Below, in pieces: positions 1 to 64,000 of a DNA stretch of 64,000 bases. A program made the position numbers and the translations under genes. Under the pieces are notes generated by a model. The model worked only from the letters and a program-made list of their open reading frames with translations, made no database searches and was not told the DNA's origin. Positions within the stretch are counted from its first letter, which is position 1, and the number at the start of each line of letters is the position of its first letter. Source of the stretch: Dehalococcoidia bacterium (GTDB lineage Bacteria; Chloroflexota; Dehalococcoidia; Lucifugimonadales; JAGWBF01); contig CBDFGE010000003.1 in the NCBI GenBank assembly GCA_965247055.1, forward strand, positions 72,868 to 136,867. The letters are read 5' to 3'.

Positions 1-562
1 AGGGGGATACGGTCACGTCGATGACCATCGCCCCCGCCACCACCCTGAGGAGGTACCCAGCACTGACCGCCATGACGTCCAGGATGATCACCCTCTTGAG
101 GAAAGAGGAGTAGGCGAGGTTCATGACCACGAAGGTGGCGCTCACGATACCAAAGCCCGTATCCATCAGGAAACTGCCCGCCAGGGACGCCACCATCAGC
201 GCCCCCGCGATGGCCTGGGCTGCTGCCTGAGGCATCTCCCCCGAGGCGATGGGCCGGTTCCGCTTGCGGGGGTGCTCCCTGTCCCCCTGCCGGTCGAGGA
301 GGTCGTTGAAAATGTAGACGGCCCCAGATAGGGCGCAGAAAATGACGGCGGCGACCAGGGTCCGGAGAAATAGCTCGCCCAGGACGTGGGTATCATCCGT
401 GGACCAGCGCTCGTTCACCGAGAAGGCAAGGGGCAGGAACACCAGCAGGCCTTTCGTCCACTGCACCGGGCGCATGGATACGACGGCGGCTCTGGCGAGT
501 CCCATGGCGCCAGCGCGGGGCACTACCGCGCCCGAGTCGGCCAGATGGTCTTTACCTGCCAT
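1..562 (-). CDS. UbiA-family prenyltransferase (decaprenyl-phosphate phosphoribosyltransferase-like); 3' end runs off the window
   Basis: Own translation of the minus strand from ATG at 560-562: MAGKDHLADSG...VYIFNDLLDRQGDREHPRKRNRPIASGEM... It has the UbiA NDxxDxxxD motif and several hydrophobic helices. It is absent from the ORF track because there is no stop inside the window. Confidence 0.7.
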   Translation of the reverse strand, partial: MAGKDHLADSGAVVPRAGAMGLARAAVVSMRPVQWTKGLLVFLPLAFSVNERWSTDDTHVLGELFLRTLVAAVIFCALSGAVYIFNDLLDRQGDREHPRKRNRPIASGEMPQAAAQAIAGALMVASLAGSFLMDTGFGIVSATFVVMNLAYSSFLKRVIILDVMAVSAGYLLRVVAGAMVIDVTVSP

Positions 563-577
563 ATACCTTCCTTCACC

Positions 578-1576
578 CTAGCTTACCTGCCCGGGAGTAT
601 CCGGGTAAAGGGTGATGGGGGCGATCTCCTGGGCGGGCTTTCTCGGCATGTACACCTGCACGTAGACCAGGGCCACCAGGCCAATCGCCACGGCGAACCA
701 CAGGGTGCACACCCTGATTATGAAGGTGGCCGTGGAGGCCAGCGGCCTGGACAGGCCGATCTGCCGGAGCAGGGCCACCATACCCCCCTCGGTGCCGATT
801 AGGCCGCCGGGGAGCATGGTAGCGGCGCCCAGCAGGGTTGCCGCGGCGTAGATCGACACAGCCTCTCCCAGGGATCCGTCGGCGTCCAGGCCCCGGAGGA
901 CCACCCACAAGGCACAGCCCTCGGCGAACCAGGCCAGTACCGCCAGCAAGAGGGCGAGAGCCAGGGGCCTGATGGACAGGACCTGCCGAAATGAGTCTCT
1001 GGACGTGCTCACGAAGGGCCTCCAGCGCCCGGGGATGGGTAGTCGATGCACCATCCCGCTTCCCCAGGGTGACATCGCAAACGCGATGAGAAGGCCGATG
1101 GCTGCCAGCACTGCCAGCGCGGCAGCCCAGCCATAGGGCACCAGGGTCAACCCCCACAGGCTCAGCAGCAGCACGCCCATAACGTCGGTAACGCGCTCCG
1201 CCACCACGGCGGCGGCGGAGCGGGCAAGGGGCACTCCCCGTTTCTCACTGAGATAATAGGCCTTGGCCAGCTCCCCTACCCGGCCGGGACTTATCGCCAT
1301 GCTCAGGCCGGAGAAGAAGATAATAGCGCTTGCCCGGAACCCGATGTCGATGTCCAGCACTCGGAGATAGTAGTGCCATCTGGCCAGCCGGAAAAGGTAG
1401 TTGGCCAAGGCCAACCCCATGACACCGAACCAATAGGCGACAGGGAAAGAGGAGACCTGGCTGAGAAGCTCGGGCAGGTCTCCGTACAGCGCCAGGCCGG
1501 CGAAGACCGCTATCGACAGAAACAGGAAAGTTATCAGGCCCCGGCGCTTCATTCCTCGACCATGTAAAGACGTCAC
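578..1576 (-). CDS. Flippase-like / lysylphosphatidylglycerol-synthase TM-region family membrane protein (UPF0104-like)
   Basis: 332-aa polytopic ORF. The motif ...FFSGLSMAISPGRVGELAKAYYL... is typical of this family. Its stop lies 16 nt before the start of the UbiA gene, so the two are probably an operon. Confidence 0.65.
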   Translation of the reverse strand: MTSLHGRGMKRRGLITFLFLSIAVFAGLALYGDLPELLSQVSSFPVAYWFGVMGLALANYLFRLARWHYYLRVLDIDIGFRASAIIFFSGLSMAISPGRVGELAKAYYLSEKRGVPLARSAAAVVAERVTDVMGVLLLSLWGLTLVPYGWAAALAVLAAIGLLIAFAMSPWGSGMVHRLPIPGRWRPFVSTSRDSFRQVLSIRPLALALLLAVLAWFAEGCALWVVLRGLDADGSLGEAVSIYAAATLLGAATMLPGGLIGTEGGMVALLRQIGLSRPLASTATFIIRVCTLWFAVAIGLVALVYVQVYMPRKPAQEIAPITLYPDTPGQVS

Positions 1577-1647
1577 GGCTGGGCCACATAGGACCTATTG
1601 ACTATGGTGAGCCCTGGCTGCCCCCAGTGTCAAGTGCCGCTCCTCTC

Positions 1648-2540
1648 TTAGAGCGCGAGCTGAAGCTGGCGTGGCCCTAGCGCAGGTTCTCCGGCTGGGC
1701 TGCGCTCGTTGAGCCCGTAGTGGCGCCTCAGGACCGCCACCTGGCCCTGAATGTCCTCCTTCAGACGGCGGGGTGCGAAGGCGCCGGGATAGGTGTTCCG
1801 GTAGGCGGGCACCAGCGACGGGTACTCACGGGTGAGGAACTCCAGGAAGTGGTGCTTGGTGCCCTCCTTGAGGTAGAGGACGTTGGCGCTCAGGAACCTG
1901 GCACCGTGTTGGGCGGCGGCCCGGACAAGGCCGGCCAGGCCGGCTGGGTCGTCGGTGATGCCGGGGACGACCGGTGCGAGGATCACCCCCGCGTTGACTC
2001 CCTTCTGTACCAACCTCTCCATGGCGAGGAGACGCTTCTCCGGTGGCGGCGTGCCCGGCTCCAAGCGCTGCCGCAGGTCTCTGTCCATGGTGGTTATGCT
2101 GAAGCACACGGTGCAGCCACCGTTGCGGGACAGGTCCGCCAACAGGTCCAGGTCCCTCACCACCATGGTGCCTTTGGTAACCAGGCTTATGGGAACCCGT
2201 TTCAGACGGAACACCTCGAGGCACTTCCTGGTCAGGCGAAATTTCCCTTCGATGGGCTGGTAAGGGTCGGTGGCGGTGCCCATGGCCACCAGCTCACGCC
2301 TCCAGGAAGGCCGACATAGCTCGTTGTAGAGGACCTCGTGGACGTTGACCTTCACCATTATCACACGGGAAAATCCTCCCCCGGGTCCAGATCGTGGAAA
2401 GAGTGATAGCGTCTGGCAAAGCAGTAGTGGCATCCATGGACGCAACCCTGGTACGGGTTCAGGGACCACTTGAAGTCCATACCACGGACCCGGTTCAGAG
2501 CGCCGGCGGTCCGTATCTCCTGGTAGCTGGGGTTCGCCAT
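1648..2540 (-). pseudogene. Radical SAM protein (SplB/COG1533-like, Rv2578c-type) split by a 1-nt frameshift
   Basis: The N-terminal part MANPSYQ...YQGCVHGCHYCFARRYHSFHDLDPGEDFPV* (CX3CX2C cluster motif) is in one frame. It continues as ...SRVIMVKVNVHEV...TDPYQPIEG... in the frame of ORF 1648..2568. The switch lies in the A4/C5 homopolymer stretch around 2361-2385. Confidence 0.75.
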
Positions 2541-2785
2541 GCTCGTCTCTCCCGGTCTGTTTCCACATCCTCTGAATGAGTTCAGCACAGGTGTTCTCAC
2601 GATGAGAACACAGGTCGTGAGGTGCGTCAAGGGAGCGATGTCACCGGCGTCCAGTTTCCCAGGGACTTCCCCCTTGTGCCCTTGGCGATGGGCGGCGCTA
2701 TTGACCCGAAACCGGGGGCGCACTATTCTACAGTAGGCCCCGCTCCCGACGCGAAGCAGCGGGACTGAGGGGAAGGGGGCATCCG

Positions 2786-4873
2786 ATGGCGGGCTTCAGG
2801 CTGGGAATCGACGTAGGGGGCACCTTTACCGACATCGTCCTGCTGGGCGATGATGGCAAGCTGCTGACGAGAAAGGTCTCCTCCTCACCGGACGATTACA
2901 GCCGCGCCATCATGCAGGGCGTACGGGGGCTGATAGAAGAGGCAGGGCTGGATCCGGGCACTATCACCGAAGTGGGCCACGGCACCACCGTCGCCACCAA
3001 CACCATCATCGAGCGCAAGGGGCCCAGAGTCGCCCTGATCACCACCAGGGGCTTCCGCGACGTGCTGGAGCTGGGTCGCTACCGGCTGCCCAGGCTCTAC
3101 GACCTGACCTGGCGCAAGCCCGACCCTCTGGTGGAGCGGAGGTACCGTTACGAGGTGCCGGAGCGGCTGAGCCACACCGGGGAGGAGATTCTGCCTCTGG
3201 ATGAGGAGGCGGTGGAGCAGGTGTGCCAGTCCATCGTGGCCGCAGGCATGGAATCGGTCGCCATCTGCCTCCTCCACTCCTACGCCGATCCCGCCCACGA
3301 GCGGGCCATAGTACGGCGCCTGGAGGCCCGGGCTCCCCAGATGTGCATCTGTGCCTCTTCGGACGTCCTGCCCCAGATGCAGGAGTACGAGCGGACCAGC
3401 ACGGTGGTCATCAACGCCTACATCCGTCCCGTCCTGGAGCGATACGTCCGGGCGCTGCAGCAGGAGCTGGCCCACATGGGCATCACGGCGCCGCTGCTCA
3501 TCATGCAGTCCAACGGCGGCACCATGCCCGCGGAGGCCGCCTGCCAGACCCCCATCCACATCATCGAGTCGGGGCCCGCCGCCGGGGTCATCGGGGCTCT
3601 CCGGGTCTCGGAGAAAATGGACCTCAGCGACATCATCAGCTTCGACATGGGTGGCACGACTGCGAAGGTGTGCATTGTCGAGGACGGACAGGTGACTCTA
3701 GCCCCGGAGTACGAGGTGGGCGGAGACATGAGCGCGGGCCACCGTCTGCTGAGGGGGGCGGGATATGTGGTGCGGGTCCCCACCATCGATATCGCCGAGG
3801 TCGGTGCCGGCGGAGGCAGCGTGGCATGGGTGGACCGAGGAGGAGCATTACAGATCGGTCCCCGCAGCGCCGGAGCGGTGCCGGGCCCCATCTGCTATGG
3901 CCTGGGCGGTACCGAGCCCACGGTCACCGACGCCAACGTGGTGCTCGGCTACCTGAACCAGAATCACCTGCTGTCAGGGCGGCTGGAGATAGACGCCCAG
4001 AAGGCGGAGGAAGCCATTGGCCGGCTGGGAGAGCGGCTGGGGCTGTCGACTGCCGCCGCGGCCCACGGGATCCACGTCATCGTGAACTCCGGCATGATCC
4101 GGGCCCTCCGCAGCGTCTCCACCGAGCGGGGGAGGGACCCCCGGCGCTTCGTGCTCTTCGCCTTCGGGGGCAGTGGGCCAGTACACGCTGCTGGGATGGC
4201 CCGGTCGCTGGGAATGTCCAGGGTGGTGGTCCCCCCTCTTGCGGGGCTATTCAGCTCCCTTGGGCTCCTCTTCGCCGACGTCGAGCACCACCTGGTTCGA
4301 GCCTTTTTCCGGCGGATGGATGAAGTGGACCTTCAAGAGACCAACCGCCAGATAGCGGCCCTGCGAGATCAGGCACGCGCCACTCTCCAGGGCGAGGGGT
4401 ACGAAGATGGGCAGCAGCAACTGAGCGTCTACGCCGACGTCCAGTACGTGGGCCAGAACACCGCCCTGACCGTTCCCATGGGTGAGTGGCCGGCCTCCCG
4501 GGACACCCTGGCCGCCCTCGGGGAGGAGTTCGCCCGGGAGCACGAGCGGACCTACGGCTATCGCTCCGACGGTGAGGCCCTCCAGCTTGTGTCCCTGAAG
4601 GTAGTGGGGAGGGGAGTTTCCGCCTCGCCACGCCTCCCCCACCGCTTGAACACCGGAGCTAACAGCAAGGATAGCCAGGAGGACCGGAGGGTGTATTTCG
4701 GGGCCAGGGATGGATGGGTGTCGACGCCCGTCGTCCCGAGGGCATCTCTGGCGGGCGGGGTGGTGGAGGGGCCCTTTATCGTTGAGGAGTACGACTCCAC
4801 CACGGTGGTACCCCCGGGCTGCCGGGTCTGGTTGGACGAGTGGACTAACATAATCATGGAGGTATCGCCCTGA
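2786..4873 (+). CDS. Hydantoinase/oxoprolinase family protein, A subunit type
   Basis: 695-aa ORF. The N-terminus MAGFRLGIDVGGTFTDIVLL is the characteristic hydantoinase A ATPase fold start. Confidence 0.9.
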   Translation: MAGFRLGIDVGGTFTDIVLLGDDGKLLTRKVSSSPDDYSRAIMQGVRGLIEEAGLDPGTITEVGHGTTVATNTIIERKGPRVALITTRGFRDVLELGRYRLPRLYDLTWRKPDPLVERRYRYEVPERLSHTGEEILPLDEEAVEQVCQSIVAAGMESVAICLLHSYADPAHERAIVRRLEARAPQMCICASSDVLPQMQEYERTSTVVINAYIRPVLERYVRALQQELAHMGITAPLLIMQSNGGTMPAEAACQTPIHIIESGPAAGVIGALRVSEKMDLSDIISFDMGGTTAKVCIVEDGQVTLAPEYEVGGDMSAGHRLLRGAGYVVRVPTIDIAEVGAGGGSVAWVDRGGALQIGPRSAGAVPGPICYGLGGTEPTVTDANVVLGYLNQNHLLSGRLEIDAQKAEEAIGRLGERLGLSTAAAAHGIHVIVNSGMIRALRSVSTERGRDPRRFVLFAFGGSGPVHAAGMARSLGMSRVVVPPLAGLFSSLGLLFADVEHHLVRAFFRRMDEVDLQETNRQIAALRDQARATLQGEGYEDGQQQLSVYADVQYVGQNTALTVPMGEWPASRDTLAALGEEFAREHERTYGYRSDGEALQLVSLKVVGRGVSASPRLPHRLNTGANSKDSQEDRRVYFGARDGWVSTPVVPRASLAGGVVEGPFIVEEYDSTTVVPPGCRVWLDEWTNIIMEVSP

Positions 4874-4895
4874 CTGGGAGCGTAAAGGAGGCGGT

Positions 4896-6611
4896 ATGCA
4901 GCGAGACCCCATAGCCCAGGAGCTGGTAAAACATGCCCTGGCCACCATCGCCGACAATATGGTGGTCACGGTGGTGCGCACGGCCAGGTCCCAGGTGGTA
5001 AAGCAGTCCATGGACTTCTCCACCGCTATCTGCGATACAAGGGGGCAGATGGTGAGCCAGGGCCTGTCCTTGCCTGTCCACCTGGGCGCCATCATGCCGG
5101 CCCTCGAGGGGGTGCTGAAGGTCTACAGGGACGACGTCCAGCCCGGCGACATATTTATCAACAACGACCCCTACGAGGGTGCCAGCCACCTCCCCGACAT
5201 CTTCCTGTTCAAGCCCGTTTTCGCGGGGGATGCCCTGCTGGGCTATCTGGCGGTCATCGCCCACCACACGGATATAGGGGGGCGGGTCGCCGGCGGCAAC
5301 GCCTGTGACAACACGGAGATATACCAGGAGGGACTGCGCATTCCACCCCTGAAGCTGTTCGAGAGGGGCGTGCAGAACCAGACCCTCTTTCGACTCATCC
5401 AGCAGAACGTCCGGGTGCCCGACAAGGTCCTGGGAGACCTCTGGGCCCAGCTTGCGGCAGTTTACGCGGCAGACAGGGAGCTGCTCAAGCTGGCTCAAGA
5501 ACACGGCGTGGAAGAGCTCCAGGGCTACATGCAGGAGCTTATAGAGTACACGGAGCGCCTTACCCGCGCCGAGATCGCCTCCCTACCCCAAGGCGAGGCG
5601 GAGTTCACCGATTATATCGACGATGATGGCATCGACCCGGGGCCAATACGGATCCACGTGAGGCTGAAGGTGGAGGGAGACGAGGTCCACGCCGACTTCA
5701 CCGGTACCTCCCCCCAGAGCAAGGGCTCCATCAACCCCAACTTTGCCTTTACCCAGTCTTGCGTTTACGCGGCGGTCCGATGCCTGCTCAGTCCCGAGCT
5801 TCCCAACAACGCGGGGTACTTCAGGCCCATCAAGGTGCATGCGCCAAAGGGCAGCTTCGTAAACCCGGTACACCCGGCCCCAGTGGCGGCCCGAGGTCTG
5901 GGTGGACTGCGGGTGATGCAGGCGGTGTTCGGAGCGCTGGCCCAGCTCAACCCCGACCGGGTGCCCGCCTGCTGGGGCGGCGGCGAGCTGGGCATAAGCA
6001 TTGCCGGCTACTACGAGGACCACAAACCCTTCGTCTTCCTGGAGTTCCACAATGTCACCGGCACTGGTGGAGGACCAGATGGGGACGGAGTCGATGGTGG
6101 CCCCGTGCCCGTCCTGAACCTGGCCAACACACCCATCGAGCTCATGGAGGCGGAGCAGCCGTTCCTGGTGGAGGCGTACTCCCTCCTTCCCGACACCGGG
6201 GGGGCGGGCCGGTACCGCGGCTCCCTGGGCGTGGCCCGCCAGTACCGGATCCTTGCCGACCGGGCCACGGTGCAGGTGCGCTCCGACCGGCGGCGTTATC
6301 AGCCTTACGGCTTGGCCGGGGGCGGGCCTGGGGCCTCCTGCAACATATACCTCAACCCCGGCTCCGACGTTGAGCTGATGCCCTCCAAATGGCTCCGCGA
6401 GCTGAAGAGAGGGGACGTGGTGAGGGCGGAGCTGGCTGGAGGAGGAGCCTACGGTGACTCCCTGGAGCGGGACCCTGAGGCGGTCGCCCGGGACGCCCTG
6501 CAGGGGAAGGTGAGCCTCGACCACGCGAGACGGGAGTACGGCGTGGCGCTGGATCCCCGAACTATGGCGGTAGACCGGGAGGAGACGGCGCGGCTCCGCT
6601 CCGGCCGGTGA
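4896..6611 (+). CDS. Hydantoinase B/oxoprolinase family protein
   Basis: 571-aa ORF immediately downstream of the A subunit. The motifs ...DFSTAICDTRGQMVSQG... and ...NDPYEGASHLPD... are typical of HyuB-type proteins. Confidence 0.9.
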   Translation: MQRDPIAQELVKHALATIADNMVVTVVRTARSQVVKQSMDFSTAICDTRGQMVSQGLSLPVHLGAIMPALEGVLKVYRDDVQPGDIFINNDPYEGASHLPDIFLFKPVFAGDALLGYLAVIAHHTDIGGRVAGGNACDNTEIYQEGLRIPPLKLFERGVQNQTLFRLIQQNVRVPDKVLGDLWAQLAAVYAADRELLKLAQEHGVEELQGYMQELIEYTERLTRAEIASLPQGEAEFTDYIDDDGIDPGPIRIHVRLKVEGDEVHADFTGTSPQSKGSINPNFAFTQSCVYAAVRCLLSPELPNNAGYFRPIKVHAPKGSFVNPVHPAPVAARGLGGLRVMQAVFGALAQLNPDRVPACWGGGELGISIAGYYEDHKPFVFLEFHNVTGTGGGPDGDGVDGGPVPVLNLANTPIELMEAEQPFLVEAYSLLPDTGGAGRYRGSLGVARQYRILADRATVQVRSDRRRYQPYGLAGGGPGASCNIYLNPGSDVELMPSKWLRELKRGDVVRAELAGGGAYGDSLERDPEAVARDALQGKVSLDHARREYGVALDPRTMAVDREETARLRSGR

Positions 6612-6620
6612 GGTGTTGAT

Positions 6621-6983
6621 GTGATCCTTCGACTTTACACCGGGGAGGACGGCCAGTCCCACTTCGAGAAGATGAACATGCCGGCGGGGGCGGTGGAGGA
6701 GGTGGCCCTGGCACCCGGGGCCGACTTGATGTTTCTCCGCACCCCCGACGGACACTTCCGCGACTGGCACAACGCGCCCCGTCGCCGGTACGTCATCCTG
6801 CTCTCCGGCCAGATGGAGGTGGGTATTGGCGACGGGACGGTGCTGACCCTCTTCCCCGGTGACGTGGTACTGTCGGAGGACCTAACTGGCCAGGGCCACA
6901 CCATACGCTGCGTCAACGGCCCCCGTGTCACCCTCACGGCGTACTTGCCGGACGCCGACCCTGGCACAGCGGCCGGCGGTTAG
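6621..6983 (+). CDS. Small cupin-like protein
   Basis: 120-aa ORF with a GTG start 10 nt after the hydantoinase B stop. It is beta-rich, with ...WHNAPRRRYVILLSGQMEVGIGDG...FPGDVV... resembling a cupin barrel. Confidence 0.5.
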   Translation: MILRLYTGEDGQSHFEKMNMPAGAVEEVALAPGADLMFLRTPDGHFRDWHNAPRRRYVILLSGQMEVGIGDGTVLTLFPGDVVLSEDLTGQGHTIRCVNGPRVTLTAYLPDADPGTAAGG

Positions 6984-7033
6984 CGGCACCAGAGCGGCGC
7001 GCCGGAGACGGCGGGTCTCCGGCCCCAGGGGGA

Positions 7034-8455
7034 TCAGGCTTCGGGGGCGCGCATCGTGTGCCACGGAGTGGCCTGCTCGTAGGAGTAGGCCGCCCTCAAC
7101 AAGGTCTCCTCGCCGAAGGGCCTGGCCCCAATCTGCATCCCGATGGGCAGTCTGTCGCAGCTGAAGCCGCAGGGGATGGAGGCCGCGGGCATGGCCGCCA
7201 GGGCATAGCAACCCGTATACGACCTCCGGAAGAAAAAGCGGGTCCTTACCTCATCGGCGCTCGCGAAGGGAGCCGTCAGGGCGGTGTGTTTTGGCGGCGG
7301 GTAAGGCGAGTTGGCCGAGACCAGCACGTCCACCCCCCGGAGGGCTTCCAGCATCTGCTTCCGGAGGAGACTCCGGGCTTTCATGGCGCGATTGTAGACC
7401 TTGTTGGGGACCAGCGCCGCGGACTGGAGCCGGGTCCGGGAGGCCGGGTCCAGGTCCATGGGCTGGTTGCGCAGGATGTCGTCCCGTGCGCCGGCCCCCT
7501 CGGTGTCGGCGATTCCCACGAATATGGCCCCCGCAAGGGAGATGAGGGGGATGGACACCTCCCGGACCTCCGCGCCAAGCTCGCGGAACACCTCCAGGGC
7601 GGCGTCGATCGCTGCCTTCACCTTGGGGTGCAGGTCGCTGTGCTCGTGCAGCTCGCGGATAACCCCGATGCGGAGTCCTCGGACGCCGTCTCGCAAATGG
7701 GCCGTGTAGTCGGGCACGGGTTTCCGGCTGGTGTAGAGGTCCCTGGGGTCGTATCCGGCGATGGCACCCAGCACCAGGGCGCAGTCCTCCACCGTCTTGG
7801 TCATGGGGGCGGCGGCGTCCATGAACCAGCACATGGGCGTCATCCCGTACCGGCTGACCCTGGTAAAGGTCGGACGCAGGCCCACCGCGCTACAGTAGGA
7901 GCCCGGGTTGCGGCCCGACCCGCCCGTGTCCTCGCCCACAGAAGCGGCGCACAGGTGGGCGGCCAGCGCGACCCCGGAGCCGCTGCTGGACTCCCCCGGG
8001 GTGCGCTCCAGGTCCCAGGGGTTCCTTGGTATGCCCCAGGGCGGGTTCTGGGTGCCCCCCATGGCAAGCTCGCTGAGGTTGAGCTTGCCCAGAAGGATGG
8101 CGCCGGCCCTCTTGATATTCGTGATAACCGTGGCGTCCTCGTCCGGGACGAAGTCCTTGTAAACGCGAGAGCCGTTGGTGGTCAAGATGCCCTTGGTCCG
8201 GAACTGGTCCTTGACCGCCACGGGTACACCGAACAAGGGACCCGGCTCCCCACCTCCGGCGAGGACCTTCTCCGCCTGGCGAGCCTCGGTGAGGGCCTCA
8301 TCCCGGCACACGGTGATGTATGCGTGCAGCCTGGAGTCCATCGCGTCTATGCGCTCCAGATAGGACTGGACCACTTCTACCGGCGAAACCTGTTTCGCTA
8401 AGATGGCCCTGGTGGTTTCCGCAGCGGAGAGGAAGAGTAGATCCTGGCTGGCCAT
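7034..8455 (-). CDS. Amidase-signature family amidase (GatA-like)
   Basis: 473-aa ORF with the Gly/Ser-rich amidase signature region ...GESSSGSGVALAAHLCAASVGEDTGGSGRNP... Confidence 0.9.
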   Translation of the reverse strand: MASQDLLFLSAAETTRAILAKQVSPVEVVQSYLERIDAMDSRLHAYITVCRDEALTEARQAEKVLAGGGEPGPLFGVPVAVKDQFRTKGILTTNGSRVYKDFVPDEDATVITNIKRAGAILLGKLNLSELAMGGTQNPPWGIPRNPWDLERTPGESSSGSGVALAAHLCAASVGEDTGGSGRNPGSYCSAVGLRPTFTRVSRYGMTPMCWFMDAAAPMTKTVEDCALVLGAIAGYDPRDLYTSRKPVPDYTAHLRDGVRGLRIGVIRELHEHSDLHPKVKAAIDAALEVFRELGAEVREVSIPLISLAGAIFVGIADTEGAGARDDILRNQPMDLDPASRTRLQSAALVPNKVYNRAMKARSLLRKQMLEALRGVDVLVSANSPYPPPKHTALTAPFASADEVRTRFFFRRSYTGCYALAAMPAASIPCGFSCDRLPIGMQIGARPFGEETLLRAAYSYEQATPWHTMRAPEA

Positions 8456-8456
8456 C

Positions 8457-8687
8457 CTATGCCTCCTCCTCCGGAAATATCACCTCGGGCTCTACGCCAA
8501 CCAGGTCTAGCTCCTTGAGACGCTCCAGCTCCTCGACCAGGCTATGGAAACGGTTGGCCACCTCGGATACCTCCTCTTCCGCTATCGTGATGCCCACCAG
8601 CCGGGCAAGCTCGCGGACCCGTCCTTCCTTGGACAGCGCCATGTCCACCTCCACTTCCTGGGATAGCTCAGTAACCTGACTCGGCAC
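8457..8687 (-). CDS. GatC-like small protein, putative amidase partner
   Basis: 76-aa acidic ORF (...LARLVGITIAEEEVSEVANRFHSLVEELERLKELDLVGVEPE...) resembling Asp/Glu-tRNA amidotransferase subunit C. Its stop lies 1 nt before the amidase ATG, and its GTG start abuts the stop of the LLM gene. Confidence 0.6.
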   Translation of the reverse strand: MPSQVTELSQEVEVDMALSKEGRVRELARLVGITIAEEEVSEVANRFHSLVEELERLKELDLVGVEPEVIFPEEEA

Positions 8688-9683
8688 CTATCGGGGGGCA
8701 CAGGCCCGGATCACCTCCATGGCCCCTGCCTTGCCGTCTCCCCCGGCCCACCGAGGGGAGATGATGGGGAGGGTGATCCCCGCCTCCCGATACTGGTGTA
8801 TCCTTTCTCGGCACTCCTCGGCCGTGCCCGCTACGGCGACCTTATCTATGAGGCCATCGGGCACCAGACGCAGGGCCCGGCCCTCATCCCCTTCCTCCCA
8901 GGCCCTGCGCACCGCCTCCACCTCCTCGACGAAGCCGGCTTCCGCCATCATCCTGCGGTACCTGGGGAACCGTACGGCGGTGCGGACCATGTAAGCCCGC
9001 ATAGCGTCCCGGGCTTGGGCCCTGGTGGGCGCCACGGCACAGGCAAGGAGGGTGGCCACCTCCACGTCCTTGGGGTCCCTCCCCGCTCGCCGTGCCCCGA
9101 TGGCGACGTTCTCGGCGGCGCTCCGCGCCAGCTCCAGGGTGCAGGTCGTAAGGATGGTGCCCTGGGCGATCTCGCCGCAGACCTGAAGCATGGCCGGGCG
9201 CACCCCAGCCACGTAGATGGGGATCTCCCGTCTCAGAGGCTCGAACCACAGGTCGAAGCTCTCGATGTTGAAGACCCGGCCCCTGTAGGAGACGCTGCCA
9301 TCGCGCAGCAACGCCCGGACGATATCGACGCACTCCCTCAGGCGCTGTACCGGCTGGGAGAAGGTCAGGCCATGTTCCGGCTCGACCTGCACCTTGTGGC
9401 TCGAGCCCAGCCCCAGGATGCAGCGTCCGTGGGAGAAGTGGTCCACGGACGCGGCGGCCATGGCAATGGTGGGGGCACTTCGAACAAAGACGCTGGTAAT
9501 GCTGGTACCCAGGAGAATCCTGCCGGTGGCCACGGTGCAGGCGGTCAATATCGAGAACTGGTCGCCTCCGTGACCCTCGGCGACCCAGGCCGACTCATAG
9601 CCCAGCTCGTCGGCGAGGCGAACGCAGTCGACCACGTCCGTGGGGGACATGCCTCCGCCGAATCCTATGCCGAGGCGTTCCAT
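8688..9683 (-). CDS. LLM-class (luciferase-like) flavin/F420-dependent oxidoreductase
   Basis: 331-aa ORF with ...LGYESAWVAEGHGGDQFSILTA... and ...ILGLGSSHKV... typical of luciferase-like monooxygenases. Confidence 0.85.
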   Translation of the reverse strand: MERLGIGFGGGMSPTDVVDCVRLADELGYESAWVAEGHGGDQFSILTACTVATGRILLGTSITSVFVRSAPTIAMAAASVDHFSHGRCILGLGSSHKVQVEPEHGLTFSQPVQRLRECVDIVRALLRDGSVSYRGRVFNIESFDLWFEPLRREIPIYVAGVRPAMLQVCGEIAQGTILTTCTLELARSAAENVAIGARRAGRDPKDVEVATLLACAVAPTRAQARDAMRAYMVRTAVRFPRYRRMMAEAGFVEEVEAVRRAWEEGDEGRALRLVPDGLIDKVAVAGTAEECRERIHQYREAGITLPIISPRWAGGDGKAGAMEVIRACAPR

Positions 9684-9723
9684 GACCGTGACCTCCTTAG
9701 AAACGCGGGCCGGTGGCAGGGTC

Positions 9724-11202
9724 CTAGCCGATCGCTGCCCTGGCGGCGTGGGTGCCCGCTATACGACCCATGGTCGCCGCCGCCATCAGGGCCGAGCCGG
9801 AGACGTAGCCCGAGTACCAGAGGCCACCCACCATGTTCCCCGCCGCATACAGTCCGGGGACGGGCCATCCGGCCACGTGTTGGACCTGGGCCGTCTTGGG
9901 GTCTATTTTCAGCCCACTGTAGGTGAAGGTGATGCCACAGCACAGGGCATAGCCCTCGAAGGGCGGCTCGTCGATGGACATGGCGTAGTTGCTCTTGGGC
10001 GGCACGACACCGGTGGTGGATTTGCCGTCCTTGCGGAAGGGGCTGGGGTCGGCCACTCCTGGGCTGACGCCAGCGTTGAAGGCCCGTACCGTCTCGGCCA
10101 GCCCGGCGGGGTCTACCCCGAGCTTCTCCCCCAGGGATTCCAGGGCATCGGCTTTGGCCCCGGTGGCTTTGTCGTAGTCAACCAGGAGTCCCAGCCGGCG
10201 CGCTTTGGCGTCGAACACCTGGAAAGCCACGCTCTGTGGCTGTTTCAGGATAGCCTGTCCCATGGTCCCGTAGATCTTGGCCCGAACGTCCGCCGCCTCG
10301 TCCACGAATCGCCGGCCCTGGATGTTCACCATGATCCCGTAGGGAAAGGCGAAACGGTTCCACTCCCGGCCGCTGATGCTCTGAGACGAGGGCAGGCTGA
10401 ACCAGGGGCGGTTCAGGTCCTGGGGGGTGGCGTGGCAACTGGTCCAGTTCCCATAGGGCATGGCACCTATGTCCAGGGACATACGGATGCCGTCTCCCGT
10501 GTTGTAGGGTACGCCCTTCATCTTGACCCTGTCCCAGCGGGGCCCCAGGTAGCTGGCCCGCATCTCGGGGTTGCCCTCGAAGCCCCCGCAGGCCAGCACC
10601 GTCTGCCTGGCGTAGGCCGTCGTACTACCGGTGGGCGTCAGGGCCCTGACCCCGGCCACGCGGCCCTCCCGGTCCCGGACAAGCTCCTCGGCGGCCGTCT
10701 CGTGGTGGATGGGTACTCCTAGCCCCTCCAGGTAGGCGAAGTTCCACTGCTGGAACTGGTAGCCCCCTCCGTTAAGCATGATCACGTTGCCGGTGGTGGG
10801 GCTGCCGTAGCTGGGTACCCACTCGTGGCCCTTGGAGCGGAGCCACCGTGCCGTCCCGTAAGCCTCGGTCACGTGTACGTCAAGCAGGTCCTGATCGCTC
10901 TGTCCGCCTGTGGCCTGCATGATCTCGTCCCACAGGTCCGCCTCGGTACGGCTGGGCACCCGGTCCGCTATGGCGGCGAGCTCTCCCTCGGAGGCCTCGT
11001 TCATAAGAGGGACCAGGTCCTCGACCCCGGTGTAGGGAAAACGCATCTGGCCCGTTAAGGCGGTGCTGCCTCCCCGTTCCCCCCTGGGAGCCTTTTCCAG
11101 CACCCCAACGCTGGCGCCCTGGTCCAGGGCCGCCATGGCCGCGCACAGACCGGCGGCCCCAGTGCCCACCACCAGGACGTCGTAGTGCAGTTCGCGGGGC
11201 AA
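9724..11202 (-). CDS. FAD-binding oxidoreductase (TcuA / fumarate-reductase flavoprotein-like)
   Basis: 492-aa ORF. The N-terminal dinucleotide-binding motif is YDVLVVGTGAAGLCAAMAALDQGASVGVLEK, and the C-terminus has ...GLYAAGNMVGG... Confidence 0.8.
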   Translation of the reverse strand: MPRELHYDVLVVGTGAAGLCAAMAALDQGASVGVLEKAPRGERGGSTALTGQMRFPYTGVEDLVPLMNEASEGELAAIADRVPSRTEADLWDEIMQATGGQSDQDLLDVHVTEAYGTARWLRSKGHEWVPSYGSPTTGNVIMLNGGGYQFQQWNFAYLEGLGVPIHHETAAEELVRDREGRVAGVRALTPTGSTTAYARQTVLACGGFEGNPEMRASYLGPRWDRVKMKGVPYNTGDGIRMSLDIGAMPYGNWTSCHATPQDLNRPWFSLPSSQSISGREWNRFAFPYGIMVNIQGRRFVDEAADVRAKIYGTMGQAILKQPQSVAFQVFDAKARRLGLLVDYDKATGAKADALESLGEKLGVDPAGLAETVRAFNAGVSPGVADPSPFRKDGKSTTGVVPPKSNYAMSIDEPPFEGYALCCGITFTYSGLKIDPKTAQVQHVAGWPVPGLYAAGNMVGGLWYSGYVSGSALMAAATMGRIAGTHAARAAIG

Positions 11203-11497
11203 ATGCCCCCTCCATGGGCGGGACTCACCCGGCCGGGGCTTCGCCGGGTGGCTAAGCTGGCCTTGGGGGCCTCGCCGACCAAGGCCAGCGCCGAGGCGAG
11301 TACCAGTGTAATCGCCCCCCTATGCGGTGTCAACGGCGTTTGTTTTTGGTCGCGCCCGGTCGTTGACCGGGTACAACCTCGTAGCTATACTCAGCAGAGC
11401 GCCAGGCGGGGCACGGTCCTGCTACGCCGAGCTAGCTAATAGCAGGCACACCCTGGCGCGGAAAGCCCGCCCGGTACTCATCTGAGGGGGTTCCGAC

Positions 11498-11710
11498 ATG
11501 ATACGGAGCGCCTATGGGGACAGGGACGCCATCACGGTGCGGCGGGCCTACGTGGACACGCCCGAAGACCAGGTCCACTACATTGAGGAGGGGCGGGGAG
11601 AGCACATGATACTCCTGCACCAGGGCCCTCGCTCCTCACGCACGTGTGTGAAGCCGGTCCCCCTGCTGGCAGAGAGCTATCGGTCCATAGCCATCGACAT
11701 GTTGGGGTGA
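11498..11710 (+). pseudogene. N-terminal fragment of an alpha/beta hydrolase (truncated)
   Basis: 70-aa ORF ...VHYIEEGRGEHMILLHQGPRSSR...YRSIAIDMLG* matches only the first ~70 residues of alpha/beta-fold hydrolases. It stops before the nucleophile elbow, and mgtE starts 5 nt later. Confidence 0.4.
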
Positions 11711-11714
11711 ATCT

Positions 11715-13088
11715 GTGGACGAGTCCCAGGACCAACCGACCAACGCGATAGAGCAGGCCCACGAGCAGATGCGCCGGGCGCGGGAGTACCTGGACGACCG
11801 GAACTACGGGCCTGCCCAGGCCGCGTTCGCCCTACTTCACGCCGCAGACCAGGCTGAGCTTATCCGGGAACTAGCAGACGAGCACCAGCAGGTTTTGCTG
11901 GGCTCGTTCGCGCCTGGAGAGGCGGCCAGCATCATGGAGCAGATGGAGCCGGAGGATGCGGTAAATGTGTTCGGGGGCCTGCCTTCCGGGGCTCTGTCGG
12001 CTATCCTGGACCAGACCGCTCCCGACGTGGTGGCAGACTTCCTGAAGCAGCTCCCCGAGGAGCAGTCCCGCCAAGCCCTGGAGGGGATGGAGCAGAGCGA
12101 GGGGGTTGCTCCCCTCATGGAATACTCCGACGAGACTGCCGGGGGCATAATGACCCCCGAGTACCTATCGGTGCGGGACGACGTGACGGCGACCAACGCC
12201 TTGGACGGCCTACGCATCCTGGGCCCCGAGGCCGAGGACATCGGCTTCATTATGGTCGTGGATTCAGAGGCCAAGCTGGTGGGGTCGTTGGGGCTGGTGC
12301 GGCTGGCCCTGGCCCGGCCCACGGTTCCTGTGCGGGACATCATGGACCATGAAGTAGTGTCGGTTGCTGCGGGCACGGACCAGGAGCAATGTGCGAGGCT
12401 GATGGAGCGATACGACCTCAGGTACCTCCCGGTGGTGGACGAGGAAGGCCACCTGATCGGCGTCATCCTGATAGAGGACCTGGTGGACGTCCTTCAGGAG
12501 GAGGCCACCGAGGACATGTACGGCATGACCGGCATCGTGGGAGAGAGGATATTCGGACCCCTCCCGAGCTCCATTCGCCGGCGACTGCCCTGGCTTACCC
12601 TCAACCTGGGTACCACCATCCTGGCGGCCCTGGTGATCAGCCTGTTCGAGTCGACGATACAAAAGTTGGTCACCTTGGCCGTGCTCCTGCCGGTTATAGC
12701 GGGGCAAGGGGGTATCGGCGGTACACAGACTCTGACACTGGTGATTAGGAGTATCTCCCTGGGACAGATGCCTCCGCGGAGGGCATTTCGGTTGCTCGGT
12801 AGGGAGTTACTCCTTGGCCTTATCCATGGCGTTCTACTTGGCGTGATTATCGGGGGGGTCGTGTACCTCTGGAAAGGGAATTTCATGCTGGGGGTGGTGC
12901 TGTTCCTGGCCATGACCGGCAACATGGCGGTGGCGGGGGTGGCCGGCGGGTTCATCCCCCTGGCGATGCGCCTCTTCCGTCTGGACCCGGCGTTGGGCTC
13001 CGCCGTCATCGTCACCACTATCACCGATGTGGTGGGCTTCCTGCTATTCTTGGGCATCGCCGCAGCCCTTATTAGCAGGCTGGTATAG
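11715..13088 (+). CDS. mgtE: Magnesium transporter MgtE
   Basis: 457-aa ORF with a GTG start. It has the MgtE N-domain, a CBS pair (...VRDIMDHEVVSVAAGTDQEQCARLMERYDLRYLPVVDEEGHLIGVI...) and a C-terminal 5-TM domain. Confidence 0.9.
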   Translation: MDESQDQPTNAIEQAHEQMRRAREYLDDRNYGPAQAAFALLHAADQAELIRELADEHQQVLLGSFAPGEAASIMEQMEPEDAVNVFGGLPSGALSAILDQTAPDVVADFLKQLPEEQSRQALEGMEQSEGVAPLMEYSDETAGGIMTPEYLSVRDDVTATNALDGLRILGPEAEDIGFIMVVDSEAKLVGSLGLVRLALARPTVPVRDIMDHEVVSVAAGTDQEQCARLMERYDLRYLPVVDEEGHLIGVILIEDLVDVLQEEATEDMYGMTGIVGERIFGPLPSSIRRRLPWLTLNLGTTILAALVISLFESTIQKLVTLAVLLPVIAGQGGIGGTQTLTLVIRSISLGQMPPRRAFRLLGRELLLGLIHGVLLGVIIGGVVYLWKGNFMLGVVLFLAMTGNMAVAGVAGGFIPLAMRLFRLDPALGSAVIVTTITDVVGFLLFLGIAAALISRLV

Positions 13089-13235
13089 CCTGGCGAAGGG
13101 GGCTTGAGTATACCAAACCTCGAGATGGCCACCCTGGCCAGCGCCGACGACAACGCGCCCGAGTCCAACCCCTCGGCACTGTCGGCCCTGATGATCGAGT
13201 ACCTGCGCAAGCACCCGATGCAGGTGGAGGACGAC

Positions 13236-13706
13236 CTAGCCCCTTCGCCAGAACTGCCATCCCTGCTTCCTGGGCTCCGGCTCCGCCGGGGAGGAGGAGG
13301 GGATAGGCTCGGCCTCCGCGGCAGCGGTCGCCTCTACAGGAGACGCGGACCGGATGGGCTCCGCCTCGCCCGTCGGGGCAGCCCCCTCACCGGCGGGGGG
13401 TTGGACCGGCGCGGGTGCCGTCGCCGCCGAAGGGTCGGCCTGGAGGTGCTGCACCTCCGGCTCCACCTCCATCTCCAGGTCACCGCCGAACAGGTCCCAG
13501 GGGTGGAACTCCTCCACGAAGGCCTTGGCCTCCTCCATGGTGCCTAACCCCTTCTGGGCCCGCCCGGGGTCGTAGGTGTTGGTCATGGCCAGGGCATCGT
13601 ATCCGCGAGGGGTGCCCCGGACCGCCCCGACCTCAGTCTCCGTTCCATCGTCCGCGCAAAGGACGAGCTGCTGCCCCGATTTACGCTCTTTCCAGAATAG
13701 CCTCAT
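13236..13706 (-). CDS. Hypothetical protein with Pro/Ala/Glu-rich C-terminus
   Basis: 156-aa ORF with no recognisable family. Coding status is inferred from length and position only. Confidence 0.45.
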   Translation of the reverse strand: MRLFWKERKSGQQLVLCADDGTETEVGAVRGTPRGYDALAMTNTYDPGRAQKGLGTMEEAKAFVEEFHPWDLFGGDLEMEVEPEVQHLQADPSAATAPAPVQPPAGEGAAPTGEAEPIRSASPVEATAAAEAEPIPSSSPAEPEPRKQGWQFWRRG

Positions 13707-13769
13707 GGCAGACCATCTCCTTTCCCCAGCTGCTGGTATCGCCCTTATCTCCCTTCCCCCGCTACCGCC

Positions 13770-14564
13770 TCATGTTCGCCTCTCCTGGAGCAGGCCGGAC
13801 TTCTGCCGCGCCAGGATGTCCGGCCGGTCCGTTACCGCCGCGTCAAGTCCCATCTCCCTCAGCTCTCGCATATCGGCCCCCACGTCCAGGTCCCAGGCTG
13901 CCACCCTTTTCCCTTGGGCGTGGAACCTGGCCAGCCTGCCGGTGTCCAGGCTACCCCGGTCTGGAGCAAACCAGTGGGGATTCACCAGGGGACACATCCA
14001 GCGGGCCCTCAATGGGAGGGGGTGGTGGCTCGACCAGATGTAACCCCGGACTATCCTGGGCTCCATGGCCCGTAGCAAGGCCATAGGTACAGGGTTAAAG
14101 CTGGCGACCATAGTGCCATCCCAGCGGCCCCGGCCCCGGATAATGCCCGCCACGCTCTTTACAAGGGGCCAGGCGCCCGGGCCCCGTGCCTTCATCTCCA
14201 CGTACACTGGGAAGTCGCCGGGCACGGGATCGAACACCTCTTCCAGGGTGGGCACCCTCTCACCCAGGTACTGGGGGCCGAACCAGGACCCGGCGTCCAG
14301 CGCTTTCAGCTCGGCCAACGTGTAGGAACCCACCGGCCCCCGCCCGCCGGTGGTCCGGTCCACCGTTCTATCGTGGATGACGGCCACGCGGCCGTCCCTG
14401 GTGAGGCGAACGTCCAGCTCTATGGCGTCGGCCCCCACCTCCAGCGCCATGCGGAAGGCGGCCAGGGTGTTCTCGGGCGCCAAGCCGGCTCCGCCCCTGT
14501 GGGCCACCACCAAGGGATAATCCAGGGAGCCCGGGGCGAACCGCCAACTCCTGTTCCGTGCCAT
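13770..14564 (-). CDS. Glycerophosphodiester phosphodiesterase family protein
   Basis: The motif ...VVAHRGGAGLAPENTLAAFRMALEVGADAIELDVRLTRDGRVAVIHDRTVDRTTGG... supports the call. I moved the start to the internal ATG (MARNRSW...) at 14562-14564, because the track ORF start at 14786 would overlap the upstream aminotransferase. Confidence 0.85.
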   Translation of the reverse strand: MARNRSWRFAPGSLDYPLVVAHRGGAGLAPENTLAAFRMALEVGADAIELDVRLTRDGRVAVIHDRTVDRTTGGRGPVGSYTLAELKALDAGSWFGPQYLGERVPTLEEVFDPVPGDFPVYVEMKARGPGAWPLVKSVAGIIRGRGRWDGTMVASFNPVPMALLRAMEPRIVRGYIWSSHHPLPLRARWMCPLVNPHWFAPDRGSLDTGRLARFHAQGKRVAAWDLDVGADMRELREMGLDAAVTDRPDILARQKSGLLQERRT

Positions 14565-14628
14565 TGCCCTTGTAGTATGCCACCGGCCCCCTGGGTTACG
14601 CAACGGCCACCGTCCAACAGAGGACTCG

Positions 14629-15810
14629 CTAACGCCGCCTCTTGCGGACTCCCTCCAGCCAGGCAGCCAGCCGCTCCAACGCGGCCCTGATGTTTTCCCG
14701 GGAGTTCGCGTAGGAGAGGCGCACGTAGCCTTCGCCGAACCTGCCAAAAGAAGCCCCCGAGAGCAGAGCGACGCCGGCCTCGCCAAGCGCCCTCTCCTGG
14801 AACTCGTAGCTGGCTATGCCCGTACCCTTGATGCTGGGAAAGACGTAAAAGGCCCCCTCGGGCTCGGGGCAGGCTATGCCTGGAATCTGCCTCAACCCTC
14901 TGGTGATAATCTCCCTCCTCACCCTGAACTCCTCGACCATCTCTACCACGGCGTCCTGCGGGCCCTCCAGTGCCGTCAGTGCCGCCCGCTGGCTGAAGGA
15001 GGCTGCACAGGAGACGCTGTTCACAGCTAGCTTTACTATATGGGGCACTAGAGTCTCCGGGAACACTCCGTACCCCAGCCGCCAGCCGGTCATAGCGTAG
15101 CTCTTGGAGAAGCCGTCGAGGATGATGGTGCGGTCGCCCATGCCAGGGAGGGAGGCTATGCTCTGGTGCTCGCCCTGATAGAGGATGTCCTTGTAGACCT
15201 CGTCGGAGAGCACGTATATATCTTCGCGGCCACGCACCAGTCCCGCGACGGTTTCCAACTCCTCCCTCGTCAGCACGGACCCGGTAGGGTTCCCTGGGGA
15301 GTTGAGGATGATCAGCCTGGTGCGGCGGCTGATTTTGGAGGCCAGGTCTTCCAGGTCGGGGTGGTAGATCTTCTCCTCCAGCAGTCGCATGGGTACCGCC
15401 GTGGCGCCACAGAACCGTATCATGGACTCGTAAATTGGGAAGCCTGGATCGGGGTAGATGATCTCTACCCCCCGCTGGGCCAGGGCGAGGATTGTGAAGA
15501 ACATGATGGGCTTGGCCCCCGGCGTTACCACCACTCGTCCGGGACCCACGGCGGCCCCCCTGGTCTTCTCCACATTCCGGGCGATAGCCTCCCTGAGCTC
15601 GGGCAGCCCCGGAGTGGGGCCATAGTGAGTATAGCCGTCGCGCAGGGCCTCGACGCCGGCTTCAACGACGTGGGCCGGGGTCGCGAAGTCGGGTTCACCT
15701 ATCTCCAGGTGCATCACGTCCCTACCCTGTGCCTCCAGATCCCTCGCCTTCGCCAGCACCTCGAAGGCCGTCTCGGTGCCCAGCTTCAACATCCTGGCGG
15801 CGATGCCCAT
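14629..15810 (-). CDS. Class I/II PLP-dependent aminotransferase (aspartate aminotransferase-like)
   Basis: 393-aa ORF. ...NPGNPTGSVL... and ...LDGFSKSYAMTGWRLGY... give the PLP-lysine context. Confidence 0.9.
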   Translation of the reverse strand: MGIAARMLKLGTETAFEVLAKARDLEAQGRDVMHLEIGEPDFATPAHVVEAGVEALRDGYTHYGPTPGLPELREAIARNVEKTRGAAVGPGRVVVTPGAKPIMFFTILALAQRGVEIIYPDPGFPIYESMIRFCGATAVPMRLLEEKIYHPDLEDLASKISRRTRLIILNSPGNPTGSVLTREELETVAGLVRGREDIYVLSDEVYKDILYQGEHQSIASLPGMGDRTIILDGFSKSYAMTGWRLGYGVFPETLVPHIVKLAVNSVSCAASFSQRAALTALEGPQDAVVEMVEEFRVRREIITRGLRQIPGIACPEPEGAFYVFPSIKGTGIASYEFQERALGEAGVALLSGASFGRFGEGYVRLSYANSRENIRAALERLAAWLEGVRKRRR

Positions 15811-16018
15811 TACTCACCCCCATCCTTCTCCGCCTTTCGTTTTTACCAGAGCGTAAGGAAAAGTGCAAACGCCCGAGGCGCCTGGCCAGTAAATCCTCCG
15901 GGCCGATCTTGTCCTCCGGCGTCCCCTCGGGCCGGGCGCTGAGCCGTCCGTAGATTTGCCCAGGGGACCGTCAGCGACTATAATCCTATTACACAGGCAT
16001 CTGGTGGTGAGGCAACCT

Positions 16019-16384
16019 ATGGACGGCTCCCGCAAAAGGCCTCAGGTAAGGGTAACCGTGTTCGAAAACGAGCCCCTGGCCCTCCTGGCCCAGCAACGCC
16101 TGAGCCAGGAGGGCATACTCTGCGTGGTCCGCTCCCTTGGGGCGGGGCCGGGCGGCTGGGGGGTAGCCACCAACCTCCCCCATGCCATCTACGTCAAGGC
16201 CACCGACGAGATGCGTGCCCGACAGATCCTGGACCTGACACCCAGAGAGATCGCGGAGAGAGAGGGAGTGCCTCCACAGCCGGCTTACCCACTGCCGGTG
16301 ATGGTTGTGGCCTTCAGCATCATAACGGCTGGGGCCCTCATCCTGGGAATTCTCGAGTTGCTGGTGGGGCCGCTGTTTCGCTGA
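16019..16384 (+). CDS. DUF2007-like small protein with C-terminal TM helix
   Basis: The start is taken at MDGSRKRPQVRVTVFENEPLALLAQQRLSQEGI... The fold pattern resembles the putative signal-transducing DUF2007 family, and the tail PVMVVAFSIITAGALILGILELLV is hydrophobic. Confidence 0.45.
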   Translation: MDGSRKRPQVRVTVFENEPLALLAQQRLSQEGILCVVRSLGAGPGGWGVATNLPHAIYVKATDEMRARQILDLTPREIAEREGVPPQPAYPLPVMVVAFSIITAGALILGILELLVGPLFR

Positions 16385-16445
16385 CCGGGTCGCCTGTCCC
16401 AGGGGGCAGGCGCTGCTCCCCGTACACGTCTGGCTTCAGCCTCTA

Positions 16446-17789
16446 TCAGTCCAGGTTACGCTCCAGGACCCTCTGGAAGGCGCCGACGAAGCTGTCCACC
16501 TCCCCTTCTCCCATCGCGTTGGAGACACAGCCGAACAGGTTGGGGGTGAACAGAACCCCCTCGTTCATCATTCCCCAGAACACCCGCTGCCGGAGGCCGG
16601 CGTCCGCCGCCGCCACATCCCTCCAGTCATGGATAGGCGCGTCCACGAAGTGGATGCCGAACATGGACCAGAGGCCCGTGACCTGAAGGGGCACCTCCAG
16701 GCCGGCGCACACCCCCTGAACCCCCCGCCGCAGCCGGTCCGCGAGGGAGTCGAGGCGCTGGTAGACCTGGGGAGTGAGGTGCTCCAGGGTTATGGAACCC
16801 GCCAGCATGGTCATCGGGTTACCGTTAAAGGTGCCGGCATGGGACACCACCGGCCCGTTGGTGGGGTCGAACTGCTCCATCAGGTCACGGCGTCCGCCGA
16901 AGGCCCCCACTGGGAAGCCCCCTCCGATGATCTTGCCGAAGGCGGTCATGTCGGGGGTGATCCCGTAGTACTCCTGGGCGCCCCCGGGGGCCACGCGGAA
17001 GGTGATCACCTCGTCGAAGATGAGGACCACCCCATTCGCCTTGGTGAACTCCCTCAGCATGGCGAGGAACTCCGGTTCGGCCGCCACCATCCCCGATGAC
17101 CCCCCCAGAGCAGGCTCCAGGATCACGGCGGCCAGGTCCCTCGCGTTCTCCTCAAGTATCTCCCGGGCGGCACCCTGGTTGTTGAAGGGGATCACTACCA
17201 CCTGGTCCAGCACCGCGCTGGGCAGTCCGGCGTTGCCGGGCACGGGGGACGGGCGGAGGGGATCGCCTCCCAATTTGGGATCGTGCCGGACGCTCACGGA
17301 CACCGCGTCGTGGGTCCCGTGGTAGCCACCTTCGCACTTGGCGATCTTGGGCCTGCCCGTCAGCGCCCTGGCCGCCCGGATGGCGTTCATGGTGGCCTCG
17401 GTGCCGGAGTTCGTGAACCGGACCAGCTCCACCGACGGCACCCGCTCGCACAGGAGTCTGGCGAGGCGGACCTGGTGCTCGTTGGGAGCGTTGTACACGA
17501 TACCCCTGGCCGCCTGCTCCTGGACGGCGCGGACCACCGGCGGGTAGGCATTGCCGAGGATGAGGCTGGTCATGTTGCCGATGAAGTCCAGCCGGTCGAC
17601 CCCGTCCACGTCCCGGGCATGGCACCCCTCGCCGGAGTCGATGTAGATGGGATAGGGGGCCCAGAAGATACTGTTGCGGGTGTCGCCCCCGGGCATGTAG
17701 CGCCTGGCCTCCTCCCAGATGTCCCGGGACCTGGGCGTCATCTCTATGTAGCGCTCGATCTCGCCGCCGGACTTCCCTGTTGCGGTCAT
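16446..17789 (-). CDS. Class III aminotransferase (glutamate-1-semialdehyde aminomutase-like)
   Basis: 447-aa ORF with ...LIFDEVITFRVAPGGAQEYYGITPDMTAFGKIIGGGFPVGAFGG..., which is typical. Confidence 0.9.
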   Translation of the reverse strand: MTATGKSGGEIERYIEMTPRSRDIWEEARRYMPGGDTRNSIFWAPYPIYIDSGEGCHARDVDGVDRLDFIGNMTSLILGNAYPPVVRAVQEQAARGIVYNAPNEHQVRLARLLCERVPSVELVRFTNSGTEATMNAIRAARALTGRPKIAKCEGGYHGTHDAVSVSVRHDPKLGGDPLRPSPVPGNAGLPSAVLDQVVVIPFNNQGAAREILEENARDLAAVILEPALGGSSGMVAAEPEFLAMLREFTKANGVVLIFDEVITFRVAPGGAQEYYGITPDMTAFGKIIGGGFPVGAFGGRRDLMEQFDPTNGPVVSHAGTFNGNPMTMLAGSITLEHLTPQVYQRLDSLADRLRRGVQGVCAGLEVPLQVTGLWSMFGIHFVDAPIHDWRDVAAADAGLRQRVFWGMMNEGVLFTPNLFGCVSNAMGEGEVDSFVGAFQRVLERNLD

Positions 17790-17882
17790 TCCCTCACACC
17801 CCCTGCTGGAATTTTTTCTGAGGCATCCAATTCTACCAGCCCGCCACCCACAGCGTTGGTGGCAGCGGCCACTGCATGTGGG

Positions 17883-19498
17883 TCAAGGCCCACCGCGGGC
17901 CAGCACCCGGCCGGATGTGTGGCCGGTGAACTGGCCATGCTCCACGCAGACCTCCCCGTTGACCAGGACGTACTCGATTCCCTCGGGGTACTGGCGGGAA
18001 TGCTGGAAGGTTGCCCTGTCTATGACCGTTTTGGGGTCGAATATGACGACGTCGGCGTCGGCTCCGGCGCGGAGCACCCCCTTGCGCTTGAGGCCCAGCT
18101 TCTGCGCGGGGAAGGAGGTCATCTTTCGCACCGCCTCCTCCAGGGTCAGCAGCTTCTCCTCCCGCACGTAGCGTCCCAGGATGCGGGGGTAAGTCCCGTA
18201 GACCCGGGGATGGGGGTTGCCCGGGGATGGGGGTTGCCCGGGGAGTAGAGGCCGTCGGTGCCGATCATGGTGGTGGGGTGGGCCATCACGGTGCGCACGT
18301 CCTCCTCGGACATGGAGAAGGCCACCATGCCGACAGCGCACCTCTCTATCACCAACAGATCGAACACCGCGTCTACCGGGTCCTTTCCGAGGAGCTCTCC
18401 GATCTCCACGATGGTGCGCCCGATAAAAGGCCGGTTGTCGGGGGTCTCCAGCGAGGAGATAAGGATACCGTCAAGCCCGGACCCCATGCGTGTCCCTCCC
18501 GAAGGGTCCAGCAGCTCATCGCGTACCCGCTCCCTGGTGGCGGGGTCCTGGAGGCGTTCTACGACGGCGTCCACGCCCCCTTCCTGCACCCAGGGAGGCA
18601 GAATCGACTGGAGGGTGGTGCTTCTTCCGGCGGGATACGGGTACTGGTCCGCCGTAACGTCCAGGCCCTCCTCCCGGGTGCGCTCCAGCAGCGCCAGGGA
18701 CTCCCGAACCTTGCCATGGTTGGCCCGGCCCGATGCCTTGTGATGAGAGATCTGGACGGACAAGGACGCCCTCCGCCCGATCTCGATGGCCTCCTGGACC
18801 GACTCCAGAAGGTGGTCGCCTTCGTCCCGCATGTGGGTGGCATAGATGCCACCGTAGCGCGAGGCTACCTTCGCCAGCTCCACGATCTCCTCGGTCCCAG
18901 CATAGTTGCCCGGCACATAGACCAGCCCGGTGGAGAGGCCGAAGGCCCCTGCCTTCATCGCCTCCTCCACCAGGCCACCCATCTCCTCCAGCTCATCCGG
19001 GCTGGGCGCGCGCTGCTCGAATCCCATGACGGCGATGCGCACGGTGCCGTGGCCTATGAGGGGGGCCAGGTTGGTGGCCGGACTGGAGTCCCGCACCGCT
19101 TCCAGGTACTCGCCAAAGGTGCGCCACCCCCACGATACGCCGGAGGGAGGGGTGATGAAGGCCAGGTAGCCCTTAAGCATCTCTTCGGTCCTGGGGTTGA
19201 GGGGAGCGGCCGTGAACCCGCAGTTCCCGGAAACCTCGGTTGTGATGCCCTGGCGCAGCTTGTAGTCTTCCACGTCCTTATGCAGGATGGTCAGGTCCGG
19301 GTGAGCGTGCATGTCAATGAAACCGGGGCAGACGCACATATCCTGGGCGTCGATGACCCGTGGGGCGTGGCCCCCTGTGGTTCGCCCCGGTGGGCCCACG
19401 TATTCAACCCGGTCGCCTTCTATAACCACGTCGGCGCGGAACCAGGGATTGCCCGTTCCGTCTATTACCCTTCCGTTGCGTATAGAGATGTGGGCCAC
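17883..19498 (-). pseudogene. D-aminoacylase (N-acyl-D-amino-acid deacylase) disrupted by a 17-bp tandem duplication
   Basis: ORF 18146..19498 (MAHISIRNGRVIDGTGNPW...CPGFIDMHAHPD...) and ORF 17883..18341 (...VYGTYPRILGRYVREEKLLTLEEAVRKMTSFPAQKLGL...) are the N- and C-terminal parts of one amidohydrolase. Removing one copy of the repeat restores ...TDGLYSPGNPHPRVYGTYPRILG... Confidence 0.85.
18203..18236. repeat. Perfect tandem duplication, 2 x 17 bp (CCCGGGGATGGGGGTTG)
   Basis: Read directly: 18203-18219 equals 18220-18236. A third partial copy (CCCGGGGA) starts at 18237. Confidence 0.95.
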
Positions 19499-19520
19499 GC
19501 GCCCTCCTCGGCCGGGCCGG

Positions 19521-20165
19521 TCACGCCCTCAACTGCCCTTGGAAGAACCGAACCGTGTGGCGGGCGGCCTCGGTTTCCCGGCCCACCCAGAAGTGGTCCG
19601 CTCCGGGCACCAGCACCACCTCGGATGCACCGCCAAAGGACTCGACCTTCTCTCTGAAGGAGTCCGACGCCACGCCCCGGTCCCGGTCTCCGCAGACAAA
19701 CAGCTTGGGCCTCCCGTCACCGGCGACATCCGGGCCCTCCAGGGAGTCCAGGGGTGGGGATAGGAGGGCGAACGCCCTGACGCCCCGGTACCGGGCCAGG
19801 TTCTTCAGGAGCACCCTGCTGCCAAAGGAGTATCCCATCATTGCCAGACGGCCCCCGTCCACGTCGGCCCTTTCCTCCAGGGCGTTTAGCGCCGCCTCGG
19901 CGTCCTCGGGCTCTCTCTCCCCCCGGGTGTGGCTTCCCCGGCTGTTCCCCACACCACGAAAGTTGAAGCGCAGCGCCGCGAACCCACCATCGAGGAGAGC
20001 CTGGTATACCGCCAGAACCAGGTTGTTATTCATGTTTCCGCCGGCCAGCGGATGGGGGTGGCAGATTACCACGCCCGGCACTGGGCCGGTAGCTCCATCG
20101 GGCGAGCCCACGACTCCTTCGAGGCTCACATCCCCGGCGTGAAAGGTGATAGCCGTCTGGCCCAT
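19521..20165 (-). CDS. Alpha/beta hydrolase (COG2945-like)
   Basis: 214-aa ORF with ...VVICHPHPLAGGNMNNNLV...FNFRGVGNSRG...MMGYSFGS... Confidence 0.75.
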   Translation of the reverse strand: MGQTAITFHAGDVSLEGVVGSPDGATGPVPGVVICHPHPLAGGNMNNNLVLAVYQALLDGGFAALRFNFRGVGNSRGSHTRGEREPEDAEAALNALEERADVDGGRLAMMGYSFGSRVLLKNLARYRGVRAFALLSPPLDSLEGPDVAGDGRPKLFVCGDRDRGVASDSFREKVESFGGASEVVLVPGADHFWVGRETEAARHTVRFFQGQLRA

Positions 20166-20552
20166 CCTATGGCCCGCCTCCCATTCGACTGCTAACCATC
20201 TTAGGGTCCGCCCCCACCTTTCGCAAGGGCCCGGGAGTGCTGTGGATACTCACCGGCCATCGCCGCACGGGCGGCGTAGTAGCCGACTCGTCCGGTCCCG
20301 GTGGGAGCGAGTCCAAAATCTCGTGGAAACTGGTCAGCGCAGCACTTGAAATAGTCTCGAAGCCGTTGCTACGCTGAGGCCTGTTCCCTATCGCGGAGGG
20401 CGCCCGTTCCGGGACCCACCCGCCCTGGACCCCTGGAACCCGTTCCCTGGAGTTCGCCGGCCCGGGACCGGCCAATCGACAATCGGGAACACTTCCATTG
20501 GGCCAAGCCGCAGCGCCGGCAGGCCCGCCGATCCGGATCTCAGCACACTCAT

Positions 20553-21335
20553 ATGGCTTCATTGTACGGATTTGACGGTTTAAGCAGACCCATGAGCGGC
20601 TCGGTCTTGTACCGGGAGGTGGTCAAGATTGGCGGTCGGGGCCGGGACGTGGACATCGCCATCGACGATGAGGCCGCTTTCCCGCTGGTGGAGGAGGGGT
20701 TGAGGGGCTGGCTGAACGAAAGGGGCGGCTGGTTCACTGGAGGGGCAGTGACCGTCAACGCCGGGCGCCGCATGCTATGTCCCGAGGAGCTCGGCCGGCT
20801 GAGGAGAATTCTGGAGGAGGAGTACGGGGTCAAAGTCGCCCGGTTCTGGTGTGACGCCGAGGGGCTGACACAGGCGATAGTGGAGGGCGCGGGCGCCCCC
20901 GTAACCCTGGGGGCCGGGCAGCCGACCCCTCCCCCGGTGAGGGAACCCACTCCGCTTCCAGAGGCTCCCCTAGTGATCAAGGGGACCTGCCGTTCCGGGA
21001 CCAGCGTCCACCATCGGGGAGACATAATAGTCCTGGGTGACGTGAACCCCGGGGCCCAGCTCACCGCCACCGGAGATATAGTGGTGCTAGGAAGCCTCCT
21101 AGGGGTCGCCCACGCCGGGGCCGACGGCCCCGACCAGGCCAGGGCGGTTATCGTCGCCCACACCCTGAGGCCACTCCAGCTTCGCATCGGCCTTCATATC
21201 ACCCTGGCCCCACGGGAGAAAAAGCGCCGGTCCACGCCAGCTCGGCCGGAGATCGCGTATGTCAGCGGGCGTTCAATCGTTGTGGTGCCCTTTACGGGAA
21301 AATTCCAAAGGACGGAGGGGAGGGATTTCGGATGA
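20553..21335 (+). CDS. minC: Septum site-determining protein MinC
   Basis: The C-terminal beta-helix repeat ...SVHHRGDIIVLGDVNPGAQLTATGDIVVLGSLLGVAHAG... supports the call. The gene overlaps the minD start by 4 nt. Confidence 0.85.
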   Translation: MASLYGFDGLSRPMSGSVLYREVVKIGGRGRDVDIAIDDEAAFPLVEEGLRGWLNERGGWFTGGAVTVNAGRRMLCPEELGRLRRILEEEYGVKVARFWCDAEGLTQAIVEGAGAPVTLGAGQPTPPPVREPTPLPEAPLVIKGTCRSGTSVHHRGDIIVLGDVNPGAQLTATGDIVVLGSLLGVAHAGADGPDQARAVIVAHTLRPLQLRIGLHITLAPREKKRRSTPARPEIAYVSGRSIVVVPFTGKFQRTEGRDFG

Positions 21336-22150
21336 GAGGGAAAACGTACGTTATCACCTCGGGCAAAGGGGGCGTGGGCAAGACCACGACCACCGCCAAC
21401 CTGGGGGCCGGCCTGGCCCTGAGGGGCAAGCGGGTAGTAGTCATAGACACGGACATCGGCCTCCGCAACCTGGACGTGGTCATGGGCCTGGAGAACCGCA
21501 TCGTCTACGACCTGGTGGATGTGGTTGAGGGAAGGTGTAAACTCCAGCAGGCGCTGATCAGGGACAAGCACGTCAGCGATCTGAACCTTATCCCAGCGGC
21601 TCAGACCCGCGATAAGTCGGCTGTCCAGCCCCACCAGATGAAAGAGCTCTGCGAGCAGCTAAGGCAGGATTTCGAGTACATCCTCATAGACTGCCCGGCC
21701 GGGATAGAGCAGGGCTTCCAGAACGCCATAGCCGCCGCCGACCACGCTATCGTGGTTACCACACCGGAAGTATCGGCCATCCGCGACGCGGACCGGGTGA
21801 TCGGCCTTCTGGAAGCTGCCGAAATCCCGATCCCCGACCTCATCATCAACAGGCTAAGGCCCGGCATGGTGAGGCAGGGCGATATGATGAACCAGAAGGA
21901 CATCCTCGACCTCCTTTCCGTGCGCATGCTGGGCCTTGTACCCGACGACGAGCGGATTATCGTCGCCACCAACAAGGGAGTGCCAGCCGTGCATGACTCC
22001 AAGTCCTGGTCTGGAGAGGCCTTTCGCCGTATCGCTGCCCGTCTGGACGGCGAGGAGAGTCCCTTCCTGAATCTGGAGGACGGTCGCGGGGTCGTAGCAC
22101 GCCTTAAAAGACTTGTTGGGCGGCAAGGGAAGGACTACTCCGATGATTGA
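21332..22150 (+). CDS. minD: Septum site-determining ATPase MinD
   Basis: Deviant Walker A SGKGGVGKTTTTANLG, then ...VVIDTDIGLRNLDVVMGLENRIVYDLVDV... Confidence 0.95.
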   Translation: MRGKTYVITSGKGGVGKTTTTANLGAGLALRGKRVVVIDTDIGLRNLDVVMGLENRIVYDLVDVVEGRCKLQQALIRDKHVSDLNLIPAAQTRDKSAVQPHQMKELCEQLRQDFEYILIDCPAGIEQGFQNAIAAADHAIVVTTPEVSAIRDADRVIGLLEAAEIPIPDLIINRLRPGMVRQGDMMNQKDILDLLSVRMLGLVPDDERIIVATNKGVPAVHDSKSWSGEAFRRIAARLDGEESPFLNLEDGRGVVARLKRLVGRQGKDYSDD

Positions 22151-22418
22151 GCTCCTGAGGCGTGCCCTCCAGAGACACGAGCGGAGTAAGGACGCCGCCA
22201 GACAGCGACTGCAGCTGATCCTGGTCCTGGACAGGATCGGCATATCCACCGAGTCCCTGGACGGCATGAAACGGGACTTGCTGGAGGTAGTATCCAGGTA
22301 CCTGGTGGTGGAAGAGGAGTCCATCGAGCTTGATATGCAGCGCTCGGGTAGCTCCCTGGTCCTCGTGTCCAACATTCAGGTCAAGGATATCGTCCGGGCG
22401 GCCCGAGTAGCCCCGTAG
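22143..22418 (+). CDS. minE: Cell division topological specificity factor MinE
   Basis: MIELLRRAL...ARQRLQLILVLDR...MKRDLLEVVSRYLVVEEESIELD... The ATG overlaps the minD stop (ATGATTGA). The longer track ORF start at 22113 is less likely. Confidence 0.85.
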   Translation: MIELLRRALQRHERSKDAARQRLQLILVLDRIGISTESLDGMKRDLLEVVSRYLVVEEESIELDMQRSGSSLVLVSNIQVKDIVRAARVAP

Positions 22419-22433
22419 GGACGCCCACCGGGC

Positions 22434-22475
22434 GGACTCCTCCCCTCTCCCAGCGGAGAGGGGAGGAGTCCTTTC
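22434..22475 (+). terminator. Intrinsic terminator after minE
   Basis: Perfect 17-bp stem GGACTCCTCCCCTCTCC / GGAGAGGGGAGGAGTCC with loop CAGC, followed by TTTC. Confidence 0.7.
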
Positions 22476-22635
22476 AAGCCACGGCGCGACGAGGGGCAGA
22501 GTCGTTGGGCGCTAGCCTCACTCGCTCGCCCTCCGCCAGGGCGTTTCCATCGCCTCCAGGGCGCTCCCTGGCGGCGATGCGACTGGCCGACAGCTCAGAA
22601 ATCTCCGTTTACCGTCCCGCCTGTAGCTTAATCGC

Positions 22636-22665
22636 TTGACAATACCCCGCCGCCTATGTCACTAT
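22636..22665 (+). promoter_or_regulatory. Candidate sigma70-type promoter upstream of ORF 22685
   Basis: TTGACA at 22636-22641, an 18-nt spacer, then CACTAT at 22660-22665. The -10 element is weak. Confidence 0.3.
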
Positions 22666-22684
22666 TTCATTAAGATACCGACCA

Positions 22685-23572
22685 GTGCTAAATAGGCAGA
22701 GCGGGCATATGCAGCGGCGACAGGACGAGACGCCGCAGGACCCGAGGCCAGGAGATAGGGAGCTAACCGTAGATATCCGTGGTCTGGAGAATCTGGGTGT
22801 TGATCCCCAAGTAATCCAGAGGGACATCGCCCAGGTCGTCTCCAAGTACACACAGGTCAGCCAGGCTTCCGTCGAAGAGCGCGACGGGATCGATAGCTCC
22901 GAGGACGAAGAGCGGGACCGGGGTTCCTTCCTGACCATCTTCACTCCGTGGAGATGGTTCCGGCCACGTCGAGCCCGGAGGCGGCGAGGGTGGCCGTCAC
23001 AGCCAGCCCCACATCTACCCCAGGACCTCCCCATAGAAATAGCCGCACCACCTCAACCTGTACTCCAGCAGCCCAAGGACGGGGCTGCACAGCGAGGTGG
23101 GCCCCGTCGGGAAGCCGTCGACAGAACCACGGAGGCAGCCCACTCGCCGTTTGAGGGAGCCCAAGCCGGGCCTATAGGATCGACCCACCTGCCCCAGGTG
23201 TCCTCTCAACAGACCGGCGGCGGGTCGCCGGGAGTGGGCCAGTCCCATGGCGAGTCCTACCAAGAGCCTATGCGCTCCAGCCGGGAGAGGGAGGATAGCC
23301 CTGTGAATCAGGCTCCACCCCGGGCCGGCTCAGGTAACCCGAGCGGTCCGCCCGCCCCTCCGTCAGGCTCAGACCCGGAGCCGGAGGACGAGGATATCCC
23401 CTCCAACTTTATCATAGACCCGGCGACTTTCGAGATGGCGGAGATGAGCGACAAGGCCAGGGATGAGCTGGAGGCGATCCAGCGAGTCAGAGCAAGGGCG
23501 GCGCACGTGAGGATGCGGGCCCAGGAAGCCATGGCGAGGCCCGTTACACCTTCTCAAAAGCCCTGGCCCTGA
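22685..23572 (+). CDS. Hypothetical protein: MinE-like N-terminal segment plus long disordered Pro/Arg/Glu-rich region
   Basis: 295-aa ORF. Residues ~25-70 (RELTVDIRGLENLGVDPQVIQRDIAQVVSKYTQVSQASVEERDG) align by eye with this window's MinE (...RDLLEVVSRYLVVEEESIE...). The rest is low complexity. Confidence 0.5.
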   Translation: MLNRQSGHMQRRQDETPQDPRPGDRELTVDIRGLENLGVDPQVIQRDIAQVVSKYTQVSQASVEERDGIDSSEDEERDRGSFLTIFTPWRWFRPRRARRRRGWPSQPAPHLPQDLPIEIAAPPQPVLQQPKDGAAQRGGPRREAVDRTTEAAHSPFEGAQAGPIGSTHLPQVSSQQTGGGSPGVGQSHGESYQEPMRSSREREDSPVNQAPPRAGSGNPSGPPAPPSGSDPEPEDEDIPSNFIIDPATFEMAEMSDKARDELEAIQRVRARAAHVRMRAQEAMARPVTPSQKPWP

Positions 23573-23601
23573 ATCCCGACGCCCTGAAGGACCTGGCCGC
23601 C

Positions 23602-25242
23602 ATGATTCGCAGGCTGGAAGAGGCCATCAGGACGGAGGGGGAACTCCGGCAGCTGACCCGCCAGCAAGCGGAGGAGGAGGCCGACTGGGCAAGGCAGCGA
23701 GCGACCGAGGCCATCCTTGGCGCGGTAACGGCGGTGCGCAAGGCAAGCAGCCACGTGAGCCGGGAGCTGGAGGAATCCAGGAGTGTCTCTAAGACCGCTG
23801 AATCCCTCAAGGGTTCGGCCCAGGACCACCTGAGCCGCGCCCAGTCCATGAAGGCCGGAGCGGAATCTCTGGTGCGGCAGGAGGCACGCAAACTCCTGGA
23901 GCGGCCTCTCACCGAAGGGTCGGTGCCCCCCTTGCGTGCAACCCGACCGGCCCGACCCATCTCCGAAACGTTGCCACCAGCCCCCGCGAGCAGGACACCC
24001 GCTCCACCTCCCACCGTATCCCCCGGCGTCGATACCTCACAGGCACCACCACTAAGTCCGGTAGCGGAGCCGGCTCCCGCTCAACCCGCTGCCGTGTCCC
24101 CATCCCCCGCCGCTGACACGGGCCAGGCTCTACCACTGCCTCCCGCAAGGGAACCGGCCGCCACTCCACCCCCCACCATGTCCCAGGGCGTCGATGCCGG
24201 GCAGACCCCTACCACTCCTCTACCGAGGGAGCCGGGCCGGGGAGATGACCAGCCGGTGGGACCAGTGTCGGATAGGCTTAACAGTGAGGAACAGACACCA
24301 GCGCGGCGGGATAAGGCAGACATAGAGTCCCCCGTTGACCTGGCAGCGGCCCTCAACGAGTTCCTGAACTCGTTGGAGAGGTCCGAGCCGGCCCCCCTCG
24401 TAGAACAGGCTCCCACGGAACAGGCTCCAACCGTTGCAGCGCCTCGCGAAGGTCTGTTCCTGGACAACCTGGACTTTTCGAGCGCAGAACTCGAGGTCAC
24501 TCAGGAGCAGATGCCCAGGGACGAGGAGGTGAGGCCCGGTCGCGATGTGGAAGCTCCCGCGCCACCGCCCAGCCCGCGGCGACAGGATACCGAGACGGCC
24601 GAGGAAGAGTTCAACGACGATCTGCTGTCGCAGCTCAGAGATTCCCTGGCCAGCATACGGACACCGGGGCAGCCCTTGAACCTTTCGCCCACGGATATCA
24701 TGGAGGAACTCCCAGTCTCCAGTCCGCCTGCTCGCGCACAGGGTACCGCTGGCGCCGCAGCGCAATTCGAGGCTCCCCCTGCAGTAGACCAGCTTCGGAC
24801 CTCGCCACCTACGCGGCAGAGTCCAGAAGACCTGGGGCATGGCTTGACCGGGGGGCGGCAGGCGTCCACTCCACCCGTGTCCCCTCCGATGCCTTCCATC
24901 GACCAGCCACCGCCCTTGCCCGAGCCGGCACCGCGGGTCCCCGAGTCCGCCCAGTCGGCACCCCTCGCGCCAAGCTACAAGGGCACCCTCCACATCGTGT
25001 TCGCACCTGCGGCCGACGCGGCTACCCTATCCTTCTTCTGGGACATTGTGGACACCGTAGCTGGGGTCGGCAAGGTGGTAGCGCAGACATCCCTTCCTGA
25101 CGGCTCGGGGCATGAGTTCACACTGGACCTGGGCAACGACCCCCTGGACCTAGAGCAGCTGAGAACGCGTATTCCCGGGGCAGACATCATGGCCCTGGGC
25201 CCGGACCGGCTGCGCATACACCTTGCGCCGATGGCCGACTAG
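23602..25242 (+). CDS. Hypothetical protein: N-terminal coiled coil, long Pro-rich middle, small globular C-terminal domain
   Basis: 546-aa ORF. The N-terminus is MIRRLEEAIRTEGELRQLTRQQAEEEADW... and the C-terminus is ...YKGTLHIVFAPAADAATLSFFWDIVDTVAGVGKVV... No family was recognised. Confidence 0.55.
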   Translation: MIRRLEEAIRTEGELRQLTRQQAEEEADWARQRATEAILGAVTAVRKASSHVSRELEESRSVSKTAESLKGSAQDHLSRAQSMKAGAESLVRQEARKLLERPLTEGSVPPLRATRPARPISETLPPAPASRTPAPPPTVSPGVDTSQAPPLSPVAEPAPAQPAAVSPSPAADTGQALPLPPAREPAATPPPTMSQGVDAGQTPTTPLPREPGRGDDQPVGPVSDRLNSEEQTPARRDKADIESPVDLAAALNEFLNSLERSEPAPLVEQAPTEQAPTVAAPREGLFLDNLDFSSAELEVTQEQMPRDEEVRPGRDVEAPAPPPSPRRQDTETAEEEFNDDLLSQLRDSLASIRTPGQPLNLSPTDIMEELPVSSPPARAQGTAGAAAQFEAPPAVDQLRTSPPTRQSPEDLGHGLTGGRQASTPPVSPPMPSIDQPPPLPEPAPRVPESAQSAPLAPSYKGTLHIVFAPAADAATLSFFWDIVDTVAGVGKVVAQTSLPDGSGHEFTLDLGNDPLDLEQLRTRIPGADIMALGPDRLRIHLAPMAD

Positions 25243-25280
25243 CGCCCAGCTCCACCGCCGGGTGCCCTGGGGCCGGCGGT

Positions 25281-25952
25281 CTACTGGCTGTAGCTGTCTT
25301 GGATGTAACCCAGCACCGCCGCCACCCTGGGATGAACGCGGTCGGTCTGGGCGACGTTTAGCTCCTGATAGATGGCGTTGATATAGTTTTCAACCGACTT
25401 GTGCCCGAGCACCAGTTTCTCCGCTATCCCGGCGTTGTTATACCCCTGGGCCATCAGTGCCAGTACCTCAAGCTGTCGAGGGGTCAGCCGTGAAGCGAAG
25501 GAGCCCTGGCGGGGCCTGAGACCGGTCACCACCGCCGGGTCCATGACCACGAACCCGGCGGCGGAGCCTTCGATAGCTCTGCCCAGCGCCGCAGCATCGC
25601 CAACCGACTGCTTCAGCAGATAGGACCACCCGGAGGCCTCCTCCGCCGACAGACTGCTGATATACTCCTTGTCTTTGTGCAGCGAGAGGATGACTATTCA
25701 GATCTGAGGAAATTCGTTTCGTATCATGCGACCCGCTTCTATGCCGTTGGGCTCGCTGCCCAACTCAATGTCCATGAGCACCACGTTGGGCTGTATCTCC
25801 TTGACCATGTGAATCGCTTCGTTGCCGCTGCCTACGGCACCCACAACCCTGAGATTAGGGAATGAAGAGAGGGCTATCTTCAGCATGTCGCGAAAAAGGC
25901 CTTCGTCCTCGACGATTATGACGTCAATCATATCTTCGTTCCACTGTGTCAT
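25281..25952 (-). pseudogene. NarL/FixJ-type response regulator (REC + LuxR HTH) interrupted by an in-frame TGA at 25698-25700
   Basis: The interval is 672 nt, or 224 codons, in one frame. It reads MTQWNEDMIDVIIVEDEGLFRDML...VVLMDIELG...NEFPQI*IVILSLHKDKEYISSL...LTPRQLEVLALMAQGYNNAGIAEKLVLGHKSVENYINAIYQEL... The ORF track shows it as two ORFs (25698..25952 and 25281..25550). Confidence 0.85.
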
Positions 25953-26401
25953 AGTTCAGGTCGTCCTCCACCCTCGCTGGTTCCATGGCCCGTTCACGGC
26001 CTACGGGACAATTCTATAAATCCCACAGCACAAAAGCAACTACCTCACCAACTCCAGATCGCGTCCCCGGATTAGATACGTCGGTCTGTCCGCCCGGCGT
26101 GCTCCCACCCTCCAGCTAGGTCCGGCAAGGGCCGATTCGTGGTGTTTCCCCCCTTGCCATATGGGTGCTTCCTCCCGGCATCACGGAGATATCCCCCCCA
26201 TCAGGGTGTTTTCACCGTCACCTGTGACAGGGAGACATCCACCTACTGGGGTGGTAGTCCTGTGTCTCGCCAGCCACCTCTAATCATAAACTTTTTAACA
26301 GGCAAACCTTGTGGCCCAGGTGTGGTGGAAATCCGGGGCATCGAAAAGGAGGGAGAGCGCACATGTAGTTCGGTTACACACCTCTGGGACGCCATCAAAG
26401 A

Positions 26402-26418
26402 CCCAGGTGTCACCTGGG
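26402..26418. promoter_or_regulatory. 17-bp perfect palindrome CCCAGGTG-T-CACCTGGG, 33 nt upstream of the first archaellin start
   Basis: Read directly. Related copies are CCCAGGTGT at 26315-26323 and GTCACCTGTGAC at 26217-26228. It could be an operator or a 5'-UTR hairpin. Confidence 0.4.
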
Positions 26419-26450
26419 CAGGCAAAGACCAAAGAGGAGGGAAGTTCCAA

Positions 26451-27050
26451 ATGGCCAATCTGACTACCAAATTTAGCAGCATGATACCCAAGAAATTGGG
26501 GGACCCACGGGGCATCACCGGCCTGGAGACGGCCATCGTCCTGATCGCCTTCGTGGTGGTCTCCTCTGTGTTCGCCTTCGCCGCACTGTCCACCGGCCTC
26601 TTCTCCAGCGACAAATCGAAGGAGGCCATCATCGCCGGCCTGGGCGAGGCCAGCGGCACCCTGGAGGTCCGCGGCTCCATAGTAGCCAAGACCAACAGCA
26701 CCGGCGACGTCATCGACGAGCTCGTGGTTCAGGTCGCTAACGCCGCAGGCGGCGCCGCTGTCAACCTGATCCCAGGCAAGACCATCATCACCTACACCGA
26801 CTCGAACCAGATGGTCACCCTGGTAAGCGGCGACTTCACCACCATAGGGCTGGGGGCCGCCGACTCCGACAAGCTGGTCGAGCCGGGTGAGATGTATGAG
26901 ATAAAGCTCACCGGCCTGCAGGCCAAGCTCAATCCGGACCTCAAGGCCGACCAGATTTTCACCATTGAGCTGAAGCCCCCGCTGGGAGCCGTTGTTCGCG
27001 TGCAGCGCACCACCCCGGTCACTCTGGACACCGTCATGGACCTTAACTAG
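26451..27050 (+). CDS. arlB: Archaellin (archaeal-type flagellin) with class III signal peptide, copy 1
   Basis: MANLTTKFSSMIPKKLGDPRG|ITGLETAIVLIAFVVVSSVFAFAALSTGLFSSDKSKE... This is a short basic leader ending in RG followed by the archaellin hydrophobic N-terminus. GGAGG lies ~10 nt upstream of the ATG at 26451. The upstream part of track ORF 26139.. is judged non-coding. Confidence 0.9.
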   Translation: MANLTTKFSSMIPKKLGDPRGITGLETAIVLIAFVVVSSVFAFAALSTGLFSSDKSKEAIIAGLGEASGTLEVRGSIVAKTNSTGDVIDELVVQVANAAGGAAVNLIPGKTIITYTDSNQMVTLVSGDFTTIGLGAADSDKLVEPGEMYEIKLTGLQAKLNPDLKADQIFTIELKPPLGAVVRVQRTTPVTLDTVMDLN

Positions 27051-27103
27051 CCATGACACAGAACCGTCCAACGACAAGAGCAAATCTATCCGGAGGGAAC
27101 AAC

Positions 27104-27679
27104 ATGAGAAACATGACAAAAGTGTGGAGTGACCGTAGGGGCATAACCGGACTGGAGACGGCCATCGTGCTGATCGCCTTCGTGGTGGTCTCCTCGGTGT
27201 TCGCCTTCGCCGCACTGTCCACCGGCCTCTTCTCCAGCGACAAGTCCAAGGAGACCATCAACGCCGGCCTCACCGAGGCCAGCGGCACCCTGGAGATTCG
27301 GGGCTCCATTATCGCCAAGGCCAACAGCACCGGTGACGCCATAGACGAGATCTGGTTTCAGGTCGCCAACGCCGCCGGCGGAGGGGCCGTGGACCTGACC
27401 CCGGGTGAGACCCTGATCACCTATGCGGATGCGGACCAGGCGATCACCCTGGTAAGCGGTGACTTCACCGTCACCGGCCTGGGCAGCGCCGACTCCGACA
27501 AGCTGGTCGAGCCCGGCGAGATGTATGAGGTAAAGATCGCCAACATGGTCTCCAAGCTGAACCCCGACCTGACCAGCGATATACCGTTCGTGGTCTCGAT
27601 CAAACCCCCCGTGGGAGCGGTGGTAACCATCGCTCGCAGGACCCCGGTCTCCATGAACAAGATCATGGACCTGAACTAA
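27104..27679 (+). CDS. arlB: Archaellin with class III signal peptide, copy 2 (tandem paralogue)
   Basis: MRNMTKVWSDRRG|ITGLETAIVLIAFVVVSSVFAFAALSTGLFSSDKSKE... The first ~37 mature residues are identical to copy 1 and the rest is roughly two-thirds identical by eye. GGAGGG lies upstream of the ATG at 27104. Confidence 0.9.
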   Translation: MRNMTKVWSDRRGITGLETAIVLIAFVVVSSVFAFAALSTGLFSSDKSKETINAGLTEASGTLEIRGSIIAKANSTGDAIDEIWFQVANAAGGGAVDLTPGETLITYADADQAITLVSGDFTVTGLGSADSDKLVEPGEMYEVKIANMVSKLNPDLTSDIPFVVSIKPPVGAVVTIARRTPVSMNKIMDLN

Positions 27680-27746
27680 GGATCGGGCAAGGACTGGCCC
27701 GTCAGTGAACTAGAACAATCCACGGAGATGAATCAAGCTCTCCCTT

Positions 27747-27802
27747 CAGCCGGCCCTGGTGCGGGACCCTGAGTCCCGGGGGACTAGCCCCAGGGCCGGC
27801 TG
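27747..27802 (+). promoter_or_regulatory. Intercistronic stem-loop between the archaellin genes and the accessory genes
   Basis: Perfect 13-bp arms CAGCCGGCCCTGG (27747-27759) and CCAGGGCCGGCTG (27790-27802) enclose an inner hairpin GGGAC-CCTGA-GTCCC (27763-27777). There is no U-tract after it. Confidence 0.5.
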
Positions 27803-27833
27803 ATAGATAGTAAACGCACAGGGAGGTACGGCA

Positions 27834-29468
27834 GTGCCAAGCTCGGACAAGCGCCTAGAAGTCCTGGAAGACGAGCTGAAATTGCTGAAGGGGGAGGTGA
27901 AACGGACTCTGGTTGACCTGAGGGCCTTCGTTATGCGAGAGGACTCCCCTCTCAACGACCGCCTGACCATGGGCCCCGCTCCGGCGCCCGTTGCCCAGGA
28001 AAGGAACGCTGCGGCAGACCCCCGAATGGCGGTCATGGAAGAGGAGCTGAGGGTCCTCAGGCAGCAAAAGGCGGAACCTTCCGATCCAACCCCCTCCGCA
28101 CCACCTTCCAACCATGGTGACATTGCCATGGCGATGCTCCAGGACCAGCTGAAAGCTCAGTCCACATCGCCTACGGGCCAGAACGACAAGGCTATGGACA
28201 TCCTCCAGGAACAGCTGAAAGCCCAGATGTCAGAGAGGGCGAACTTCATTCCCAATGCCCAGACGCCTCCTCAGGGCGATCCCCCTCAGACGGCCCAGGT
28301 CGCCACCGAATCCAGGCCCGCCGTGCAGGAGACGTCAAGCCCTTCTTCCCAGAGCCATGAGAACACGGTGGAACAGGACCCACCTAAAGAGCAGCTACGC
28401 CGGCGTACCCAGCCGGACGCAGAGGAGCGCCGCCGGCCGGAAGACGACCAGCGTCCACCCAAAGAGGTCCGGACGCGCAGGCGGAAGAGCGACTATCCCC
28501 ATGACGGCTCTACCAACGGCCGGCCCCAGGAGTATGCCGAAGAGGCCTATCCCGACGAACCGCGGCGGGAGGGGGCCGAGACCGACTACTTTGACCCTTC
28601 TGAAAGGGGGCGCTACCAAGAGATGAGAGCTCAGAGTCCCTACGAGAGCAACGGCAACGGGCACCACCGGGACTACGCGTACATCGAAGAGGAGTATTAC
28701 CCCGACGCTCCGCCGGAGGATGTGGGACCACCGCGGGAGGCTGGGAAGGGTAGGGACACCCTCGACGTCAACATGATCAGCAACCTGGTGCGCTGGGCCA
28801 TTCAGGCGAAACGGCGGGTGGGTCACGATAGGCTCATGGATCTGCTGGAGCTGTACCTGTGCTCCGGCCACCATTCCAGGGAGCTGAAAGAGATCATAAG
28901 CTACATCTGCAACGTCGTGGAAGAGGAGCCGCTGGACTACGAGCCCGACCCCGCCCACGAGAGTGTGGACCTCATACACCAGCTGCACGGCATCCTGTTC
29001 AGTGCGGTGCTGGGCACTACCTCCGCCCAGGGCTCCTCGCTAACGGAGGCAGCGGACATGCGCATCGGCCAGGTAACGGGTGCCCTGTCCATAGGCTCCA
29101 CCTCAGCCATCGACTCAGGAAACGGCACCAACATTACGGTCACGGGAGATAACACGGGGGCTATGTCTTACGGCAATTTCTCGCAGGTGGACGTGCTGAC
29201 CAAATACACCGATACGACTGGTGACCAGGTCGCAAAGCGCCTGGCCTACGTCTGCAAGCAGCTCTGCGGCGACCCGGGAGACCCCGGGGACAACCAGTGG
29301 ACTATTACCGGCATCAACCCGGACTCTTACAATCCCAAGATGTGGGACCCCGACGAGACCTTGACCATCGTACTGCGGGTCGCGCCCAAAGTGAAGACCG
29401 GGACCTCGGGGACGGCCGCCGTGGGCGCTCCCGGCGGGGTCTCCGACTCGGCATATTTCAAGAACTGA
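27834..29468 (+). CDS. Archaellum accessory protein: coiled coil + charged low-complexity linker + ArlD/E-like segment + ArlF/G-like beta-rich C-terminus (apparent fusion)
   Basis: 544-aa ORF with a GTG start after GGGAGG. ...DVNMISNLVRWAIQAKRRVGHDRLMDLLELYLCSGHHSRELKEII... resembles the conserved FlaD/E domain as I recall it. The C-terminus ...GNGTNITVTGDNTGAMSYGNFSQVDVL...NPKMWDPDETLTIVLRV... resembles FlaF/FlaG soluble domains. The domain calls need HMM confirmation. Confidence 0.6.
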   Translation: MPSSDKRLEVLEDELKLLKGEVKRTLVDLRAFVMREDSPLNDRLTMGPAPAPVAQERNAAADPRMAVMEEELRVLRQQKAEPSDPTPSAPPSNHGDIAMAMLQDQLKAQSTSPTGQNDKAMDILQEQLKAQMSERANFIPNAQTPPQGDPPQTAQVATESRPAVQETSSPSSQSHENTVEQDPPKEQLRRRTQPDAEERRRPEDDQRPPKEVRTRRRKSDYPHDGSTNGRPQEYAEEAYPDEPRREGAETDYFDPSERGRYQEMRAQSPYESNGNGHHRDYAYIEEEYYPDAPPEDVGPPREAGKGRDTLDVNMISNLVRWAIQAKRRVGHDRLMDLLELYLCSGHHSRELKEIISYICNVVEEEPLDYEPDPAHESVDLIHQLHGILFSAVLGTTSAQGSSLTEAADMRIGQVTGALSIGSTSAIDSGNGTNITVTGDNTGAMSYGNFSQVDVLTKYTDTTGDQVAKRLAYVCKQLCGDPGDPGDNQWTITGINPDSYNPKMWDPDETLTIVLRVAPKVKTGTSGTAAVGAPGGVSDSAYFKN

Positions 29469-29578
29469 CGCTTGCCAATGACTGATCACTGTTTCGATAT
29501 CGGTGGGCCTCGGGCCCAGCGGTGGGCCGTTGGGGGGCCTCGTCACAGGTAACTCGATAAAGCGGAAGGGGGCATAGA

Positions 29579-30295
29579 ATGACCACCTCATTTCCACAGG
29601 CGGCGACCGTTATTTCCACGGGCAGCGGGGAGATAGACAAGAAGCTGGGCGGCGGCATACCGATAGGCTCGCTCTCTCTTATAGAAGGGCAGTCCGACGC
29701 GGGCAAGAGCGTCCTGTCCCAACACCTGGCCTTCGGCGCCCTCAACTCCGATGTGGGCGTCGCCTACTACTCCACCGAGAACACCGTCAAGAGTCTTCTC
29801 ACCCAGATGGCTTCCCTCAGTCTGGAGGTAACCGACCACTTCCTGGTAGACCGGCTGCGCATCTATCCCTTGCAGATTTCCAGCAAGGAGGCCGACGCGA
29901 AGGCCCTGTTCAACCTGCTGGCAACCCACATAGAGCGCCTTCCCGAGACCTTCAAGGTCATCATAGTGGACTCGGTGACCAACATCGTTACCCACAGCCA
30001 GGCGGACACCATCATAGACTTCTTTCTCGCCTGCAAGGAGGCCTGCGACGATGGCAGGACCGTGTTTATGGTAGTCCACTCCTACGCCTTCGACGAGGGT
30101 ATGCTGATCCGGGTCCGCTCCCTGTGCGACGCCCACGTGAGGCTGAGGCTGGAGGAAGTGGGAGAGCGACTGGTCAAGATCATGGAGGTGAGCAAGGTAC
30201 GCAACGCCGAGCGAAGCACCGGTAACATCATCAGCTTCGACGTCGAGCCCGGGATGGGCATGAAGATTATCCCGATAATCAAGGCGAAAGCGTAG
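29579..30295 (+). CDS. arlH: ArlH/FlaH, KaiC/RecA-like ATP-binding archaellum protein
   Basis: 238-aa ORF: ...ISTGSGEIDKKLGGGIPIGSLSLIEGQSDAGKSVLSQHL... (Walker A) and ...FKVIIVDSVTN... (Walker B-like). Size and position before the ArlI ATPase fit ArlH. Confidence 0.85.
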   Translation: MTTSFPQAATVISTGSGEIDKKLGGGIPIGSLSLIEGQSDAGKSVLSQHLAFGALNSDVGVAYYSTENTVKSLLTQMASLSLEVTDHFLVDRLRIYPLQISSKEADAKALFNLLATHIERLPETFKVIIVDSVTNIVTHSQADTIIDFFLACKEACDDGRTVFMVVHSYAFDEGMLIRVRSLCDAHVRLRLEEVGERLVKIMEVSKVRNAERSTGNIISFDVEPGMGMKIIPIIKAKA

Positions 30296-32038
30296 GTGGT
30301 AGCTCAGACCGTACCCTTCAAGACAGAACAGGCGGACCACAACCACAACGGCACCGACTCCAAGTGTCCCGTGTTCCGCATGCTTCCCAAGAAGCTGCGG
30401 CCCGAGGCCAAGGAGAAGCCGCACCTGTGGGAGTACCTCCACGGCTTGCCGCTGGAGAAGATAGGCGTACCCAAGTACCACGAGACACTGGACCGGTCCA
30501 TGGGAGACTGGAAGAGCCCGAACCTCATATATCCGGTGGGCAATGGGATGTTTATTCATATCTTGCCTGACCCCAGGGATGCCAGGAACTTCTATATCGC
30601 CATCGAGCCGGGCATGGGCCAGGACCTATCCTCCCAGTTGGACGAGGTGGAGACCAGGCTGGTGGACTACGTGGGCGACCTGGAGAGCTCCGAAGAGGAC
30701 GGGGCCAAGCGCACCCAGCTGCTGCTAACGAGCCTGGACAAGGTGTGCACCGTCCGCAAGAGCGCGGGGAAGGCTCCCAAAAAACGCAAGAAGGGAGGAG
30801 CTAAGGACTCCGACGGCAAGGGCAAGGTGGTCCTTAGCCCCCAAGAGATGACGACTCTTCGTTACCTGATGGTCAGGGACAAAGAGGGGATGGGGCCCCT
30901 TGACCCGCTAATCCACGACATATACATCGAGGATATCAGCTGTAGCGGCCTTGGGGAGATGTTCGTTGAGCACAAGATCTTCAAGGGCCTCAAGGCCAGC
31001 GTCACCTTCCGCACCCATGAGGAGCTGGATACCTTCGTCATACGGCTGTCGGAGAAGATAGGGAAGCCGGTGACCTTCCGCGATCCCATCGTCGATGCCA
31101 CCCTTCCCGACGGCTCCCGTATAAACATCGTCTTCGGAGGCGACCTGTCCAAACGGGGCAGCAACTTCACCATTCGTAAGTTCGCCTCCACCCCCATGAG
31201 CATCCTTCAGCTCGTCGGGTTCAAGACCCTCTCCTACGAGATGGCGGCCTATCTCTCCCTGGCGCTGGTACACGGAATGAACATGTTCGTCTCCGGCGAA
31301 ACTGCGTCGGGCAAGACCACCCTGATGAACGCGCTTACCACCTTCATTGTCCCGACGGGCAAGATCGTAAGCAGAGAGGACACCGCCGAGCTGCAGGTGC
31401 CCCATCGCAACTGGATCCGAGAGATAGTACGGGGCAGCAGCAAGTCCACCTCCGACTCGGCGGTCACCATGTTCGATCTCCTCAAGGCGGCCCTGAGGCA
31501 GCGGCCCAACGAGATCATAATAGGCGAAATTCGGGGCGAAGAAGGGGCCATCGCCTTCCAGGCCATGCAGACGGGCCACGCCGCCATGGCTACTTTCCAC
31601 GCCGCGTCGGTGGAGAAGCTAATCCAGAGGCTCACGGGCAATCCGATCAACATCCCCAAGACCTACGTGGACAACCTCAACCTGGTATGTATACAGAGCA
31701 TGGTCCGGCTCCCCGACGGTAGAGAGGGGAGGCGGGTAATGAGCATCAACGAGATCGTGGGCTACGACTCCTCCAGCGACTCCTTCTCCTTCATCGAGGT
31801 GTTCAGGTGGAACCCCGTCGACGATTCCTTTGAGTTCAGCGGCTACATGAACAGCTACCTCCTGGAGGAACGGATCGCCATGATGATGGGCATCCCCCCG
31901 ACGAAGAAAAGGACCATCTACAACGAGCTGACCCGAAGGGCGAACATTCTGAAAAAACTTCACGAGCAGAAGGTTGAAGATTTCTATGAGCTCCACCAAG
32001 TCCTCGCCCAAGCATACGCAGAGGGTGTCTTCCGATAG
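30296..32038 (+). CDS. arlI: ArlI/FlaI, archaellum motor/assembly ATPase (type II/IV secretion ATPase superfamily)
   Basis: 580-aa ORF with Walker A SGETASGKTT, then ...RQRPNEIIIGEIRGEEGAIAFQAMQTGHAAMATFHA... (Asp/His boxes). The N-terminal domain ...NLIYPVGNGMFIHILPDPRDARNFYIAIEPGM... is typical of FlaI. The GTG start directly follows the arlH stop, and the ATG at 30380 is an alternative start. Confidence 0.9.
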   Translation: MVAQTVPFKTEQADHNHNGTDSKCPVFRMLPKKLRPEAKEKPHLWEYLHGLPLEKIGVPKYHETLDRSMGDWKSPNLIYPVGNGMFIHILPDPRDARNFYIAIEPGMGQDLSSQLDEVETRLVDYVGDLESSEEDGAKRTQLLLTSLDKVCTVRKSAGKAPKKRKKGGAKDSDGKGKVVLSPQEMTTLRYLMVRDKEGMGPLDPLIHDIYIEDISCSGLGEMFVEHKIFKGLKASVTFRTHEELDTFVIRLSEKIGKPVTFRDPIVDATLPDGSRINIVFGGDLSKRGSNFTIRKFASTPMSILQLVGFKTLSYEMAAYLSLALVHGMNMFVSGETASGKTTLMNALTTFIVPTGKIVSREDTAELQVPHRNWIREIVRGSSKSTSDSAVTMFDLLKAALRQRPNEIIIGEIRGEEGAIAFQAMQTGHAAMATFHAASVEKLIQRLTGNPINIPKTYVDNLNLVCIQSMVRLPDGREGRRVMSINEIVGYDSSSDSFSFIEVFRWNPVDDSFEFSGYMNSYLLEERIAMMMGIPPTKKRTIYNELTRRANILKKLHEQKVEDFYELHQVLAQAYAEGVFR

Positions 32039-33473
32039 CGCCGTACTGAGCTTCGACCTATTCTCGAATCTCACGTACATGTCGGCACTCTCTACCGGGG
32101 AAGTGCCGCGGGATGTTATCTTCCAGCACGCAATAGCACAGCCCTACAAGACGGCCAGCTACTTCGAACAGGTATACTTGCTGACCAAGCGGCTGGGGTT
32201 CGAGTACAGCCGCAGCTTCCAGCTTGTCTCCAGGAAGGCGGGAGCCGCGACTGTAAAAAGCCTGCTGCTCCGATTCGCCGGCTCCATATCCTCCGGCGAA
32301 TCGGAGCACGAGTTCCTGGCCCAGGAAGCAAGGGTGGAGCGAGAGCAGTATATTAACGAGTACCAGAGGAGCCTGGAGACCCTACAGAAGTGGGGGGACG
32401 CCTATGCGGCCCTGATGGTGTCCACCTCCCTGATCGTGGTGGTGTCCATGATCTCCACCATGCTGTACGACATCGGCAATACTTTCGTCTTCATGCTCAC
32501 TGGGACCATGTTCTTCATGTCCTTTTTTGGCGCCTGGATCATAAAAAAGACGGCGCCCTACGAGGTGACGACCTACAAGAACCGCAAAGGACCCAAAGAA
32601 CGCCGGAGGGCCGTGCAGCTCATGCTCGTGCTGGGTCCCCCGGGGCTACTAATGGGCCTGTACCTGGCCGTCGCCGGGAACCTGGGACTGGGCTTCCTTG
32701 CACTCGGCATCAGCATTCTGTCGGCGGGTCTCTACGCCTACATGGACGATCTCAAGGTATCCAGTGTGGACCAGGAGCTGGCCAAGTTCCTTCGCTCTCT
32801 GGGAAGCGTGACCGAGTCCCTGGGAACAACCCTCACCAAGGCCATGACCAAAATAGACCGGCGCTCCCTGGGCAACCTTGAGCCATACATCCAGAGACTG
32901 CAATCTCGTCTGGCCAGCCAGCTTAGCCCCAAACTCTGCTGGGACAGGTTTATGGACGAGACGGGCAGTGAGCTGGTGCACCGCTCCACGAGAATGTTCG
33001 TGGACGGGGCCGCCCTGGGGGGGAGCCCAGAACGGGTGGGACGCATCGCCTCGGACTACGCTATGAGCATCGCGTTGCTCCGTGCCAAGCGTCACGTAAC
33101 GGCCTTGCCCTTTGCCTACCTGTGCGTACCCCTTCACGGGGCCATGAGCGCCCTCCTGATATTCGTGCTCGAGATCATGACATCATTTAGCACCAGGCTG
33201 GGGGACGCCAACGATGAGCTGGCAACCCAGGGAGCCGGCCTAGCTGCGCAGATACCCGACCTCCCCATGTTCCAGTCCAGGGACATGCAACAAACGGCCA
33301 TGCTCACCCTTGGCGCCGTTATGGTCCTTACGCTAACAAACGCCATGGCCGCCAAGTTCGCCACCGGGGGGCACGCCCTGAAATTGCTGTTTTACGGCAG
33401 CATCATGTTGACCGTCTCGGGGATCAACCTTACCCTGATCCCGCCGGTCGCCCAGGGGCTGCTGACCAGATGA
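31986..33473 (+). CDS. arlJ: ArlJ/FlaJ, polytopic archaellum platform protein (T2SS-F-like)
   Basis: ...FDLFSNLTYMSALSTGEVPRDVIFQHAI... followed by multiple TM helices and a duplicated T2SSF-like architecture. The start was chosen at ATG 31986 (the track uses TTG 31974). It overlaps the arlI 3' end by ~53 nt. Confidence 0.85.
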   Translation: MSSTKSSPKHTQRVSSDSAVLSFDLFSNLTYMSALSTGEVPRDVIFQHAIAQPYKTASYFEQVYLLTKRLGFEYSRSFQLVSRKAGAATVKSLLLRFAGSISSGESEHEFLAQEARVEREQYINEYQRSLETLQKWGDAYAALMVSTSLIVVVSMISTMLYDIGNTFVFMLTGTMFFMSFFGAWIIKKTAPYEVTTYKNRKGPKERRRAVQLMLVLGPPGLLMGLYLAVAGNLGLGFLALGISILSAGLYAYMDDLKVSSVDQELAKFLRSLGSVTESLGTTLTKAMTKIDRRSLGNLEPYIQRLQSRLASQLSPKLCWDRFMDETGSELVHRSTRMFVDGAALGGSPERVGRIASDYAMSIALLRAKRHVTALPFAYLCVPLHGAMSALLIFVLEIMTSFSTRLGDANDELATQGAGLAAQIPDLPMFQSRDMQQTAMLTLGAVMVLTLTNAMAAKFATGGHALKLLFYGSIMLTVSGINLTLIPPVAQGLLTR

Positions 33474-33545
33474 CCCACACGTTGACAGGAGGAAAACTCG
33501 TCCCGCCCGGCACCGAAAGACTATCATGATGAGGAGGTAACCTGA

Positions 33546-34001
33546 ATGGCGTTTCTAAGTAAGTTGAAGAAGCAGAAGGACCCGCTGGAAGGCTTGATCG
33601 ACGACGAAGACTCCATGGAATGGGACTCGCCCTCGGATTCCGAACCGGAGCCCGAGGCGCCCAGCGCAAAGGCCGGTTTCAAAGTAGCAAGCATCAAGCT
33701 GAAACAGCCTGCCGATGATGAAGAGGAAGAAGAAGAAGAGGAGGATGGGGAAGATAGATCCCCAGGGGACGAAGAGGAACCTGACGACGAGGACACCCAG
33801 ACCGGCTCCTCGGAAGAACGGCTGGAGGGCACGAAGGGAGACGAGGCCACCTCCATCGGTAACTCTCTACTGAACATCTTCGAAGAGGAGGAGGTGGTGG
33901 ACCAGCGCCTCGAAAGCCTCAACTCCTGGGTGGAGGACGTGGATGCGGAGGAGTTGGTGGGGGAGCTGAACGCCCTCATGGAAGAGCTGGAGAGGATCTA
34001 G
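33546..34001 (+). CDS. Highly acidic hypothetical protein, last gene of the arl cluster
   Basis: 151-aa ORF on the same strand, 72 nt after arlJ. It has a long Asp/Glu run (...DDEEEEEEEEDGEDRSPGDEEEPDDED...) and a helical C-terminus ...LLNIFEEEEVVDQRLESLNSWVEDVDAEELVGELNALMEELERI. Confidence 0.6.
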   Translation: MAFLSKLKKQKDPLEGLIDDEDSMEWDSPSDSEPEPEAPSAKAGFKVASIKLKQPADDEEEEEEEEDGEDRSPGDEEEPDDEDTQTGSSEERLEGTKGDEATSIGNSLLNIFEEEEVVDQRLESLNSWVEDVDAEELVGELNALMEELERI

Positions 34002-34073
34002 GGCTCACACCCCGCCTCTTTCGACGCACAAAGCAGCGCACGGCTAGCCTGAATTATGAGCAGGATTCGGACT

Positions 34074-34097
34074 GGTGTGGTCGCCTCCACACCTTTC
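34074..34097 (+). terminator. Weak candidate terminator after the arl cluster
   Basis: GGTGTGG-TCGCCT-CCACACC followed by TTTC. The stem is short. Confidence 0.3.
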
Positions 34098-34271
34098 AGC
34101 ACATGCGTCCCAGGCAGCGTTTGTCAGCCGACAGCCCGTCTGATACACTGGTCCCTGCTGTAAGCGTCCTGTTTCCCCGCGCCCGGCCCCCACGCGAGGG
34201 CGCACCCGATCCCCCGCTACCCACGTAACCATGCTCCCACGGAGCGTCTGGGATCAGAAGGAGGGTGGACC

Positions 34272-35843
34272 TTGCTGGACCTGCTGATAGCGGGCGGCCT
34301 CATCGTGGACGGCACCGGGAGTCCGGGCTTCTACGGGGCCGTGGGGATAGATGGAGACACGACGCGGATAATCCGGGGCGACACCTCCCTGGTGGAGACG
34401 GCCCGGGCAATAGACGCCACTGGTAAAGTAGTGTGCCCCGGCTTCGTGGACCTACACGCCCACTCGGGGCTGGTCATACTGGCTGAACCCCGCCACGAGC
34501 CCAAGGTGCGCCAGGGAGTCACCACGGAGCTCATAGGCGTCGACGGCAACTCCTACGCGCCCTTCCCCTCCCACGAAGACTTCCTCCGCTTCGTGGAGGT
34601 CAACTCGGGGCTGGACGGCTCCCCTACCCTCCCTGGCCAGTGGTCCACGGTGGCGGAGTACCTGTCCATGTTCGACGGCCGGGTGGCTGTTAACATAGCA
34701 TATGTCATCGGCAACTCCCCCCTGCGTATCTCCGCCGTGGGCTGGGACGACAGGCCCGTCTCGGGCCCCGAGATGGAGAACATGAAGGCGATACTACGAG
34801 AGGGAATGGAGGAGGGGGCCTACGGCATATCGACGGGACTGGACTACCCGCCGGGCAGCTACGCCGACACGGCGGAGCTGGTGGAGCTGAGCCGCGAGGC
34901 CCAGCTCCTGGGCGGCATCTACCATACCCACGTTCGCTATGGTTTGGGCGACCGGCTGCTGGACCCGTTCAGGGAGGCCATCGACATCGGGAAGCGGAGC
35001 GGCATTCCCTGCCACCTCACCCACCTCTACCAGCGGACTCCCAACCCCCGGCGGGCGCTGCTGGACCTGGTGGAGGAGGCCCGGGGCGAGGGGCTGGATG
35101 TGACCTTCGACTGCTACCCGTATATCTACAGCAGCACCCGGCTCCTCATAAACTTCCCCCAGTGGGCCCACGACGGCGGGCCTGAAAGGTTGAAGGAGGT
35201 GCTGCGCTCCCCTGAAGGCAGAGAGCGCCTCAGGCGGGACGTCGCCCCCCGGGGCATCTCCTGGGACCAGATGTGGCTCACCTACTTCAAGCGGCCCCAC
35301 AATCGCCAGTACGAGGGCCGCTCCATCGCCGAGGTCGCCCAGGCCATGGGCAAAGGCGAGCTGGACGCCATGTGCGACCTGCTGCTGGAGGAGGACCTGC
35401 AGACGTCCTACGTGGCGGCTCGGGCCGACGGGGACACCCTTCCCGAGTACGTCGCCCACCCGCTGTCCATGGTGGGCACCGACGGGCTGCTGATCGGCGA
35501 CTACCCTAGCCCCCGTACATACGGCTCCTTCCCGCTGATCCTCTCCCTGATCGTCCGCGAGGGCCGCTTCATGTCCCTCGCGGACGCCATCCGCAAGATG
35601 ACCTCCTTCCCGGCCCAGCGGCTGGGAATACCGGACCGGGGCATCCTGAGGGACGGCATGAGGGCGGACATCGTGGTTTTCGACTCCCGTACCATCGGCA
35701 CTCCGGCCACCCGGGAGGACCCCAGGCAGTTCCCCACGGGCGTGGAGTACGTAGTCGTAAACGGGCAGGTAGTCATCGACCAGGGCCGGCACACCGGTGC
35801 GCTGCCGGGCCGGGCCCTCCGCCGTGGACGGGGCTCCACGTAA
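34272..35843 (+). CDS. D-aminoacylase (N-acyl-D-amino-acid deacylase), intact paralogue
   Basis: 523-aa ORF with a TTG start. ...CPGFVDLHAHSG... and ...MVGTDGLLIGDYPSPRTYGSFPLILS...IRKMTSFPAQRLGIPDRG... are collinear with the disrupted copy at 17883-19498. Confidence 0.9.
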   Translation: MLDLLIAGGLIVDGTGSPGFYGAVGIDGDTTRIIRGDTSLVETARAIDATGKVVCPGFVDLHAHSGLVILAEPRHEPKVRQGVTTELIGVDGNSYAPFPSHEDFLRFVEVNSGLDGSPTLPGQWSTVAEYLSMFDGRVAVNIAYVIGNSPLRISAVGWDDRPVSGPEMENMKAILREGMEEGAYGISTGLDYPPGSYADTAELVELSREAQLLGGIYHTHVRYGLGDRLLDPFREAIDIGKRSGIPCHLTHLYQRTPNPRRALLDLVEEARGEGLDVTFDCYPYIYSSTRLLINFPQWAHDGGPERLKEVLRSPEGRERLRRDVAPRGISWDQMWLTYFKRPHNRQYEGRSIAEVAQAMGKGELDAMCDLLLEEDLQTSYVAARADGDTLPEYVAHPLSMVGTDGLLIGDYPSPRTYGSFPLILSLIVREGRFMSLADAIRKMTSFPAQRLGIPDRGILRDGMRADIVVFDSRTIGTPATREDPRQFPTGVEYVVVNGQVVIDQGRHTGALPGRALRRGRGST

Positions 35844-35888
35844 TGCCGCGCGCATGTGGCGCGGAACACATACTCGTGGCAGGATACG

Positions 35889-37115
35889 ATGAAAGGGATA
35901 TGGCTGCTGGCGGCCCTGGCGTTGGTATCCGCCGTGGCTCTTTCCACGGCGACAGGGGACGGGAGCGGGGCCGCCGGTACCCTCGAACACCTCGCCTCGA
36001 ACGCCACCAAGGGCGAGACTGCGGGCCAACCGCCGGTCCTCATCGGCACCGCTCCAGCGGACGGCGGGACGGCGGTCCAGTACGACCCCTTCATTATCGA
36101 GATAGAATGGGCGTCCCAGGTCACCCTCACCAAGGCCGTGCTGGATGACGAGGACGTGCTGTCCCTCGCCGCCTCCAGGGACGGGGTCATCTGGACCATC
36201 GCCGTGCCGGGCATCGGCGTGGGCAGCCATACCCCGGCCCTCAACGCCACCGACGCCTCGGGGGGAACCCTGGCCACCGACGCGACCATCACCTTCGCCG
36301 TGGTGGAGCCGCCCCGATGGGATCTGTTCCTCGTGCCGGGCTGGAGCCTGGTGTCCGTGCCTCGAGACCCTGCCGATACGGACGTCAACGCGGTCCTCGG
36401 CGCGGCGGAGTCCGTCGACCGGGTGGTCGCCCATGACCATGGTCTCGCGGCCCGGGTCCTGCGAGCGGACCTCGACCTGAGCGGCTGCGTCGACCAGGGC
36501 GACCTGGACTTGCTGGCCCGTGCCATGGGGACGGCGGCATCCGCGGCGGGCGAGGGGCCTGACCTGGACGAAGATGGTTGGGTGGACGTCCGGGATCTGT
36601 CCCTGGCGGGGCTGCTTTTCGGGAGGGGGGTAGGTCCGCCCCCCGGGGCCATAGTGCTCGGCGATACCGCAGAGTTCTGCGACGCCGACCAATCCGCGTG
36701 GCTCATGGCCACCAGAGACCCGGAAACCGGCCTCCTCACCGGCAGCCTCAAGTCCATCGACGCCAGGCACGCGTACTGGATCAGGTCCAGCACTACGTGG
36801 GGTCTGCATCTACAGATACCCCCTCTGGACCCGTTACAGATACCGCCCACGATACCCGTCATAGGGGGCGAGTGGAACTACGTGCCGGTGATCAGCCTCC
36901 TGTCCCTGGAGCAGATACCGGCGGGCACGGAGCTGGACGCGGACGGCTACCTGGGCACCGACTGGAGCAGGGCCTTCACCTTCGACCGCGGCCAGTGGGT
37001 GAGTATAGCTCCGGGGCAGACTCCCGACGGCGATCCCATCACGCCGGGCGACGCCGTACAGATAGGGAAGGGCTACGTGGTCCTTTTCACGACCGACCAC
37101 GTAATAACGCCGTAG
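35889..37115 (+). CDS. Secreted protein with dockerin/EF-hand-like Asp-rich repeat
   Basis: The signal peptide is MKGIWLLAALALVSAVALSTATG. ...DLSGCVDQGDLDLLARAMG...DLDEDGWVDVRDLSLAGLLFG... resembles a dockerin-type Ca-binding pair. Confidence 0.55.
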   Translation: MKGIWLLAALALVSAVALSTATGDGSGAAGTLEHLASNATKGETAGQPPVLIGTAPADGGTAVQYDPFIIEIEWASQVTLTKAVLDDEDVLSLAASRDGVIWTIAVPGIGVGSHTPALNATDASGGTLATDATITFAVVEPPRWDLFLVPGWSLVSVPRDPADTDVNAVLGAAESVDRVVAHDHGLAARVLRADLDLSGCVDQGDLDLLARAMGTAASAAGEGPDLDEDGWVDVRDLSLAGLLFGRGVGPPPGAIVLGDTAEFCDADQSAWLMATRDPETGLLTGSLKSIDARHAYWIRSSTTWGLHLQIPPLDPLQIPPTIPVIGGEWNYVPVISLLSLEQIPAGTELDADGYLGTDWSRAFTFDRGQWVSIAPGQTPDGDPITPGDAVQIGKGYVVLFTTDHVITP

Positions 37116-37140
37116 CAGCGCCCGTTGCGCGCCGCTCGTG

Positions 37141-38127
37141 TCACCGCCGTGGGGCCCTCGTGCGCACCTCTGGGTTGATCAGCCTGATGGGGTCCCCCTG
37201 GAGGAAGGCCTGAATGTTCTCCACCGTCTCCGGGAAGAACATGTCGTAGGTGTAATCGGTCACGTACCCGATGTGGGGGGTGACCACCGTGTTCTCGAGA
37301 CGGCGCAGCGGATGGTCAGGGGGCAGGGGCTCCTCGTCGAACACGTCCAGGGCCGCTCCGGCTATGGTACCCCGCTGCAACGCCTGAACCAGGGCTGCCT
37401 CGTCCACGATGGGCCCCCGGGAGGTGTTCACCAGGTAGGCCGTGGGCTTCATCAGCGCAAGCTCCCTCGCCCCGATCAGGCCCCTGGACCTGTCGCCCAG
37501 TATGAGGTGGATGGTGACGATGTCGGACCGGGACAGCAGCTCGTCCTTACCCACCAGGGTCGCGCCGAGCTGGGCGCACTGCTCCTCGGTCAGGTTCGGG
37601 CTCCAGGCCAGCACCTTCATGCCGAAGGCCTTGGCCACCGTCGCCATCTCCGACCCGATATGCCCCAGCCCCAGGATGCCCACGACCCGGTCCTTTAGGC
37701 GGACCCCGACGGTGCTCTGCCACCGGCCCTCGCGAACGGCGCGGTCCTCGAGGGGGATCTGCCGCAGCAGCGCCAGGATCAGGCCCCAGGTCAGCTCGGA
37801 GGTGGAGGAGGACCTGCCCTCGGTGCCACACACCGTGATCCCCAGGTCCGTGGCCGCTTCCATGTCGATGGCCGCGTTCCCCATGCCGGTGGTGGTCAGC
37901 AGCTTCAGCCTGGGGAGCCTCTCCAGCAGGCTGCGCTGGAAGGGAGTCCGCTCCCGCATGGCCATTACGATTTCGAACCCCTTGAGCCGCGCCGCCACCG
38001 CGTCCTCTCCGGCGAGATGGTCCCTGAACACCTCGACCTGAACCTCGGAGGGCAGGACGCTCCAGTCCGCCATCTTCAGCGCGACACCCTGGTAATCGTC
38101 CAGTACCGCTACTCGTGGCACCGCCAT
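37141..38127 (-). CDS. D-isomer-specific 2-hydroxyacid dehydrogenase family protein
   Basis: 328-aa ORF with the NAD-binding motif ...VVGILGLGHIGSEMATVAKAFGMKV... and ...GAALDVFDEEPLP... Confidence 0.9.
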   Translation of the reverse strand: MAVPRVAVLDDYQGVALKMADWSVLPSEVQVEVFRDHLAGEDAVAARLKGFEIVMAMRERTPFQRSLLERLPRLKLLTTTGMGNAAIDMEAATDLGITVCGTEGRSSSTSELTWGLILALLRQIPLEDRAVREGRWQSTVGVRLKDRVVGILGLGHIGSEMATVAKAFGMKVLAWSPNLTEEQCAQLGATLVGKDELLSRSDIVTIHLILGDRSRGLIGARELALMKPTAYLVNTSRGPIVDEAALVQALQRGTIAGAALDVFDEEPLPPDHPLRRLENTVVTPHIGYVTDYTYDMFFPETVENIQAFLQGDPIRLINPEVRTRAPRR

Positions 38128-38297
38128 ACCTCCCGCCAGCTAAGACTAAGGGATGGGGACCAGTACCCTGTCAACAAGATTTCGATAGAATCTGGTGGGG
38201 GGAGTGCCCCGCCCGTCCAGATTCTTCGCCCGCCCAGGCAGGCTCAGAATGACATGTATCAGTTTTAAGTTGACTGAGCACTAGAGGCCCCGCAGGT

Positions 38298-38753
38298 TCA
38301 GGACCCGGTCGCGCGCCTTCGCCGTCTCACGGCCTTAGGGGGAGAATCCTTCTGTACCGGCTCGTGGCCCGGGGCCGGGGCATCGGAGTTGAAGATGTCG
38401 GCGGCGATCTGCCACGAGTCGTCCGCCTGGCGTCTGAGGACGATCACGTATTTGCCCACGTCCTTGGCAGCCTCACCCCCCTTGGGCTGGAGCTCAATGG
38501 TGTAGGTGCCTACCTCGTACGCTAGGTCGGCGTCGAATCCTATGTCCACCGGGACCAGGGCGATGCTCTTCATGCCCATCGCTCGGGCGCCCTTGAAGAA
38601 CTCTTCTATCCCCTTCCTCCCGCGGACCATCGGTCCATTCGGGGGGAGGAGCCTGCCGCCCTCCGTATAGAAGGAAGCGACCGCCTTCGCGTTCCCGGCG
38701 CTGAAGGCGCTCATAAACCCTTGCCTGCTCTCCTCGATCAGCCTCAAGACCAT
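38298..38753 (-). CDS. SnoaL-like / DUF4440 (NTF2-fold) protein
   Basis: ...FSAGNAKAVASFYTEGGRLLPPNGPMVRGRKGIEEFF...WQIAADIFNSD... is a typical pattern. Confidence 0.7.
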   Translation of the reverse strand: MVLRLIEESRQGFMSAFSAGNAKAVASFYTEGGRLLPPNGPMVRGRKGIEEFFKGARAMGMKSIALVPVDIGFDADLAYEVGTYTIELQPKGGEAAKDVGKYVIVLRRQADDSWQIAADIFNSDAPAPGHEPVQKDSPPKAVRRRRRATGS

Positions 38754-38863
38754 GTCAACCCACCTCCTTTTTTATCGGGTCGATCGGCTCCGTCGCCGTT
38801 CACCCACCAATTTGCCCCTCGCGAGCCCTGGGTGCAAGGGTCGCGGGGGCCGGAGCCCCGCCG

Positions 38864-39724
38864 TCAGCTCAGGTAATCCTGGTGCCAGCGGGCGTAGTCG
38901 GACCGGCGCTGAGCGGCCGCGAGCAGGTCATCCGACGCCGCCCTCTCCTCCAGATCGGCGGGGTCTCCCCCTTCCTTAAGGTGCTTAAGCGCATCGTACA
39001 CCGCCTTCGCCGCCACATAGAAAGGAAGATGTCCTTGCAGGGCGACGCGCACGCCGGCCGCCGCGAGGGTCTCACTACCACCCATTGACCGAGGGAAGTT
39101 GCCCAGGACCAGCGGCAAGGTGGTGACCCTGTGCAGGGCTTCCAGCTCCTCCGCCGTCCTGATCCCTACAAGGAAGATGCCGTCGATGCCCGTCTCCTGG
39201 TAGGCTTGGAGACGCCCCGCCGCATCGGCCAGACCACCGTGATGCAGGGCGGCGGTGCGCCCAAATATGACCAGGGAAGGGTCCTGCCGAGCGTCCACCG
39301 CGGCCCTCAGCTTTCCCACCATCTCCCCGGTCGAGACCAGTCCTTCCTCCTGAGAGCCGAAGGGGTGGGGAAGGGCGGTATCCTCAATAGTCAGGGCGGC
39401 GACGCCCGCCGCTTCCAGCTCCTCCACTGTCCTCATGACGTTAATGGCGTTGCCGTAGCCGTGGTCGGCGTCCACCAGCAGGCTCAGGTCGCTGGCGCGG
39501 GTTATCCTACGGGCCTGCTCGACGAACTCCGTCAGGGTGAGGACCACCAGGTCGGGAGCCCCCAGGACCGTGGCGGAGGCGATTGACCCGGAGAACATCC
39601 CGATCTCGAAGCCGAGAGACTCGGCCATGCGGGCCGACATGGGGTCGAAGACCGACGCCGGATGAAGGCACTCCGTTCCCGAGAGAACTCGGCGGAAGCG
39701 GGCCCGCCGTTCCGATGGCAGCAT
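38864..39724 (-). CDS. Isocitrate lyase/PEP mutase superfamily protein (oxaloacetate decarboxylase / methylisocitrate lyase-like)
   Basis: The start was moved to MLPSERRARFRRVL... (ATG 39722-39724). ...LLVDADHGYGNAINVMRTVEELEAAGVAALTIEDT... supports the call. The upstream part of the 470-aa track ORF is antisense to the RidA gene. Confidence 0.8.
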   Translation of the reverse strand: MLPSERRARFRRVLSGTECLHPASVFDPMSARMAESLGFEIGMFSGSIASATVLGAPDLVVLTLTEFVEQARRITRASDLSLLVDADHGYGNAINVMRTVEELEAAGVAALTIEDTALPHPFGSQEEGLVSTGEMVGKLRAAVDARQDPSLVIFGRTAALHHGGLADAAGRLQAYQETGIDGIFLVGIRTAEELEALHRVTTLPLVLGNFPRSMGGSETLAAAGVRVALQGHLPFYVAAKAVYDALKHLKEGGDPADLEERAASDDLLAAAQRRSDYARWHQDYLS

Positions 39725-39868
39725 CTTCCTCCTCTCCAGACCAGGGGCGCGGCCAAGCAGGTGCATTGTACCACAGCGGGTCCACCCCAGCCTGTAGATG
39801 GATATTCCAAGGGAGAAATGGTACCATTTGCCAAGGCTTCCAAAGCAGAGGTCAGGAAGGGAGGAGCG

Positions 39869-40258
39869 ATGCCCAGCCAGGAGTATCTCAGACCGGAGAC
39901 CATGCCCCCGTCCACAGGTTATACCCAGGTGGTGAAGGTGGGGAACACGGCCTATATCGCGGGACAGGTGGCGATGGCCCCCGATGGCAGCACCGTGGGC
40001 AAGGGAGACCCGGAGGCGCAGGCACGCCAGATATGGCGAAACCTGGACGCCGCTGCCAGGTCCGTCGGTGGAACCCTCCAGAACATCGTCAAGACCACGA
40101 CCTACGTCACCAACATCGAGTACGGCGCGGCGGTGCGCAAGGTGAGGGAGGAGACCTACGCCTCGTCCAACCCTCCCACCAGCACGCTGCTGGTGGTCTC
40201 GGCCCTCGCGCATCCAGACTGGATGATTGAGGTCGAAGCCATCGTCGTGGTGGGCTAG
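39869..40258 (+). CDS. RidA/YjgF family reactive-intermediate deaminase
   Basis: MPSQEYLRPETMPPSTGYTQVVKVGNTAYIAGQVA...TTTYVTNIEY...IEVEAIVVVG. GGGAGGAG lies upstream of the ATG at 39869. Confidence 0.85.
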   Translation: MPSQEYLRPETMPPSTGYTQVVKVGNTAYIAGQVAMAPDGSTVGKGDPEAQARQIWRNLDAAARSVGGTLQNIVKTTTYVTNIEYGAAVRKVREETYASSNPPTSTLLVVSALAHPDWMIEVEAIVVVG

Positions 40259-40299
40259 CCGCCGAGGGCCGGCCATCCGGCGTACAACCAGGGAGGACG

Positions 40300-41169
40300 A
40301 TGGCAGACTACTCGGCAGGCACCGTAAAGGCGAACGGCATCAGCTTTCACTATCTGGAGATGGGAGAGGGGCCGCTGGTGCTGTGCATGCACGGCTTTCC
40401 GGACCACGCCCACACCTACCGCCATCTGCTCCCCGAGCTGGCCGGAGCGGGGTTCAGGGCCGTAGCGCCCTTTACGCGGGGCTACGCCCCGACCGGGGCA
40501 CCGGCGGACGGGCGCTACCAGACAGCCCTCCTCAGCAAGGATGTCATCGCCCTTATGGACGCCCTGGGATCGGAGACCGCCGCCCTGGTTGGGCACGACT
40601 GGGGCGCCCGCGCCGTCCAGGGCGCCGCGGTCCTCATGCCCCACAGGATCACCAGGCTGGCTACGATTGGGGCGTCCCACTCCGCCGCCGGGGACGCCAT
40701 GAACTACCACTACCTTAAGGGTACCTGGCACGTCTACTACTTCCAGCTCCCCGTCGCCGAGCGCGCCGTGGCCCACAACGACTTCGCGTTTATCGAGGAG
40801 TGGTGGCGGGATGCCTCGCCCGAATGGGACATCCCCGGCGATGTGCTGGAGGGGGTCAAGGAGACTTTTCGCAAACCCGGCGTGGTCAAAGCCGCCCTGG
40901 ACTACTACCGGCACAGCGTCAACACGGCCTACCACGACCCGGCCCTCGAGGACGCCCAGAGGCGGGTCAACACCGCGCCCGTGACGGTCCCTACGCTGGC
41001 TCTGCACGGCACGCGGGACCGCCCCCGCAGGCTGGAGGCATTCCACAGCATGGACGGCTACTTCACCGGGGGGCTGGAGAAGGTGGTCATCGAGGGGACC
41101 GGCCACTTCATGCACCTGGAAAAGCCCCGGGAGGTCAACTCCAGGATAGTAGAGTTCCTCCTGCGCTGA
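40300..41169 (+). CDS. Alpha/beta hydrolase (epoxide-hydrolase-like)
   Basis: ...LVLCMHGFPDHAHTYRHLLPELA...ALVGHDWGARAV... gives the HGxP oxyanion motif and the nucleophile elbow with Asp. Confidence 0.85.
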   Translation: MADYSAGTVKANGISFHYLEMGEGPLVLCMHGFPDHAHTYRHLLPELAGAGFRAVAPFTRGYAPTGAPADGRYQTALLSKDVIALMDALGSETAALVGHDWGARAVQGAAVLMPHRITRLATIGASHSAAGDAMNYHYLKGTWHVYYFQLPVAERAVAHNDFAFIEEWWRDASPEWDIPGDVLEGVKETFRKPGVVKAALDYYRHSVNTAYHDPALEDAQRRVNTAPVTVPTLALHGTRDRPRRLEAFHSMDGYFTGGLEKVVIEGTGHFMHLEKPREVNSRIVEFLLR

Positions 41170-41209
41170 ATCACTATCGCCCGCATACGGCAGCCCGCTC
41201 CTGCGCGCG

Positions 41210-41238
41210 TTGACTGTACACAGCCGGTTAGTTACAAT
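41210..41238 (+). promoter_or_regulatory. Sigma70-type promoter for the tRNA pair
   Basis: TTGACT (41210-41215), a 17-nt spacer, then TACAAT (41233-41238), about 60 nt upstream of tRNA-Phe. Confidence 0.55.
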
Positions 41239-41300
41239 GTTATTGGAGGATCGAGCCGTCCATAGCGTGATGGGGCGGTCCCCATCGGCAGGCCAGCCCT

Positions 41301-41375
41301 GCCGAGGTAGCTCAGGGGTAGAGCAGTGGACTGAAAATCCACGTGTCGTCGGTTCGATTCCGACCCTCGGCACCA
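41301..41375 (+). tRNA. tRNA-Phe (anticodon GAA), CCA encoded
   Basis: The acceptor stem is GCCGAGG/CCTCGGC. The anticodon stem GTGGA/TCCAC has loop CTGAAAA. T-arm GGTTCGATTCC is present and the 3' end is ACCA. Confidence 0.95.
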
Positions 41376-41400
41376 GGGCCCGCACGTAGGGCCTCGGCGA

Positions 41401-41475
41401 GCGGAAGTGGCTCAGTGGTAGAGCATCTCCTTGCCAAGGAGAGGGTCGTGGGTTCGAATCCCATCTTCCGCTCCA
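41401..41475 (+). tRNA. tRNA-Gly (anticodon GCC), CCA encoded
   Basis: The acceptor stem is GCGGAAG/CTTCCGC. The anticodon stem CTCCT/AGGAG has loop TGCCAAG. T-arm GGTTCGAATCC is present and the 3' end is TCCA. Confidence 0.95.
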
Positions 41476-41492
41476 AATGTCAGATATAAAGT

Positions 41493-41525
41493 AAGGCCCC
41501 AGGGAAGTCCTGGGGCCTTTTCGTT
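41493..41525 (+). terminator. Intrinsic terminator after tRNA-Gly
   Basis: An 11-bp stem AAGGCCCCAGG / CCTGGGGCCTT with loop GAAGT, running into TTTTCGTT. Confidence 0.7.
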
Positions 41526-41569
41526 GCCCGTGCTGTACCAGTTTTTGTACCAATTCATGCCGAAAAAGG

Positions 41570-42783
41570 TGCTAAGGATATTCTGAACAAGTCTGGGCAT
41601 AGTAGCATAGAGAATAGCACTGTGTTCGGGGAGATAATTGATGGACCAGCCAACATTTGCGGACTTGGAATACGAGAGGAAGAAGCGCAAGACCCGCCGG
41701 GAGATATTCCTGGAGCGCATGGATGCTCTGATACCGTGGGAACAGATGGAAGAGCGCATCCGTCCGTTCTATCCCAAGGCGGGCCGAGGCCGTCGACCAT
41801 ATGAGTTGTCGGCGATGGTGCGGATACACTGCGTGCAGTTGTTCTACAACTTGAGCGATCCTGGTATGGAGGACATGCTCTACGAGGTCGAGTCGGTGAG
41901 ACGGTTCGTAGGGTTGAAGCTGTCGGGCCCGCTGCCGGACGAGACGACGATTCTGAACTTCCGCCATCTGCTGGAAGAGCATGAGTTGGGGCAGAGTCTG
42001 TTCGAGGAGATCAACCGTCATCTGGAGTCCCAGGGACTGCGGCTTCGGGAGGGGACGATCGTGGACGCGAGCATCATAGAGGCGCCGTCATCGACGAAGA
42101 ATCGTGCGGGTGAGCGAGACCCTGAGATGCACCAGACGAAGAAGGGGAACGAGTGGCGCTTCGGGATGAAAGTACACGTAGGCGCTGACGCTGAGACGGG
42201 AGTGGTACACAGCATGACTACGACGCCAGCTAACGTGCATGATGTGACAGAAGCGCACCGATTGCTGCACGGTGGAGAGAAACGAGTGTGGGGGGATGCG
42301 GGGTATCAGGGAGTGGACAAGCGGTTGGAGAATCGAGAGTTGGATGTGGAGTGGCGAGTGGCGATGAGGCCCGGCCGGCGACGGCACCTGGAGCCTGGCA
42401 GCTACGAGGCGTTGGTGGAGAAGCGCAAAGCGTCGGTCAGAGCGAAAGTGGAGCATCCGTTCCTGTACGTGAAGCGGCGCTTTGGCTACGCCAAGGTGCG
42501 CTACCGAGGGTTGGCTAAGAACGCGCAACGGCTGGCATTGCTACTGGGGCTGGCCAACTTGATGACGGCAGAGCGCCGTCTGGCGACATGAGAGGGGCGC
42601 AGTGCGCAAATCACGGCCGGGGAGCCGCGATGGCTCCGAAAAGCCGCTTCGAGGCCACAACAGACACGGTCTGAACGCCTCAACCACGACCTGGAACGTC
42701 ACAAAGATGCCTGAACGTCTCCAAAGAACGGAACCACTCTGCCCATCCACGCTTGCGCCGAGTTGTTCAGAGGTTCCCTAGCA
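41570..42783 (+). mobile_element. IS5-family insertion sequence (~1.2 kb)
   Basis: Imperfect terminal inverted repeats are TGCTAAGGATATTCTGAACAAG (left) and the reverse complement of CGAGTTGTTCAGAGGTTCCCTAGCA (right). By eye, 21 of 28 positions match in the 28-nt core (41571-41598 versus the reverse complement of 42755-42782). They enclose one DDE transposase gene. Boundaries are good to a few nt. Confidence 0.75.
41638..42591 (+). CDS. IS5-family DDE transposase (InsH-like)
   Basis: 317 aa: ...PTFADLEYERKKRKTRREIFLERMDALIPW...RRPYELSAMVRIHCVQLFYNLSDPGMEDMLYE...DASIIEAPSSTKN...GDAGYQG... Confidence 0.9.
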   Translation: MMDQPTFADLEYERKKRKTRREIFLERMDALIPWEQMEERIRPFYPKAGRGRRPYELSAMVRIHCVQLFYNLSDPGMEDMLYEVESVRRFVGLKLSGPLPDETTILNFRHLLEEHELGQSLFEEINRHLESQGLRLREGTIVDASIIEAPSSTKNRAGERDPEMHQTKKGNEWRFGMKVHVGADAETGVVHSMTTTPANVHDVTEAHRLLHGGEKRVWGDAGYQGVDKRLENRELDVEWRVAMRPGRRRHLEPGSYEALVEKRKASVRAKVEHPFLYVKRRFGYAKVRYRGLAKNAQRLALLLGLANLMTAERRLAT

Positions 42784-42978
42784 ATCGCGTCCCTTCGGCC
42801 ATCTTTTCCTCAACCGGATTGGGCGGCCTCGGCGGGACCGTGCTAGGGGATGACTTTCGTTCGTTTGCCTCCTGCCTAACGGATTCCCATCGGCGCTCTG
42901 AATCTTCAGCCTCTTCGTGTCTGCCGAGCTTCTTTAGAGCGGATTGGAGTCGGATGGCAATAGTGGACACCAAACCTT

Positions 42979-43297
42979 TCAAGCTGCGAGTAATCCTGCA
43001 TAGAATCTTTGTTGAAAGGCCGCAGGTGACAGGAATCCCAGCCTGGCCTGGCGGCGCTGCCTGTTATAGAAGATCTCGATATATTCTGTAATATCTCGAA
43101 TTGCTTCCTGTCTACTTCGATAATGACGGTGATGGACTAGCTCCTGCTTGAGTGTTCCCTAGAAGCTCTCCATCGGCGCATTATCAAAACAGTTCCCTTT
43201 CCCGCTCATGGATGATCTCAGGCCAGAGCGCTCCATAAGATTTCTGTACTCCTGGGAGCAATACTGAGAGCCCCGGTCAGAGTGATGCATCAGTCCC
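42979..43297 (-). pseudogene. 3' remnant of a different IS3-family transposase (integrase core), with in-frame TAG
   Basis: Own translation: ...LMHHSDRGSQYCSQEYRNLMERSGLRSSMSGKGNCFDNAPMESF*GTLKQELVHHRHYRSRQEAIRDITEYIEIFYNRQRRQARLGFLSPAAFQQRF... The TAG is at 43159-43161. The 5' part was removed by the IS3 copy inserted at 43298. Confidence 0.75.
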
Positions 43298-43314
43298 TCA
43301 AGTGGACCCCATGA

Positions 43315-44250
43315 TCAGGACAGCGGTGAGGCTAAAATAAGAGAGTCTACCGCTGGGGTGTCTTGTAAACCTTCATCCGATGGTAAGGCTCGTGGATGTT
43401 CCAGTAAACACCTTTGTGGGCTCACTGCATGGAACACCTGACCCGGTGACCGATAGCCCAGGGCTTGATGGGGCCGCTCTTGGTTGTAGAAGGCCAGATA
43501 AGCCCCAATCCCCTTTCTGGCCTCAGTCCCATTTTGGTATGCCTTCAGGTACACCTCCTCGTACTTGATGCTGCGCCACAGCCGTTCCACGAAGACGTTG
43601 TCCATGCACCGGCCCCTGCCGTCCATGCTCACTTGAACGCCTTGCGCCAGCAGCATGCTGGTGAAGGCCTCGCTGGTGAACTGGCTGCCCTGGTCGGTGT
43701 TGAAGATCTGTGGCCGACCCTTGCTCAAGGCCTCTTCCAGAGCCGCAACACAGAAGTCTACCTCCAGGGTGTTGGACAGCCGCCAGGCCAACACGTAGCG
43801 GCTGTGCCAGTCCATGATGGCCACCAAGTAGAGGAAACCCCGAGCCATGGGTATGTAGGTGATGTCGGTGGCCCACACCTGGTTGACCCGGTTGATCTCC
43901 AGCCCCCTGAGCAAGTACGGATAGACCTTATGCCCTGGGTTTGGCTTGCTGGTGTTGGGACGCCGGTAGATGGCCTCCAGGCCTATCAGCTGCATCAGCC
44001 GGCGGACCCGCTTGCGGTTGACCTGGTGTCCGTGATTGCTGAGCCAGGCAGTCATCCTTCTGGAGCCGTAGAAAGGTGTCTTCAGGTACTGTTGGTCTAT
44101 GAGGGCCATCAACTCCAAGTCCTCGGCGCCGGCCTCGGTTGGCAGGTAGTACAACGAGGAGCGGCTGATACCCAGCAAGGCGCACTGGCGCACCAGAGAC
44201 AGCTTCGGTTCTTCTCGGTCAATCATGGCCCGGCGTTGGGACCGGCTCAC
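43315..44250 (-). CDS. IS3-family transposase OrfB (rve integrase core)
   Basis: 311 aa: ...[33 protein letters not shown]...[11 protein letters not shown]...[24 protein letters not shown]... It is in the -1 frame relative to OrfA. Confidence 0.9.
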
Positions 44251-44531
44251 AACCCGAAGCTCCGTGACAAAAAATCCCGTTCCACCTTGAGTTGCCCAAT
44301 CTGTTGGTAGAGCTGGGCAGTGAGGACCTCTTGGTCCTTCTCCTGGCGTCCACCACCATTTTCAAAGAGGTGCGGCGCCCCCTGAGTCAAGGCCTTCTTC
44401 CAGGCATGGATCTGGCTCGGGTGGACTTCAAACCGGCTGGCCAGCTCTGCAATGGTGTGCTCCCCCTGGAGCGCGGCCAAAGCCACTTTGGCCTTGAAGA
44501 CTGGGCTGTGCTTCTTACGTGTTTGCTTCAT
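44247..44531 (-). CDS. IS3-family transposase OrfA (HTH)
   Basis: 94 aa: [46 protein letters not shown]... The protein is identical to the copy at 48742..49026. Confidence 0.9.
44268..44274 (-). other. Candidate programmed -1 frameshift heptamer U UUU UUG (orfA to orfB)
   Basis: In the orfA frame the sequence reads GAT TTT TTG. A -1 slip continues as ...[18 protein letters not shown]..., which is the orfB frame. The same site is at 48999-49005 in copy B. Confidence 0.5.
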
Positions 44532-44610
44532 GTCCTGCTCCTTGTTTCCGTCCTATTTTAGGAGCGGGACTCTCTCTTAGCCACCTGTCCGAATTTTGGG
44601 GTCCACCTCA

Positions 44611-44895
44611 GTGGAGGACCTCCGCACGTGTCTGCAAGAAGGAACGATGCTAGAGCGAAAAGCCCTCATTCGGAACTTCGTGAAGGGCATCGAAATCGCT
44701 GGCGACGAAGCTACCCTTACCTACACGATACCCATGCCAAGGGATGGTGTGACCAGTGAGGGGGCCTCGGTTCTTGATTTTGTACAGTCCGGCCCACCAA
44801 CGTGTACTGAACTGCGAACTACTGGGCCGTGGAGAGCCACCTCTGCGGCGTCTCCGCCCCCTATCGGGCTGTCCGGCGGCGTGGGTAGGGTGTAG
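44611..44895 (+). pseudogene. C-terminal fragment of a large serine recombinase (5' part lost at the IS3 junction)
   Basis: It starts directly at the IS3 end: VEDLRTCLQEGTMLERKALIRNFVKGIEIAGDEATLTYTIPMPRDG...VQSGPPTCTELRT... This is collinear with the C-terminus of the minus-strand recombinase. Confidence 0.5.
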
Positions 44896-46040
44896 AAGAC
44901 CGTCGCCTTTCCTGGCTTGACCTTGATCTCCTTGACGAAGGACTTGATGAAGGCCCTCGATTCGGTGATTTCGCTGGTCATCAGGAAGTCGCTCATGTCC
45001 TCGGCGAAGGCGGCGATGGTGTCCACGTTGTCCAGCACGGCCCGGCGCTCTGAGAGCAATGCCCTGGCCTCCTCTACGGCGATCTCCAGCTTCTCCTGAC
45101 GCTCCCGGTGCTCTCTGATGCGGGAGGTGGCGTCGGATATGTCGAGTTCCGAGTTCTCGATGACGTGCCACACCCGGTCCAAGCGCCGCCGCACCTCGAT
45201 AAGCTCCGCTTCGATGTTTTCCAGCCTCTCCCGCTGCTCAGCAGCCACCCCGTCCATCTCCTCGTCCATCAGTCTAACCAGGTCCCGGATGTTGCTTTCC
45301 GTGAGGATGTTTGCGCGAATCTGGTCAATCATCAGCTTCTCAAAGCGCTTGGAGTTGAGGCGAGGCGTCTTGCAAGTTCCCTTGCCCTTTTTCAGCAGTG
45401 AGTGGCAGACGTAGTAGCTGTACTTGCCGCTTTTGGCCTCAGCCGCAGTGAGCGCCTTTCCGCACTTCTCACATTTCACCAAGCCGCTGAGGAGATAGGG
45501 GCTGGATGCCCGCCGGGGGTTGACCCTGGCCGGGGCCTTGGAGCGAAGGGAGCGGGTGATGCGTCGGAACTCCTGCTTGGTGACTATTGCGGGGAATGCG
45601 TCCTCCACCCGCACAGGCGGCGCTCCGTCCTTGGCATCGACGCCCCAGACCAGCGTTCCTGTATACGCTTCGTTGGAGAGGATGCGGTGCACAGTGGACT
45701 TCAACCAATGCTTGCCCGTTGAGGTGGGGATGCCCTCACCATTCAGCGTCTTGGTGATGTCCAGGGTGCTCTTGCCCTGTAGGGCCATCTGGAAGATGCG
45801 CCGGATCACTGAGTCCGCCGGCGGGTCTAGCTCCAGCTTGGGCCGCTTCTTGGCTCCGTCCTGGACCGACACCTTCCTGTAGCCGAAGGGAGCGTAGGTG
45901 GAGACCCAGAAGCCCCGTATGGCGGCTTCCCGCATCCCTCGGACGACTTCTTGGGCCAAGATATCGGTTATCCAATCGACACAAAGCACTGGGTATTCGT
46001 GGGCCGTCGATTTGGATGCAACGAGCGGGGACAGTCGCAA
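44721..46040 (-). pseudogene. Large serine recombinase lacking the N-terminal catalytic (resolvase) domain
   Basis: 439-aa ORF with the recombinase domain (...PFGYRKVSVQDG...), a zinc ribbon (...LSGLVKCEKCGKALTAAEAKSGKYSYYVCHS...GKGTCK...) and a coiled coil. Only ~35 aa precede the ...GMREAAIRG... junction and a TAA lies just upstream in frame, so the Ser-nucleophile domain is absent. Confidence 0.7.
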
Positions 46041-46243
46041 GCGCGACAGCGGGAATTAGGCCTGAAGCGCCACCAACTACCGCTGCCCGAGTCCCGCGCT
46101 TCTGATTTCCCAATTCACTCATCTGCAAGCCGGTCGGAATACCATTGATTCGAATTTTTGAATGTCGGGCAGTCAATGCTTGCTGAAGACCTTCTGGCGC
46201 GCACTTCTGTTCGACGCCCGCAAGGTCTGGCGTTAGGCTGCTT

Positions 46244-48529
46244 CTACCTTGAGATGGCGTAGCCAATCTGCAGATGTACGGCAACTTCGATTTTGGGCGC
46301 GGCGTCGAATGGCAGCAACGCGTTAGGGTCTTGGGACTGTCCACCGCACGCCTCGGTGCTGGTTAAGCCGTAGTTGAAGCCGCCGAGAGGGTACTCTACA
46401 ACACTCACGACGCCACCACGGACCACGCCGATTGCCTCAGCCAGACCATCGGCGTTCTTGTCAGTCTGCAGGGCGGCATCCCGGCGGGCCAGCGCCAGAC
46501 CCGCGTTGCAGCTCTCTTCCGATAGGCTAAAGCGTACCCCGCTGTGCTCGGAGCGTCTGAGCACGTCCTCCACGGCGCCAAGGATGACGTCACCGATCTC
46601 AGGCAGGTCCGCGACCGCTACTTCTACGGATATCTGGACCGGCTCGTAGGGCTGACGCCCCGAAACGATCTCGATGTCGCCGCTGACGATCCCTAATTCT
46701 GTGAGCTTGTCTATCACGTCCGCACGATCCTCCATAGAGAGCGGCTCTGGACCCCTAGGGCCGTAGAAGCGTTGTGGGATCACGACCACATAAGCTTCGT
46801 CGGCAGTCACTGTCAGGGAGCTGTTGGCGACCGCCACGAGACCGGCGGTCTCGTCGGACTGCGGAGCAAATGTGATCTGTAGCGGCAACACGACGTCGAC
46901 GCTTTGCTCGGCGTCGAATGCCAGCAACGCGTAGGGGTCCGGGAATAATCCGCCACACCTATCGGTACTGTCTAGGCCATAACCGAATCTGCTGAGCGGG
47001 TCCTCGACCGCACCTATCACTCCACCCCGGACCATACCAAGTGCCGCAGCCAGGTCGTCGGCCTTCCTATCGATCTGGGAAATCGCATCCCGGCGGGCCA
47101 GCGCAAGTGCCCTGTCACAATTCTCCTCCGACAGGCCAAAACGAACTCCACTGCGCTCTGAGCGTCTGACCCCATCCTCCACGGCACCGAGGATAAGGTC
47201 ACCGATCTCGGGCAGGTCCTCCATCTGCACTTCCACCGAAATAGTTTCCAGGCCATACAGCTGCCCGGACTCGAACTGGATATCATCCTCGCCGATGCCC
47301 ATGTCCATCAGATTCTGTACGACATCGTCACGGTCCTCGTTTGATAGATTTTCTGGGCCTCCGGGGCCGTAGAACTGTTCGGGAATTACGACTATGTAGG
47401 CCTCGTCCGCTGTTGACATCACTGAGCCATTAGCCGTAGCCGTGATACCTCCGGTTTGTTCAGACTCGGGGCCGTAGGTAATCCGCATCCGTAGTGATAC
47501 TTCGACCTCGGGGTCGGCGTCGAACGGTATTAGCGGCGTTTGGTAAGGGTGAAACTGTCCGCCGCCACACTTGTCTAGGCTAGGGAGTCCTGGGCCGAAG
47601 CTGTTGGCCGGGATTTCGACCGCGATTATGATTCCGCCTCGGACCACACCGAGCGCTTCGGCTAGGTCGAGGGAGCCTCCTTCGGCCTGAGTAATCGCTT
47701 CTTGGCGGGCCGCCGCGAGTGCACGGTCGCAATTCTCCCCCGAGACGCTAAAATGAACTCCACTGCGCTCTGAGCGTCTGATCACATCCTCCACGGCATC
47801 GAGGATGAGGTCACCGATCTCTGGCAGGTCTTCGATCTGTACTTCCACCGAAATAGTCTCCGGGTCATACTCCTGCCCGGACTCGAACTCGATATCATCC
47901 TCGTCGATGCCGAGGTCCATCAGATTCTGTAAGACGTCGTCTCGGTCCTCGTGGGATGTCCTTTCTGGGCCTCCGGGGCCGTAAAACCGATCGGGAATCA
48001 CGATTACATAGGCCTCGTCCGCCGATACCGTCACCGAGCCGTTGGCTGTAACAGTGAGCCCCCCAGACTCGCTGACCTCGTGTGAGATGGGCAGTGCGTT
48101 GAAGCCATCAACACCGCTGTATAGAAATGCTGCAGGCCCGAGCGCAGGCACATCCTGGACCTCGACCACCTGGCTCTGCGGCCCATCGACTGAAGTCGGC
48201 CCCGCAGGCAATTCCGTATCCTCACTAGTCTCAGTTTCAACATCGAGTACGGTGAGCAATCCCTCAGACAGGCTATCCATTGTCCGTTGAAGGACTGTTT
48301 CGACTATGGCCTCGATGTCCGGCGTGGGCGCAGGGGTCGGGGTAGGTATCGCTCCCAATGCCTCTCGCACGGCCATTTCGACGATGGCTTCGACATCCGG
48401 AGTTGGGGCGGATGGGGGCTGTGTTTCGCCGCCAGTTGATGCCCTATCGTCGTTGGTGCAGGCTGCTGCTACGACCGTCCCCAGCAGTAGGATGAGTATA
48501 AAGAAGCTAGTCAGTCGAAATGGTTGCAT
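46244..48529 (-). CDS. Lipoprotein with three tandem SIMPL (DUF541/BP26-like) domains
   Basis: 761 aa. The signal and lipobox are MQPFRLTSFFILILLLGTVVAAAC. The block ...ANGSV.V.ADEAY..VIP..FYGP.GPE...ISVEV...DLPEIGD.IL.AVED..RRSE.SGV.F...E.C...LA.AR..A... is repeated three times. Confidence 0.8.
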   Translation of the reverse strand: MQPFRLTSFFILILLLGTVVAAACTNDDRASTGGETQPPSAPTPDVEAIVEMAVREALGAIPTPTPAPTPDIEAIVETVLQRTMDSLSEGLLTVLDVETETSEDTELPAGPTSVDGPQSQVVEVQDVPALGPAAFLYSGVDGFNALPISHEVSESGGLTVTANGSVTVSADEAYVIVIPDRFYGPGGPERTSHEDRDDVLQNLMDLGIDEDDIEFESGQEYDPETISVEVQIEDLPEIGDLILDAVEDVIRRSERSGVHFSVSGENCDRALAAARQEAITQAEGGSLDLAEALGVVRGGIIIAVEIPANSFGPGLPSLDKCGGGQFHPYQTPLIPFDADPEVEVSLRMRITYGPESEQTGGITATANGSVMSTADEAYIVVIPEQFYGPGGPENLSNEDRDDVVQNLMDMGIGEDDIQFESGQLYGLETISVEVQMEDLPEIGDLILGAVEDGVRRSERSGVRFGLSEENCDRALALARRDAISQIDRKADDLAAALGMVRGGVIGAVEDPLSRFGYGLDSTDRCGGLFPDPYALLAFDAEQSVDVVLPLQITFAPQSDETAGLVAVANSSLTVTADEAYVVVIPQRFYGPRGPEPLSMEDRADVIDKLTELGIVSGDIEIVSGRQPYEPVQISVEVAVADLPEIGDVILGAVEDVLRRSEHSGVRFSLSEESCNAGLALARRDAALQTDKNADGLAEAIGVVRGGVVSVVEYPLGGFNYGLTSTEACGGQSQDPNALLPFDAAPKIEVAVHLQIGYAISR
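46247..48061 (-). repeat. Intragenic tandem repeat, 3 units of ~606 bp (~200 aa)
   Basis: The repeat units begin at aa 157, 361 and 563 of the lipoprotein. They are diverged copies, not identical. Confidence 0.8.
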
Positions 48530-48662
48530 TCTCGCCCTCCTTGGACACGTTCGGAGAACTCCCGTTTGTGCATGTTAAGGTCGTGCCTTGTGATCCGGAA
48601 TTCCACAGATAGCTCCGTGCCTTCGCAAGTATTATACTCCGGGATGACGCAAACTGTATGTG

Positions 48663-49770
48663 TGAGGTGGACCCCAAAATTCGGACAGGTGGCTAAGAGA
48701 GAGTCCCGCTCCTAAAATAGGACGGAAACAAGGAGCAGGACATGAAGCAAACACGTAAGAAGCACAGCCCAGTCTTCAAGGCCAAAGTGGCTTTGGCCGC
48801 GCTCCAGGGGGAGCACACCATTGCAGAGCTGGCCAGCCGGTTTGAAGTCCACCCGAGCCAGATCCATGCCTGGAAGAAGGCCTTGACTCAGGGGGCGCCG
48901 CACCTCTTTGAAAATGGTGGTGGACGCCAGGAGAAGGACCAAGAGGTCCTCACTGCCCAGCTCTACCAACAGATTGGGCAGCTCAAGGTGGAACGGGATT
49001 TTTTGTCACGGAGCTTCGGGTTGTGAGCCGGTCCCAACGCCGGGCCATGATTGACCGAGAAGAACCGAAGCTGTCTCTGGTACGCCAGTGCGCCTTGCTG
49101 GGTAGAAGCCGCTCCTCGTTGTACTACCTGCCAACCGAGGCCGGCGCCGAGGACTTGGAGTTGATGGCCCTCATAGACCAACAGTACCTGAAGACACCTT
49201 TCCGGCGTCCCAACACCAGCAAGCCAAACCCAGGGCATAAGGTCTATCCGTACTTGCTCAGGGGGCTGGAGATCAACCGGGTCAACCAGGTGTGGGCCAC
49301 CGACATCACCTACATACCCATGGCTCGGGGTTTCCTCTACTTGGTGGCCATCATGGACTGGCACAGCCGCTACGTGCTGGCCTGGCGGCTGTCCAACACC
49401 CTGGAGGTAGACTTCTGTGTTGCGGCTCTGGAAGAGGCCTTGAGCAAGGGTCGGCCACAGATCTTCAACACCGACCAGGGCAGCCAGTTCACCAGCGAGG
49501 CCTTCACCAGCATGCTGCTGGCGCAAGGCGTTCAAGTGAGCATGGACGGCAGGGGCCGGTGCATGGACAACGTCTTCGTGGAACGGCTGTGGCGCAGCAT
49601 CAAGTACGAGGAGGTGTACCTGAAGGCATACCAAAATGGGACTGAGGCCAGAAAGGGGATTGGGGCTTATCTGGCCTTCTACAACCAAGAGCGGCCCCAT
49701 CAAGCCCTGGGCTATCGGTCACCGGGTCAGGTGTTCCATGCAGTGAGCCCACAAAGGTGTTTACTGGAAC
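48663..49770 (+). mobile_element. IS3-family insertion sequence, copy B (internal 105-bp deletion, 3' end truncated)
   Basis: It has the same left end TGAGGTGGACCCCAAAATTCGGACAGG as copy A. Identity to copy A stops after ...TTTACTGGAAC at 49770. It is in inverted orientation relative to copy A. Confidence 0.85.
48742..49026 (+). CDS. IS3-family transposase OrfA (copy B)
   Basis: The 94-aa protein is identical to the one at 44247..44531. Confidence 0.9.
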
Positions 49771-49775
49771 TGTAG
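49023..49775 (+). pseudogene. IS3-family transposase OrfB, copy B, with in-frame 35-aa deletion and truncated C-terminus
   Basis: It reads ...LKTPF|RRPNTSK... where copy A has ...[47 protein letters not shown]... The junction is near 49202. The last ~40 codons are replaced by foreign sequence. Confidence 0.85.
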
Positions 49776-49903
49776 ACCGTCAGCAAAAGTGGGACTGCGA
49801 TAATCTTTCCCGGGCCTTCTCGGGTCGGGTCTGACCCGAAATGGGACCGGCGCAGTGCCTTTAATGTGATCTGTCGACCTCGTTCTCGAGGCGGCCCAAC
49901 CCG

Positions 49904-49911
49904 CCCACCGA
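49904..49911. repeat. Target-site duplication of IS256 copy 1 (left copy, CCCACCGA)
   Basis: Read directly. The identical 8-mer immediately follows the right IS end at 51283-51290. Confidence 0.9.
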
Positions 49912-51282
49912 AGTAGAGTCCCAGGAAGTGGTGTAAGAAGAGGAGGGGGTCTGGAGTAAGAGAGACCACCGCGTCATCCTTAGCGGGCAAAGAAGAAAGC
50001 TCGAGAAAGGAGGACAACGGTGGTCAAGGAAAGGATGGACCTGCTGGAGTTGTTGCGCAAGGGGGGAATGGACGGTGACGTGGACTTCCTACGGGAGGCT
50101 CTGAGAGTGCTGGTAGAGGGGATCATGGATGCGGAGGTGTCTGCGAGGACCGGTGCTGAGTATGGAGAACGCAGCCCTGAGCGGGTGACCCAGCGCAACG
50201 GGTATCGGTCCCGGGCGTGGGATATCCGGGTAGGGACTATGGAACTGCACATCCCGAAGCTTCGAGAGGGGAGCTACTTCCCGAGCCTGCTGGAGCCACG
50301 GCGTCGCAGCGAGCGAGCTCTGCTGGCTGTGATCCAGCAGGCCTATGTGGAAGGTGTATCGACAAGGCGGGTGGACGACCTGGTCAAGGCCCTGGGGTGC
50401 GAGGGTATCTCCAAGAGCCAGGTGTCCCGTATCTGCTCCGAGCTGGACGAGGTGGTGGAGGACTTCCTGGGTCGGTCGCTGGACGGCGGATCATACCCCT
50501 ACCTGTGGCTGGACGCACTAACCCAGAAGGTCAGAGAGGCCGGTAGGATCGTCAACGTCAGCGTGGTGGTGGCGACGGCGGTCAATGGCGAGGGCAAGCG
50601 GGAGATCATTGGGATGGACGTGGGTACCAGTGAAGACGGCGCCTTCTGGCTGGCCTTTCTGCGCTCACTGTCGGCCAGGGGTCTGAGCGGGGTGGATCTG
50701 GTGGTATCGGATGCGCATCAGGGACTCAGGGATGCCATCGCGACTGTCTTCGGTGGGGCCAGTTGGCAACGGTGCCGCACACACTTCATGACCAACCTGC
50801 TCACTCGGGTCCCCAGGCGCGCTCAGCCCTGGGTGGCCACCATGGTACGCACCATCTACCAGCAGCCGTCCCCTCAGGAGGTCCACGCACAGCTCGAGCG
50901 GGTGATCGCCCAGCTACAGGACCCGTTCCCTCAGGTGGCCTCTCTACTGGACGCGGCTGGTGCGGACGTCCTGGCCTTCTCCAGCTTCCCACTCGCCCAC
51001 TGGAAGAAGATCTGGTCTAACAACCCCCTGGAGCGTCTCAACAAGGAGATACGGCGCCGCACCAACGTGGTGGGTATCTTTCCCAACCGGCCGGCCGCGC
51101 GTCGCCTCGTTGGGGCTGTCCTGGCCGAACAGCACGACGAATGGGCCATCGGCCCTCGTTACATGACACCCGCGGTCTACAGCATCGACGAAGCTCTACC
51201 CGAGGCGGATCTAGCGAAGGCGGCGGCATAGACCGCGATCAACAGGATGACGCTCTCTTACACCACTTGACGGGACGTGACC
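49912..51282 (+). mobile_element. IS256-family insertion sequence, copy 1 (intact, with 8-bp target duplication)
   Basis: The ends are AGTAGAGTCCCAGGAAGTGGTGTAA... and ...TTACACCACTTGACGGGACGTGACC (imperfect inverted repeats). It is flanked by CCCACCGA at 49904-49911 and again at 51283-51290. Confidence 0.9.
50020..51231 (+). CDS. IS256-family transposase (mutator type)
   Basis: 403 aa: ...RSPERVTQRNGYRSRAWDIRVGTMELHIPKLREGSYFPSLLEPRRRSERALL...YLWLDALTQKVRE...VVSDAHQGLRDAI...WQRCRTHFMTNLL... Confidence 0.92.
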   Translation: MVKERMDLLELLRKGGMDGDVDFLREALRVLVEGIMDAEVSARTGAEYGERSPERVTQRNGYRSRAWDIRVGTMELHIPKLREGSYFPSLLEPRRRSERALLAVIQQAYVEGVSTRRVDDLVKALGCEGISKSQVSRICSELDEVVEDFLGRSLDGGSYPYLWLDALTQKVREAGRIVNVSVVVATAVNGEGKREIIGMDVGTSEDGAFWLAFLRSLSARGLSGVDLVVSDAHQGLRDAIATVFGGASWQRCRTHFMTNLLTRVPRRAQPWVATMVRTIYQQPSPQEVHAQLERVIAQLQDPFPQVASLLDAAGADVLAFSSFPLAHWKKIWSNNPLERLNKEIRRRTNVVGIFPNRPAARRLVGAVLAEQHDEWAIGPRYMTPAVYSIDEALPEADLAKAAA

Positions 51283-51397
51283 CCCACCGACCAGGTGAGC
51301 AGTGACCTGATAGGAGCCTGGCCAAAGGCCCCGTCGCAGTCCTGTCCGCTCTCCTGGCCTGTTGGAGCCATCTCACTCAAGAGCGAGGAGGCAGTCT

Positions 51398-52191
51398 GTG
51401 ACCACTAGCAGCGGATTGGATGGTGTCGCCAGGGTGATCGTTGGTGTTGACACGCACTGGACGAACACGTAGCTGTGGCAATCGACCACCATGGAACGCG
51501 CCTGGGTGAATACCGGCTAGGGACGACGGCCAAGGGCTACGAGGACCTGGAGACCTGGGCTATCGGCCTGGGCCAGGTCGCCACCTTTGGCGTCGAAGGT
51601 ACCGGCTCATATGGAGCGGGGCTGGCTCGACACCTTGCTCGGTGTGGCCACAAAGTTATCGAGGTCAACCGACCAGACAGGTCCACACGCCGTAGACTGG
51701 GCAAAAGCGACCCACTTCGGCTGCTTGCCCGTCGTCACAGCCAGCTCACCTGCGAGATCGAAGGTATCGACGACGAGCTGGCCCGGCTCACCGCGGAGAC
51801 TGCGCCGGCATTGGTCCACACCTTCGGAGTCGGAGCGGACACCGCAGCCACGCTTCTCGTGACTGCCGGCAGCAATCCCGAGCGACTGAGGTCTGAGCCC
51901 GCCTTCGCCGCCCTGTGTGGAGTAAACCCCATTCCTGCCTCTTCAGGCAAGACCGAACGCCACCGACTCAACCGCGGAGGCGATCGACAAGCCAATGCCG
52001 CTCTCTATCGCGTTGTCCTTGTGAGACTCCGCTACGATGAGCGGACGAGGGAGTATATGCGGCGTCGCACCAGGGAGGGGATGACAAAGTCCGAGGTCAT
52101 CCGCTGCCTCAAACGCTACGTCGCTCGTCAGATCTTCGCCATCTTGCATGAGATCGGACGCAAGAACCTGGCTCTACCAGCAGCCGCTTGA
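51398..52191 (+). pseudogene. IS110-family transposase remnant (N-terminal frameshift and internal deletion)
   Basis: GTG at 51398 after GAGGAGG gives VTTSSGLDGVARVIVGVDTHW.., then a frame change to DEHVAVAIDHHGTRLGEY...FGVEGTGSYGAGLARHL...GKSDP. This is joined directly to the C-terminal part ...CGVNPIPASSGKTERHRLNRGGDRQANAALY... The middle ~100 aa expected for this family are missing. Confidence 0.7.
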
Positions 52192-52293
52192 CATCTATAG
52201 GAGCATCACATTCCGGCCCTGAAATATCGAAGACGTTGAGGGCTGGTGAAGGCTCTTTGGGAGGGGTAGAGTACCCCCCAGGAAAGGAGCAAC

Positions 52294-52718
52294 GTGTTCC
52301 AAGAACAAATCACGGAAGCACAGCAGGCGGAGACCCGGACCCAGGACACGCGAGCCTTCGTCCGCCGGGTTCGCACCTTGACCCGGCGCAAGTACACCCC
52401 CGAAGAGAAGATCCGCATCGTCCTGGAAGGCTTTCGCCGGGAAGTCACGGTAAGCGACCTCTGCCGTCGGGAAGGGATCAAGGCCGGCGCGTACTATACC
52501 TGGACCAAGGACCCATCGGCAAGCTCAGGATGCACTTCATGGAGGGTGGGAAAGAGCGCCTGACCCGAGATACCGTCCGAGAGGCGACCCGCCGAGAGAT
52601 GGAGCAGTTGCACCGGGAAAGCCACGACCTGAAGCTGCTGGTGGCCGACCTGGCACTCCAGGTGGAACGGCTTAAAAAAACGACCATCCCGCCGCTGGAC
52701 GGCAGCGTCGGCGTATGA
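52294..52718 (+). pseudogene. IS3-family OrfA (HTH) with a net +2 frameshift (about 23 extra nt)
   Basis: ...RKYTPEEKIRIVLEGFRREVTVSDLCRREGIKAGAYYTWTKD is followed by the extra stretch CCATCGGCAAGCTCAGGATGCAC (about 52511-52533). The expected continuation FMEGGKERLTRDTVREATRREMEQLHRE...LKK is in another frame (track ORF 52188..52718). Confidence 0.7.
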
Positions 52719-53692
52719 GCCGTGAGGAACGGCAAGAGGTCCTGGCCGAGGTCGATGGAGTACGCTGGGGGAAGCGACGACAACTCCGCGTGCTGGGCGT
52801 TCCCAAGAGCACGTACTACCGCTGGAAGAAGCCGTCCCAGGGTGCTGGGGAGCGTTGCTGGAGGCAGGCCTGGAACCGGCTGACATCAGAAGAAGAAACA
52901 ACGGTGCTGGCGGTCGCTCGGGAGATGCCGGAGTGGCGAAGTCGGCAGTTGGCGGCCTGGCTCACGGACCAGAAGGGATTGGCCGTCTCCGAATCCACGG
53001 TATACCGGCTCTTACGCCGGGAGGGACTGGTGAAGGCGGCAGAGCGGCAACTGCTTGCGGGCAAAGAGTACCAGCACAAGACCACGGGCCCGCACCAGCT
53101 GTGGGCCACCGACGCCTCGTACTTCCGGGTCGTGGGCTGGGGCTACTACTACCTCGTGACGGTGATGGACGACTTCTCTCGCTTTATCCTGGCCCACAAG
53201 CTACTGGAGGACATGACAACGGACTCCCTGATCGAGGTGGTTCAGGAGACCATCGACACCACAGGGATGGATGACGTACCAGTGCAGGACCGGACCAAAC
53301 TCCTCTCCGACAATGGGTCAGGCTACGTCTCTCGGGCCTTTCGGGAGTACCTGCAGCAGGTGGGGATCCGCCACATCCTGGCCTCTCCTTTCCACCCCCA
53401 GACCAACGGGAAGCTGGAGCGGTACCACCGTACCCTGAAGACAGAGGTGAACCAGGTGCCCTACGAGGTCGTGCAGGACCTGGAGGGGGCCATCGGGGCT
53501 TTCGTGGACTTCTACAACCACCGACAGTATCACAAGGCCCTGGGGAACGTGACCCCTGCGAATGTCTTGCAGGGGCACCGGGAGGCTATTCTGGCACGGA
53601 GAAAGGAGGTGCAGAAGGCGACTTTCGAGCGAAGGAGGCGGTACAATCAGGCAGTCTGGGGAGCCACTAAAAGGGGAGCCCCACCACCCTGA
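52715..53692 (+). CDS. IS3/IS481-like transposase OrfB (rve integrase core)
   Basis: 325 aa: ...LWATDASYFRVVGWGYYYLVTVMDDFSRFILAHKL...LLSDNGSGYVS...HPQTNGKLERYHRTLK... Its ATG overlaps the OrfA stop (ATGA). The element ends were not resolved. Confidence 0.85.
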   Translation: MSREERQEVLAEVDGVRWGKRRQLRVLGVPKSTYYRWKKPSQGAGERCWRQAWNRLTSEEETTVLAVAREMPEWRSRQLAAWLTDQKGLAVSESTVYRLLRREGLVKAAERQLLAGKEYQHKTTGPHQLWATDASYFRVVGWGYYYLVTVMDDFSRFILAHKLLEDMTTDSLIEVVQETIDTTGMDDVPVQDRTKLLSDNGSGYVSRAFREYLQQVGIRHILASPFHPQTNGKLERYHRTLKTEVNQVPYEVVQDLEGAIGAFVDFYNHRQYHKALGNVTPANVLQGHREAILARRKEVQKATFERRRRYNQAVWGATKRGAPPP

Positions 53693-53729
53693 TCTCTTCG
53701 ATCAAAAAGTGTCCCATTATCGCTGACTG

Positions 53730-53960
53730 CTAACAGCCCGCGGCCTCGGCGACACCCTGGCCCGTCAGGTAGTACCGCCGACTCGAAGGCAGATGGGCGG
53801 TGCCGTGACTGACGCGCCCGACGATGCCTTCGGCCAGCAGGCCGGTCAGGGCGCGGTGGACGGTCGCGCGGGCCTCGCCGAGGACGTCCGCCAGTTCCGC
53901 CGGATCGACGAACGGCATCCGGCTGAGGAAGTGGAGCAACTGTCGATCGGAGAGTGGCAT
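53730..53960 (-). pseudogene. Winged-helix DNA-binding protein fragment (N-terminal 76 aa only)
   Basis: MPLSDRQLLHFLSRMPFVDPAELADVLGEARATVHRALTGLLAEGIVGRV... ends abruptly next to the preceding IS. The family is uncertain. Confidence 0.35.
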
Positions 53961-54389
53961 ATGTCGAACCTACCAGAATGGAGGCGTCCGCGGCAGCCGC
54001 TCAAACACTGTAAGCGTAAGCGCTCGACCTCCCTTATAGCCAGTATAGCCATGTGAATGGCGGCGACGTCACCTCATTCGGTTGGCGGTGCCGATCCCCC
54101 GAACCACTACGGGAGTGGGTTCGGCTGAGACGACCTGGCGCTCCAGGGTCTGCCCCAAAATTATGGATGCGTTGGCCGCTCGATTCCATTATTATATACC
54201 GTAGAAGCACTGACGCTGGAGCGGCACAGCAGGGAGTTGCAAGCGCCAACTGGTCACCATTGTTGCAGGCACGTCGGCTCAAGGATCGTGGCAGAGGCAT
54301 TGGCACCTCTCAGCTACCAGAGTTCTAAAGAAGGAAATGTCGGAAACCGGCGGCACTTCCGTACCGGCCGCCCATAGCATGGAGGCAGT

Positions 54390-55178
54390 TTGACGAACAC
54401 AGCGCCTATCCTTGAGGTTCACGACCTGGTGAAGGACTTCGGCGGAGTGCGGGCCGTTGACCATTGCTCCCTGCGGATCAAGCGGGGCGCGATCACGGGG
54501 ATAATTGGCCCTAATGGGGCGGGCAAGACGACTTTGTTCAACCTGGTTTCCGGCGCGATGTCTCCGACCAGCGGGCAAGTCATCTTCGACGGCCGGCGCA
54601 TCGACAAGATGGGAATGCACCAGACTTTCGGTCTGGGCCTTGTGCGCACCTTCCAGATCCCTAGGGAGATGAAGCGCATGACGGTGCTGGAAAACCTTAT
54701 CCTGGTACCCGCTCCACAGACGGGCGAACACATCTGGGCATCTTGGTTGATGCCCCGGAAAGTGGCCCGTGAGGAGCGCCAGATCGAGGTACAGGCGATG
54801 GAAGTCTTGGAGCTGCTCACCCTATCTCACCTGGCCGACGAGTACGCCGGGAATCTGTCCGGCGGCCAGAAGAAGCTGCTGGAGCTAGCGCGCGTCCTCA
54901 TGGCCAAGCCCAAGATGGTGCTATTGGACGAACCCGCCGCCGGAGTCAACCGTACGCTGCTTCAAAGCATCTCGCAGAACATACTTCTGGCCAGCGTCGA
55001 GCGGGACATCACGTTCGTAATCATTGAGCACGACATGAGATTCGTCATGACCATGTGCGACCCGATTATCGTCATGGCCAACGGTGCCGTAATTGCGGAA
55101 GGAACGCCGCGACAGGTGCGGCAAAACCCGCAGGTGCTGGAAGCATATCTAGGAGGCTCAGCCGGTGACGCTGCTTGA
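54390..55178 (+). CDS. livG: Branched-chain amino acid ABC transporter ATP-binding protein LivG
   Basis: 262 aa with a TTG start: ...ILEVHDLVKDFGGVRAVDHCSLRIKRGAITGIIGPNGAGKTTLFNLVSG...LSGGQKKLLELAR... Confidence 0.9.
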   Translation: MTNTAPILEVHDLVKDFGGVRAVDHCSLRIKRGAITGIIGPNGAGKTTLFNLVSGAMSPTSGQVIFDGRRIDKMGMHQTFGLGLVRTFQIPREMKRMTVLENLILVPAPQTGEHIWASWLMPRKVAREERQIEVQAMEVLELLTLSHLADEYAGNLSGGQKKLLELARVLMAKPKMVLLDEPAAGVNRTLLQSISQNILLASVERDITFVIIEHDMRFVMTMCDPIIVMANGAVIAEGTPRQVRQNPQVLEAYLGGSAGDAA

Positions 55179-55869
55179 TGCCTCCAGTGTCGTGGCCGGG
55201 TATGGAGAGACCGAGATACTGCACGGTGTGTCTATTACCGTGGGCATGGGCGAGGTCGTCACGATCATCGGCCCCAACGGCTGCGGGAAATCCACCTTGA
55301 TGAAGGCCATTGTAGGTCTGATTCGGATGCGATCGGGCAGCATCATGTTCCGGGGCGAGGACATATCTGGGATTCAACCGGATCAGGCGGTGCGCACTGG
55401 CTTGTCCTATGTCCCCCAAACCGGCAACGTCTTTCCTTCACTGAGCATCCGGGAGAACCTGGATATGGGCGCTTTCATCCGTCGCGACGACTACCGGGGA
55501 CGCATCGACGAGATGTTCGAAATCTTCCCAGACCTTGCCATGCGGCCGGGCCGCATGGCGGGAACCCTGTCGGGTGGCCAGCGCCAGATGCTGGCCCTCG
55601 CCCGCGCGCTGATGCTGGACCCTGCGCTGATACTGCTGGACGAACCCTCCGCCGGGCTCTCTCCAGAGATGATGGGCCTGGTCTTCGAGCGCATCAGGGA
55701 CATTAATCGAAGCGGCGTAGCCGTGCTGCTGGTAGAGCAAAACGCTCGCGAAGCGCTGCGAATGTCGCACCGAGGCTACGTTCTGGTTGCGGGGGAAAAC
55801 CGGCTGGACGACACCGGCCCTGACCTGCTGGACAACCCGCAAGTAGCCAGTCTGTACCTAGGAGGCTAA
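55165..55869 (+). CDS. livF: Branched-chain amino acid ABC transporter ATP-binding protein LivF
   Basis: 234 aa: ...GPNGCGKSTLMKAIVG...LSGGQRQMLALARALM...LLDEPSAGLSP... Confidence 0.9.
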   Translation: MTLLDASSVVAGYGETEILHGVSITVGMGEVVTIIGPNGCGKSTLMKAIVGLIRMRSGSIMFRGEDISGIQPDQAVRTGLSYVPQTGNVFPSLSIRENLDMGAFIRRDDYRGRIDEMFEIFPDLAMRPGRMAGTLSGGQRQMLALARALMLDPALILLDEPSAGLSPEMMGLVFERIRDINRSGVAVLLVEQNAREALRMSHRGYVLVAGENRLDDTGPDLLDNPQVASLYLGG

Positions 55870-55896
55870 TCAAGCCGTGCGCTCAGAAAGTCAGAG

Positions 55897-56922
55897 ATGA
55901 CTACCCTGCGCGATACCGCCCGACAAATCGGCTCGGCCTGGACGCCAGCGCACACCACTGCCGTCATAGTGTTGGCGGCGCTGGCCATTGGCTTCCTGCC
56001 TTTCGTCAAGATGGGACTGGTGGTCAACGGCATTTTCATCGGGGCCATCATCGCCCTGGGCGCTATCGGCTTGACCCTGATCTACGGCATTCTCAAATTC
56101 GCCAACATCGCTCACGGCGACTATATGACCTTGGGAGCATACGCCGCGCTGTTCATTGTCGGCAGCCTGCTTCCGAAGATTGGAGTTGAGGGCGAGGGTC
56201 TGGGGCCATTCACATTCGGCTACCCTCTGCTCATTGCCTTGCCGATTGCGGCGGCGGTCATCGCCGCGGCGGCGGTCGCTCTGGACGTGGTAGTGTACCG
56301 TCGGCTGCGGGACCGGGGCATGAATGCCGTAGTGGTTTCAATGGCCTCGCTGGGAGTAGCCATCGCGCTGCGCGGGCTAGTGCAGCTGATTTGGGGAGGA
56401 GATGTCCAGCGCTTGCCGAGGGAGACCCGGCAGGTGTTTCACCTGCCCATGGACGTACGGATACCACCGGACGCTATCTTCATCGCCATCGTGGCCGTCA
56501 TCCTCGTGGCGGCGGTGTATCTGGTGCTGAGCCGCAGCAAAATGGGTAAGGCCATGCGTGCTACAGCGGACAACCCCGACCTAGCCCTGGTCAGCGGCAT
56601 CGGTACCCAGCGCGTCATATGGTGGACTTGGATAATGGGCGCGGCCTTAGCCGTCACTGCCGGCATCCTGCTGGCCGTATTTCAGGCGAATATGCTGCCC
56701 ATAATGGGCTGGAAGTTCCTCATCCCTCTGTTCGCCGCCGTAATCCTGGGCGGCACCGGAAACCCATACGGCGCGCTGGTGGGTGCCTTCGTTATCGGAG
56801 TAACGTCTGAAGTTTCGACTCAATGGATCAACCCCAGCTACAAACCCGCGGCAGCCTTCGCGCTGATGATTATGGTGCTGCTGGTGCGGCCGCGCGGAAT
56901 TTTGGGAGGAGCACGGAGCTGA
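55897..56922 (+). CDS. livH: Branched-chain amino acid ABC transporter permease (LivH-type)
   Basis: 341-aa polytopic ORF: ...LIYGILKFANIAHGDYMTLGAY...MRATADNPDLALVSGI... Confidence 0.85.
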   Translation: MTTLRDTARQIGSAWTPAHTTAVIVLAALAIGFLPFVKMGLVVNGIFIGAIIALGAIGLTLIYGILKFANIAHGDYMTLGAYAALFIVGSLLPKIGVEGEGLGPFTFGYPLLIALPIAAAVIAAAAVALDVVVYRRLRDRGMNAVVVSMASLGVAIALRGLVQLIWGGDVQRLPRETRQVFHLPMDVRIPPDAIFIAIVAVILVAAVYLVLSRSKMGKAMRATADNPDLALVSGIGTQRVIWWTWIMGAALAVTAGILLAVFQANMLPIMGWKFLIPLFAAVILGGTGNPYGALVGAFVIGVTSEVSTQWINPSYKPAAAFALMIMVLLVRPRGILGGARS

Positions 56923-56923
56923 G

Positions 56924-57922
56924 TTGGAAGTAATCGGCGTCCTCGATTACCTGGTGGGCTTCGCCATCATGGCGGGCATCTATTCCGTCTTCTCCCTGGG
57001 GCTGAACGTTCATTGGGGGTTCACCGGGCTATTCAACATCGGAATCGCCGGATTTTTTGCGCTGGGCGCCTACGCATCGGCGCTGTTGACCACCTCGTCG
57101 CCGGACCCGACGCTGTTCGAGGACTTCAAGTTCGGCGGCAACTGGTCCAGTCTGAGCTATCTGGACTTGGGCATCGACGTCTGGTTCGTCTTTGGACTGG
57201 TGGCGGCAGCATTGTGCTGCGGAGTGTTTGCGCTGGTCATTGGCTACGTTGCTCTGCGGCTGCGCGACGATTATCTGGCGATAGCCACGCTGGGAATCGC
57301 CGAGACAGTACGCCTCTTATTCCTGAACGAAAAGTGGCTGGCCAACGGCTCCAAGGGGCTGTACAGAATCCCAAAGTTTCTGGGCGACTGGATAGCGCCG
57401 GACATCTACAACTACCTGTATCTAGCGGTAGTGATCGTCACGCTGGCGGCGCTCTATCTGGCGGTGCAACAGGCGGTCAACTCTCCCTGGGGACGGGTGC
57501 TGAGGGCCATTCGCGAGGACGAGACGGCCGCCGAAGCCAGCGGTAAGGATGTATTCAAGTTCAAGCTCCAGGCGTTCATCATGGGCGCGATGATCATGGG
57601 TATCGGCGGCGCGCTTTATGCCCACCACATCCGCTTTCTCTCCCCGCTAACCTTCGACCCGCTGCTCGCTACCTTCGTGATCTGGGCCATGCTGATGGTG
57701 GGCGGCTCCGCCAACAACAAGGGGGCAATCCTGGGAGCGTTCGTGGTGTGGGGAATCTGGACCGGCACGCAGTCCCTGCCCGGCATACTTTCCGATCCCA
57801 GCTTCCGACTCTTCATGATAGGCGCGCTCATCGTGGCGGTGATCCTGCTGCGCCCCGGCGGCATCCTGAGCGAGCAGCGCCATGTCGCCCGACGCGGGTT
57901 CCCTCCAGATGCTGCTGGCTAG
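56924..57922 (+). CDS. livM: Branched-chain amino acid ABC transporter permease (LivM-type)
   Basis: 332-aa polytopic ORF: ...LNVHWGFTGLFNIGIAGFFALGAY...LRDDYLAIATLGIAE...WGRVLRAIREDETAAEASG... Confidence 0.85.
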   Translation: MEVIGVLDYLVGFAIMAGIYSVFSLGLNVHWGFTGLFNIGIAGFFALGAYASALLTTSSPDPTLFEDFKFGGNWSSLSYLDLGIDVWFVFGLVAAALCCGVFALVIGYVALRLRDDYLAIATLGIAETVRLLFLNEKWLANGSKGLYRIPKFLGDWIAPDIYNYLYLAVVIVTLAALYLAVQQAVNSPWGRVLRAIREDETAAEASGKDVFKFKLQAFIMGAMIMGIGGALYAHHIRFLSPLTFDPLLATFVIWAMLMVGGSANNKGAILGAFVVWGIWTGTQSLPGILSDPSFRLFMIGALIVAVILLRPGGILSEQRHVARRGFPPDAAG

Positions 57923-58063
57923 GGATGGCGAACGCGACGATGGTCCAACTCGCTTGATCCGTGGCGATGTGCCCGCGCCGAATAACATGCGCCGGGTTGC
58001 CGAGAATCTGCTCTCAGCGTCCCGGCGCAATCGCTAGGAGTCTAGTTTCGGCCCGCGCTGGAT

Positions 58064-59317
58064 TTATTGGCCCAAGTCAACCGGCACTTGGCGATCCGAA
58101 ACGATCTCGCCGCCTTCGATCTTCCACACTTCGATGTGGCCTGTGATGACGTCACCGTTCTCGTCCAAGTCAACCGAGCCGGCAGCTCCCTCGTAGTTAA
58201 TGTCCTTGCCATCGGCGATCAGTTCCATGGCCCGCTTGATGCCCTCCTCTCCGGGCCTCACCACCTCGCCGGGGGGATTGGCCACGTCCCGGAGGGCGTC
58301 GCGAATAGCGGCAGAGTCCGTGGTGGTGCCGGCCTTGGCCGCAGCCAAGCCGATAAGGATCATCGCGTCATAGGTTTCGTTCATGAAGGGATGCTCAGGC
58401 TCCATGTCGTAGGTCCTCACATAGGAGTCGATGAACGCCTGGGTTGACGGGTTGGCCTCGAAGCCCGGCCCGGTGCCATAGCTGCCTTCCAGAAGGTCCC
58501 AGCCGATGACTGCGAAAGATTCGGGGATCTTGGTGCCGTCCACGAACAGGAAGGTGTCCGCATAACCGCCTTCCAGGGCCTCGCGTAGGTAAACCTCGGC
58601 CTGCTGGTAGCTGATAGCGATCAGGACGTCAGGGTCGCCTTCGGTGGCCTTCGCCAACTCGGAAGCGAAGGTAGGCTGGCTATCTTCGTGAGGCACCGAA
58701 GCGATTACCGTGCCACCCAATGCGGTAAACGATTCCGTGAACTGGGCCGCCAACCCTTCCCCATATGCGTTATTGATGTACAGGATGCCCGCGCTCTCGT
58801 AGCCCAACTCCTTGGCCAAATCCGCCAGAACCACGCCCTGAGAGGCGTCGGACAGTGAAGTACGGAACAGGAAATCGTTATCTTCCAGCACGGTTATGGT
58901 GGGCGCGGTCGATGCGCCGGAAACTTGCAGCACGCCGTTGGGGACGGTCACCGAAGTGGCGACAGGTATGGTTACACCGCTCGCCAACGCCCCCACGATC
59001 GCCACCACTCCCTGGGCATTCACCAACTCCTCAGCCGCGGACACGCCCTGGACCGGGTTCACCGCGGTGTCGCGGTGAACCAAGACCACGGAGCCGCCCT
59101 GGATGCCGCCAGCACGGTTGATGTGGTCCGCCGCCAGGCCGATGCTGTTTGAGTGGGACTCGCCGAAGTAGGACAGCGACCCGGTGAAGGCATTGAGGTG
59201 GCCGACAATCAACGGATCAGGCGCCTTTTCGGGTTCACTGTCGCAAGCGGCCACTGCCACAGTCAAAACGGCAAGCAGAGCAACTACCACCAAACGGAAC
59301 TTATCGATCTTGAACAC
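58064..59317 (-). CDS. ABC transporter substrate-binding lipoprotein (LivJ/K-like, type 1 periplasmic binding fold)
   Basis: 417 aa. The signal and lipobox are ...LAVLTVAVAAC|DSE. ...GHLNAFTGSLSYFGES... and ...YINNAYGEGL... support the call. Confidence 0.85.
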   Translation of the reverse strand: MFKIDKFRLVVVALLAVLTVAVAACDSEPEKAPDPLIVGHLNAFTGSLSYFGESHSNSIGLAADHINRAGGIQGGSVVLVHRDTAVNPVQGVSAAEELVNAQGVVAIVGALASGVTIPVATSVTVPNGVLQVSGASTAPTITVLEDNDFLFRTSLSDASQGVVLADLAKELGYESAGILYINNAYGEGLAAQFTESFTALGGTVIASVPHEDSQPTFASELAKATEGDPDVLIAISYQQAEVYLREALEGGYADTFLFVDGTKIPESFAVIGWDLLEGSYGTGPGFEANPSTQAFIDSYVRTYDMEPEHPFMNETYDAMILIGLAAAKAGTTTDSAAIRDALRDVANPPGEVVRPGEEGIKRAMELIADGKDINYEGAAGSVDLDENGDVITGHIEVWKIEGGEIVSDRQVPVDLGQ

Positions 59318-59437
59318 CTTTCCTCCTCCTCAGGCTGATGCCATTTGCCAACCAGGATGAACGGGTTGAATGCAAAGGAGATTCGTCTCCTCAATACATT
59401 TCATATGATACGTCGTCGCCCTCTGATCAACAACGAT

Positions 59438-60806
59438 GGTCACGTCCCATAGAGTGGTGTAAGAGTACGTCATCCTGTTGATATCGTCTAGGCCGCTGCC
59501 TCTGCGAGTTCGGCTCTGGGTAGAGCTTCGTTGGAGGTGGTTACCTCCTGTGTCATGTATCGACGGCCGACGGCCCACTCGTCGTGCTGCTCAGCTAGGA
59601 CGGCGCCGACCAGGCGACGGACAGCTGGGCGGTTAGGGAAGATGCCCACCACATCGGTGCGGCGCCGTATCTCCTTGTTGAGACGCTGCAGGGGGTTGTT
59701 GGACCAGATCTTCTTCCAGTGGGCGACGGGGAAGCTGGAGAAGGCCAGGACGTCGGGTCCAGCCTCGTCCAGTCGAGAGGCGCCCTGTGGGAACGGGTCC
59801 TGGAGCTGAGCAATCACCCGCTCGAGTTGGGCATGCACCTCCTGAGGGGACGGCTGCTGGTAGATGGTGCGTACCATGGTGGCCACCCAGGGCTGAGCGC
59901 TCCTGGGGACCCGAGTGAGCAGGTTGGTCATGAAGTGGGTGCGGCACCGCTGCCAACTGGCCCCACCGAAGACAGTTGCGATGGCATCCCTGAGTCCCTG
60001 ATGAGCGTCCGATACCACCAGTTCCACCCCGCCGAGGCCCCTGGCGACCAGTGAGCGCAGGAAGGCCAGCCAGAAGGCGTCGTCTTCACTGGTACCCACG
60101 TCCATCCCAACGATCTCACGCTTGCCCTCGCTATTGACCGCCGTCGCCACCACCACGCTGACGTTGACTATCCTACCGGCCTCTCTGACCTTCTGGGTTA
60201 GTGCGTCCAGCCACAGGTAGGGATATGATCCGCCGTCCAGCGGCCGACCCAGGAAGCTCTCCACCACCCCGTCCAGCTCCTGGCAGATACGCGACACTTG
60301 GCTCTTTGAGATACCCTCGCACCCAAGAGCCTTGACCAGATCATCCACTCGCCTCGTCCAATACACCCTCCACATACGCCTGCTGGATCACCGCCAGCAG
60401 AGCTCGCTCGCTGCGACGCCGTGGCTCCAGCAGGCTCGGAAAGTAGCTTCCCTCTCTGAGCTTGGGTATCTGCAACTCCATGGTCCCTACGCGAGTGTCC
60501 CATGCTCGAGACCGGTACCCGTTGCGCTGGGTCACCCGCTCAGGGTTGCGTTCTCCATACCCAGCACCGGTCCTCGATGACACATCAGCCTCCATGATCT
60601 CCTCGACCAGCACTCTCAGTGCCTCTCGTAGAAAGTCCACGTCACCGTCGACTCCCCTCTTGCGCATTAGCTCAAGCAGGTCCATCCTTTCCTTGACCAC
60701 CGTTGTCCTCCTTTCTCAGGCTCGTCTTTGCCCGCTAAGGATGACGTGGTGGTCTCTCTTCATCCAGACCCTCTCCTCTTGTTACACCACTTCCTGGGAC
60801 TCTACT
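59438..60806 (-). mobile_element. IS256-family insertion sequence, copy 2 (diverged, frameshifted, no target duplication)
   Basis: It has the same terminal sequences as copy 1 (...GGGACGTGACC and AGTAGAGTCCC...). The flanks ACAACGAT (59430-59437) and CTGGGCAT (60807-60814) differ. Confidence 0.85.
59488..60700 (-). pseudogene. IS256-family transposase with 1-nt insertion
   Basis: ORFs 60341..60700 and 59488..60375 are the two halves. GGTGTATTGGACGAGG here compares with GGTGTATCGACAAGG in copy 1 and changes frame at ...AYVEGV|. Confidence 0.85.
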
Positions 60807-61027
60807 CTGGGCATAGGACTAACGGCATCTCTATCTCCCCATCTTGGTTTATGGGAAGTGTATCAACTCGAACCTTATCCGTCATTACTCAAACTCCTTT
60901 GCGGGAAATATGCAAGGCGCTCATTATTTGACACCCCCTATCCATGGCCGTAGAATTAGGGCACATTGAGGCATGGCGGGCCGCGAGGTCCGTTCCGAAA
61001 GGCGGATTCGAACGGAGGGGGTGGGTC

Positions 61028-61264
61028 ATGTCGACCAAGGCGTTTATCCTGATAGAAACCGCGGTGGGCAAAACGAGAGATGTGGCGAACTCTCTCAAGG
61101 CGGTCGGGGCCATGCAGTCGGTGGACGTGGTGACGGGCCCATACGATGTCATCGCTGTAGTCGATGCCGCGGATATAAACACCATGGGCACCCTGGTCAC
61201 GGAGAAGATACACACTATGAGCGGAGTGGTCAGGACGGTGACCTGCGTTGCCGTGGGTGGCTAG
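61028..61264 (+). CDS. Stand-alone Lrp/AsnC ligand-binding (RAM) domain protein
   Basis: MSTKAFILIETAVGKTRDVANSLKAVGAMQSVDVVTGPYDVIAVVDAADINTMGTLVTEKIHTMSGVVRTVTCVAV. The start is at ATG 61028 after GGAGGGGG. Confidence 0.75.
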   Translation: MSTKAFILIETAVGKTRDVANSLKAVGAMQSVDVVTGPYDVIAVVDAADINTMGTLVTEKIHTMSGVVRTVTCVAVGG

Positions 61265-61328
61265 GGGTTAGTCTCCCCGGCTTTGGGCCGGGGTCCGTAG
61301 CCCGCAGTGAGTCGAGGATACACCCTGT

Positions 61329-62504
61329 ATGGACTTCAGGTTTTCCGCTGAAGACGAGGCCTTTAACCGGGAGCTCCAGGAGTTTCTGGGGCAGGAGTTG
61401 CCTCCCGATTGGGAGGGCGGGGGCCGGTGGCCGGACGAGGAGGACTGGGACTTCACCCGGGTGATACGAAAGAAGCTGGCCCGCAGGGGCTGGCTCACCA
61501 TGCACTGGCCCGAGGAGTACGGCGGCCAGGGCGCCTCGCCCTTACGCTCGGCCATCTTTAACGAAGAGATGTCGTACAGGAGGGCGCCGGGTAGGGACAT
61601 ATTCGGGGTGCGCATGCTCGCCCCGACCCTGATGATCTATGGCACGGAGGAGCAGAAAAGGGATTTCCTTCTGCCCGTCGCCGCCGGTGAGGTGCAGTGG
61701 TGCCAGGGCTACAGCGAGCCGGGTTCCGGGTCGGACCTGGCCTCCCTTCAGACCAGGGCAGCCTCCGACGGCGACGACTACGTTATTATCGGCAGCAAGA
61801 TCTGGACAACCATGGCCCACCGCGCCGATTGGATGATGCTGCTGGCGCGCACCGACCCCGATGCCCCCAAGCACCGGGGCATAAGCTTCATCCTGGTGGA
61901 CATGAGGTCGCCGGGCATCACCGTGCAGCCAGTGTACAACATGACGGGAGGACACGACTTCAATCAGGTGTTCTTCGACAACGTAAGGGTCCCGAAGAGG
62001 AACCTGGTGGGAGAGGAGAACCGGGGATGGTACGTGGGGGTAACCCTTCTCGATTTCGAGCGCTCCGGCATCGACTACTCCGCCACTTCCCGGAGACTTC
62101 TCAGCGACGTCGTGGACCACTTCCGGAAGGCGAAGGTCGGCGGAGCGAGTGATGCCGGTGATTCCCAGGTGAGGAACATGCTCGTGGAGCGCTACATAGA
62201 GGCTGAAACGGCGCGGCTCCTGGCATATGGTGTGGCGTGGATGCAGGGAGAGGGGCTCGTGCCGAACAAGGAGGCCTCCATGAGCAAGGTGTTCGGCTCG
62301 GAGACCCTTCAACGGGTCGCCTCCACCTGCATGGAGGTGCTCGGCCTGTATGGGCAGTTGCGTCCCGGCGACCGGTGGGCGCCGCTGAATGGGCGGGTGC
62401 CGGAGAACTGGATGTACAGCTTCTCCCACACCATCGCCGCCGGTACCTCCGAGGTACAGCGCAACATCATCGCTACCAGGGGGTTGGGGCTGCCCAGAGG
62501 GTAA
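61329..62504 (+). CDS. Acyl-CoA dehydrogenase family protein
   Basis: 391 aa: ...WCQGYSEPGSGSDLASLQTRA...GSKIWTTMAHRADWMMLLARTD... and the C-terminus ...IAAGTSEVQRNIIATRGLGLPR. Confidence 0.9.
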   Translation: MDFRFSAEDEAFNRELQEFLGQELPPDWEGGGRWPDEEDWDFTRVIRKKLARRGWLTMHWPEEYGGQGASPLRSAIFNEEMSYRRAPGRDIFGVRMLAPTLMIYGTEEQKRDFLLPVAAGEVQWCQGYSEPGSGSDLASLQTRAASDGDDYVIIGSKIWTTMAHRADWMMLLARTDPDAPKHRGISFILVDMRSPGITVQPVYNMTGGHDFNQVFFDNVRVPKRNLVGEENRGWYVGVTLLDFERSGIDYSATSRRLLSDVVDHFRKAKVGGASDAGDSQVRNMLVERYIEAETARLLAYGVAWMQGEGLVPNKEASMSKVFGSETLQRVASTCMEVLGLYGQLRPGDRWAPLNGRVPENWMYSFSHTIAAGTSEVQRNIIATRGLGLPRG

Positions 62505-62552
62505 CGGCGGCCCCATCAGTCGGTTGCCATATCCGGCGCGGGGAGGATTTTC

Positions 62553-62915
62553 ATGCCCCAGGAGATACACTTCGACATCCCCATCGACCAGCCCGAGCGG
62601 GCTGAGAGGTTCTACGGCCAGCTCTTCGGCTGGACCATGCAGAAGGCCCCCGTCCCGGACATGGACTACTGGGTGATCCGCGCCGCCGAGGGAGACGTGT
62701 TGGGAGGCCTCGTCAGAAGGACGGGTGCTGACCAGACTCCGGTCAACTATTACACGGTGGCCTCCATCGACGAGGCGTTGGGGAAGGTGGGGGAGCTGGG
62801 GGGCTCGGTGACGCTCCCCAAGAGCGCCATCCCCCACGTGGGCTACAACGCCCAGTGCGTCGACACCGAGGGGAACGCCTTCGGCTTGTGGGAGAACGAC
62901 CGCAACGCGAGGTAG
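62553..62915 (+). CDS. VOC (glyoxalase/bleomycin-resistance) family protein
   Basis: 120 aa: ...HFDIPIDQPERAERFYGQLFGWTMQ...DTEGNAFGLWE... Confidence 0.8.
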   Translation: MPQEIHFDIPIDQPERAERFYGQLFGWTMQKAPVPDMDYWVIRAAEGDVLGGLVRRTGADQTPVNYYTVASIDEALGKVGELGGSVTLPKSAIPHVGYNAQCVDTEGNAFGLWENDRNAR

Positions 62916-62981
62916 GCCTGGGCGACACAGCTTTGGGGAAACGCCTGGGTTCATAGTCCAAATACAGGAGGGGACCAAACC

Positions 62982-63908
62982 TTGAGACTGGGATTCAATA
63001 TTCCGCAGATAGGGCCGGCGGCTGGTCCTGAAGCGATGGTGCAGGTAGCTCGGAGGGCCGAGGAACTGGGGTACGACAGCGTGTGGGTCACGGACCGTCT
63101 GCTTTATCCGTTAGACCCGCAGACGCCATACATGGGCACCCCCGGCCGCTCGCTCCCCGACGTTTACAAGATCGCCTTCGATCCCCTCGAGTCCCTCACT
63201 TACGTTGCGGCACATACGAGCCGCATCGCCCTGGGCACTAGCATCCTTGACATGCCGTACTACGATTAGGTGATCTTGGCCCGCAGCCTGACCACCCTCG
63301 ATGTCCTTTCGGGCGGGCGGCTGCGGGTCGGGCTGGGCCAGGGCTGGTCCAGAGACGAGTTCGACGCGGTGGGTGCCTCGATGAAGGGCCGGGGCCGGCG
63401 GGCAGACGAGTTCATCAGTGTCCTCAAGGCGATCTGGACAACGACGCCGGTCGAGTTCCACGGCGAGTTCTACCAGGTCTCCAAGTCGATCATCCTCCCG
63501 AAACCGGTGCAGGAGCCGCACCCACCTATCTACCTGGCCGCATTCAGCGCTAGCGGGCTCAGGCGCGTTGCCGCGATGGCCAACGGATGGCTGCCCGCCG
63601 GGGTGCCCCCGGCGGGGCTGAAGCAAATGATTGCAGGGCTCAGGGAGATGGCCCAGCAGGCTGGACGGGACCTGGCCGAGCTGGAGGTTGTGGTGCGGGC
63701 CAACGTCGTCGTGACTCAGCAGCACCTGGGCGGCGAGCGCTTCATTTGCACGGGCTCGCTCGACGAGATCAAGGCCGACATCGCCGCCGTGCGGGAGATT
63801 GGTGTCGGCGAGCTCCACTTCGATCCATCGTTCTCGCCCGACTGCACGTCTGTGGACGGGTTCCTCGAGGCCATGGAGCAGATGAAACGGCTGGCGGAAG
63901 CGGCCTAG
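62982..63908 (+). pseudogene. LLM-class F420/flavin-dependent oxidoreductase interrupted by in-frame TAG at 63267-63269
   Basis: ORFs 62982..63269 and 63270..63908 are in the same frame: ...ALGTSILDMPYYD*VILARSLTTLDVLSGGRLRVGLGQGW... This is one continuous luciferase-like fold, and the stop sits where homologues usually have ...P... Confidence 0.8.
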
Positions 63909-64000
63909 AAAAGGCTATAAACGCTATGGGGCCAGGGAGATCTCGACCGAGCAGTCCGCCCGGTACTGACAGGGTCCGAGGAGGGGGCATGTATCTGGGG

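Follow-up and report, generated by a model that had tools for sequence, protein, structure and literature searches.

The bacterial chromosome analysed here carries an archaellum (arl) gene cluster, as distinct from a locus for Tad or type IV pili, and the 544-aa open reading frame of this cluster is an arlCDE::arlF fusion made by deletion. This fusion is what is new; the archaellum in Chloroflexota itself was already known. The locus is probably a young pseudo-operon that belongs to the inherited Chloroflexota cluster and was recently inactivated, so that it would be unable to build a rotating archaellum. Throughout, the window means the whole 64-kb stretch of DNA analysed. Its closest ArlI relatives are from Dehalococcoidia metagenome-assembled genomes (MAGs), and the nearest loci, with the same gene order, are L082 (JGI Ga0137829_12374713), L081 (ENA ERZ26167216) and L001 (Dehalococcoidia MAG CBDFKU010000020.1), with identities of 76-78% for ArlI, 71-77% for ArlH and 66-72% for the archaellins. 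The features of the window discussed below are:

20553-22418: MinC_C, MinD-type ATPase and MinE, bacterial markers
23602..25242, plus strand: 546-aa proline-rich protein, lineage-specific neighbour of the arl locus
25281..25952, minus strand: NarL/LuxR-type response regulator with receiver domain and GerE helix-turn-helix, divergent from arlB1
25953..26450: putative divergent regulatory region with promoter, repeats and ribosome-binding site
~26005-26045, minus strand: putative sigma-70-like promoter of the regulator gene, TTGCTT-17-TAGAAT
26141-26216: three direct repeats GGTGYTTYC
before arlB1: GGAGG ribosome-binding site
26451..27050, plus strand: arlB1, archaellin with class III signal peptide ...DPRG followed by ITGLETAIVLIAFVVV
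27053..27679, plus strand: arlB2, second archaellin
27834..28997, plus strand: ArlCDE-like part of the fusion, ending ...VDLIHQLHGIL
28998..29468, plus strand: ArlF soluble domain of the fusion, without the first ~21 ArlF residues (transmembrane helix)
29579..30295, plus strand: arlH, KaiC/RecA-like ATP-binding protein, Walker A GQSDAGKS
30296..32038, plus strand: arlI, archaellum assembly/rotation ATPase, NF058587 equivalog
31974..33473, plus strand: arlJ, polytopic membrane platform protein, overlapping the 3' end of arlI as in L082
33546..34001, plus strand: 151-aa very acidic protein directly downstream of arlJ, conserved in the sub-lineage
41301-41475: tRNA-Phe and tRNA-Gly, CCA encoded in both, with the promoter TTGACT-17-TACAAT upstream
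54.4-59.3 kb: Liv-type ABC transporter, bacterial marker

The archaellum genes, at 26451-33473 on the plus strand, comprise two archaellins, ArlH, ArlI and ArlJ in addition to the fusion. All six proteins named in a preliminary description of this DNA lie where it had placed them, and the motifs it had cited (GQSDAGKS, GETASGKTT, GEIRGEE, TFHA and RG before ITGLETAIVLIAFVVV) are all present. Its assignment to an archaellum and not to a Tad or type IV pilus locus agrees with the profile searches, the ArlI tree and the conserved synteny. ArlB1 and ArlB2 reached 75.9 and 83.3 bits on Pfam Arch_flagellin (cut-off 29.5), and both match TIGR02537 (N-terminal domain of archaellins and type IV pilins). 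ArlB1 is 66-70% identical to archaellins of L081 and L001. The true start of arlB2 is possibly the ATG at 27101. The best solved structure for ArlB2 is 9i5h (183-aa 'Flagellin', E 6.7e-33), aligned over the full mature length; residue 1 of 9i5h pairs with I31, the predicted mature N-terminus, and the aligned stretch includes the helix ITxLETAIxLIAFVVV and a portion of the acidic motif D..L.E.GE. The 9i5h chain begins ITALETAIILIAFVVV, and the mature ArlB of Litorilinea aerophila has been described with the N-terminus ITALETAIILIAFVVV (PMC12488501); from this shared N-terminus, the chain would be L. aerophila ArlB.

ArlH scored 277 bits on NF004723 FlaH (cut-off 194) and 213.8 bits, just under the cut-off of 215, on NF052589 ArlH; Pfam KaiC was also matched, and the protein is 71-77% identical to those of L001, L081 and L082. 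ArlI gave 654.7 bits on NF058587 (cut-off 550) over residues 46-578 of 580, versus 153.6 bits on the TadA model (cut-off 373), and stayed far under the cut-offs of the PilB and GspE models. For ArlJ, whose start is likely the ATG at 31986, the best matches are three ArlJ/FlaJ models, full length and all under their curated cut-offs (NF004703 ArlJ/FlaJ: E 4.2e-125, residues 20-495 of 499, 418 bits, cut-off 570); Pfam T2SSF was matched with 26.6 bits (cut-off 25.2). It is 52% identical to ArlJ of the more distant locus L002 and 67-69% to those of L082 and L001. The acidic protein behind arlJ is matched by homologues in the same place in L081 (44%) and L001 (37%) and by no Pfam or NCBIfam model. 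A 229-aa ORF of L002 (13146-13835) at this position is similar in acidic composition and C-terminal motif, by eye only.

In the 544-aa ORF, an ArlCDE-like scaffold protein and the soluble domain of ArlF are joined in frame. The junction left by the deletion is at ~28997/28998 and reads ...HQLHGIL followed by FSAVLGTTSAQ...; in relatives, ArlCDE runs on HGILAG... and ArlF has MSIVI.GAFV..TFL.VA.LTFGTVLGTT.... Gone from the locus are the last ArlCDE residues, the entire arlG and the ArlF membrane helix. The ArlCDE-like part begins with a coiled coil, continues with a long, disordered linker rich in P/E/R/Q and closes with a helical domain of ArlD/E type, and stand-alone ArlCDE orthologues (398-460 aa; P0002-P0008) span 72% of the ORF. 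The window protein itself has no direct Pfam match. In hhalign, the Chloroflexota ArlCDE family matched archaeal syntenic proteins with 98.4% probability (E 8e-15); on Pfam Arch_fla_DE the latter reach 15-20.6 bits, under its cut-off of 21. The second part aligns with stand-alone ArlF from residue ~20 on, with identities of 51% (L001), 63% (L081) and 71% (L082). The ArlF HMM gave 142.8 bits at model positions 21-167 only, and the ArlF alignment A2 displays the missing helix. All 14 database homologues of this part are stand-alone proteins of 142-183 aa, and the top PDB matches of its AlphaFold2 model (pLDDT 59.8) are the soluble domain of Sulfolobus acidocaldarius FlaF (4p94/4zbh; E 3e-5). Among 5.8 billion proteins, the fusion protein stands alone as a singleton, with no other match spanning both parts, and it was found in no other of 84 loci. 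The preliminary description had given the ORF an ArlD/E-like segment and an ArlF/G-like C-terminus, but the protein is not a natural one of this kind and contains no ArlG.

Indeed, tblastn with ArlG of L001 gave no match in the 64 kb, and an ArlG HMM from 65 loci gave just 16.7 bits in the window, on the ArlF-like domain. In the three close relatives with an arlCDE-arlH interval available (L082, L081 and L001), arlG (157-161 aa) and arlF (160-177 aa) are separate and arlG lies between arlCDE and arlF in every case; a separate arlG ORF is present in 65 of 81 loci. HMM detection of ArlG and ArlF is imperfect, since both went undetected in eight further loci with enough flank, mostly of the Anaerolineae clade, where divergence or another gene order is the probable cause. 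Of the archaellum core set that had been described as mostly present, ArlB, ArlH, ArlI and ArlJ are there, but arlG is missing and ArlF is anchorless.

The divergent regulator, which the preliminary description had included within its coordinates for the locus, carries an in-frame TGA at 25698-25700 (...NEFPQI, stop, IVILSLH...). Its halves match Pfam Response_reg and GerE. The L081 orthologue (78% identity, 216 aa) is intact and has Gly at the TGA position (PKIGIVILS), so the lesion is GGA to TGA; TGA is a normal stop in the window, where it closes 17 of 38 genes. The intergenic region has a mean column identity of 73% with L081, with GACAATTCTATAAATC..AAAAGCAAC and GGTGTTTTC..GGAG.CATCC..ACTG.GGTGG.AGTCCTGTGT as conserved blocks; promoter and operator roles are putative and deduced from the sequence.

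Could the locus still be functional, with arlG and a full-length arlF, or a second cluster, elsewhere in the genome and the fusion acting as scaffold with a harmless C-terminal appendage? We regard this as unlikely, though it is the strongest of the alternatives. Since the visible sequence covers 64 kb of the genome, another arlG/arlF pair or a second complete locus may lie outside it. Duplicated arlF genes and second loci occur in some Chloroflexota (ten genomes with two loci; PMC12488501), long ArlF-like paralogues are found at other loci (e.g. L021, L005 and L002), and the prepilin peptidase is always encoded elsewhere too. Moreover, arlB1, arlB2, arlH, arlI and arlJ are intact and show no faster evolution than their L082 counterparts. 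However, a very recent deletion explains equal branch lengths just as well, and the ArlF-domain branch (0.144 for the window versus 0.138 for L082), with no arl gene accelerated, speaks for such recency. In addition, the gene order of the three close relatives puts arlG exactly into the deleted interval, nothing ArlG-like is left within 64 kb, and the adjoining regulator also carries a nonsense codon.

Somewhat less likely still is a normal interval and an intact regulator in the real organism, with the deletion and the stop codon arising from errors of assembly or sequencing or from a minority variant. The contig is evidently of the metagenome type, the fusion makes up a singleton cluster from a single 329-kb contig, and related long-read MAGs have probable error-derived breaks (an in-frame stop in arlCDE and a split arlJ in L001; L081 has a coverage of 5.5x). 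The window has two more lesions, in a monooxygenase gene interrupted by TAG and in an IS256 transposase gene with a frameshift. Against this, a clean in-frame loss of ~0.7-0.9 kb between non-repetitive sequences is untypical of assembler or base-caller error, and the junction shows no evident repeat that could produce a collapse. Pfam models are matched over their whole length, without frameshifts, by more than 30 neighbouring genes, and with flanking enzymes of this kind the assembly quality looks high. We infer that the deletion and the TGA are real. With at least eight transposase genes in the 64 kb, the genome is IS-rich and prone to decay. Among the relatives, arlJ of L081 is split by an IS; L002 has an IS beside arlH and no arlB-arlF in the upstream stretch examined (4-10 kb).

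That selection favoured an ArlCDE-ArlF fusion lacking ArlG as an innovation, with another anchoring or regulation in the monoderm bacterial envelope, is very improbable. The frame is preserved and the conserved residues of the ArlF domain are retained; in addition, Chloroflexota are without the archaeal S-layer bound by ArlF, so stator anchoring would have to differ in bacteria anyway (PMC13319060). But staying in frame is a one-in-three chance and unremarkable, an ArlF domain without transmembrane helix cannot get outside, close relatives with the same envelope type keep arlG and arlF separate, and the fusion is unique among the proteins and loci searched.

The bacterial markers reported to be contiguous with the cluster (minCDE, the CCA-encoding tRNAs behind their promoter and the Liv genes) were confirmed on both sides of it. 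A compositional break, said to be lacking, is visible as a dip in G+C to 0.58-0.62 over 25-34 kb versus 0.64-0.68 in the flanks, but codon usage is ameliorated, since the third-codon-position G+C of the cluster (0.74-0.82) equals that of neighbouring genes. The proline-rich protein next to the regulator matches L081 ORFs beside the regulator with its N-terminus and C-terminal ~200 aa (51-62% identity); it has no Pfam or NCBIfam match and was not found at arl loci other than L081. In a neighbour-joining tree, ArlI of the window falls inside the Chloroflexota archaellum clade, with L001 and L081 and sister to L002. This clade is monophyletic and adjoins Archaeoglobi, Methanoxibalbensis and Methanosarcinales, in agreement with PMC12488501. 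The NarL-type regulator lies in synteny with the arl genes in independent assemblies (L081, L006, L039 and L036), arl synteny is conserved with other Chloroflexota loci, and the same cluster lies on long single contigs of other Dehalococcoidia (L001, 545 kb; L002, 1.38 Mb). An old transfer into Chloroflexota, as had been proposed, is borne out by profiles, tree and synteny, and the synteny and long contigs make a chimeric assembly unlikely. An archaeal/bacterial chimera or a bacterial Tad/type IV pilus system, for which only the G+C ~5 points lower across the cluster and the match of ArlI to the generic Pfam T2SSE family speak, has next to no probability left and is refuted as far as profiles, synteny and ArlI tree allow, in view of the GC3, the syntenic bacterial regulator, the grouping of ArlI with Chloroflexota homologues in the hundreds, some of which lie on contigs of 0.5-1.4 Mb, its equivalog score and the presence of ArlH and archaellin families.

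Chloroflexota archaella were published for SAR202 isolates in 2023 (PMC10444878), and 243 genomes with archaella, a cryo-EM structure and motility in L. aerophila followed in 2025 (PMC12488501). A restriction to just a few Chloroflexota is thereby superseded, and the archaellum of this bacterium adds to a known phenomenon. L. aerophila (Sivabalasarma et al., Nat Microbiol 2025; 9i5h) shares the ArlB, ArlCDE-like, ArlF, ArlH, ArlI and ArlJ families, the arl2-type order, the Chloroflexota ArlI/ArlJ clade and a prepilin peptidase outside the locus. It belongs to the Caldilineae, whereas the nearest relatives of the window are Dehalococcoidia MAGs; the window locus has no pilN/pilO or stand-alone CheY-like gene but a divergent NarL-type regulator, it lacks arlG, its ArlF is anchorless and fused to ArlCDE, and function, shown in L. 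aerophila, is doubtful. 'Candidatus Lucifugimonas marina' (SAR202; Lim et al., Nat Commun 2023, PMC10444878) is also of the class Dehalococcoidia and has archaellins followed by GFHIJ-type genes (six flaB, then flaGFHIJ), but many more archaellin copies and separate flaG and flaF; SAR202-type ArlI (e.g. L033) is 58% identical to that of the window and of a different sub-clade. The nearest loci differ in having arlCDE, arlG and arlF (with transmembrane helix) all separate, and L081 and L001 have three archaellins each versus two in the window, while the L082 contig starts inside arlCDE and shows no archaellin part. L081 and L001 share the acidic protein after arlJ, and L081 also the regulator and the P-rich upstream protein. 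The arl2-type clusters of Methanotecta (Archaeoglobus, Methanosarcinales, 'Ca. Methanoxibalbensis') have the G-before-F order in common, ArlI 53-56% identical and a homologous ArlD/E-like C-terminal domain, but shorter scaffold proteins (216-421 aa) without the long P/E/R-rich linker, an archaeal host and no adjoining bacterial two-component regulator.

Taken together, the window locus would be a vertically inherited member of a Chloroflexota cluster of arl2 type (arlB copies, arlCDE-like, arlG, arlF, arlH, arlI, arlJ) that would have entered the phylum in a single acquisition from Methanotecta-like Euryarchaeota. In relatives, the archaellins would be cleaved after RG by a prepilin peptidase whose gene lies outside the locus, ArlI and ArlJ with ArlH would build and turn the filament on ATP, and the ArlCDE-like protein would be the cytoplasmic scaffold. 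ArlG and ArlF would form the extracytoplasmic stator, a role and location described for them in PMC8978795. The divergent bacterial NarL-type regulator probably governs arl expression. A recent deletion of about 0.65-0.95 kb would then have joined arlCDE codon ~388 in frame to arlF codon ~22 and taken all of arlG together with the ArlF membrane helix. That the fusion is in frame and the other arl genes are intact would also be expected if the fusion were tolerated or selected. To our knowledge, the essentiality of ArlG has been tested in archaea only and not in Chloroflexota. An apparently silent or inactive archaellum locus has a precedent, since archaella were not seen in culture of 'Ca. Lucifugimonas marina' (PMC10444878). 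Having lost its membrane helix, the ArlF domain would stay behind in the cytoplasm, so that no stator could form; with the essential arlG lost by deletion, the archaellum of this bacterium would probably no longer be functional.

ORF listing combined with Pfam and NCBIfam profile searches under curated cut-offs supports what the preliminary description had proposed, that the window carries an archaellum (arl) cluster; it is of the Chloroflexota arl2 type. The same-strand block is there, every motif quoted from it is present in the proteins, the archaellins, ArlH (by NF004723) and ArlI score over their cut-offs, and the best family of ArlJ is ArlJ/FlaJ. The genes are as follows.

26451-27050, plus strand: arlB1, archaellin; Pfam Arch_flagellin PF01917 75.9 bits (cut-off 29.5), also matching TIGR02537
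27053-27679, plus strand: arlB2, archaellin; PF01917 83.3 bits (cut-off 29.5), also matching TIGR02537
27834-29468, plus strand: 544-aa ORF between the archaellins and arlH
29579-30295, plus strand: arlH; NF004723 277 bits (cut-off 194), Walker A motif GQSDAGKS
30296-32038, plus strand: arlI; NF058587 equivalog 654.7 bits (cut-off 550)
31974-33473, plus strand: arlJ; three best families all ArlJ/FlaJ, E 4e-125, residues 20-495 of 499
33546-34001, plus strand: acidic 151-aa ORF directly after arlJ

ArlH is marginally under the cut-off of a second model, NF052589 (213.8 bits, cut-off 215). ArlJ, at 418 bits, misses the curated cut-off of its equivalog model (570), and its match to Pfam T2SSF is barely over threshold; the gene is syntenic with arlJ of the relatives, and the proteins are 52-69% identical. 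The best solved structure for the second archaellin is the filament 9i5h (E 6.7e-33), taken here as ArlB of Litorilinea aerophila, whose mature N terminus as described matches the start of the 9i5h chain (PMC12488501). I31 of the window protein, directly after RG (RG/ITGLETAIV), aligns to residue 1 of this mature chain. A bacterial Tad or type IV pilus system is contradicted by the presence of ArlH and of archaellin families and by the scores for TadA (153.6 bits, cut-off 373), PilB (55 bits, cut-off 676) and GspE (far under cut-off). Peptidase_A24, the class III signal peptidase, had no match among the window ORFs scanned; this enzyme (ArlK/PibD or PilD) is usually encoded away from the arl locus (PMC12488501).

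Searched with ArlI, a set holding one genome for each GTDB species yielded 590 relatives. The best 80 are overwhelmingly from Chloroflexota, mainly from MAGs of Dehalococcoidia, in some cases on contigs as long as 0.5-1.4 Mb; for archaeal matches (Archaeoglobi, Methanosarcinales, 'Ca. Methanoxibalbensis') identity goes up to 53-56%. In a neighbour-joining tree, a simple distance method without support values, the window ArlI is nested in a single Chloroflexota clade adjoining these archaeal groups. It groups with L001 (Dehalococcoidia MAG contig CBDFKU010000020.1) and L081 (ENA ERZ26167216) at 77-78% identity, with a further locus, L002, as sister. L082, the JGI metagenome contig Ga0137829_12374713, is an equally close relative (ArlF 71%, ArlI 76% identical). 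Bacterial archaella are not confined to a few Chloroflexota, as had been assumed at first, but are widespread there: arl2-type clusters derived from Methanotecta-like Euryarchaeota are found in 243 of 3,780 Chloroflexota genomes, and L. aerophila builds an archaellum filament and swims by means of it (PMC12488501). SAR202 isolates likewise have flaB copies together with flaGFHIJ (PMC10444878). Since published work already covers the Chloroflexota, the cluster is not new as a bacterial archaellum cluster, and the window holds one more member.

The bacterial markers named for the surroundings were all recovered: minC, minD and minE at 20553-22418, genes for tRNA-Phe and tRNA-Gly, each with encoded CCA, downstream of TTGACT-17-TACAAT, and a Liv-type ABC transporter at 54.4-59.3 kb. 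Ordinary bacterial metabolic enzymes match their Pfam models end to end. The G+C content, in which no break had been seen by eye, does dip over the cluster (0.58-0.62 vs 0.64-0.68 outside), but GC3 (0.74-0.82) is as in the neighbouring genes, and the dip is therefore attributed to first codon positions, that is, to amino-acid composition. This composition fits the old, ameliorated acquisition suggested at the outset. Downstream synteny with L001 was expected, as both have an ORF of ~520 aa after the acidic protein, but the amidohydrolase of the window is unmatched among the L001 ORFs.

The relatives differ from the window in the stretch from the archaellins to arlH. In L001, L081 and L082 it holds three separate genes. 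The first encodes an ArlCDE-like protein of ~400 aa with a coiled coil, a disordered linker and a C-terminal helical domain that ends in ...QLHGILAG... plus 9-34 residues; arlG (157-161 aa) and arlF (160-177 aa) follow, and ArlF opens with a transmembrane helix (MSIVI.GAFV..TFL.VA.LTFGTVLGTT). The window ORF is ArlCDE-like through ...VDLIHQLHGIL and then continues in frame with FSAVLGTTSAQGSSL..., corresponding to ArlF from residue ~22 onward. The ArlF HMM accordingly matches the fusion at 142.8 bits over model positions 21-167 only; positions 1-20, the helix, are absent. Thus the soluble domain of ArlF, 71% identical to ArlF of L082, is kept in the window, whereas its N-terminal membrane helix is gone and the domain is joined to ArlCDE. 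No arlG was found by tblastn of the window, and an HMM derived from the ArlG proteins of 65 loci, run in six frames over all 64 kb, reached no more than 16.7 bits, with the paralogous domain of ArlF as its match. A separate arlG ORF is present in 65 of 81 related loci. The equivalent interval of the relatives measures ~645 bp (L001), 784 bp (L082) and 960 bp (L081). Judged by its sequence, the ORF of 544 aa joins an arlCDE-like gene to arlF through a deletion, with arlG gone. The preliminary description had seen ArlD/E- and ArlF/G-like segments in this protein; the ArlCDE-like and ArlF parts stand, the ArlG part does not.

No other protein spanning both parts was found in a collection of 5.8 billion sequences. 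Matches covering 72% of the fusion are stand-alone ArlCDE-like proteins of 398-460 aa, and the C-terminal part has 14 close homologues, each of them a stand-alone protein as well (142-183 aa). A degenerate search of JGI metagenome contigs with the junction peptide QLHGILFSAVLGTT found nothing. That the locus of the window alone lacks arlG would be too strong a claim: eight others with enough flank, mostly of the Anaerolineae clade, are also without HMM-detectable ArlG or ArlF. Many Dehalococcoidales-type loci have, beside the normal arlF of ~170 aa, a second, long ArlF-like gene (~350-550 aa), at ~5.2-6.5 kb in L036, L023, L011, L052, L020, L022, L030, L017, L018 and L010, at 7288-8937 in L021 and at 7561-8958 in L005; these are probably the 'arlF duplication' of PMC12488501.

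A sequence search of the PDB left the ArlF-like domain unmatched, but an AlphaFold2 model of the C-terminal part (moderate confidence, pLDDT 59.8) has the soluble domain of Sulfolobus acidocaldarius FlaF (4p94, 4zbh) as its three best Foldseek matches in the PDB (E 3e-5). Pfam Arch_fla_DE and the NCBIfam models match neither the window protein of 544 aa nor the ArlCDE-like orthologues from Chloroflexota, the sole Pfam match in this set being the cyclase domain of two variants, and the family profile retrieved nothing meaningful from the PDB. By hhalign the family shows homology to its positional counterparts in archaeal arl2 clusters (98.4%, E 8e-15), which themselves fall just short on Arch_fla_DE (15-20.6 bits, cut-off 21). 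For this reason 'ArlCDE-like' is a reasonable label for the N-terminal part, though one unproven by a curated model. In some homologues from related bacteria (P0006, P0009, P0029) the disordered linker is replaced by an adenylate/guanylate cyclase domain (PF00211), which follows the conserved coiled coil of the N terminus and precedes the ArlD/E-like domain of the C terminus. Such an arrangement suggests a direct input of cyclic-nucleotide signalling into the archaellum scaffold in some lineages.

Upstream of the archaellins, a second lesion is found in a regulatory gene. The region contains the following features.

within 22685-25242, between minE and the regulator: 295-aa ORF without family match
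25281-25952, minus strand: NarL/LuxR-type response regulator, divergent from arlB1; Pfam PF00072 and PF00196 in one frame
facing the regulator gene, minus strand: promoter-like TTGCTT-17-TAGAAT, conserved with L081
26141, 26164 and 26205, upstream of arlB1: three GGTGYTTYC direct repeats, conserved with L081

The regulator frame is broken at codon 85 by a TGA (25698-25700) that divides the receiver from the GerE/LuxR helix-turn-helix, so that the window regulator departs from the architecture of receiver and GerE domain in one polypeptide. The intact orthologue of L081 (78% identical) has glycine at this position, from which a change of GGA to TGA is deduced. The glycine would suggest genetic code 25, with TGA read as glycine, but TGA terminates 17 of 38 window genes, minC and minD among them, and is thus an ordinary stop in this genome. 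Similar opposite-strand regulators lie upstream of the archaellins in L081 and three further loci (L006, L039, L036), and the intergenic region between regulator and arlB1 (25953-26450) shares conserved non-coding blocks with 5062-5650 of L081. The GGTGYTTYC repeats are candidate binding sites for a two-component input to the arl operon, and we infer that the operon is controlled by the bacterial NarL-type regulator. A generic scan for promoters and terminators at 25.2-34.4 kb was uninformative, its site count staying below that of shuffled controls. The 22685-25242 stretch also encodes a 546-aa proline-rich protein without family match, whose homologues are found only next to the L081 regulator, in fragments; its 295-aa neighbour, in contrast, is without homologues.

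Mobile DNA is dense at 41638-53692 and 59488-60700, with transposase genes of the IS5, IS3, IS256 and IS110 types and a serine-recombinase fragment. An IS5-like transposase directly follows the tRNA pair. Inverted IS3-like copies at 43315-44531 (minus strand) and 48742-49775 (plus strand) flank the serine-recombinase fragment and a 761-aa SIMPL/DUF541 protein, and may form a composite transposon. An intact IS256-like gene (50020-51231), an IS110 fragment and a third IS3-like element are also present. The IS256-like transposase gene at 59488-60700 is frameshifted, and a luciferase-like (F420-type) monooxygenase gene at 62982-63908 has an in-frame TAG at 63267-63269 (...DMPYYD*VILARSL...), the second nonsense-type lesion of the window beside the regulator TGA. 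Two relatives have IS elements in or beside the archaellum locus: in L081 a DDE transposase splits arlJ (13149-16622), and in L002 a transposase pair (7978-9101) lies immediately upstream of arlH. The upstream stretch of L002, at 4,000-10,000, has no arlB-arlF genes; a 678-aa ArlF-like protein is encoded downstream on the opposite strand.

Deletion of arlF or arlG reportedly abolishes archaellation in Sulfolobus and Methanococcus. ArlG and ArlF form the pseudoperiplasmic stator, in which an ArlG filament is capped and anchored by ArlF (PMC8978795). In the window arlG is absent, and the soluble domain of ArlF, lacking its membrane helix, would be attached to a scaffold protein of the cytoplasm. 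Because of this no stator should be possible, which is why we read the locus as inactivated; on the basis of archaeal genetics (PMC8978795), assembly of a rotating filament and swimming are predicted to fail. The inactivation is apparently young: the relative branch length of the ArlF domain is 0.144 in the window vs 0.138 in L082, those of ArlH, ArlI, ArlJ and the ArlD/E domain are comparable as well, and this likeness implies that the arl genes were normally constrained until recently. Together, the fusion without arlG and the regulator with its nonsense codon give the picture of an acquired archaellum early in decay, and we consider it probable that the locus is genuine and was recently inactivated. 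We counted against the certainty of decay that detection of ArlG and ArlF by HMM is imperfect, both having been missed in the eight other loci.

That the archaellum is functional and complemented from elsewhere in the genome is unlikely but deserves consideration, given that only 64 kb of the genome are visible and that genomes with two arl loci have been noted (PMC12488501). An artefact or a minority variant is slightly less likely still: the lesions were read from the assembled contig and not from reads, but real decay is favoured by the dozens of window genes that match Pfam end to end, as expected from a clean assembly, by the richness in mobile DNA with other genes broken (the monooxygenase TAG, the IS256 frameshift), and by the likewise interrupted or rearranged loci of L081 and L002. 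Very improbable is a fusion maintained by selection, that is, a working rearrangement that dispenses with the ArlG/ArlF stator and yields a stator-less or differently anchored archaellum or a non-rotating pilus; anchoring might then have passed to other lineage-specific neighbours such as the proline-rich protein of 546 aa and the acidic one of 151 aa.

A very acidic protein after arlJ is always there in this Dehalococcoidia sub-clade (33546-34001 in the window, 13209-13697 in L001, 16716-17162 in L081, 13146-13835 in L002). With its 150-230 aa and a conserved C-terminal helix-like motif, it is unmatched in Pfam and NCBIfam and qualifies as a candidate accessory protein of the archaellum specific to this lineage.

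Transfer of a whole nanomachine across domains is already established in the Chloroflexota, and a further locus therefore adds little alone. The particular interest is the arlG-less arlCDE::arlF fusion with the nonsense-mutated regulator; the cluster type itself is already known. This copy adds a dated view of an acquired machine being lost: one in-frame deletion takes arlG and the ArlF anchor and a nonsense codon hits the regulator, while all other components are pristine. The conserved divergent NarL-type regulator is a candidate route by which the bacterial host could control an archaeal operon. If the lesions are real, the allele would be a natural arlG-null in a bacterial background, and censuses based on the presence of arlB, arlH, arlI and arlJ may count non-working loci. 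Taken with the two IS-affected relatives, real lesions would also hint that this terrestrial sub-lineage of Dehalococcoidia may be able to do without its archaellum.

Follow-up and report, generated by a model that had tools for sequence, protein, structure and literature searches.

What is encoded in the slot between arlB and arlH of this archaellum cluster, and does it represent a new way of building the stator of the motor or the loss of an old one? In the archaellum, a stalk made of ArlG on the outer side of the membrane is capped by an ArlG-ArlF complex, with ArlF binding the cell envelope. Both proteins are extracytoplasmic and both are essential for archaellum assembly and rotation (PMC8978795, PMC13319060). 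Published Chloroflexota clusters encode them as separate genes in the order arlG-arlF, and the gene preceding this pair, in the position of interest here, has been called an arlCDE homologue (PMC12488501). In the stretch of DNA which we analyzed (64 kb, hereafter the window) a single 544-aa ORF occupies the slot. An initial annotation proposed that this ORF fuses an ArlC/D/E-like module to an ArlF/G-like module and that it is the most likely site of a lineage-specific stator innovation. Below we use X as a name for the protein in the ArlCDE position, and we examine where each half of the ORF comes from, how the halves were joined and what the product could still do.

The archaellum cluster and its 544-aa ORF

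The gene order in the window is two copies of arlB, the 544-aa ORF, arlH, arlI and arlJ (Table 1), with MinC, MinD and MinE encoded upstream of the cluster and a G+C content of 58-69% across the window. The ArlH, ArlI and ArlJ proteins share 69-79% identity with those of Dehalococcoidia/SAR202-type MAG loci. Archaellum clusters of SAR202 bacteria were reportedly described by Lim et al. in 2023. The related loci are all from MAGs of Chloroflexota, Dehalococcoidia or SAR202, and the cluster of the window therefore belongs with the bacterial archaellum clusters published in 2023-2025 (PMC12488501). Measured against the complete arl2 set, the cluster lacks arlG and has arlF only in a truncated, fused form, while both arlB genes, arlH, arlI and arlJ are intact.

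Table 1. Positions in the window of the archaellum genes, the parts of the 544-aa ORF and the neighboring regulator.
Feature	Coordinates	Strand	Remarks
NarL-type response regulator, nonsense codon	25284..25952	-	in-frame TGA 25698-25700
ArlB1 archaellin	26451..27050	+	PF01917, E 6e-21
ArlB2 archaellin	27053..27679	+	PF01917, E 3e-23
544-aa ORF, probable chimera	27834..29468	+	X residues 1-388 joined in frame to ArlF residues ~22-177
X N-terminal helix/coiled coil, residues 1-37	27834..27944	+	best-conserved part of the X family, LKGEVKRTLVDLRA
Disordered charged/Pro-rich linker, residues 38-307	27945..28754	+	three short helices, two LQ[DE]QLKAQ repeats
X C-terminal four-helix domain, residues 308-388	28755..28997	+	conserved, remotely FlaD/E-like
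Probable deletion junction	28997..28998	+	...CAC GGC ATC CTG / TTC AGT GCG GTG...
ArlF soluble beta-sandwich part, residues 389-544	28998..29465	+	without the N-terminal transmembrane helix
ArlH, KaiC-like, intact	29579..30295	+	NCBIfam NF004723 FlaH, E 1e-82
ArlI ATPase, intact	30296..32038	+	T2SSE, E 6e-37
ArlJ platform protein, intact	31974..33473	+	T2SSF
Conserved small acidic protein	33546..34001	+	3' of arlJ in several Chloroflexota clusters

The 544-aa ORF is the sole ORF between arlB2 and arlH, as had been described. It starts with GTG, with a GGGAGG located 7 nt 5' of this codon, and ends in a TGA (29466-29468) found at the same position as in its orthologs. In an AlphaFold2 model of the full ORF, the N-terminal helix of X covers residues 2-36 (pLDDT ~90) and is followed by a linker of ~270 residues (about 38-307) which is mostly disordered, has a P/E/R/D/Q/Y content of 54% and carries two copies of LQ[DE]QLKAQ (residues 102-109 and 124-131); helix, long charged linker and repeats were all part of the original description and hold up. 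The length of this linker varies widely across X homologs. The C-terminal four-helix domain of X (residues 308-388) folds confidently (pLDDT >90; helices of the model at 312-394), and in the window this domain stops at ...HQLHGIL, the usual tail of TGGxPV and a further ~10-20 aa being gone. The ArlF part has no confident fold in the model because the alignment contained no homologs for that part.

The C-terminal half of the ORF and the missing arlG

The origin of the C-terminal half is revealed by a separate gene of the related loci, encoding a protein of 176-177 aa. Query residues 387-544 align with residues ~20-177 of this protein at 63% (L001), 58% (L002) and 65% (L017) identity, and the best match for a profile of the 176-177-aa family is the solved FlaF structure 4p94 (E 7.7e-4). 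PF01917 also matches the ArlF part of the window (E 0.018, profile positions 24-161), compared with 3e-6 to 7e-5 for the separate orthologs. On homology, the C-terminal part of the ORF can thus be firmly assigned to ArlF specifically, and the ArlF/G-like character given to it in the initial annotation is borne out in this narrower form.

The window copy of ArlF is missing the first ~21 residues of the alignment, which form a hydrophobic N-terminal helix. No transmembrane-grade hydrophobic segment was detected in the 544-aa ORF by Kyte-Doolittle analysis in a 19-residue window, with a maximum of 1.11 vs. 2.4-2.9 in intact ArlF and ArlG, and in related Chloroflexota loci the membrane helices of both ArlG and ArlF are intact. 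The absence of a long hydrophobic anchor was therefore correctly noted. All family-invariant residues are kept in both the X and the ArlF halves of the window ORF. Additionally, ArlF proteins of the subclade to which the window copy belongs have an extra insertion with a CxxxC motif (YVCKQLCGDPGDPG) which, speculatively, may need oxidizing extracytoplasmic surroundings.

The second half of the stator is missing altogether. Relatives carry a family of 155-157 aa in the neighboring slot whose best match is the solved FlaG structure 5tug (E 4.9e-6). An ArlG of ~155 aa lies between the arlCDE-position gene and arlF in each of the 12 related loci but not in the window, where a tblastn search with a 157-aa ArlG query gave no match anywhere in the 64 kb. 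The ORF itself contains a single F/G-like domain, in agreement with the earlier reading.

X, the protein in the ArlCDE position

The N-terminal part of the ORF is more difficult to place. Pfam and NCBIfam returned no FlaC or FlaD/E match for the ORF, its pieces or 72 family members, and at E values up to 1-10 PF04659 matched neither the window protein nor its domain alone nor any of the 26 + 46 family members. X also has no Pfam match to PF05377 (FlaC_arch, a coiled coil ending in YEVVS..NPF). A word-indexed profile search and a PDB sequence search with the C-terminal domain produced only matches within the same family or noise, and a Foldseek comparison of the full ORF model with the PDB, which holds no ArlD/E structure for a fold comparison, yielded generic helical bundles only (best E 1.2). 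An exhaustive HMM search with the same domain recovered 392 relatives, none of them annotated. With at least this number of cluster representatives, the X family is large, and it has no Pfam annotation and only a remote likeness to FlaD/E.

That likeness emerged from two profile comparisons. With the filters off, an HMM of the X C-terminal domain matched four of four PF04659 proteins (p 7e-8 to 8e-5), with alignments covering the FlaD/E core, and 0 of the 11 others in a test set of 15 archaeal arl proteins. The solved M. jannaschii FlaH was the starting point for retrieving the loci of this set; they came from Methanococcus voltae, Thermococcus and an Archaeoglobus-like contig, and Pfam-labelled PF05377 and PF04659 proteins were included. 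When X residues ~318-370 were compared with FlaD/E using hhalign, a probability of 56% was obtained (E 1.1e-4, 47-54 columns), a result which holds with an X profile of either 18 or 188 sequences. No specific match to archaeal FlaC proteins was obtained with a profile of the N-terminal coil. In the archaeal loci L024 and L025 the arlCDE slot holds single-gene PF05377 proteins; these were considered as direct X orthologs and rejected, as they do not match the X domain profile.

X lies between arlB and arlG/arlF and has neither a transmembrane helix nor a signal peptide. We read X as a cytoplasmic protein which occupies the arlCDE position and is ArlD/E-like but divergent. Of the ArlC/D/E-like module initially proposed, the FlaD/E-like portion is thus retained with moderate support (hhalign and the unfiltered HMM) and the FlaC portion, for which there was no signal, is not. 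Labelling X an arlCDE homologue is consistent with PMC12488501, although X falls outside the Pfam family definition. The ArlC/D/E proteins are cytoplasmic and have no transmembrane segments, and fusions among the cytoplasmic archaellum partners are frequent in archaea (PMC8978795). CheF, the partner of archaeal ArlCDE, has been reported missing from Chloroflexota (preprint 10.64898/2026.05.11.724246).

Comparison with related loci and the junction

For the locus comparison one genome per GTDB species was scanned, with L001 and L002 added, and 12 of the Chloroflexota loci obtained span the region. All 12 have separate genes for X (370-908 aa), ArlG (~155 aa) and ArlF (~172-177 aa), and also carry arlB (one or more), arlH, arlI and arlJ as separate genes. 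In L001 and L002, an X of 398-408 aa is followed by separate genes for two small proteins (157 and 176-177 aa) and then by arlH, arlI and arlJ; for L002 synteny with the window is wider, running from MinCDE through the downstream amidohydrolase. Whether the fusion is conserved in orthologous loci had been set beforehand as a check, and in 0 of 12 loci is it present.

Protein and metagenome searches gave the same picture. When 5.8 billion proteins were searched, 29 homologs other than the query came up, and all 29 align only to query residues 1 to ~392, where they stop. A second fused copy turned up neither among 206 X-family proteins (including 50%-identity cluster representatives from ~15 billion proteins) nor in 17 genome loci or two metagenome scans, and the only one of the 206 with an ArlF domain is the protein of the window itself. 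JGI metagenome contigs did not contain the junction, whether it was sought as exact DNA or through a degenerate back-translation.

The breakpoint (28997/28998) was set by codon-level comparison, and the sequence across it reads ...GGCATCCTG / TTCAGTGCG... A normal X continues from this point as ...HGIL-TGGxPV plus a short tail, and a normal ArlF has ~21 hydrophobic residues before F22. In L002 the equivalent of the missing segment is 762 bp long and in L001 768 bp, each divisible by 3, and in more distant loci it measures 672-689 bp. Encoded in this segment are the X tail, the complete ArlG and the N-terminal ~21 residues of ArlF.

We consider it likely that the ORF is a chimera which arose through one in-frame deletion of ~0.76 kb in a standard Chloroflexota arl2-type cluster. 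The ancestral order would have been arlB, X, arlG, arlF, arlH, arlI and arlJ, and a single deletion would have removed the end of X (~15-25 codons), arlG in full and the start of arlF (~21 codons) with most of its membrane helix. One such event explains both the ORF and the loss of arlG. The relative-rate share of the window ArlF branch is 0.23-0.36, compared with 0.25-0.40 for ArlB, ArlH, ArlI and ArlJ. The branch is not accelerated and so gives no positive indication that selection has been relaxed, which suggests that the deletion is recent, on the scale of species-level divergence, or that the parts are still constrained.

Signs of decay in and around the locus

The ORF is not the only damaged gene in the window. 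A NarL-type response regulator divergent upstream of arlB is conserved in L001, L002, L003 and L017, and in the window copy a TGA replaces a conserved Gly at codon 85, cutting off the DNA-binding domain. Reading this TGA as Gly, or any other recoding, was considered and rejected because TGA and TAG are ordinary stops in the window, where of 57 genes 24 terminate in TGA and 26 in TAG. Elsewhere in the window, an amidohydrolase paralog is frameshifted by a 17-bp tandem duplication, a luciferase-like monooxygenase is split by an in-frame TAG, and transposons are represented by a frameshifted copy of a mutator transposase, a shortened IS3 copy and several intact IS elements. Related loci are also affected, with arlJ disrupted by an IS and X truncated in L001 and with the X or arlB ORFs split in several MAG loci. 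The nonsense codon in the response regulator, the other broken genes and the IS copies are consistent with recent decay of the motility locus. It should be noted that the in-frame nature of the deletion, the retention of invariant residues, the lack of acceleration in the ArlF branch and the intact state of arlB, arlH, arlI and arlJ count against a reading of decay.

These lesions also bear on whether the deletion is real. X, arlG and arlF could truly be separate in this organism, with the gap, and perhaps the nonsense codons, resulting from a misassembly, a minority structural variant or a sequencing or consensus error in the MAG. The fusion is known from a single sequence, the number of broken genes in the window is unusually high, and the split X and arlB ORFs of related MAG loci are themselves possibly assembly errors. 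However, the junction is clean and in frame, and no extended similarity between the X tail and the start of arlF, of the kind that could collapse an assembly, was noticed in relatives. The other lesions, a tandem duplication of 17 bp and substitutions to TGA and TAG, are unlike the homopolymer indels of long-read errors, and the IS insertions in related clusters reflect real decay in the group. An artefact of this kind is therefore unlikely.

Consequences for the archaellum motor

If the deletion is real, what remains of the motor? The chimera has neither a signal peptide nor a membrane helix, and its ArlF domain is predicted to be cytoplasmic for this reason. The ArlF beta-sandwich would be held on X inside the cell instead of capping the ArlG stalk outside the membrane. 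The stator is predicted to be lost, as ArlG is gone and ArlF mislocalized, and the archaellum would then neither assemble nor rotate unless other copies of arlG and arlF exist outside the 64-kb window. The X part, short only of its tail, may still fold. Most probably, the ORF is a sign that the motility locus is broken, and not that a stator of new design has arisen.

A milder outcome would be a real but harmless deletion, with intact arlG and arlF paralogs elsewhere keeping the archaellum working and the chimera still serving as X. Duplications of arlF have been reported for some Chloroflexota (PMC12488501), arlB, arlH, arlI and arlJ are intact in the window, and the X part has lost its short tail only. 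However, extra copies of arlG or arlF were found in 0 of the 12 related loci, whose flanks were examined, and in none of the 64 kb of the window, and the nonsense mutation in the response regulator argues for disuse. We give a stator supplied in trans only a slim chance.

A functional innovation, in which a selected ArlD/E-ArlF fusion anchors or braces the motor without ArlG in a bacterial envelope, agrees with the in-frame junction, the invariant residues in both halves, the normal evolutionary rate and the otherwise intact cluster, but is very improbable considering that the fusion occurs in no other genome examined, that the closest Chloroflexota carrying this type of cluster keep separate arlG and arlF genes with membrane helices, that the missing export signal leaves the ArlF domain on the wrong side of the membrane, that its stalk-forming partner ArlG is gone, that the neighboring response regulator is truncated, and that one in three deletions is in frame by chance. 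The lineage-specific stator innovation initially envisaged is accordingly unsupported. There is a similarly minute chance that the chimera is expressed and selected as a cytoplasmic brace with which a bacterial archaellum works in the absence of the ArlG stalk, or as an Ig-like module given a new role on the cytoplasmic ring. We know of no natural architecture in which a cytoplasmic archaellum protein is fused to an extracytoplasmic one, and a selected chimera would be the first natural case of such a fusion in an archaellum motor.

With a broken locus as the preferred reading, what resembles a new stator architecture is probably the scar of a deletion in one genome. As a deletion scar, the ORF should therefore not enter annotations or counts as a novel type of archaellum protein, nor the cluster as a complete one. 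The locus is one more indication that the archaellum loci which Dehalococcoidia/SAR202-type Chloroflexota acquired horizontally are frequently in decay. The source strain, if available, would be a natural arlG-null mutant with a mislocalized ArlF.

Comparison with known systems

The closest archaeal counterparts of X are the euryarchaeal ArlC/D/E proteins and their fusions (ArlCE, ArlDE and ArlCDE; PF05377, PF04659), with which it shares the position in the operon. Like these proteins, X is predicted to be cytoplasmic, lacks a transmembrane helix and has a coiled-coil N-terminus, and its C-terminal helical domain is weakly similar by profile to the FlaD/E core (W..[LF]...VG...L..L.[LY]Y..G). 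In contrast to them, X has no Pfam-level match to PF04659 or PF05377 and has a long disordered linker. Compared with the FlaF/FlaG stator of Sulfolobus acidocaldarius (4p94, 4zbh, 5tug, 6pbk), the C-terminal 156 residues of the ORF belong to the ArlF family, but this ArlF has neither a membrane helix nor an ArlG partner. The nearest known systems are the Chloroflexota arl2-type clusters (PMC12488501): the window lacks their arlG, and its arlF is N-terminally truncated and fused to the arlCDE-position gene, whereas in gene set and order, in having an arlCDE-position gene and in the bacterial context of MinCDE the two are alike.

Signaling and Accessory Genes

An adenylate/guanylate cyclase domain (PF00211) was detected in three proteins, P0006 (610 aa), P0009 (590 aa), and P0029 (650 aa), of the X family, which occupies the ArlCDE position in Chloroflexota archaellum clusters. 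P0006 and P0009 show matches to the N-terminal coil of X as well as to its FlaD/E-like C-domain, so that the cyclase sits between the two; P0029 matched only the coil in local BLAST. These proteins hint that cyclic-nucleotide signaling is tied to the bacterial archaellum scaffold.

In several Chloroflexota archaellum clusters, arlJ is directly followed by a small, very acidic protein. Its C-terminus of ~45 residues is conserved among these clusters; neither Pfam nor NCBIfam gives a match for the protein, which may be a so far undescribed accessory component. The NarL-type response regulator, upstream of arlB and divergent to it, which may regulate the arl operon, is kept at this position in four related loci (L001, L002, L003, and L017). 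The window copy is cut short after ~84 residues, where a conserved Gly codon has become an in-frame TGA. Of the neighboring low-complexity ORFs, the 546-aa one shares its C-terminal ~200 residues with L001 (3761-4357) and with the C-terminus of a 767-aa protein of L002.

Features of the window and of related loci
Feature	Locus	Coordinates	Strand	Remark
Amidohydrolase paralog, frameshifted	Window	17889-19498	-	Lesion around 18195-18230
Two long low-complexity ORFs, Pro/Ala/Glu-rich (295 and 546 aa)	Window	22685-25242	+	Between minE and response regulator
NarL-type response regulator (Response_reg + GerE)	Window	25284-25952	-	In-frame TGA, 25698-25700
Small, very acidic protein	Window	33546-34001	+	Directly 3' of arlJ
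Counterparts of acidic protein	L001; L002	16716-17162; 14466-15077		Also in L004, L006, L007
IS elements	Window	41638-42591, 43315-44531, 48742-49775, 50020-51231, 59488-60700		Second half
Luciferase-like monooxygenase (PF00296), split	Window	62982-63908	+	In-frame TAG at 63267-63269
Damaged stretches	L001	13149-16622; 9197-9400
Single ~300-aa PF05377 protein in arlCDE slot	L024; L025	4142-5101; 4173-5072		Archaeal, Methanomassiliicoccales-like

Gene Damage

Two further window genes are broken: the amidohydrolase by a 17-bp tandem duplication (CCCGGGGATGGGGGTTG twice), its paralog being the gene at 34272-35843, and the luciferase-like monooxygenase by a stop codon dividing it into two ORFs. 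IS elements crowd the second half of the window. One is an IS5/DDE_Tnp_1 element; of two IS3-type copies, one has its integrase ORF shortened, and of two Mutator-family transposases, one carries a frameshift.

The related Chloroflexota cluster of L001 is likewise damaged; a DDE transposase splits its arlJ, and a ~190-bp insertion ahead of the last helix truncates its X. Elsewhere, L008, L013, and L014 each have X broken into two ORFs, and a split arlB occurs in L006, L014, and L017.

Comparison With Archaeal Loci

In the archaeal locus L021, from Methanoperedens, the corresponding slot lacks an arlCDE gene altogether. The C-terminus of the PF05377 protein of L024 and L025 gave no match to the X domain profile. 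In both of these Methanomassiliicoccales-like loci this protein is followed by two small genes, the same layout of one arlCDE-slot gene plus two small genes as in the Chloroflexota clusters.
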